From a virus (lineage: Duplodnaviria > Caudoviricetes), in the IMG/VR virus record IMGVR_UViG_3300023065_000014, positions 1 through 25,199 of that record: a stretch of DNA of 25,199 nucleotides. One strand, 5' to 3'. The notes under the pieces were generated by a model. That model had not been told where the DNA came from. It worked only from the letters and a program-made list of their open reading frames with translations, and made no database searches. Below, piece after piece: positions 1 to 25,199 of the stretch. Position 1 is the first letter of the stretch, and every line of letters starts with the position of its first letter. The position numbers and the translations under genes are program-made.

Positions 1-14
1 TAGGAATGATTTGA
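1..14 (+). CDS. Probable 3' end of an upstream gene, possibly an ArpU-family late transcriptional activator (partial)
   Basis: (t)TA GGA ATG ATT TGA reads L-G-M-I-stop, resembling the ...ALGMI C-terminus I recall for B. cereus-group phage ArpU proteins. Position upstream of the repeat block and packaging genes fits. Only 4 codons are visible. Confidence 0.4.
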
Positions 15-54
15 TTGCAGATTTGTGACACGCAAACTTTTAGGAGCCAATCAA

Positions 55-83
55 ATTGTATGCATTTACAGATACAATATAGT
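55..83 (+). promoter_or_regulatory. Putative sigma-A promoter for the 119..670 gene, overlapped by an inverted repeat
   Basis: TTGTAT (56-61), 16 bp, TATAGT (78-83). Inverted repeat ATTGTAT (55-61) / ATACAAT (72-78). Confidence 0.4.
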
Positions 84-118
84 TAACAAATTAAATTGAG
101 AAATAGGGAGAGATTAAG

Positions 119-670
119 ATGAAAAAAGATGATATCACAATCGAAATGAGTAGGTTAGCAAGAGTAAAGGATGCTTTATTAGTTGTTGATAATGATGATG
201 TTTTAGAGGAACGATTAGAAGTAGCGAAAGAACTTATCGATGAATTGCAAAATGATCCTGACTTCGATATTCGCTTTTTCCGTGCAAGTGTTTTAGAACA
301 CGCATATGGCATTTATGACGACGGAAAAGAATTGAAAATAGATGAATTACAGATAGAACAAAATATTATGTTAGAAAAGATAGAAAAAAGAGATGACATC
401 GAACGTATCATCTTTAATAAATTAGATGACTTTGTAAATGAGAATCTAGCAGATGATGTTAGGAAAGCTGCATTAGAATTGCATTTTGTCTACAAAGACT
501 ATTTTGAAGTAATTGAAAAAAGATATTTTTATACTCCAGGTGAAAAATTGCCAGATGATATTTGGAATATTATCGTGAAATCTGATAAGCGTTTAACAGA
601 GGTTTGGGATATTTTCACGGACGAGTTTGATTGTATATTGGATGATGAAAACGTAATTAGAAAATGGTAA
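119..670 (+). CDS. Hypothetical protein, 183 aa, strongly acidic
   Basis: ORF with RBS AGGGAG upstream. About 49 D/E versus about 27 K/R by hand count. No family recognised. Confidence 0.85.
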   Translation: MKKDDITIEMSRLARVKDALLVVDNDDVLEERLEVAKELIDELQNDPDFDIRFFRASVLEHAYGIYDDGKELKIDELQIEQNIMLEKIEKRDDIERIIFNKLDDFVNENLADDVRKAALELHFVYKDYFEVIEKRYFYTPGEKLPDDIWNIIVKSDKRLTEVWDIFTDEFDCILDDENVIRKW

Positions 671-741
671 AACACCGAGAAAACACCGAGAAAATAGGGG
701 ATAAAAAGGGGGAATTTTGATAATGAAATCAACGGTATTCT
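669..741 (+). promoter_or_regulatory. Putative activator-dependent late promoter: four 11-bp-phased boxes plus -10
   Basis: AAAACACCGAG twice (669-679, 680-690), then AAAATAGGGGA (691-701) and TAAAAAGGGGG (702-712). TATTCT at 736-741 has no consensus -35 at the proper spacing. ArpU/RinA/Ltr activators bind direct repeats at late promoters. Confidence 0.6.
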
Positions 742-746
742 TAATG

Positions 747-1676
747 TACAAGCCCTTTGACAACCGCATATCGAAGAGGATTAGTACACCTATAGTGAAA
801 CGTTCTTCGCGAGAATGTCACGGTAACGTATACCGCATCAAAAAAGGGGCGGGCAAGGCGGTAAGAACCCGTAATGAGACGAAAAGACCAATTAATGAAG
901 ACATATTCCAGTGTGGCGGGTGTGATACTACTCGCATTCGTCATACTGTTTCTATTGTATTTATCAATCAGCTTGGGAGTCGTCCCCTAAGTTGATAATA
1001 AATATAATACTAGATGCCGTGTCTATGATTTCTACATTTGAAAATGGAATGGGTGATGGTTCATATGATTGAATGAATCGCACATTTCAAAAACTGTAGT
1101 ACAAGAACAAAATCTTCGTCGATTTGAACGGCATTACACTTTCTAGTGATTACTGCGAATCTTCACTAGGCAGAGGGCTTCCGCTCTTTGTTTGAGCAAA
1201 CATGAGGCAGTTCCCCCTCTGTCCCCTCCACATGTTTGTTCACGCAAGAAGCGGAAACTTCTTTTACAAATTTATATTTTGTATTCGTTCCGTGCTTGAA
1301 AATGATTACTATCTACTATAGGAGAGTTCCCATAGCTCTCTTTGAGCATATAGTACGCTGTATGTTGAAAGAGGTTATGAATCTCATACTTTGGGACTTG
1401 CTCCCCGGCGCAACTGAGCGCAGATTGATCACACAGGAATGGATTGACTCGAGGAACGATTCATTCCGACTCTACGGAGTATAAACAAGGAGAGCTTTCG
1501 CTCTTTTCTCGGTCACTGACACAAAGCGTGTAGCTTATATGATGATTGCGGTGATCGAGAAAAGAATGAGAGTAATCTTGTTCTTGAAGAGATACTTTTT
1601 TTGCCATTTGTTATCTCTCTTTTCTCCCATCCCCTTGAAAGAAGATAGTGATTAATGTCATTATCTTCTTTATTTT
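747..1676 (+). ncRNA. Long structured non-coding leader or ncRNA cluster (family not recognised)
   Basis: Near-continuous helices with many G-U pairs on the + strand: 752-758/844-850, 795-821, 821-835, 850-871, 909-948, 954-1008, 1032-1099, 1143-1169, 1179-1256, 1331-1379, 1436-1467, C(UACG)G hairpin 1469-1480, 1502-1565. No convincing CDS. Bounded by a -10 and a terminator. Confidence 0.65.
1638..1676 (+). terminator. Intrinsic terminator-like hairpin closing the structured region
   Basis: AAAGAAGATAGTGA-ttaatg-TCATTATCTTCTTT followed by ATTTT. Confidence 0.6.
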
Positions 1677-1684
1677 GTTATAAT
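1676..1684 (+). promoter_or_regulatory. Extended -10 sigma-A promoter for the 1715..2050 gene
   Basis: TG-T-TATAAT is a perfect TGnTATAAT. Inverted repeat TTTGTTATA (1674-1682) / TATAACAAA (1690-1698) overlaps it. Confidence 0.6.
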
Positions 1685-1714
1685 TTGTATATAACAAACG
1701 AAGGGGATGAAAAA

Positions 1715-2050
1715 ATGACAGTACACACAGAAAACTCGGTTGTGGAAGGTTTAACGAAATGGAAACAAGAATTTATCGATTCTAAAGACAATAAAGTAGA
1801 GGAATTAGAATCGCTTAAGAATGAAAGAGAATTAGTTGTAGAAAAGAGACGTTGTCTGCAATCAGCTCAAGGATTAGTTGAAGAGAAAAGCGCGCGAAGA
1901 GAAGCGATTTCAGCTATGGTTGATGGTCTTGATAAACAACGAAGAGAGTTAGATAAGAAAATCGATCAAGTAACTACACAAATTAATATGATTGATTCCA
2001 TTAATGAAGTAGTAATTGGCGAGATTGATAAAAGAATAGAGTCTAAATAA
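1715..2050 (+). CDS. Hypothetical coiled-coil protein, 111 aa, moron-like
   Basis: RBS AAGGGGA before ATG 1715 (preferred over the ORF-track start 1655). E/K-rich heptad pattern. Has its own promoter and terminator. Confidence 0.85.
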   Translation: MTVHTENSVVEGLTKWKQEFIDSKDNKVEELESLKNERELVVEKRRCLQSAQGLVEEKSARREAISAMVDGLDKQRRELDKKIDQVTTQINMIDSINEVVIGEIDKRIESK

Positions 2051-2052
2051 AC

Positions 2053-2083
2053 AAAAGCATCCATAACGGGTGCTTTTTTCTTT
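2053..2083 (+). terminator. Intrinsic terminator
   Basis: AAAAGCATCC-ataac-GGGTGCTTTT then TTCTTT, directly after the stop codon. Confidence 0.8.
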
Positions 2084-2128
2084 GTTATATAGAATTTACA
2101 TAATAAGCATCTTTAAAGGGTGTATTAG

Positions 2129-2235
2129 GTATAGTTAGGATTGAACATCATATAATGATACAGAAAGGTCTTTTCTAACATGCTGGTTACCTCAATGTGT
2201 ATTATTAGCGCCTGGACAAGGGTGCTTTTTTTATT
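2129..2235 (+). ncRNA. Putative small-RNA cassette 1 (sigma-E-like promoter, about 70 nt body, terminator)
   Basis: GTATA (2129-2133)-15 bp-CATATAAT (2149-2156). Terminator AGCGCCT-ggacaa-GGGTGCT-TTTTTT (2207-2232). No ORF. Confidence 0.45.
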
Positions 2236-2358
2236 GCACCTTTTGAGATGGACAAGCATATATTGTAGTGTAGGACAACCTCTCTCAGGTCCTATTCAAT
2301 ACTCATTAAAAACTCCTACACATTTGGGCATCTACTAATGTGGATGCTCTCTTTTTAT
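2236..2358 (+). ncRNA. Putative small-RNA cassette 2 (sigma-K-like promoter, about 90 nt body, terminator)
   Basis: CACC (2237-2240)-16 bp-CATATATT (2257-2264). Hairpin TAGGAC-aacctctctcag-GTCCTA. Terminator GGGCATCTAC-taat-GTGGATGCTC-TCTTTTT (2326-2356). Confidence 0.55.
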
Positions 2359-2451
2359 GCACGATTTGAATAGGACAAGCATATATTACAGTATGTGGTG
2401 ACACCACTTTATATATCAGAGCACCTAACAATTGTGGGTGCTCTTTTATTT
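2359..2451 (+). ncRNA. Putative small-RNA cassette 3 (sigma-K-like promoter, about 55-60 nt body, terminator)
   Basis: CACG (2360-2363)-16 bp-CATATATTA (2380-2388). Shares GGACAAGCATATATT with cassette 2. Terminator AGAGCACCTA-acaattg-TGGGTGCTCT-TTTATTT (2418-2451). Confidence 0.55.
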
Positions 2452-2490
2452 CGTACATATTGGACACCTAAAAAGGGAGGATGAAGAATA

Positions 2491-2655
2491 ATGGAAAGCA
2501 ACTCAAGTATTATCATCAAAAATAAATCAAGTATTAGTATTACCACGACTGTAAGTAAAGGTGATTTAATTTCTACTATTAATCAAGATACAGACCGTAT
2601 ATGGATTAAAGCTAAAAAAAATAATATTGATGGAAAGGTTGATAATAATGGCTAA
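2491..2655 (+). CDS. Small protein, 54 aa, carrying a tail-fibre-like motif
   Basis: Not in the ORF track. RBS GGGAGG (2475-2480). MESNSSIIIKNKSSISITTTVSKGDLISTINQDTDRIWIKAKKNNIDGKVDNNG. Its end overlaps the next start codon. Confidence 0.65.
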   Translation: MESNSSIIIKNKSSISITTTVSKGDLISTINQDTDRIWIKAKKNNIDGKVDNNG

Positions 2656-2902
2656 AAACAAACTTACTATCAAAGTAGATGCTGATACGACAGAAGCATT
2701 AAAACAAATGAAGGAAGTAACGGAAGCCGCTAATGAATGTGTGGCTGCGTTGGAGAAGTTGGAAACGGTTATGAATAGAATTACAGGTAAAAGTAAACCA
2801 ATCAAATATTTTCCTAAGGTTGGTATTGAATTATGCGGTGAAGTGAAACCTTCAGACATCATACAACGAATTAATAATACAGAAGAAAAAATCTGGATTT
2901 AA
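2648..2902 (+). CDS. Hypothetical phage protein, 84 aa
   Basis: RBS GAAAGG before ATG 2648 (MAKNKLTIKVDADT...), in frame with ORF-track 2627..2902. Confidence 0.75.
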   Translation: MAKNKLTIKVDADTTEALKQMKEVTEAANECVAALEKLETVMNRITGKSKPIKYFPKVGIELCGEVKPSDIIQRINNTEEKIWI

Positions 2903-2905
2903 GTT

Positions 2906-2983
2906 GTGATTAAACCAATAGCAATTATCCTAGGCACTGCCGTGATCGGTACAGCGTCTTATTTTATTTTGCGAAGGGAGTGA
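2906..2983 (+). CDS. Micro-ORF, 25 aa, single hydrophobic helix
   Basis: GTG start. MIKPIAIILGTAVIGTASYFILRRE. Fills the gap between neighbours, but the RBS is weak. Confidence 0.4.
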   Translation: MIKPIAIILGTAVIGTASYFILRRE

Positions 2984-2987
2984 TGGG

Positions 2988-3086
2988 ATGTTTTGGTTAG
3001 GAGGACTTACAGGATATCTTGTAGGTACACTTGTTACATTATTGGTGATCTACTTCGGATATCGGATTGGTGAGATGAGTCAGTGA
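2988..3086 (+). CDS. Micro-ORF, 32 aa, single transmembrane peptide
   Basis: RBS AAGGGAG. MFWLGGLTGYLVGTLVTLLVIYFGYRIGEMSQ. Confidence 0.6.
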   Translation: MFWLGGLTGYLVGTLVTLLVIYFGYRIGEMSQ

Positions 3087-3138
3087 AGAAGGAAATGGAG
3101 TAGTTGAAAGCGTTAAAGAATGATAAGGGGTGAGGGGA

Positions 3139-3264
3139 ATGTGGGGTCCAGTAACTGGAAGAGACGTACTAGAGTTCTTTTGGGAGTATAAGTGGTATGT
3201 ACTGAAGATGTCATGTATTCCCTTCTTAATCGGATTAGGAACAGGGTGGATTATATGGGGATGA
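3139..3264 (+). CDS. Micro-ORF, 41 aa, C-terminal transmembrane segment
   Basis: RBS AAGGGGTGAGG. MWGPVTGRDVLEFFWEYKWYVLKMSCIPFLIGLGTGWIIWG. ATGA overlap with the next gene. Confidence 0.6.
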   Translation: MWGPVTGRDVLEFFWEYKWYVLKMSCIPFLIGLGTGWIIWG

Positions 3265-3404
3265 CTAGAGAAGAAATGATTCGATTCGTCATTGAAGGCG
3301 GAAAAGAGTTTGGAGAAGATTACACTCTTAAAGGATTAGAGAATATGTCCGATGAAGAATTGAAGAAAGAAGTTGAATGGGTGGATTATCTGTTAGATAA
3401 GTAA
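3261..3404 (+). CDS. Hypothetical acidic protein, 47 aa
   Basis: ATGA coupling to the previous ORF supports start 3261 (MTREEMIRFVIEGG...) rather than 3192. Confidence 0.65.
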   Translation: MTREEMIRFVIEGGKEFGEDYTLKGLENMSDEELKKEVEWVDYLLDK

Positions 3405-3481
3405 TCCTAACAAAACAAACAACTCAACGAACAAAAATAGAGATAGTTAACAAAATGCAGGGTGGTTTCACAATCCCTTTA

Positions 3482-3598
3482 AAATCAATACTTTGAATGT
3501 ATACTTTTGTTAGTGGTTTTTGCTAAAACAGCTAAAACGCTATGAGTTCAATGAAATCAATGTTTTGAATGTAAACTAATGGGTAAAAGTTTACATTC
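3482..3598. repeat. Direct and inverted repeat cluster (protein-binding or recombination-site-like)
   Basis: AAATCAATACTTTGAATGTA (3482-3501) versus AAATCAATGTTTTGAATGTA (3554-3573), 18/20 identical. Perfect 11-bp IR GAATGTAAACT (3567-3577) / AGTTTACATTC (3588-3598). Tandem GCTAAAAC twice at 3522-3538. Confidence 0.7.
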
Positions 3599-3626
3599 GC
3601 ACGAACAATTTAAACGATGAATTATT

Positions 3627-3655
3627 AAGTAGCGAATCCGCTGCTTTTTTATTTT
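3627..3655 (+). terminator. Intrinsic terminator
   Basis: AAGTAGCG-aatc-CGCTGCTT then TTTTATTTT. Confidence 0.75.
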
Positions 3656-3688
3656 ATAAAGGAATTACCATAAGGAGGAGTTAGAGAA

Positions 3689-3901
3689 ATGAAACTAAGT
3701 AAACAAGAACAAACAGTTATTATCGGTCAGTTAATAAATGTTATTGGTGTGGGGTTAGCAAAACAACGCATTGATCCACAGAAACTAGAAAAGGCTGTAG
3801 CTATGCATAACGAAATAAGTGATGATATGACACCGAAGCAAACAAGGGAAACGCTTATTAGTGTGTTAGATAAGACGATTGACGAATTCCTAAAAGCTTA
3901 A
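3689..3901 (+). CDS. Hypothetical phage protein, 70 aa
   Basis: Strong RBS AAGGAGG; intact ORF. Confidence 0.85.
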   Translation: MKLSKQEQTVIIGQLINVIGVGLAKQRIDPQKLEKAVAMHNEISDDMTPKQTRETLISVLDKTIDEFLKA

Positions 3902-3939
3902 ACAAAAAAACTAATAGAGTTTATCGTGAGGTGGTAGAT

Positions 3940-4143
3940 GTGGCAGCAATTCCAACAAAAGTAATTACTTGTTCATACTGTGAAGGGACAGGGAAAGAAA
4001 TAAATCATTTCGACCCACCAGTTATTGAACATAGAAGATCAATGACTGTGTTAGAACCACAACGGACAATTAGCGGCCGAGAGATATTAGATGATCCTTG
4101 TCCTGCTTGTAATGGAACATTAATGATTAGAGTAATTAAATAA
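3940..4143 (+). CDS. Small zinc-finger protein (DnaJ-type CxxCxGxG motifs), 67 aa
   Basis: CSYCEGTG and CPACNGT. RBS GAGGTGG favours GTG at 3940. Confidence 0.75.
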   Translation: MAAIPTKVITCSYCEGTGKEINHFDPPVIEHRRSMTVLEPQRTISGREILDDPCPACNGTLMIRVIK

Positions 4144-4173
4144 CTATTAAGGGATTACCGCGAGGTGGTGAAT

Positions 4174-4998
4174 ATGGCTAGGCAACGTAGCCCAGATCGT
4201 GACAAAGCATTTGAAATATATAAAGCAAGTAAAGGCGAGAAGCCGCTTGTTGAGATTGCCGAAGACCTCGGTATCTCAGAAGGTACAGTTCGAGGGTGGA
4301 AAAACAAGGATAAGTGGAACGATAAAATTTATGGAACGTTCCGTAAAAATGAAAAGAACGCTCCGGATAATACGGAACGTTCCGTAAAAACAGGTGCACC
4401 CATAGGCAATAAGAATGCAGTTGGTAATAAAGGTGGAGCTCCGAAAGGAAACTCGAACGCTGTTGGATTTGGTGCTCCCAAACAAAACGCTAATGCTGTA
4501 ACGCATGGATTGTTCAGAAAGATAATTCCTAACGACGATCAACACGCAATGGAATTACTTGATGAAATACAAAATCATACAGAATTAGATATGTTGTTTA
4601 ATTCCATTCAGCTGCAATACTTCAATATCCTCAATTCACAGCGCATTATGCATGTTCGTGATAAAGATGATATGTCACGAGAGGTTATTAGTGAATCGGA
4701 AGCTGGTGAATCTTACACTGTTCAATTCGCATGGGATAAGCAAGCTAATTTACTAACTGCATACGCAAGGGCCATGACTACATTATCTTCTATGATAGAA
4801 CGCTTTGATAAGTTAGCTAATGTAGATGATGAGCGAAGATTGAAGTTAGTTCAAATGAAGACTAATATCGAGAAAACACAAGCGGATACTGACTTCGCAC
4901 AAGAACGCGCAGCAAAACTCAAAGGTCAAAAGAAAGATACTTCATTACTCGATGCATTAATAGAAGGGCGTAAACAATATGAGCAAAACAGCGATTAA
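4174..4998 (+). CDS. terS: Terminase small subunit
   Basis: N-terminal HTH (LVEIAEDLGISEGTVRGWKNKDKW), GAPxGNxNA repeats followed by THG, RBS GAGGTGG, overlap with terL. Confidence 0.93.
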   Translation: MARQRSPDRDKAFEIYKASKGEKPLVEIAEDLGISEGTVRGWKNKDKWNDKIYGTFRKNEKNAPDNTERSVKTGAPIGNKNAVGNKGGAPKGNSNAVGFGAPKQNANAVTHGLFRKIIPNDDQHAMELLDEIQNHTELDMLFNSIQLQYFNILNSQRIMHVRDKDDMSREVISESEAGESYTVQFAWDKQANLLTAYARAMTTLSSMIERFDKLANVDDERRLKLVQMKTNIEKTQADTDFAQERAAKLKGQKKDTSLLDALIEGRKQYEQNSD

Positions 4999-6256
4999 GT
5001 TTTCCCCTAAACAATTAGAAGTTATCTATCGGCCATATAATTACACCTTTGATGTACTTGAAGGGACGCCTAGATCAGGGAAGACAACAGCAGGGCACTT
5101 TCGCTATGCTGATTATTTGACATGGACAAGGGATACGAATCATTTGATTGTTGCTTATAACCAGGAGCAAGCACACCGTTTATTCATCGATGGTGATGGC
5201 ACTGGATTACAAAACATATTTGGAAACTTAGCGGATATTAAACATGACGAGCGTGGTTCTCACCTTGAAATACACACTCCGAATGGCATTAAGCGTGTCT
5301 ATTATAAAGGAGCAGGAAAAAGTAATAGTGTAGGTGCTATAACGGGTATGTCGCTTGGTAGTGTAGTATTTTGTGAGATTAACCTTCTTAATATGGGAAT
5401 GATTCAAGAGTGCTTCAGACGTACATTCGCAGCGCAAGACCGTTACCATTTAGCGGATTTAAATCCTCCCGCCCCTAACCATCCAGTTATATCAGAAGTA
5501 TTTGATGTACAAAATACACGTTGGACTCATTGGACTCCTGATGATAATCCGATTCTTACTGAGAAGAGGAAGCAGGAGATACATGAAATCCTTTCAAAGA
5601 ATCCTTACTTACTGGATCGAGATTGGTATGGTAAACGTGTTATGCCACAAGGTGTTATTTACTCCATGTTTAGCATGAAAGATAACATCATTCCTGCTGT
5701 TCGTGGTCAGAGATACGAAATGTACTTCACTGCTGATGGTGGTCAATCAGATGCTACTTCATGCAGTTGTAATATCGTTGTTAGGTATGAAGATAAATTC
5801 AGATTGCTGCGTGTGGCTAACTACTATCATAGTGGGAAAGATACAGGGCAAGTCAAAGCAATGTCCACTTACGCAAAAGAGATTAAGAAGTTCGTTGAAT
5901 GGTGTGTTAAGAAGTTTGAAATGCAATACACTGAAGTGTTTGTCGATCCAGCGTGTAAATCTTTAAGAGAAGAATTACACCTAATTGGTATTCAAACAAG
6001 CGGGGCAGACAACAACGCTCGTGATATAAAAGGTTCAAGCAAGGGAAAAGAAGTTGGTATCGAGAGACTTCAAAACGCCATTACTAACGAGCAATTTTTA
6101 CTTGTTGAGTGTGATGAGTATGACCATTATAACTTCCTAAAAGAAATTGGGATGTATGTCCGTTTAGATAACGGAGAACCGATAGACGCTTACAATCACG
6201 CCTTAGATGAGGCAAAATATAGTAATAATTACTTCTATAACAACTATGTAAAATAA
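4979..6256 (+). CDS. terL: Terminase large subunit (PBSX/SPP1-like, probably headful)
   Basis: Walker A GTPRSGKT, Walker B-like VVFCE, coupling motif DLNP, nuclease motifs ADGG, VDP and NHALD. 425 aa. Confidence 0.95.
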   Translation: MSKTAIKFSPKQLEVIYRPYNYTFDVLEGTPRSGKTTAGHFRYADYLTWTRDTNHLIVAYNQEQAHRLFIDGDGTGLQNIFGNLADIKHDERGSHLEIHTPNGIKRVYYKGAGKSNSVGAITGMSLGSVVFCEINLLNMGMIQECFRRTFAAQDRYHLADLNPPAPNHPVISEVFDVQNTRWTHWTPDDNPILTEKRKQEIHEILSKNPYLLDRDWYGKRVMPQGVIYSMFSMKDNIIPAVRGQRYEMYFTADGGQSDATSCSCNIVVRYEDKFRLLRVANYYHSGKDTGQVKAMSTYAKEIKKFVEWCVKKFEMQYTEVFVDPACKSLREELHLIGIQTSGADNNARDIKGSSKGKEVGIERLQNAITNEQFLLVECDEYDHYNFLKEIGMYVRLDNGEPIDAYNHALDEAKYSNNYFYNNYVK

Positions 6257-6268
6257 GGTGGTGATAAT

Positions 6269-7768
6269 ATGTTTAAAACTATCGCCAATGCGGTAAGGAG
6301 GTTGTTCACGAAAATGGGACTTATCAAAGGTATGAAAAAAGTTACCGATAACAGAAAGATAACTATCGATGAGGAATCGTACAAGCAAATAGATATATGG
6401 AAAGCTATCTATAGTGGTCATTTCGCTGAGTGGCATGATTTGAAATACCAAACGATTGAAGGACAGAAAACACGCCGTATGGCTTCATTGAATATGGCGA
6501 AAGTCGTATCTCAAGAAATGGCTTCTCTTATCTTCAATGAGAAATGTTCTATTAATATCTCAGATGAAACGCTATTCAATAACATCAAGAACGTTTTAGA
6601 TGATAATAACTTTACAAGAGAGTTTCAGAGGTATCTAGAATACATGTTAGCTCTTGGCGGTATGGTTATTAAAGTGTATTGGGATAATGGAATTAAACTT
6701 TCTTATGTCACCGCAGACTGTTTTGTCCCTGTATCGTGGGATAACAATAAAGTTACTGAAGGTGTATTTATTAATGAATCCACTAAAGGCGACAAGTATT
6801 ATACGCTGCTCGAATGGCATTTAATCGAAGGTACGCAGCATGTCATTAAAAATGAGCTGTATGAGAGTAAAAATAAGGGTGAATTAGGAACTAAAGTCTC
6901 TTTATCTATTCTGTACGCTGATTTGGAAGAAGAAGTTCGTATTGATGACTTATCTAAGCCGATGTTTGTGTATTTCAAACCGAATACAGCAAACAATTTC
7001 GACTTATATTCACCTTTGGGGATCTCAATATATGCGAACTCATTAGATGTATTAAAATCTCTTGATATCGCATTCGATAGCTTCCAAAGGGAATTCGTTT
7101 TAGGTAAGAAACGCATTATTGTACCTGCTTCTGCTATCAAATATGTAACGGATCCGATTTCTGGACAACAACAACGCTACTTTGATGCATCGGACGAAGT
7201 ATATGAAGCGATGAAGTTCGAAGAAAACCAGGAAATAAAAGATATATCTGTTGAATTACGCGTTGAAGAACATAAAGCGGCAATAAATGCGCTGTTAAAT
7301 TACTATTCAATGCAGACGGGCTTCTCTACCGGTGCATTTAGCTTTGATGGTCAAGGAGTTAAAACAGCAACAGAAGTTGTAAGCGAAAACTCCAAGACAT
7401 TTAAAACAAAACAGTCGCATGAAACGATTATTGAGGATGGTATTCGCGACTTAGTGGATATTGTTATCGAAGTTGCTTCTTTATATGACGAATTTGAAAG
7501 CGCTGATGAATATGAAGTCACAGTAACCTTTGATGACTCTATAGCAGAAGATCAGGCTGCTGAAATCAATAAGCAAATCTTACTTGTTACCAACAATTTG
7601 ACAACTAAGAAAAAAGCGATTATGAAAATTCACGGCGTTTCTGAAGAAGAAGCGACTCAAATGTTAGAAGAAATAACGGAAGAGAATAGAATGGCCCTTC
7701 CTGAAAATGTTGATTTCTTCGGATTGGAAGGGAATCAACAGAAAAATAATGATCCAGGAGCTGAGTAA
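6269..7768 (+). CDS. Portal protein (A118/SPP1 gp6-like)
   Basis: 499 aa directly after terL. SPLGISIY, KTATEV and VTFDDSI motifs are typical of A118-type portals. Confidence 0.95.
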   Translation: MFKTIANAVRRLFTKMGLIKGMKKVTDNRKITIDEESYKQIDIWKAIYSGHFAEWHDLKYQTIEGQKTRRMASLNMAKVVSQEMASLIFNEKCSINISDETLFNNIKNVLDDNNFTREFQRYLEYMLALGGMVIKVYWDNGIKLSYVTADCFVPVSWDNNKVTEGVFINESTKGDKYYTLLEWHLIEGTQHVIKNELYESKNKGELGTKVSLSILYADLEEEVRIDDLSKPMFVYFKPNTANNFDLYSPLGISIYANSLDVLKSLDIAFDSFQREFVLGKKRIIVPASAIKYVTDPISGQQQRYFDASDEVYEAMKFEENQEIKDISVELRVEEHKAAINALLNYYSMQTGFSTGAFSFDGQGVKTATEVVSENSKTFKTKQSHETIIEDGIRDLVDIVIEVASLYDEFESADEYEVTVTFDDSIAEDQAAEINKQILLVTNNLTTKKKAIMKIHGVSEEEATQMLEEITEENRMALPENVDFFGLEGNQQKNNDPGAE

Positions 7769-7770
7769 TC

Positions 7771-8892
7771 ATGGCATTACCTCCTGAGAAATTACTGCAG
7801 CTCTCTATATTCGTAGTTGATATTTACAACGCGATTGAAGAAGAGTTGCTTTTAAACATGGCAAAAATACTTAAAAATGATATTGAATTGCTGCTAACTG
7901 CTGAAAACGCAGAGCAATATCAACACTGGAGAATGGTTCAGTTAAATAAATTAGGTGTTTTGAATCAACAACAAATCAATACCATCGCTCGACATAGTGG
8001 TAAAACGGCTGAAGAAGTGCATACGATGCTACAAACAGCCGGATATACTGCAGTCGAACAACACGAAGGCATTTATAAGAAAGCCGTGCAACTCGGTTTA
8101 TTAGCCGCTACTTCTGTAGCACAAACAAGTACCGCTTTAATTGGCATTCTGAATGCATACGAGCGGCAAGCATTAGAGACTTTTAATCTCGTTAATACAA
8201 CGATGCTTAAACAGGCTCAACAAGTCTATTTGGATATTTTAAATACAACGGTAGGCAAGGTGTTAGGTGGTGTTATAACACCACAACAAGCACTTAGACA
8301 AACTGTTTCCAAATGGGCTCAGAAAGGTATTCCTGCTTTTATTGATAAGGCCGGTAGAAAATGGAGTACAGAAGCTTATATAAACAACGTTACACGTTCT
8401 ACTAGTAATAATGTAGCGAATGAGATGCAGATGAAACGTGGCGATGAATACGGTGTGGACTTAATAGAAGTTAGCAGCCATTTAGGAGCGAGACCGCTCT
8501 GTCGAAAATGGCAAGGCGCTATATATTCTAAAAGTGGTAAACATAAAAAATATCGCCCGCTGTCTGATACATCTTATGGTGAAGCAGCAGGACTTGGAGG
8601 GTGTAATTGTCGGCACCAATTCTACCCATTCATTGAAGGTGTATCGACACAACGATACGAGCCATACGACGATACTGAGAACGACAGAGTATACAAAGAA
8701 AGCCAACAGCAAAGACACCTGGAACGGCAGATAAGAAAAGCGAAGAAAGAAGTCAAGGTTATGGAAGCGTTAGGTGATCCAGAAGGCGTGAAAGAAGCGA
8801 AGAATAAGGTTTCGCAACGACAAGCTGCTATGAGAGAATTCATCAACCAAACGAAACGTAAACGTCAATATAACAGAGAACAAATTGTATAG
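7771..8892 (+). CDS. Minor capsid / head morphogenesis protein (Phage_min_cap2-like)
   Basis: DKAGRKWSTEAY, VSSHLGARPLC, GLGGCNCRH and QQQRHLERQIR motifs. Follows the portal. Confidence 0.92.
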   Translation: MALPPEKLLQLSIFVVDIYNAIEEELLLNMAKILKNDIELLLTAENAEQYQHWRMVQLNKLGVLNQQQINTIARHSGKTAEEVHTMLQTAGYTAVEQHEGIYKKAVQLGLLAATSVAQTSTALIGILNAYERQALETFNLVNTTMLKQAQQVYLDILNTTVGKVLGGVITPQQALRQTVSKWAQKGIPAFIDKAGRKWSTEAYINNVTRSTSNNVANEMQMKRGDEYGVDLIEVSSHLGARPLCRKWQGAIYSKSGKHKKYRPLSDTSYGEAAGLGGCNCRHQFYPFIEGVSTQRYEPYDDTENDRVYKESQQQRHLERQIRKAKKEVKVMEALGDPEGVKEAKNKVSQRQAAMREFINQTKRKRQYNREQIV

Positions 8893-8903
8893 GAGGAACT
8901 AAT

Positions 8904-9146
8904 ATGAATTTCGGACAAGCTTTAGAAGCCTTAAAACAAGGGAAAAAGGTGACACGCTCTATTTGGGGTGGTCATTGGTTTCTATCCAAGAATCCAGAGG
9001 TAAAAGAAGAACTGGACGCTGGATATGTAAGAGGATTTCAAACTCACGATATGATATTCGCTGTATTAAAAGATAATGGTGGGGTTGCTCCTGCTCAAGC
9101 GTACCAAGCTGATATGTTAGCAGAAGATTGGGAGGTTGTTGAATAA
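8904..9146 (+). CDS. tad2: DUF2829 / Tad2-like nucleotide-sponge anti-defence protein
   Basis: Family signature MNFGQALEALKQGKKVTR..W at the N-terminus and QADMLAEDWEVV at the C-terminus. RBS AGGAGG. Confidence 0.8.
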   Translation: MNFGQALEALKQGKKVTRSIWGGHWFLSKNPEVKEELDAGYVRGFQTHDMIFAVLKDNGGVAPAQAYQADMLAEDWEVVE

Positions 9147-9421
9147 TGAAAAACACGATTACTCAAGAAGATATTAATAGCATTTTAGAAAAGATTCATT
9201 GGACAGTAGAAGAGTTTCACGGCAAATGTACAGTAGTAGTCGCTAAATTGCCAAACGGATTTATTCTAACTGAATCAAGTGCATGTGTAGATCCTGCTAA
9301 TTATGATGTAAACATCGGCATCGAATGCTGCAAAGAGCGCATCGTTAATAAAGTTTGGGAGTTAGAAGGATATCGTTTGCAATGTGAAGTTGCGGAAAAA
9401 TCCTTTAAAAAGGAGGAATAA
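9146..9421 (+). CDS. acb4: Phage Gp49/66-family protein (Acb4-like anti-CBASS sponge)
   Basis: TVVVAKLPNGFILTESSACVDPANYDVNIG...NKVWELEGY matches the Phage_gp49_66 pattern. The link between this family and Acb4 is from memory. TAATG coupling to the previous gene. Confidence 0.7.
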   Translation: MKNTITQEDINSILEKIHWTVEEFHGKCTVVVAKLPNGFILTESSACVDPANYDVNIGIECCKERIVNKVWELEGYRLQCEVAEKSFKKEE

Positions 9422-9423
9422 CG

Positions 9424-9633
9424 ATGGTTTATGTATTATTTTCTTTAAAAACTGACCCGCACATCAAGTTATCTATCGAAGATAAAAGTGAGCAAGATGT
9501 AATGAAATCACTTGAACCACAATTTAAATCAGGTTCTACTTACATCTACCTAGATAAAGCTATTATAGAAAAAGAACAAATCGCAGCTGTTCAAGTATCT
9601 GAGAAAGGAGTTTTTATAAATGTTCACAACTAA
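9424..9633 (+). CDS. Hypothetical protein, 69 aa (third gene of the insert)
   Basis: RBS AAGGAGG; starts 2 nt after the previous stop; 3' end overlaps the scaffold start. Confidence 0.8.
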   Translation: MVYVLFSLKTDPHIKLSIEDKSEQDVMKSLEPQFKSGSTYIYLDKAIIEKEQIAAVQVSEKGVFINVHN

Positions 9634-10261
9634 ATATCGATTACCTTTAAATTTACAATTCTTCTCTGAGGGAGGAGAACCTACACAAACTCCACCTGAA
9701 GGAGGTGATCCTAATGTAACACCAGAAACTACACCACCAGCTCAAGAACCACCTGTACAGCCGCCTGTTACCTTTACACAAGAGCAGATGGATGAAGTGA
9801 AACAGCAGCAGGAAGCATCATTCTTGAAGAAACTTGGTGTGGAGAACTTAGATCAGTTGAAACAAACGGTAAAAGGTTGGAATGAATACCAAGAGTCACA
9901 GAAAACAGAGCAAGAAAAAATAAATGAAAAGTTAACAACCTTTGAGACTCAATTAAAAGAAAAAGATGAGTCTCTTTTTAATTCTCAGGCGCAAATAGCC
10001 GCGCTTAAATTAGATATCAAAGAAGAAAAGAACTTAAATGCAGTTATTACTCTAGCGAAAACTAAGGTTAATGATGATGTAGACATTACAAAGGCTATCG
10101 AAATGGTAGTTGAAGAGTTTCCACATTTTAAAGGTGTAGTGGAGCAGCCACCTGCAGATCCAGGAAAGCCGAAACCGACATTTTCAAACGGCCAACACCA
10201 ACAAACGTCAATGACAGAGTCTGACAAATGGTTTGCGGCGTTCGGAGTTAAAAAGCAATAA
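9620..10261 (+). CDS. Capsid scaffolding protein
   Basis: N-terminal LNLQFF motif, Pro-rich linker, coiled coil, position immediately before the MCP. Confidence 0.9.
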   Translation: MFTTKYRLPLNLQFFSEGGEPTQTPPEGGDPNVTPETTPPAQEPPVQPPVTFTQEQMDEVKQQQEASFLKKLGVENLDQLKQTVKGWNEYQESQKTEQEKINEKLTTFETQLKEKDESLFNSQAQIAALKLDIKEEKNLNAVITLAKTKVNDDVDITKAIEMVVEEFPHFKGVVEQPPADPGKPKPTFSNGQHQQTSMTESDKWFAAFGVKKQ

Positions 10262-10270
10262 GTTTTGATG

Positions 10271-10301
10271 AAGTCATTCTTTGTTGATGGCTTTTTGTTT
10301 T
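10271..10301 (+). terminator. Terminator-like hairpin between scaffold and MCP
   Basis: AAGTCATT-ctttgtt-GATGGCTT then TTTGTTTT. Confidence 0.45.
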
Positions 10302-10336
10302 GAAAAAATTATAAAAAATAGGGAGTTGTTTTATAC

Positions 10337-11230
10337 ATGGCTACACTAAATTATGCTTCACAATATCAAGAAGTACTTGTTCAAAAGTTTTCGCAAGCAT
10401 TAGCATTCGGAGCATTATATGCTACACCTAATAACAGCGTTGTAAAATGGACAGGACCAAAAACAATCATGATTCCACGTATTAAAGTCGGCGGTTACAC
10501 TGATGTAAATCGTGACGTTGTCGGAAACTATACGCGCCGCGTTGACAATTCATTCGAACCAAAAACTTTAGGCCATGACCGCGAATTCCGTACTTTAGTT
10601 GATCCAGTAGACGTTGACGAAACAAACATGGCTCTTTCTATCGCTAATATTACGCGCGTGTTTAATGAAGAAGAAGCAACGCCAGAGCACGATAAATACA
10701 TGGCTTCTAAATTATATGCTGAATTCACAGGAGCAGGGAAAACTGCTGATGTAACTGTACTTGATCCTGCAAGTTTCCTTACTGTATTTGATAACTTCAT
10801 GGAACAAATGGACGAAGCAGAAGTGCCGCAAACAGGACGCATTCTTTATATTACGCCTACTGTTAAAAAGACTGTAAAAGCAGCTAAAGAATTACAACGT
10901 CAACTTGATATCTCTGGTACTAATGAAAAAGCGTTAAACCGCGGCGTATATTCGCTTGATGATGTAACAATCGTAACAGTACCATCAAGCCGCATGAAAA
11001 CAGCATACAACTTTACGAATGGAGCAGTACCGGATGCAGCAGCAAAACAGATCAACATGATCTTAATTCATCCATTATCAATGGTAGCTCCACAAAAATA
11101 TGAATTTGTTGATCTAGACACTCCAAGCGCATCAACAGGTGGCAAATACCTTTACTATGAGCGCAAATACTGGGATGTATTCATTTTAGGCGCTAAAGTT
11201 GATGGTGTTAAATTCAACATTACAGCATAA
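10337..11230 (+). CDS. Major capsid protein
   Basis: 297 aa after the scaffold. GPKTIMIPRI, LGHDR...VDPVDVDET and YYERKYWDVF motifs are typical of Firmicute siphophage capsids. Followed by a terminator. Confidence 0.92.
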   Translation: MATLNYASQYQEVLVQKFSQALAFGALYATPNNSVVKWTGPKTIMIPRIKVGGYTDVNRDVVGNYTRRVDNSFEPKTLGHDREFRTLVDPVDVDETNMALSIANITRVFNEEEATPEHDKYMASKLYAEFTGAGKTADVTVLDPASFLTVFDNFMEQMDEAEVPQTGRILYITPTVKKTVKAAKELQRQLDISGTNEKALNRGVYSLDDVTIVTVPSSRMKTAYNFTNGAVPDAAAKQINMILIHPLSMVAPQKYEFVDLDTPSASTGGKYLYYERKYWDVFILGAKVDGVKFNITA

Positions 11231-11260
11231 GAGAGGCTTTTATAGCTTCTCTTTTTTATT
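11229..11260 (+). terminator. Intrinsic terminator after the MCP
   Basis: AAGAGAGGCT-tttat-AGCTTCTCTT then TTTTATT. Confidence 0.8.
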
Positions 11261-11280
11261 ATGAAAGGAATGGTGGTTAC

Positions 11281-11520
11281 ATGAGTAACACAGTAAAAGT
11301 GCAACGATTGAATAAAGTATTACACATTGAAAAAGACTTCTTAGAAAGTTATCTGAATGATGGTTTTGATCAGATCGGCGAAGAAGGAAAGATCATCAAA
11401 CGTGCTACTGGCGGCCGCAATGTTACTGTATCAGAGCATAACGCAGCACTTGATCGCATCGAAGAACTAGAAGCGGAATTAAAAGAGTTAAAAGCGCCTA
11501 AAAAATCTGCAGCCAAGTAG
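11281..11520 (+). CDS. Small head-module protein with C-terminal coiled coil
   Basis: 79-aa ORF with RBS, between the MCP and the connector gene. Confidence 0.8.
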   Translation: MSNTVKVQRLNKVLHIEKDFLESYLNDGFDQIGEEGKIIKRATGGRNVTVSEHNAALDRIEELEAELKELKAPKKSAAK

Positions 11521-11528
11521 GTGATCAC

Positions 11529-11930
11529 ATGCCTTATATAGATGTTGATTACTATAATAACGATTACGAAGGGACTCAAGTCTCTGATGAAACGTTATTA
11601 AAAAGAATGATAAAAAGAGCCAGTGAGCAGATAGATAGCATCATAGGTTACAAATTACAAGGAGTTGACTTCGATAAAGTTGCTCCTTTTATTCGTGAGC
11701 AAGTCAAAAAAGCTACTGCAGCACAAGTTGAATTTCTAGCTATTAACGGCATTACTTCTGCAACTGTAAGTGAAGGCGGCGGCGGTTTCTCTGTTGGAGC
11801 TTATTCTGAGAATGGAATGAGTGCAGGAGCGGCAAGTGCACCTAGTCATTATGACCGTTATGCGATTACTGTAGTTGATTATCTGAAGCATACAGGACTT
11901 CTTTATGCAGGGATTGGTGTACATGGCTAA
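11529..11930 (+). CDS. Head-tail connector (adaptor) protein
   Basis: MPYIDVDYY...RASEQID...VKKATAAQVE...YLKHTGLLYAG pattern plus synteny. Confidence 0.8.
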   Translation: MPYIDVDYYNNDYEGTQVSDETLLKRMIKRASEQIDSIIGYKLQGVDFDKVAPFIREQVKKATAAQVEFLAINGITSATVSEGGGGFSVGAYSENGMSAGAASAPSHYDRYAITVVDYLKHTGLLYAGIGVHG

Positions 11931-12258
11931 ACCGATACGGTTATCATTGCTGATTCACACTGTAGATTATCTGGAATATACCGGAGAAGATGATACATGG
12001 GGTGGAAATGGTAACTATGCTCCTGCTGTAAGAATCGAAAGAGTAAGAGTGGAGCCTAAGAAGACTGTCGTATCTAACGGAAACGGTGAGAGCCTTGTTA
12101 TGCAAATACTCTTATTTCATGATGCAGTTCATTCAACACCTGTTACTTTCGAGGAGAAGTCCAAAGTCATATTTAACGGAAAAGAAATGACCGTTAGCAA
12201 AGTCAGTGAATTTTATGATAGAAGCAATCTTCATCATGTGGAGGTACTGCTAGTATGA
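11923..12258 (+). CDS. Head completion protein (A118 Minor_capsid_1-like)
   Basis: Start 11923 overlaps the previous stop. LLIHTV...HHVEVLLV pattern plus synteny. Confidence 0.75.
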   Translation: MAKPIRLSLLIHTVDYLEYTGEDDTWGGNGNYAPAVRIERVRVEPKKTVVSNGNGESLVMQILLFHDAVHSTPVTFEEKSKVIFNGKEMTVSKVSEFYDRSNLHHVEVLLV

Positions 12259-12605
12259 TTCGTTTGAATATCCGAATTGATACACCTGATATCGAGGGGA
12301 AAGTAATGGAAGCTACTCAGAAAGCGCAATTTGCACTAGATCAGCAGGTGCTTAAAGACAGTAATTTCTACATTCCGAAAGATACAGGTGAATTAGAAAG
12401 ATCTGGCGTTAGATTCAGCAGGCCAGGAGAGGGACATATTGAATGGTCAACACCTTATGCGCGACGCTTGTATTGGAATCCGCAATATTCTTTCTCTCAT
12501 GACGCGAACCCTAATGCGATGGGGCTCTGGTTCGAAGAGGCAAAAGCTAGGAATGTAACGGATTGGGTAAGAATTGTAGAAAACGATATTAAGCGAAACT
12601 TATAG
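12255..12605 (+). CDS. Neck / tail completion protein (Minor_capsid_2-like)
   Basis: YIPKDTGELERS, TPYARRLY and WFEEAK motifs. ATGA overlap. Confidence 0.8.
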   Translation: MIRLNIRIDTPDIEGKVMEATQKAQFALDQQVLKDSNFYIPKDTGELERSGVRFSRPGEGHIEWSTPYARRLYWNPQYSFSHDANPNAMGLWFEEAKARNVTDWVRIVENDIKRNL

Positions 12606-12615
12606 GAGGACAAAC

Positions 12616-13038
12616 ATGATATGGCTAATTGAATCGGTCAAGAAACATTTAACCACTACTTTGCAGCCGGGTATCCTATTTGCTCCTATAAAAGCCGATT
12701 TATTGGATATAGGAGCAAATGATACACCGCGAAAAAGTATTGCTATTAGAATGATTCCGTCAGCAGCAGGAGAACAATATTTCGAAGGTGAAAACATCAA
12801 CAAGCAAATTCAAATTCTCGCAAAAAGTAGTAACCAACTGGAAGTAAACAACACAGTTGAATTTATTACAAGGGAACTAAATAACGTTCATAGGCGTGTA
12901 TTTAACGCTATTGATGGCTCCTATACACTAAGACGACTCAATGTGTATGTGGAGCCTAATTTCGTTGAGAAGACAGCAGCAAATGAGTTTATATACACCG
13001 CACTTTTTTCTGCGGAATTAGAAATAGGAGGTAATTAA
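12616..13038 (+). CDS. Tail terminator-like protein (Minor_capsid_3-like)
   Basis: 140 aa, RBS AGGAGG, immediately upstream of the tail tube gene. Confidence 0.7.
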   Translation: MIWLIESVKKHLTTTLQPGILFAPIKADLLDIGANDTPRKSIAIRMIPSAAGEQYFEGENINKQIQILAKSSNQLEVNNTVEFITRELNNVHRRVFNAIDGSYTLRRLNVYVEPNFVEKTAANEFIYTALFSAELEIGGN

Positions 13039-13041
13039 TAT

Positions 13042-13479
13042 ATGGCATATCTGTTGAACCATCTTTATAAATTTGAAATCAATGTAGGAACGGAGTCTAC
13101 TCCTAAGTGGGCTGTTATTGCTAAGGGTATCAAGTCAGTAGATCCCGATAATAACGAGGAAGTAGAAGAGGACTACTACTATGATGGTGGAGGCGCTTCT
13201 GAGCGTTCTGTTATTGGTTTCATGATGAGTTATTCCTTTGAAGGTCATCGTTCTTATGGCGATGAGGCTCAAGACTTTATCCTTAAGAAAGTTAACCAAA
13301 TTGGAGACGCTCGTAAGACTGACTTTAGAGTGACTGAGCCAAACGGTGACAAATGGGAAGGTCCTTCAACTATCTCAGAGATCAAAGTTCCCGGAGGAGA
13401 TGCGAATAGCAAGGGTGAGATTGAGTTTAATATTTCCTTTGACGGAGCTCCAAAATTTACAGAAAAAGGCGCAGCTTAA
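13042..13479 (+). CDS. Major tail (tube) protein
   Basis: YYYDGGG, FEGHRSYGDEAQDFI and GGDANSKGEIEFNISFDGAP motifs of A118-like tail tubes. Confidence 0.88.
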   Translation: MAYLLNHLYKFEINVGTESTPKWAVIAKGIKSVDPDNNEEVEEDYYYDGGGASERSVIGFMMSYSFEGHRSYGDEAQDFILKKVNQIGDARKTDFRVTEPNGDKWEGPSTISEIKVPGGDANSKGEIEFNISFDGAPKFTEKGAA

Positions 13480-13505
13480 TAGTTCTGCATTTCTCTTCCG
13501 TTCAT

Positions 13506-13566
13506 GCTATCGAATTACACTGAGAGGGAGCTTGTATTGATTCCCTTCTCGGTGGATAGCTTTTTT
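13506..13566 (+). terminator. Extended hairpin / terminator after the tail tube gene
   Basis: GCTATC...CACTGAGAGGGA / TCCCTTCTCGGTG-GATAGC followed by a T7 run. Confidence 0.55.
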
Positions 13567-13663
13567 AAAGTGACAAAAATAGTACAAAATATACTTTTAA
13601 CTTATTCGAATAAATTAAAAACCTCGACGGAGGCAAATATAAAACCAAAGGGAGATAACCATA

Positions 13664-14080
13664 ATGACTAACGTAGTAGAAAACAAGTTTCAATTTAACT
13701 TCGAGAAAACTTATAGAGAGATTGATGTAGCAGGGAAACTTTACAAGGTGAGCTTTGATGATGAGTCAATGTTCAAGTATCAAGAATGTTTCGTTGCTTA
13801 CGAGAAGAAAGCCAAGGAGTTACAGGCTGAAGAAGTTGATATCCGTGAAGCTACTCCAGAACAACTACGTGATATGAATGCAAAGCAACGTGAGGTTGTA
13901 AAAGATGCTATCGAGATATTCTTAGGTGAAGATACTTTTGAGGAACTGTATAGGAAAGCAGGACGCTCTATTATGAATCTATTTAGTTTAGTAAATTATT
14001 TAACTAAACTAGTAGAAGCAGAGCTACGTGCTAAAGCTGGAAGTAACTTAGACGCATACTTGACTAACACTAAGAAGTAA
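13664..14080 (+). CDS. Tail assembly chaperone
   Basis: 138 aa, charged and helical. IEIFLGEDTFEELY pattern. Lies between tail tube and TMP. Confidence 0.75.
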   Translation: MTNVVENKFQFNFEKTYREIDVAGKLYKVSFDDESMFKYQECFVAYEKKAKELQAEEVDIREATPEQLRDMNAKQREVVKDAIEIFLGEDTFEELYRKAGRSIMNLFSLVNYLTKLVEAELRAKAGSNLDAYLTNTKK

Positions 14081-14091
14081 GGTGATCGCTT

Positions 14092-14814
14092 ATGGGACCG
14101 AGATTCTCACTCACAGAGCGTAACGTAGATGTAATAACTTGGGGAGGCGTGGCTATTGAGCTAAACCTTTCCTATGATAATATCCTCGTTATGCTGCAGC
14201 TATTCGATGATAAAACGGTGTCTGATAAAAGCAAACCTCTAATAGCCCTCAATATGCTTGTAGTAGAACGTTCCTTACTAGCTCAGCTAAACGGGGAACA
14301 ACTTAATAAACTTCTCATTGATATCTTTAAAGCAAAGCTCAATATAGACCTTGATAAAAAAGAACGAGTCAATGAGATTACAAATAAGGATAACTCCACA
14401 GACGAAGCAGAAGAGGACGAGACATTCCAAGAGGTTCCTATAGTTGACTTTACTATAGACGCTGAACGGATTTTCTCGTCCTTTTTGTTTGACTACAATA
14501 TTAATCTAATCGAGCAGCAAGGAAAGCTACTCTGGAACGAGTTCCTAGCTCTATTCAATAACTTATCAGAAGAGACAACTATGAAGACTGCTATTAAGTA
14601 CCGCACTTGTGAAGTCCCTAAGAAGACCAAAGACAATGCGGACCAGGTGAAGGATATTAAGAAGAAAAAAGCCTTTTATGAGCTTCCACAAGCGAAGGCC
14701 ATGAGAGAGGCTAGAGAGTTGAAAGCTTATGAGGACCGCATGAGACGTTACAAGGAAGCACGTAAGCAACTAGCTCAAGAAAACAAGGGTGTTAAACCTA
14801 CAACAGATGATTAA
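14092..14814 (+). CDS. Bacteriophage Gp15-family protein (second tail chaperone)
   Basis: LNLSYDNIL, DFTIDAERIFSSFLFDYNINL and LLWNEFLALFNNL motifs of the A118 Gp15 family. Confidence 0.85.
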   Translation: MGPRFSLTERNVDVITWGGVAIELNLSYDNILVMLQLFDDKTVSDKSKPLIALNMLVVERSLLAQLNGEQLNKLLIDIFKAKLNIDLDKKERVNEITNKDNSTDEAEEDETFQEVPIVDFTIDAERIFSSFLFDYNINLIEQQGKLLWNEFLALFNNLSEETTMKTAIKYRTCEVPKKTKDNADQVKDIKKKKAFYELPQAKAMREARELKAYEDRMRRYKEARKQLAQENKGVKPTTDD

Positions 14815-14873
14815 GACCTCATAGCAGGGCTCCTGGAGACTCTTTAAATTAGACGAAAGGAGCGTGAATATAC

Positions 14874-17800
14874 ATGGCTGACGGAAGTGTAAAGATAGAT
14901 GCCCGAATAGACAATTCTAATATACGTAGCGATGTAGAGAGAATCAATAGAGAGCTAGGTAGAATGGGTTCTAACATGAGCTCAGTAGCTCGAACTATAC
15001 GAGATGCTTTTAATTCAGAGATAAATAATCTTGGAGGGAATGTAAGCTCAAATGTAAATAATATAAATGACCAACTAAGTAATATAGGTAGTAATGTAGG
15101 CTCTAACGTAGCAGATGTGAATGCTCAACTCAGAGAAATCGGGGCAGACATGACCACAATAGGACAAGCTGCTCGTAGGTTATTTGATGATGGGTTTAAC
15201 CCTCTTGATAGCGATGTACGGGGAGAGGTTACACAAGTAAATGAGGAGCTTATCCGTATTGGAGCAAACATACAGTCTATTGTGTCCCAAATCAATAGTG
15301 AATACCAGGCAGAGATAGACAGACTCAGCAGTATTACACGTACAGAAGTTACAGAAATCAACAATGAGATTAATCGTATCGGGTCCAATATGGGAAACAA
15401 CTCTAGAGAGATTACTCAGTCCTTTGGGTCAGACTTTGCTCGTATGAATAGCGATATTACAAGAGGATATACTCAAGTATCTGACGCTCATATGGCAATG
15501 ATGAATGAAATGAAAGCTTATCAACATCAAATGAAGGCAGGTATGTCTGGAGCTAGGGAGGCTCAAATAGAGACTCAATACGGATACTTCCAGCTAGTAC
15601 AGTCTGCAGGCTCTTATACAGGCTCGGTTGATGAAATGATAGCTAGAATCAATGAGTTAGGTAAAGCTCAAAAGGCTGCAAACGACCAGGCTATCAACTC
15701 TAACAGAATGGCTCTCATGAGTATTTATCAAACTATAGGGACTCTTAATAACGCAAGCTCTACTGCTTCCCGTTTCCAGAATAACCTTACTACGATGAAT
15801 AATCCTCTTTATAACACAAGTAGGCTTGCACTATCTGCAGTAGATTCATTGGACAGATTAGCACGATCTGGAAGCCCTCAGCAGCTAGCTCTAGAGTTCT
15901 TAGGAGCAAACGCTTCTGTTAAGCAATACAATGACTTCATTCGTGATTTAGGAACTCAAATGATGGCTTTGCCTGTCATATTTGGATTGGCTGCTGCTGC
16001 TGCAACTAAGTTCTATGGAGCTTTACATGGAAGAGCTATGGAAGAAAATACAAAGTACGCTGAAGCTTTCAATAACATGTTGGAAAAGTTAGCTAAAGCA
16101 TTTGAACCAATGGTCCAAGCGTTTGCTGCTGTAATGACTCCTATGTATAACTTTATTGCTAAACTAGCCGAGATGGTTATTCAATTTAATGAAGCTCATC
16201 CTGTATTAGCTAAGTTTATCCAAGGGATGATGATGCTTGTCCCTGCTCTGATGGTAATCCTAACACCTTTAGCTCTAGGGATAGGATACTTTAAAGGGTT
16301 AAGAGCTATCTTGTTTGCTATTAAACCTGTCATTATGCCAATCATTACAGGGTTCTCTATGATGTCTGCTCCTGCATGGATATTAGCTGCAGCAATAGCC
16401 GGATTAGTAGTAGGGTTTACTCACTTGTGGAAAACTAGTGAAACATTTAGAAATGGAGTTTTAGGAGTAATTGCAGTCATTAAGCAATGGACCGCCTCTT
16501 TGATGGACCTTGGAGGGAAAGCCTTAACTGCTACAATTGCAGGATTGAAGCAGTTCGGAGCCAATGCTTTAGAGCTAGGGAAGTATCTCGGATATGTTCT
16601 CTTAACAGGTGATAGCTTTGCGGATGTAATTTCAAAATTACCTGCTCCTATACAGGGGATCGCCACAGCACTCTCTCCTGCAATGGTTGCTCTAAATAGC
16701 TTTGGTTCAATGTTAGCTCAATTAAGTACTTATCTATGGAGCGTACTCACTACAGGCGATCACTTTAGAGATGTTGTATCTAACATGCCAGCTCCAATCC
16801 AAGGGATAGCGAACGCAATAGCTCCTGCCTTAGTTGCTCTTAATAGCCTAGGACAAGCATTTGTCAATTTAGGGAAGTATCTCTGGAGTGTAATCACTGT
16901 AGGAGACGTCATGAATGATTGGATTACGCATCTTCCTACAGGATTCCAAAATGCTGCACTCTTAATGGGAACTGCAGTAATGGCTATCCGTACTACTGTT
17001 ACCTCTATGGTGGAAGCAATAAGGCTCGCTCTAGGTGGAGATACTTCACAACTAGGACAAATATTTATGAATATTATCCCATCTCTAATAGCTATGCTTG
17101 TGGGAGGTCTCCCAGGACTTTTAATTACTGCAGCTCGTTTTCTGCCTACGATAGTGCAAGGGATAAACTCAATGTTTCCAATGTTACTAACTACAATTAC
17201 TACAGTAATAGATACTATGGTTAATTTGATAGTATTGTATCTCCCTAAGTTCATCGAGCAAGGAGTTGCGATACTTACAAAGGTTATTGAGGGGCTTGTT
17301 CAAGTTCTCCCTACTGTAGTAACTACTTTGATTAATGTAGCCGTAACAATGATTAATACACTTGTGAATACTATAGGGACATTGCTTCCTATTATCCTAG
17401 ACGCAGGTATGAAAATCTTAATGGCAATACTTGACGGAATCGTGAATAACCTTCCTAAGCTTATAGATGCTGCATTAAAGATAATGGATACTTTATTAAA
17501 TGCTCTTATTACATTACTTCCTAAAATCTTAGATGCAGGTATTAAAATCTTAATGGCTCTTATTAATGGGATTGTAAAGATTCTGCCTAATCTAGTAGAC
17601 ACGGCTATCATGCTTGTAAATAAAATTATTGAGATGATTATTACTAATCTTCCTAAAATATTAGATGCAGGTGTAAAAATCTTAATGGCAATCGTTGATG
17701 GGATCATAAAAATGCTTCCTAAGATTGTAGATGCTGCAGTTAAGATAATTACTCAACTTGTAAATATCATCATGCAAAACCTACCTAAAATAATTGAGTC

Positions 17801-18671
17801 TGGTATTAAAATCTTAATGGCAATTATAAAAGGTATTATTCAAATTATGCCTCAATTAGCTGCAGCAGCTCTAAAGATTATCTATGAAATAGCTAAGACT
17901 ATTATTGCTAATCTACCTCAGATCCTTGCTGCAGGTGTGCAGATACTTTGGTCTCTTATTAAAGGTATCTATTCTGTGTTAAGTAGCTTGTGGAGCGCTA
18001 TTACAGACAATGTTATCGGAGGAATTAAGAAATGTTTCTCTAATGCAGGTTCTATGCTCCTAAGTGCAGGTAAAGACATAGTACGAGGCTTAGCAGACGG
18101 AATTAGTGGAATGGCTTCCGACGCGATAAATGCAGCGAAAAGATTGGCTGGCAAAGTTAAAGAAGCAGTAGTTGGATTCTTTAAGATAAAATCTCCTTCC
18201 CGTGTAATGAAAGAAGTCGGTGGTTATGTCACTGAAGGTTTAGCCGTGGGAATTACAGATATGACAAGTGATGCAGTAAAGGCAGCTACTAAAATGGCTG
18301 ATGCTGTATTAAGCGGCTTTGAAACTCTTTCTAATGACATTGAGCTTGGAAACGTCTTAGGGAATGATAACTTCCAAGGAATGGACCTAGGAGTAACTCC
18401 AGACTTCAAGCTCCCTAAGATGGATGATGTTATTAAAGGTTCCGTTTCTATAGCTCCTACTGCTTATGAGCGTATATCTGGGACTTACAAGACTAATAGC
18501 ACCACTAAGAAAACAGAAGCTCAAGAGAAGCAATCTGATAAGGCCCCTACTTATCTTGTTATGGATAAAAAGGTTGTAGGGGAGGTTATCTCTGAGGACG
18601 TTGACAATGCTAATAAGCGTAGAACTAGCAGACTAGCACAGTTCAACCCACAAGTTACCCCTGCTTTCTAG
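14874..18671 (+). CDS. Tail tape measure protein, 1265 aa
   Basis: MADGSVKID start, long helical repeats, IKSPSRVM motif near the C-terminus, synteny. Confidence 0.95.
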   Translation: MADGSVKIDARIDNSNIRSDVERINRELGRMGSNMSSVARTIRDAFNSEINNLGGNVSSNVNNINDQLSNIGSNVGSNVADVNAQLREIGADMTTIGQAARRLFDDGFNPLDSDVRGEVTQVNEELIRIGANIQSIVSQINSEYQAEIDRLSSITRTEVTEINNEINRIGSNMGNNSREITQSFGSDFARMNSDITRGYTQVSDAHMAMMNEMKAYQHQMKAGMSGAREAQIETQYGYFQLVQSAGSYTGSVDEMIARINELGKAQKAANDQAINSNRMALMSIYQTIGTLNNASSTASRFQNNLTTMNNPLYNTSRLALSAVDSLDRLARSGSPQQLALEFLGANASVKQYNDFIRDLGTQMMALPVIFGLAAAAATKFYGALHGRAMEENTKYAEAFNNMLEKLAKAFEPMVQAFAAVMTPMYNFIAKLAEMVIQFNEAHPVLAKFIQGMMMLVPALMVILTPLALGIGYFKGLRAILFAIKPVIMPIITGFSMMSAPAWILAAAIAGLVVGFTHLWKTSETFRNGVLGVIAVIKQWTASLMDLGGKALTATIAGLKQFGANALELGKYLGYVLLTGDSFADVISKLPAPIQGIATALSPAMVALNSFGSMLAQLSTYLWSVLTTGDHFRDVVSNMPAPIQGIANAIAPALVALNSLGQAFVNLGKYLWSVITVGDVMNDWITHLPTGFQNAALLMGTAVMAIRTTVTSMVEAIRLALGGDTSQLGQIFMNIIPSLIAMLVGGLPGLLITAARFLPTIVQGINSMFPMLLTTITTVIDTMVNLIVLYLPKFIEQGVAILTKVIEGLVQVLPTVVTTLINVAVTMINTLVNTIGTLLPIILDAGMKILMAILDGIVNNLPKLIDAALKIMDTLLNALITLLPKILDAGIKILMALINGIVKILPNLVDTAIMLVNKIIEMIITNLPKILDAGVKILMAIVDGIIKMLPKIVDAAVKIITQLVNIIMQNLPKIIESGIKILMAIIKGIIQIMPQLAAAALKIIYEIAKTIIANLPQILAAGVQILWSLIKGIYSVLSSLWSAITDNVIGGIKKCFSNAGSMLLSAGKDIVRGLADGISGMASDAINAAKRLAGKVKEAVVGFFKIKSPSRVMKEVGGYVTEGLAVGITDMTSDAVKAATKMADAVLSGFETLSNDIELGNVLGNDNFQGMDLGVTPDFKLPKMDDVIKGSVSIAPTAYERISGTYKTNSTTKKTEAQEKQSDKAPTYLVMDKKVVGEVISEDVDNANKRRTSRLAQFNPQVTPAF
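17412..17821 (+). repeat. 132-bp (44-aa) periodic repeat within the TMP gene
   Basis: AAAATCTTAATGGC at 17412, 17544, 17676 and 17808, encoding part of LPKILDAGxKILMA. Confidence 0.85.
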
Positions 18672-18737
18672 AATAAACTTACGAGCCTTCCTTCTAGGGG
18701 GCTCTATTAAATAAGAATAACTAAGGAGGATACTCAC

Positions 18738-20210
18738 GTGACTAGCTTTAAATTCAACGGAATCAAAAAAGATTACCTGTTCATTTTGATGGGGTTTAAC
18801 CGCTCTGCGTGGGCTCCTATTGAACGAGACATCTTAACGACTCCTGGAAGACCTGGAGGCTACTTGCTGCAAACTAATACTAAAGTCCGAGTTATTGAAG
18901 TCCCTGTTATCTTAAAGGCTAGCTCACAAGATGACCTACAGAAGAAAAAAGAAGACTTAGCAGATTGGCTCATACAAGACGAACCGAAGGAGCTTATTTT
19001 TGACGATGAGCCAGATCGTACCTACATGGCTTTACTTGACGGGGAAACTGATTTAGATGAATTGATATTCAGAGGAAAAGGATCTATTCATTTTGTATGT
19101 CCAATGCCTTATAAACTAGGAGAAGTTAAAACGTCTGGCTTATCTATTGTAGGCTCAGACCTAAAGGCAGTTATTCCTAATAAGGGGACAGTAGAGTCAA
19201 ATCCTATCGTAGAAATTGACGTACTAAATAAGAGCCCTTTCATTGATATTTGGAACGGTGACGATTATTTCCGTTTAGGTTATCCAACGGGACCAAAAAC
19301 AAAACTAGTAGCTCAAGAGGATAGAGTCATTTGGGACAAGATGGACAATTTAGGGAAATGGAATCCTCACAATGGGCCGCTTGGCTCACTCTTTGAAGGA
19401 GCTGGAGCTATGGAGATAGCAGGGAGCGGACACGGTTTCCGTCCTAGCACTTATGGACCTGTTAAAGAAAATACATGGTATGGTCCAATTCTTAAACAGT
19501 CTCTTCCTCCTGGAGGGGCTACAGACTTCAAAGTTGATATGAGACTTTCTTTTGACTCTTTAAGCTATGACAGAATGGGAACTATCATGCTCTTCTTATT
19601 AGATGCTAATGACAATATCGTTGCTCAATTAGGAATGAAGGACGAGTACGACACTTCTTCAATCACAAAAGCTTATACAGTCATAAATGATGGACCTGAA
19701 GAGAAAACGCTTATAGATGATACTGGAAGGACACCTGGCTCATTCACAGACTTTAGAGGACATGTGATGTTAACGCGAGAGGGAAATACTTGGACAGCTT
19801 ATTCTGCTTTATATAAGAAAGGAACTTATCAAGATTATGAAACTATCATTGAAACCTGGAATGATGTCAACAAGTCCAATTTTGCCACTACTTCTATAGT
19901 CACTAAAGTAGCGATAGGAATCTTCAAATATGGGGATTACAGTCCATTAGATGCTATTTTTATAGAAGACTTAAAAGTGTATAAGAAGTTTAGTGTACCA
20001 GTAGATGCAACTCCCTATATTGTGGACCAGGGGGACACTGTAGTTGTAGATACTGAGAGAGCTCTTGTGACAGTTAACGGGAAAGATGCTATCAATATTA
20101 AAGAGTTATTTAGTGAATTTCCAGTTGTCAATAGAGGAGAAAATGAAATAATCGTACGCCCTAAGAATATAGGGACTGCCAAAGTAACATACAGGGAGAG
20201 ATACAGATAA
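18738..20210 (+). CDS. Distal tail protein (Dit) with a large internal insertion
   Basis: SFKFNG start, ELIFDDEPDRTY, FVCPMPYKLG and VTYRERY motifs. GTG start with RBS AAGGAGG. 490 aa. Confidence 0.9.
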   Translation: MTSFKFNGIKKDYLFILMGFNRSAWAPIERDILTTPGRPGGYLLQTNTKVRVIEVPVILKASSQDDLQKKKEDLADWLIQDEPKELIFDDEPDRTYMALLDGETDLDELIFRGKGSIHFVCPMPYKLGEVKTSGLSIVGSDLKAVIPNKGTVESNPIVEIDVLNKSPFIDIWNGDDYFRLGYPTGPKTKLVAQEDRVIWDKMDNLGKWNPHNGPLGSLFEGAGAMEIAGSGHGFRPSTYGPVKENTWYGPILKQSLPPGGATDFKVDMRLSFDSLSYDRMGTIMLFLLDANDNIVAQLGMKDEYDTSSITKAYTVINDGPEEKTLIDDTGRTPGSFTDFRGHVMLTREGNTWTAYSALYKKGTYQDYETIIETWNDVNKSNFATTSIVTKVAIGIFKYGDYSPLDAIFIEDLKVYKKFSVPVDATPYIVDQGDTVVVDTERALVTVNGKDAINIKELFSEFPVVNRGENEIIVRPKNIGTAKVTYRERYR

Positions 20211-23200
20211 TGGGAAAGCGAAAAGGAGATCTTCACATAGTTGATTACATTACAAGACAAGTGATAGCTACTATACGTCCTCATGATTATATTGAGGACA
20301 AGCGTCACTGGGAAATAAAGAACTCCATTGATATATTAGATGTTAAATTACTTGAGAGCTCAAAATATATCCCTTATCTTCAACAGCAAAATATCATCTT
20401 GAAAGAAACACGTCCAGGTATAATAACACCTTATGTGATTACCTCTGTAGAGAAGGATTCTGCTGCTAAGACAGTTACAATCCTTGCTAGTGGTGAATGG
20501 ACCTTACTAGATGCTGACGGTTATATTGAACCTAAAAAGTTCGACTCTCTTAAAGCAGAAGAGTATATGAGAATAGCCCTTAAAGGGACTGACTGGGAAG
20601 TCGGTAAAGTAGAAGCAGCAGGAACACGTACGCAATACATTAAAGAGTTTGTATCCCCTTTGAGACTTCTTAATTTAACCGCTGCAGAGTTTAATCATTA
20701 TGAGCTTCAATATAGGGTTACTATCCAGGGAGCTAGTATCAATAAAAGATACGTAGACTTAGTAGAAAAGCGTGGTAGATACACTGGGAAGGAAATCAAT
20801 ATAGGTAAGGACTTGCAAGGGATTACTCGTACAGAAAACTCTGACGGTGTAATTACTGCTCTGGTGGGTTACGTTACTGTCCAGGGAGCAAACGGTCAAG
20901 ATGAGGTAATTACTGTAGCAGATATTAATAATGGTATTCCCTACGTGGTTGACGAGGAAGCATTTCAACGTTGGAACATTAATGGTAAGCATCGCTTTGG
21001 GTTTTATACTCCAGAGACTGATAATCAAAATATGACTCCAGAGCGTTTAATGACTCTGACAAAGGCAGCTCTGAAGAAGCGAGTAGATACTAACTTAGTT
21101 TATGGAGTTGACGCTGTTTCGTTGGCTAGAGTAGCAGGGATGTCACATGAGGCAATAAATGAAGGTGATACTGTATACATTAAAGACAAGACGCTTAACC
21201 CTCCTTTATATTTAGAAGCTCGTGCGATTGCTTCAGACGAGTCTTTCAAGGATCCCCGTCAAGATAAAATCTATTTCGGTAACTATAGAGAGATAGAAGA
21301 TGTAAATGATTCTCTCATGAAGGCTTATCAACGTATTTTATCTTCTTTGCAAGACAAAGTACCTGCAGAAGTATTTAAGCAGCTAGACGAAAAAGTAAAA
21401 GGTCAGACTGATGCTATTACAGAGGCAGGAGCTAAAGCGGACCAGGCTCATGAAGATGCTAAAACTGCAAAGGATTTAGCTACAGAGGTAGAAAGTAACA
21501 TGAATCAGATGCAAACGGCTATTATCGAGAGTCCTACTGCTCCTACAGATAAACTAGAAGCAGGAAAAACTCTATGGCTTGACTCCAGTAATTCAACTGC
21601 TAAGATATTGAAACTCTGGAATGGGACTGACTGGGAGCCACTTGTACCGGACACTGTAGGGATTACTACAGAGATTACGAATATTAAAGGTGAACTAAGT
21701 ACAAAAGTTACCGAAACTCAGATGCAGGAATACATTGGAGAGCTAGGTTCTGATAACCTCTTATTGAATACTCAGTTTGTTAAAAAGAAAGTAAATGACT
21801 TCGGAGACGTTACTGAAGAGACTCCTTCACTTGAAAGATGGAACCCTGACGCTGATGCTGCTGACAGAAAGATTACCGTAGATGAATCTAAGAGATACAA
21901 ACAAAGTAGGTCAGTTAAGATTGAATCTACACATACAACAACTAATGTCTGGCATGGTATCTATCAAGATGTACCTGCTTATCAGAAACAAGGAAAGTTC
22001 CAATTCTCTGCTATGCTATATACTGATGATAAGTATGCTATCACTCTAGGGGCAGCTTATAAGATAGAGTTCTTCAACGGATCAACTTCAGTAGGTGGAT
22101 ACAAACAAGTTGAGTTCCAAGATAAGCTAGTAGATGGACAATGGACTAGATTCACTATAGATCATGACGCTCCAGATGTTCCAATCACTCATGCACGTAT
22201 AGAAGTGTGGATCAGGAGAGCTGGTACTGTATGGGTAGCTGAGCCACAGTGTAACGTAGGTGAGAAACTTCCTGTCTATATGGAAAACCCCAAGGACATT
22301 GTAAACTATGACGCTATGGTTAAAGAGGTTGCTGACCGTGTGACTAAGTCAGAATTCAATACAGTTAACTCTAGTTATGATACAAAACTCACTCAGACTA
22401 ATCAGGAAATAAACTTACGAGCTAAATCTACTGATGTTTACACTAAAGATGAAGGTGATGGACGATATGGTAGTAAAGCTGTAGTGGATAGACATGAATC
22501 TGAGTTGAAAGTAAATGCTCAGGAGATTTCTCTCCGTGTTAAAGACAATGAGATTGCTGCAAAGTTGAACCTCACAGCTCAGACTGCTTTGATTCAAGCT
22601 CCGAAGATAAATCTTGACGGATACGTAGAAGCTAAGCATATCAAGACAGGTAGCTTAAAAGGCGTAGTAATCATGACAGAGGACCCGTCTAGCTCTAATA
22701 ACCATATGAGACTAGAGAAGCAGAATCTTACTCTATATGGGACTGGAAGGTCACGTGGGTACCTAGGATTCGTACCTACCACAGATGGCTCCTTTACAGA
22801 GGCTCTTGTACTCGGAAATGATTACTCTGGAGCAGGTGGTAGCGTCAACGACTCGTTAGTACTTGACCATACGACTCCTAGTGCTACAAACTTCACAGAA
22901 TCAGTAGCAAGTATAGGTCTTGCTTCCGGGAAGGACGCTAAGGGTAATATTCTTAAGAGTTCATATATTTCTTTTACAAGATATGGCGGAACTAAAATGG
23001 CTCTTAAGTCAACTGGCTCTATTGATGTACTTGCATCTGATGATATTTATCTCAATGCAAGCCATTTAGGAGATATCCGCATGAGAGGAAGAGGTTATAG
23101 TTTCCTATCTGTAGGGGGATCAGCCGATACATTCTCATTCGGAAAAGAACGTACTCAGATATCAAATGACTTCATAATAAAATTAGATGATACTGTAAAC

Positions 23201-23767
23201 TTAGAAGCGGTTGCTACAACATACCACAATATGCATATCAAGGTTCACAAAGGAGAAAGAAACAAAGAAGGGTTCTATTTCCTTCAGAGATATGACCCTG
23301 CCCAGGGGATATATTCATTGTACGCAAACGTAAACTGTAATAATCTGTGGGCAGCTTTTGATGTATCTGGTGTTACTTGGACTCAGCGTTCAACTAGAGA
23401 GATAAAAACAGACATCCAAACAATCCAAAGCGATGAAGTAGACGCTTTAATGTTGTTAAAGCCTAGTCAATATTTCTTAAATAAGGATGTAGAAGAGTAT
23501 GGGATCGACTACTTAAGAGAGCATTCTAGTGATTTCCTTCAATACGGGTTCATTGCAGAGGAAACTCCAGAGCAATTCCAAGGCAAAGATAAAAAATCTG
23601 TAGTTCCTTACTCGTTGATTACTGTAAATATTGCAGCCACTCAGCAAATCATGCTAAGACAGAACGAACAACAAAAGGAAATAAACTCTTTGAAAGAACA
23701 AAATGTAGCTCAAGAGGAAAGAATATCCAAGCTTGAGGCACTTGTACAACAATTATTAGCTAATTAA
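20210..23767 (+). CDS. Tal / central tail fibre: prophage tail-endopeptidase-like N-terminus, coiled coil, carbohydrate-binding-like domain, C-terminal peptidase S74 chaperone
   Basis: Typical N-terminal structural region, DNLLLNTQF module start, STREIK...LKPSQY...YGFIAEE plus terminal coiled coil. TAATG coupling to Dit. Confidence 0.9.
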   Translation: MGKRKGDLHIVDYITRQVIATIRPHDYIEDKRHWEIKNSIDILDVKLLESSKYIPYLQQQNIILKETRPGIITPYVITSVEKDSAAKTVTILASGEWTLLDADGYIEPKKFDSLKAEEYMRIALKGTDWEVGKVEAAGTRTQYIKEFVSPLRLLNLTAAEFNHYELQYRVTIQGASINKRYVDLVEKRGRYTGKEINIGKDLQGITRTENSDGVITALVGYVTVQGANGQDEVITVADINNGIPYVVDEEAFQRWNINGKHRFGFYTPETDNQNMTPERLMTLTKAALKKRVDTNLVYGVDAVSLARVAGMSHEAINEGDTVYIKDKTLNPPLYLEARAIASDESFKDPRQDKIYFGNYREIEDVNDSLMKAYQRILSSLQDKVPAEVFKQLDEKVKGQTDAITEAGAKADQAHEDAKTAKDLATEVESNMNQMQTAIIESPTAPTDKLEAGKTLWLDSSNSTAKILKLWNGTDWEPLVPDTVGITTEITNIKGELSTKVTETQMQEYIGELGSDNLLLNTQFVKKKVNDFGDVTEETPSLERWNPDADAADRKITVDESKRYKQSRSVKIESTHTTTNVWHGIYQDVPAYQKQGKFQFSAMLYTDDKYAITLGAAYKIEFFNGSTSVGGYKQVEFQDKLVDGQWTRFTIDHDAPDVPITHARIEVWIRRAGTVWVAEPQCNVGEKLPVYMENPKDIVNYDAMVKEVADRVTKSEFNTVNSSYDTKLTQTNQEINLRAKSTDVYTKDEGDGRYGSKAVVDRHESELKVNAQEISLRVKDNEIAAKLNLTAQTALIQAPKINLDGYVEAKHIKTGSLKGVVIMTEDPSSSNNHMRLEKQNLTLYGTGRSRGYLGFVPTTDGSFTEALVLGNDYSGAGGSVNDSLVLDHTTPSATNFTESVASIGLASGKDAKGNILKSSYISFTRYGGTKMALKSTGSIDVLASDDIYLNASHLGDIRMRGRGYSFLSVGGSADTFSFGKERTQISNDFIIKLDDTVNLEAVATTYHNMHIKVHKGERNKEGFYFLQRYDPAQGIYSLYANVNCNNLWAAFDVSGVTWTQRSTREIKTDIQTIQSDEVDALMLLKPSQYFLNKDVEEYGIDYLREHSSDFLQYGFIAEETPEQFQGKDKKSVVPYSLITVNIAATQQIMLRQNEQQKEINSLKEQNVAQEERISKLEALVQQLLAN

Positions 23768-23783
23768 GTGAGATTTTCCCTAC

Positions 23784-23883
23784 AGAGCAGCCATAAGCTG
23801 GTCTTTTTTATTTTTCCTAAAATACTGGCTTAGATTAAGTTTTACAGATTGAGAGAGGCGAAATTCGTCTCTCTTTTTATTTT
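23784..23883 (+). terminator. Two tandem terminator-like hairpins before the lysis cassette
   Basis: AGAGCAGC-cataa-GCTGGTCT-TTTTT (23784-23809) and GAGAGAGGCGA-aat-TCGTCTCTCT-TTTTATTTT (23851-23883). Confidence 0.7.
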
Positions 23884-23899
23884 GAAAGGAGGTGAAGAC

Positions 23900-24139
23900 T
23901 TGGAACAACCAAAACATGATGAATTCAGAGAACTACTAGTTGGATTAACAAGAGTAGAAACAAAACTTGATCTACTTGGAAACGTTAAAGATATCGCAAT
24001 TGAGGCGCAACAGTCAGCAAAAAGCGCACATTTGCGTGTAGATAGATTGGACAAGCTTGTATTTTGGTTAGGAACAACAGTAATCGGTGCAGTTATTATG
24101 GGTGGAATTACAGCTTTATTCAAATTTGCAGGAAAGTAG
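23900..24139 (+). CDS. xhlA: Haemolysin XhlA-family lysis protein, 79 aa
   Basis: RBS AAAGGAGGTG before TTG 23900. Coiled coil plus C-terminal TM segment (AKSAHLRVDRLDKLVFWLGTTVIGAVI). Confidence 0.8.
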   Translation: MEQPKHDEFRELLVGLTRVETKLDLLGNVKDIAIEAQQSAKSAHLRVDRLDKLVFWLGTTVIGAVIMGGITALFKFAGK

Positions 24140-24147
24140 GAGAGATA

Positions 24148-24348
24148 ATGAACAAAGAAAATATTCAAAAACGATTACGTAACTGGCGCACATGGATTGC
24201 GCTTTTTTCATTACTTGGATTCTTATTCACGAAATTCGGCATGCCAGAGGCTGATAATTTTCTGAAAGAGCTTTTACCTTATCTATTCGCAGTAGGTGTT
24301 GCACTTGGTATTTGGACTGATCACGAAGATAAAGGAGAAGATGCTTAA
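24148..24348 (+). CDS. Holin, 66 aa, two TM segments
   Basis: RBS AGGAG. KRLRNWRTWIAL...LGIWTDH pattern. TAATG overlap with the endolysin. Confidence 0.88.
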   Translation: MNKENIQKRLRNWRTWIALFSLLGFLFTKFGMPEADNFLKELLPYLFAVGVALGIWTDHEDKGEDA

Positions 24349-25199
24349 TGAAAAAATCAATTAAAATCGTTTCCACTTCATTTATGACTATGATGCTCCT
24401 GTTTAGCTTTTCCACAGGAGCTTTCGCTGATAGAACGCTTATTATCCCTGATTTACCGAAACAACCATATCGCTATGGTGTAGGCGCTTATGAGGGTGTT
24501 GTAGCGCATAGTACAGCAACTCCTGAAGCTCCAGCTATTAATATTCAAAAGTATGAAACTCGTACATGGAGAAATGCATTTGTTCACTATGCTGTTGATT
24601 GGAATGAAACCATTCAAATTGCGGATACACGTTACATCGCTTACGGTGGTGGCCCAGGTGCAAATAAACGTTTCGTACACGTTGAACTGTGCGAAACATC
24701 TGATTATGATAAATTCAAAGTTTCATATGATAAATATGTGAAGCTGCTTGCTAAAATCCTACGTGACCGCGGTTTATCTGTAGAAAAAGGATTATGGACT
24801 CACTATGATGTAACGAAGTATCTTGGCGGCACAGATCATGAAGACCCACTTGATTATTTACGTAGTCACGGTGTTTCTGAAGCTCAATTTAGAGCAGATG
24901 TGAAGCGTGCGTACAATAATGCTAGTGCAGACGTTTCTGTTCCTGAGAAACCATCTAAACCAGCAGAAGTACCAACTGCAAATGTTGAAGGAGTTGCATA
25001 CATTCAAGGTAATAACGTTAATTTACGTAAAGGGCCAGATGCAAGTTATTCTGTTATTCGTCAGTTAAATAAACCAGAATCATATAAAGTATGGGGCGAA
25101 AAAGATGGTTGGCTAAATCTTGGTGGGAATCAATGGGTTTATAACAATCCTTCTTACATCAAGTTCGAGAAGAAAGAGCCAGTTAATCCAATTGCAGGA
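24348..25199 (+). CDS. Endolysin: N-acetylmuramoyl-L-alanine amidase (Amidase_2) with signal peptide and SH3b domain; truncated by the window end
   Basis: Open from ATG 24348 to the edge (absent from the ORF track). VAHSTATP, AFVHY, HVELC, LWTH and DHEDP motifs, then NVNLRKGP...GWLNLGGNQWV. Confidence 0.93.
   Translation, partial: MKKSIKIVSTSFMTMMLLFSFSTGAFADRTLIIPDLPKQPYRYGVGAYEGVVAHSTATPEAPAINIQKYETRTWRNAFVHYAVDWNETIQIADTRYIAYGGGPGANKRFVHVELCETSDYDKFKVSYDKYVKLLAKILRDRGLSVEKGLWTHYDVTKYLGGTDHEDPLDYLRSHGVSEAQFRADVKRAYNNASADVSVPEKPSKPAEVPTANVEGVAYIQGNNVNLRKGPDASYSVIRQLNKPESYKVWGEKDGWLNLGGNQWVYNNPSYIKFEKKEPVNPIAG

Follow-up and report, generated by a model that had tools for sequence, protein, structure and literature searches.

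Introduction

Structured RNAs that act in cis near the start of long, terminator-rich operons are represented by HK022 put, the Bacillus subtilis EAR element and conAn2 of pLS20 (PMC8191782, available passages), and boxA goes unmentioned in those passages of the conAn paper. In the rrn leaders of B. subtilis a small hairpin precedes boxA, which binds NusB by NMR (PMC13753749). According to the available part of the same 2026 paper, the antitermination complex of Bacillus has not been investigated experimentally, its rrn form has not been reconstituted, and its role where Rho is dispensable is left open. For phage late transcription, the available text of PMC3753634 reports the Ltr/ArpU activator to be the only phage factor needed, and such activators require direct repeats of the kind described below.

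The locus considered here lies in a window of 25,199 nucleotides, the whole stretch of DNA that was analysed, from a tailed virus (Duplodnaviria; Caudoviricetes; IMG/VR record IMGVR_UViG_3300023065_000014, positions 1 to 25,199). As with put, EAR and conAn2, its structured cis RNA appears to stand close to the head of an operon that is long and rich in terminator-like hairpins. A preliminary description had seen a compact pseudoknotted domain at 747-872, opening the late transcript, and suggested an antitermination RNA. Judging from homologous sequences, we find a conserved RNA core to be real at this place, whereas the specific pairs first proposed for it are mostly contradicted.

Homologues and their classes

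Homologues were gathered by three routes blind to boxA: an 18-base pattern from 900-917, which gave 119 viral and 31 genome loci (7 Bacillus); 60 ArpU neighbourhoods; and two patterns for a central motif, whose 240 matches were chiefly chance. A scan with a boxA-plus-stem pattern covered 9 of 64 parts, and its loci were passed to the later parsers. The motif-anchored parser returned 129 distinct cores, from which three chance matches (L355, L375, L405) and a promoter-deleted copy (L216) were dropped. The resulting 125 fall into classes A (89, including the window), B (7), C (6), F (7) and G (16), and 121 of them parse through the T-loop hairpin P6. These are counts of distinct sequences and not of independent events, each class being probably a single lineage. 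Since class D (four loci: L026, L060, L099 and L217) was left unparsed, together with a few degenerate copies, and since rows of classes B, F and G were required to have a boxA score above 2, the core set leans slightly to boxA carriers.

A sequence-only model (R1, 23 rows) matched 40 of 104 scored host-family genomes. Among 151 genomes of the order it gave no convincing match outside that family, the chromosomal match at L588 being judged chance. Rfam offered no match in the window at E ≤ 5, in keeping with the preliminary description, which named no Rfam family, and at E ≤ 1 nine divergent loci gave none apart from a weak RsaE match. Full-text literature searches, with most subscription papers and all supplements outside their reach, returned no paper describing the element.

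Phage setting and late promoter

The window covers the late region of a tailed temperate phage, in which terL and an SPP1-type portal gene follow terS (4165-4998, plus strand; PF10668, phrog_509), which encodes the terminase small subunit and is the first gene of the packaging operon. The stretch 660-1000 has matches in 9 phage records, all Bacillus, and 700-1700 in 143 Bacillus plasmid records; in phages 0105phi7-2 and PfNC7401 the match falls where nothing is annotated, after a gene annotated as an ArpU-family late activator. An ArpU-like gene stands on the same strand, 61-1879 nt upstream of the element, in all 92 homologue loci with at least 2 kb of upstream sequence. The model search added 20 further genome loci, several of them weak or decayed, and ArpU was present within the fetched stretch at 10 of these. 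At six loci (L596, L598, L600, L606, L610 and L586) the promoter, boxA and a partial core are found with ArpU absent from the fetched 1.5 kb; these are probably prophage remnants, possibly reused ahead of other genes.

The predicted ArpU/Ltr late activator site of the window (669-694, plus strand) holds two direct repeats of ACACCGAG at 672-679 and 683-690, the only exact copies in the window, and no second ArpU-type repeat pair was found in the window before terS. As arpU itself lies outside the window, we infer ArpU control of this phage's promoter from the homologue loci. The predicted -10 hexamer (TATTCT, 736-741, plus strand) would give a start near A748. Its TAnnnT pattern is kept in 122 parsed homologues, which carry at least five different promoter alleles; in most class A and C cores the hexamer lies 10 nt before boxA, and sequence conservation begins at 747. 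The differing alleles are predicted to converge on one RNA start near 748, and the element to open the ArpU-type late transcript of temperate phages of the B. cereus group. The placement originally described, at the head of the late transcript, is consistent with these results.

Two open reading frames near the promoter were set aside. ORF 119-670, rejected as ArpU with no Pfam or PHROG match, would encode an acidic protein of 183 aa and lies ahead of the late promoter, on the side where arpU, absent from the window, is expected; Atlas leads for it were weak. ORF 717-995 runs across the element and was rejected as a gene: its start precedes the predicted transcript, it has no Pfam or PHROG match, and in 123 of 125 cores its frame runs for 0-47 codons before a stop.

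A ribosomal-type boxA near the predicted start

The sequence GCCCTTTGACAAC at 752-764 (plus strand) is a boxA of ribosomal type and a predicted NusB/S10 site. Sites for comparison came from the rrn leaders and spacers of three related genomes (19 sites, 11 distinct). With a matrix from the 11 distinct sites, 752-764 ranks first of 50,374 window positions; its score is reached in 3 of 30 shuffled windows, so the window site alone is not genome-wide significant, while the background of 5.5e-5 per position amounts to about 0.002 within 30 nt of the predicted start. The site agrees with the E. coli consensus at 9 of 12 positions and with that of B. subtilis at 9 of 13 (both as printed in the available part of PMC13753749).

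Conservation among the homologues is high. The boxA score is at least 11.5 in 109 of the 125 cores, positions 755-760 and 762 are each kept in 122-125, and a host rrn boxA is matched exactly over 13 nt in 8 cores and over its first 12 nt in 24. In 121 parsed cores boxA lies 10-33 nt after the conserved -10, and its sequence persists while flanks and pairing partner change between classes. The 240 matches of the boxA-blind scan included 28 family members with a boxA (score at least 11.7) 15-30 nt upstream, and a single unrelated match reached a score of 11. As in the host rrn leader, a small hairpin stands ahead of boxA in some cores (32 of 125), and NusB is encoded in all three host genomes checked. 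Positions 754 and 761 set the window copy apart from the nearest host site, C754 being found in 77 of 125 cores and in none of the 11 host sites. Of 125 loci scored with the matrix, seven have no site above 4. Poor copies occur at L038/L137, L097, L107, L428 and L462, and the four class D loci have no boxA near the start.

NusB binds single strands, and the phage boxA is predicted to be paired. A helix able to cover it (755-759/772-776, plus strand) is unbroken in 77 of the 89 cores of class A, in 5 of the 6 of class C and, at the aligned positions, in none of the 30 of classes B, F and G, which have a different partner or none. In equilibrium local folds the pairing of the boxA core ranges from 0.68 to 0.96 by class, with class-specific partners, and three of four host boxA sites fold weakly. 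A leader-trailer type helix suggested by folding (752-759/1171-1178) was rejected: it has a C-A mismatch at 754/1176 in 58 of 82 relatives, and 1171-1178 pairs locally with 1183-1190.

Pairing in the conserved core

Two hairpins after boxA show covariation. Hairpin P5 (833-852, plus strand; 833-836/849-852) has a variable loop; its pairs 833-835/850-852 are intact in all 121 cores and the fourth pair in 103, with compensatory changes from C-G to U-A in classes B, C and F and from G-C to C-G in F. Hairpin P6 (858-872, plus strand) closes the T-loop-like sequence UAAGA plus 2 nt. Its pairs 858-861/869-872 are intact in 120 of 121 cores, the stem appearing as GCGG/CCGC, GGAA/UUCC or GAGG/CCUC; in a 30-row alignment 96.7% of its cells are paired, with double changes in three of the four pairs, a result equalled by none of 500 shuffles, and controls slid along the alignment are 31-58% paired. 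In 119 of 121 cores the loop carries UA[ACG][GA]A, with two or three further bases, a pattern that we take to be a T-loop. After P6 comes a conserved purine-rich motif, GACGAAAAGACC (878-889, plus strand), found in classes A and G, altered in B and absent from C and F. At L040, L090, L003 and L221 (classes B and C) an extra AAGGG/CCCTT hairpin follows P6, with a loop resembling a second T-loop-like motif.

Upstream of P5 an H-type pseudoknot is predicted. Stem 1 (777-779/789-791, plus strand) is intact in 125 of 125 cores, its pair 777/791 being A-U in classes A and C and G-C or G-U in B, F and G. The predicted stem 2 (within 782-832) joins 782-787 with 828-832, with G784 bulged or paired with U831. 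In classes A and C its five pairs are intact in 72 of 95 cores and one is mismatched in the other 23. In all 30 cores of classes B, F and G the loop forms 5-6 bp of UAGCGU/ACGUUA type with the strand just before P5, and 5 of these cores show a one-sided change from G-U to A-U; most B, F and G cores were found by a pattern fixing the stem 2 letters, and nine (L204-L206, L211, L213, L220, L221, L224 and L225) came from ArpU neighbourhoods instead. The strands of stem 2 differ in A and C from those in B, F and G, yet still pair. Insertions are restricted to the three loops of the pseudoknot: a hairpin in loop 2 (B, G), loop 3 (A) or loop 1 (L595). On balance we favour this pseudoknot for the family, and hold it with somewhat less confidence for the window's own copy, because equating the stem across the classes calls for a bulge of one base.

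The complementarities first reported at 747-872 are all present, although C821 is claimed by two of the hairpins simultaneously. Complementarities of 5 bp are mildly enriched (13 against a mean of 5.4; matched in 16 of 1000 shuffles). The idea of a compact domain survives as a conserved core with its pseudoknot predicted elsewhere, but 740-880 alone is not unusually stable (z = -0.50; 65 of 200 shuffles fold equally well). Among homologues the proposed closing helix 752-758/844-850, in which boxA bases were placed without boxA being recognised, is intact in just 20 of 121 cores. The proposed pseudoknot 763-767/858-862 is intact in 81 of 121 and mismatched wherever the classes diverge; the suggested covariation check on it found no compensatory change and not one double change. 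Hairpin 795-821 folds in class A, where it is real and occupies pseudoknot loop 3 (plus strand), but none of the 36 cores outside that class has it, and hairpin 821-825/831-835 is present in 82 of 125 cores, all class A. Hairpin 850-853/868-871 holds in 109 of 121 cores but in none of the 7 of class B, and the pairing 831-836/858-863 holds in 101 of 121 but is broken in all 7 of class F; together these two form a possible alternative, minor fold. Because 833-835/850-852 and 858-861/869-872 are better kept, GCGG, formerly drawn as a loop, is placed in a stem strand of P6.

The long leader and its class variants

In classes A, B, C and F the core is followed by a long, ORF-free, structured leader (748-1675, plus strand), which is not seen in G. 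Its conserved blocks are 747-1080, 1145-1260 and 1465-1670, and in many relatives its 3′ end is a terminator-like hairpin. That end (1584-1671) weakly resembles RsaE/RoxS through a CUCCCAUCCCC motif (E 1.2), as does L221:2547-2652 on the minus strand (E 0.044), both below the family cut-off.

None of the 9 testable class G cores has the downstream leader motifs, so that this class retains boxA and core but not the long RNA; class F has boxA and core without the first terminator hairpin. By this comparison the core is more widely kept than the long RNA. At the minimal locus L225, ArpU and the promoter are followed by the core, a terminator, one gene, a second terminator, terS and terL, all within about 0.9 kb of the promoter; as the core stands here without the long RNA before two terminators and terS, it is not merely a part of that RNA. 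Class D has the same promoter type and keeps the long leader, with an unrelated 5′ domain lacking boxA near the start. It retains the T-loop hairpin P6 with compensatory changes and can serve as a natural control.

Terminator-like hairpins ahead of terS

The first terminator-like hairpin (909-956, plus strand) has a short U tail; class G has a hairpin with a U-rich tail at the same place, and in class F it is deleted. Six more lie on the plus strand between promoter and terS, at 1641-1668, 2057-2073, 2208-2225, 2326-2349, 2419-2443 and 3629-3644. In 747-4164 there are thus seven on the plus strand against one on the minus strand, with 0-1 in 20 shuffles, which fits the need for read-through that the antiterminator proposal implied. 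Of three sequenced relatives, IEBH and PfNC7401 each have four before terS and 0105phi7-2 has three up to the record end. After ArpU, family loci average 2.85 per 3 kb and other ArpU loci 1.91, a difference that is not significant (13 against 46 loci, p = 0.064). Since ArpU loci without the element also carry terminators, and since weak internal promoters occur (sigma-A-like matches at 3447-3505), we regard the terminator evidence as permissive and not as proof.

Further terminator-like hairpins lie within the late operon, at 11231-11251, after the major capsid gene, and at 23853-23873, before the lysis genes. A GGACAAGCATATA-like motif recurs between small terminator hairpins in an ORF-poor stretch (2213-2225, 2249-2262, 2372-2385 and 2461-2468); it may resemble sporulation sigma-factor promoters and might drive small RNAs.

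The stretch is contained, as contigs, in 24 soil metatranscriptome runs. The contigs of four runs compared with 1-6000 and of two compared with 6001-25199 cover nearly all bins, so that DNA carry-over cannot be excluded, and start, strand and read-through are unreadable from them. The step in depth at 751 falls where a second related phage joins, and we do not count these runs as evidence.

Discussion

Weighing these comparisons, we put the chances at about even that the core is a NusB/S10-type (Nus-factor) cis antitermination site of the late operon and not a copy of put or EAR. The boxA at 752-764 would load host NusB and S10 onto RNA polymerase, the predicted pseudoknot and the two covarying hairpins would help to keep the modified polymerase running, and the polymerase could then pass the terminator-like hairpins between promoter and terS and reach the packaging genes. 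Counting against a Nus reading are the predicted pairing of boxA, the existence of class D without it, and a terminator excess that is not significant; boxA-only complexes are, moreover, best known against Rho and not against intrinsic terminators. Internal promoters could also drive terS. No N-like protein is shared within 2.5 kb, ArpU being the only gene common to all 88 loci. A fuller version can be offered tentatively, as a conjecture that we would not yet expect to hold: late control in B. cereus-group temperate phages may have two steps, in which ArpU initiates and a module of boxA, H-type pseudoknot and T-loop turns the Nus complex that the host uses on rRNA into a processive antiterminator at intrinsic terminators, without a phage protein. 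Self-terminated accessory genes and a 0.9-kb RNA would then fit inside the late operon.

A different account would make the core the 5′ domain of a stand-alone RNA, of about 200 nt in class G and about 900 nt here, with boxA recruiting Nus factors solely for protection or chaperoning, as for rRNA, the pseudoknot shielding the 5′ end and terS being transcribed from other promoters. The leader 748-1680 is indeed strongly structured (z = -7.48; 0 of 20 shuffles), many relatives finish it with a terminator-like hairpin, its 3′ end has the weak RsaE/RoxS likeness, and boxA serves rRNA quality besides processivity (PMC10250234, available part). Yet class G has boxA and core without the long RNA (9 of 9), class F has them without the first terminator hairpin, and a second ArpU-type repeat pair before terS is absent, so that we hold this account to be rather unlikely. 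An attenuator switch appears less likely still. Here P5 and P6 would compete with 850-853/868-871 and 831-836/858-863, leaving boxA free or paired and setting termination at 909-956. Of 121 cores, 109 keep the first of the alternative helices and 101 the second, class F retains the first through double changes, and the two hairpins are close in energy (-4.3 against -3.8 kcal/mol); but 850-853/868-871 is broken in 7 of 7 class B cores and the pairing of 858-863 in 7 of 7 of class F, P5 is retained in all 121 cores and P6 in 120, the terminator stem shares no bases with either fold, and class F is without that terminator.

The core might instead bind RNA polymerase directly, as a protein-free antiterminator like HK022 put or EAR, with its boxA likeness incidental. 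A compact conserved core opening a terminator-rich operon would suit this, as would class D, which holds P6 without boxA, and the absence of a shared phage partner gene. An exact host boxA at a fixed place in several classes is, however, hard to call incidental, EAR went unmatched in the Rfam search, and we consider the explanation quite improbable; the presence of a host-type boxA is what leads us to prefer Nus-factor antitermination, as in rrn or lambda nut. It is hardly to be expected at all that the pseudoknot senses a ligand, in the manner of preQ1-I or otherwise, or that the element signals a NusG pause. The H-type topology and the A-rich loop 3 recall the former, but Rfam gave no such match at E ≤ 5, and the first base of loop 1 is A in 122 of 125 cores whereas preQ1-I has a conserved U in loop 1. 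For the latter, a TTNTTT run, which we take to be the NusG pause motif, lies within boxA in 26 of 125 cores but is absent from the window and from most of class A.

On present comparisons the element belongs neither to EAR, put or nut/N nor to any family of Rfam, and its fold is new to Rfam 15. It differs from put, EAR and conAn2 in giving no sequence or Rfam match, in having a boxA within the core and in having no ConAn1-like gene adjoining. GOLLD and ROOL are likewise long, ornate prophage RNAs with a T-loop-like motif; they have no Rfam match to the phage RNA, and the phage core occurs also without the long RNA. Lambda nut sites (boxA plus boxB, with N) similarly place boxA on a phage transcript ahead of terminators, and the lambda pR'/tR' late leader, with Q, is a short leader ending in a terminator, as in class G. 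Unlike lambda nut, the element belongs to a phage of a Gram-positive host and to an ArpU-activated late promoter, and it has neither a lambda-type boxB nor a shared N-like gene within 2.5 kb. Were antitermination true, it would add a second layer of control to the Ltr/ArpU model of late transcription.

The rrn leader (boxB-boxA-boxC; NusB/S10/NusA/NusG) likewise has boxA just after the start and then a long untranslated RNA, and its small 5′ hairpin has a counterpart with similar boxA spacing in the 32 phage cores noted above. The phage element differs in lying in a late operon, in having a predicted pseudoknot and a T-loop hairpin after boxA, in a boxA predicted to be locally paired, in that a leader-trailer helix was not found, and in that the downstream stops are of intrinsic terminator type. 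With its built-in terminators and its deletion variants (classes C, F, G and D), the phage leader offers a natural test case for the Nus complex outside rRNA.
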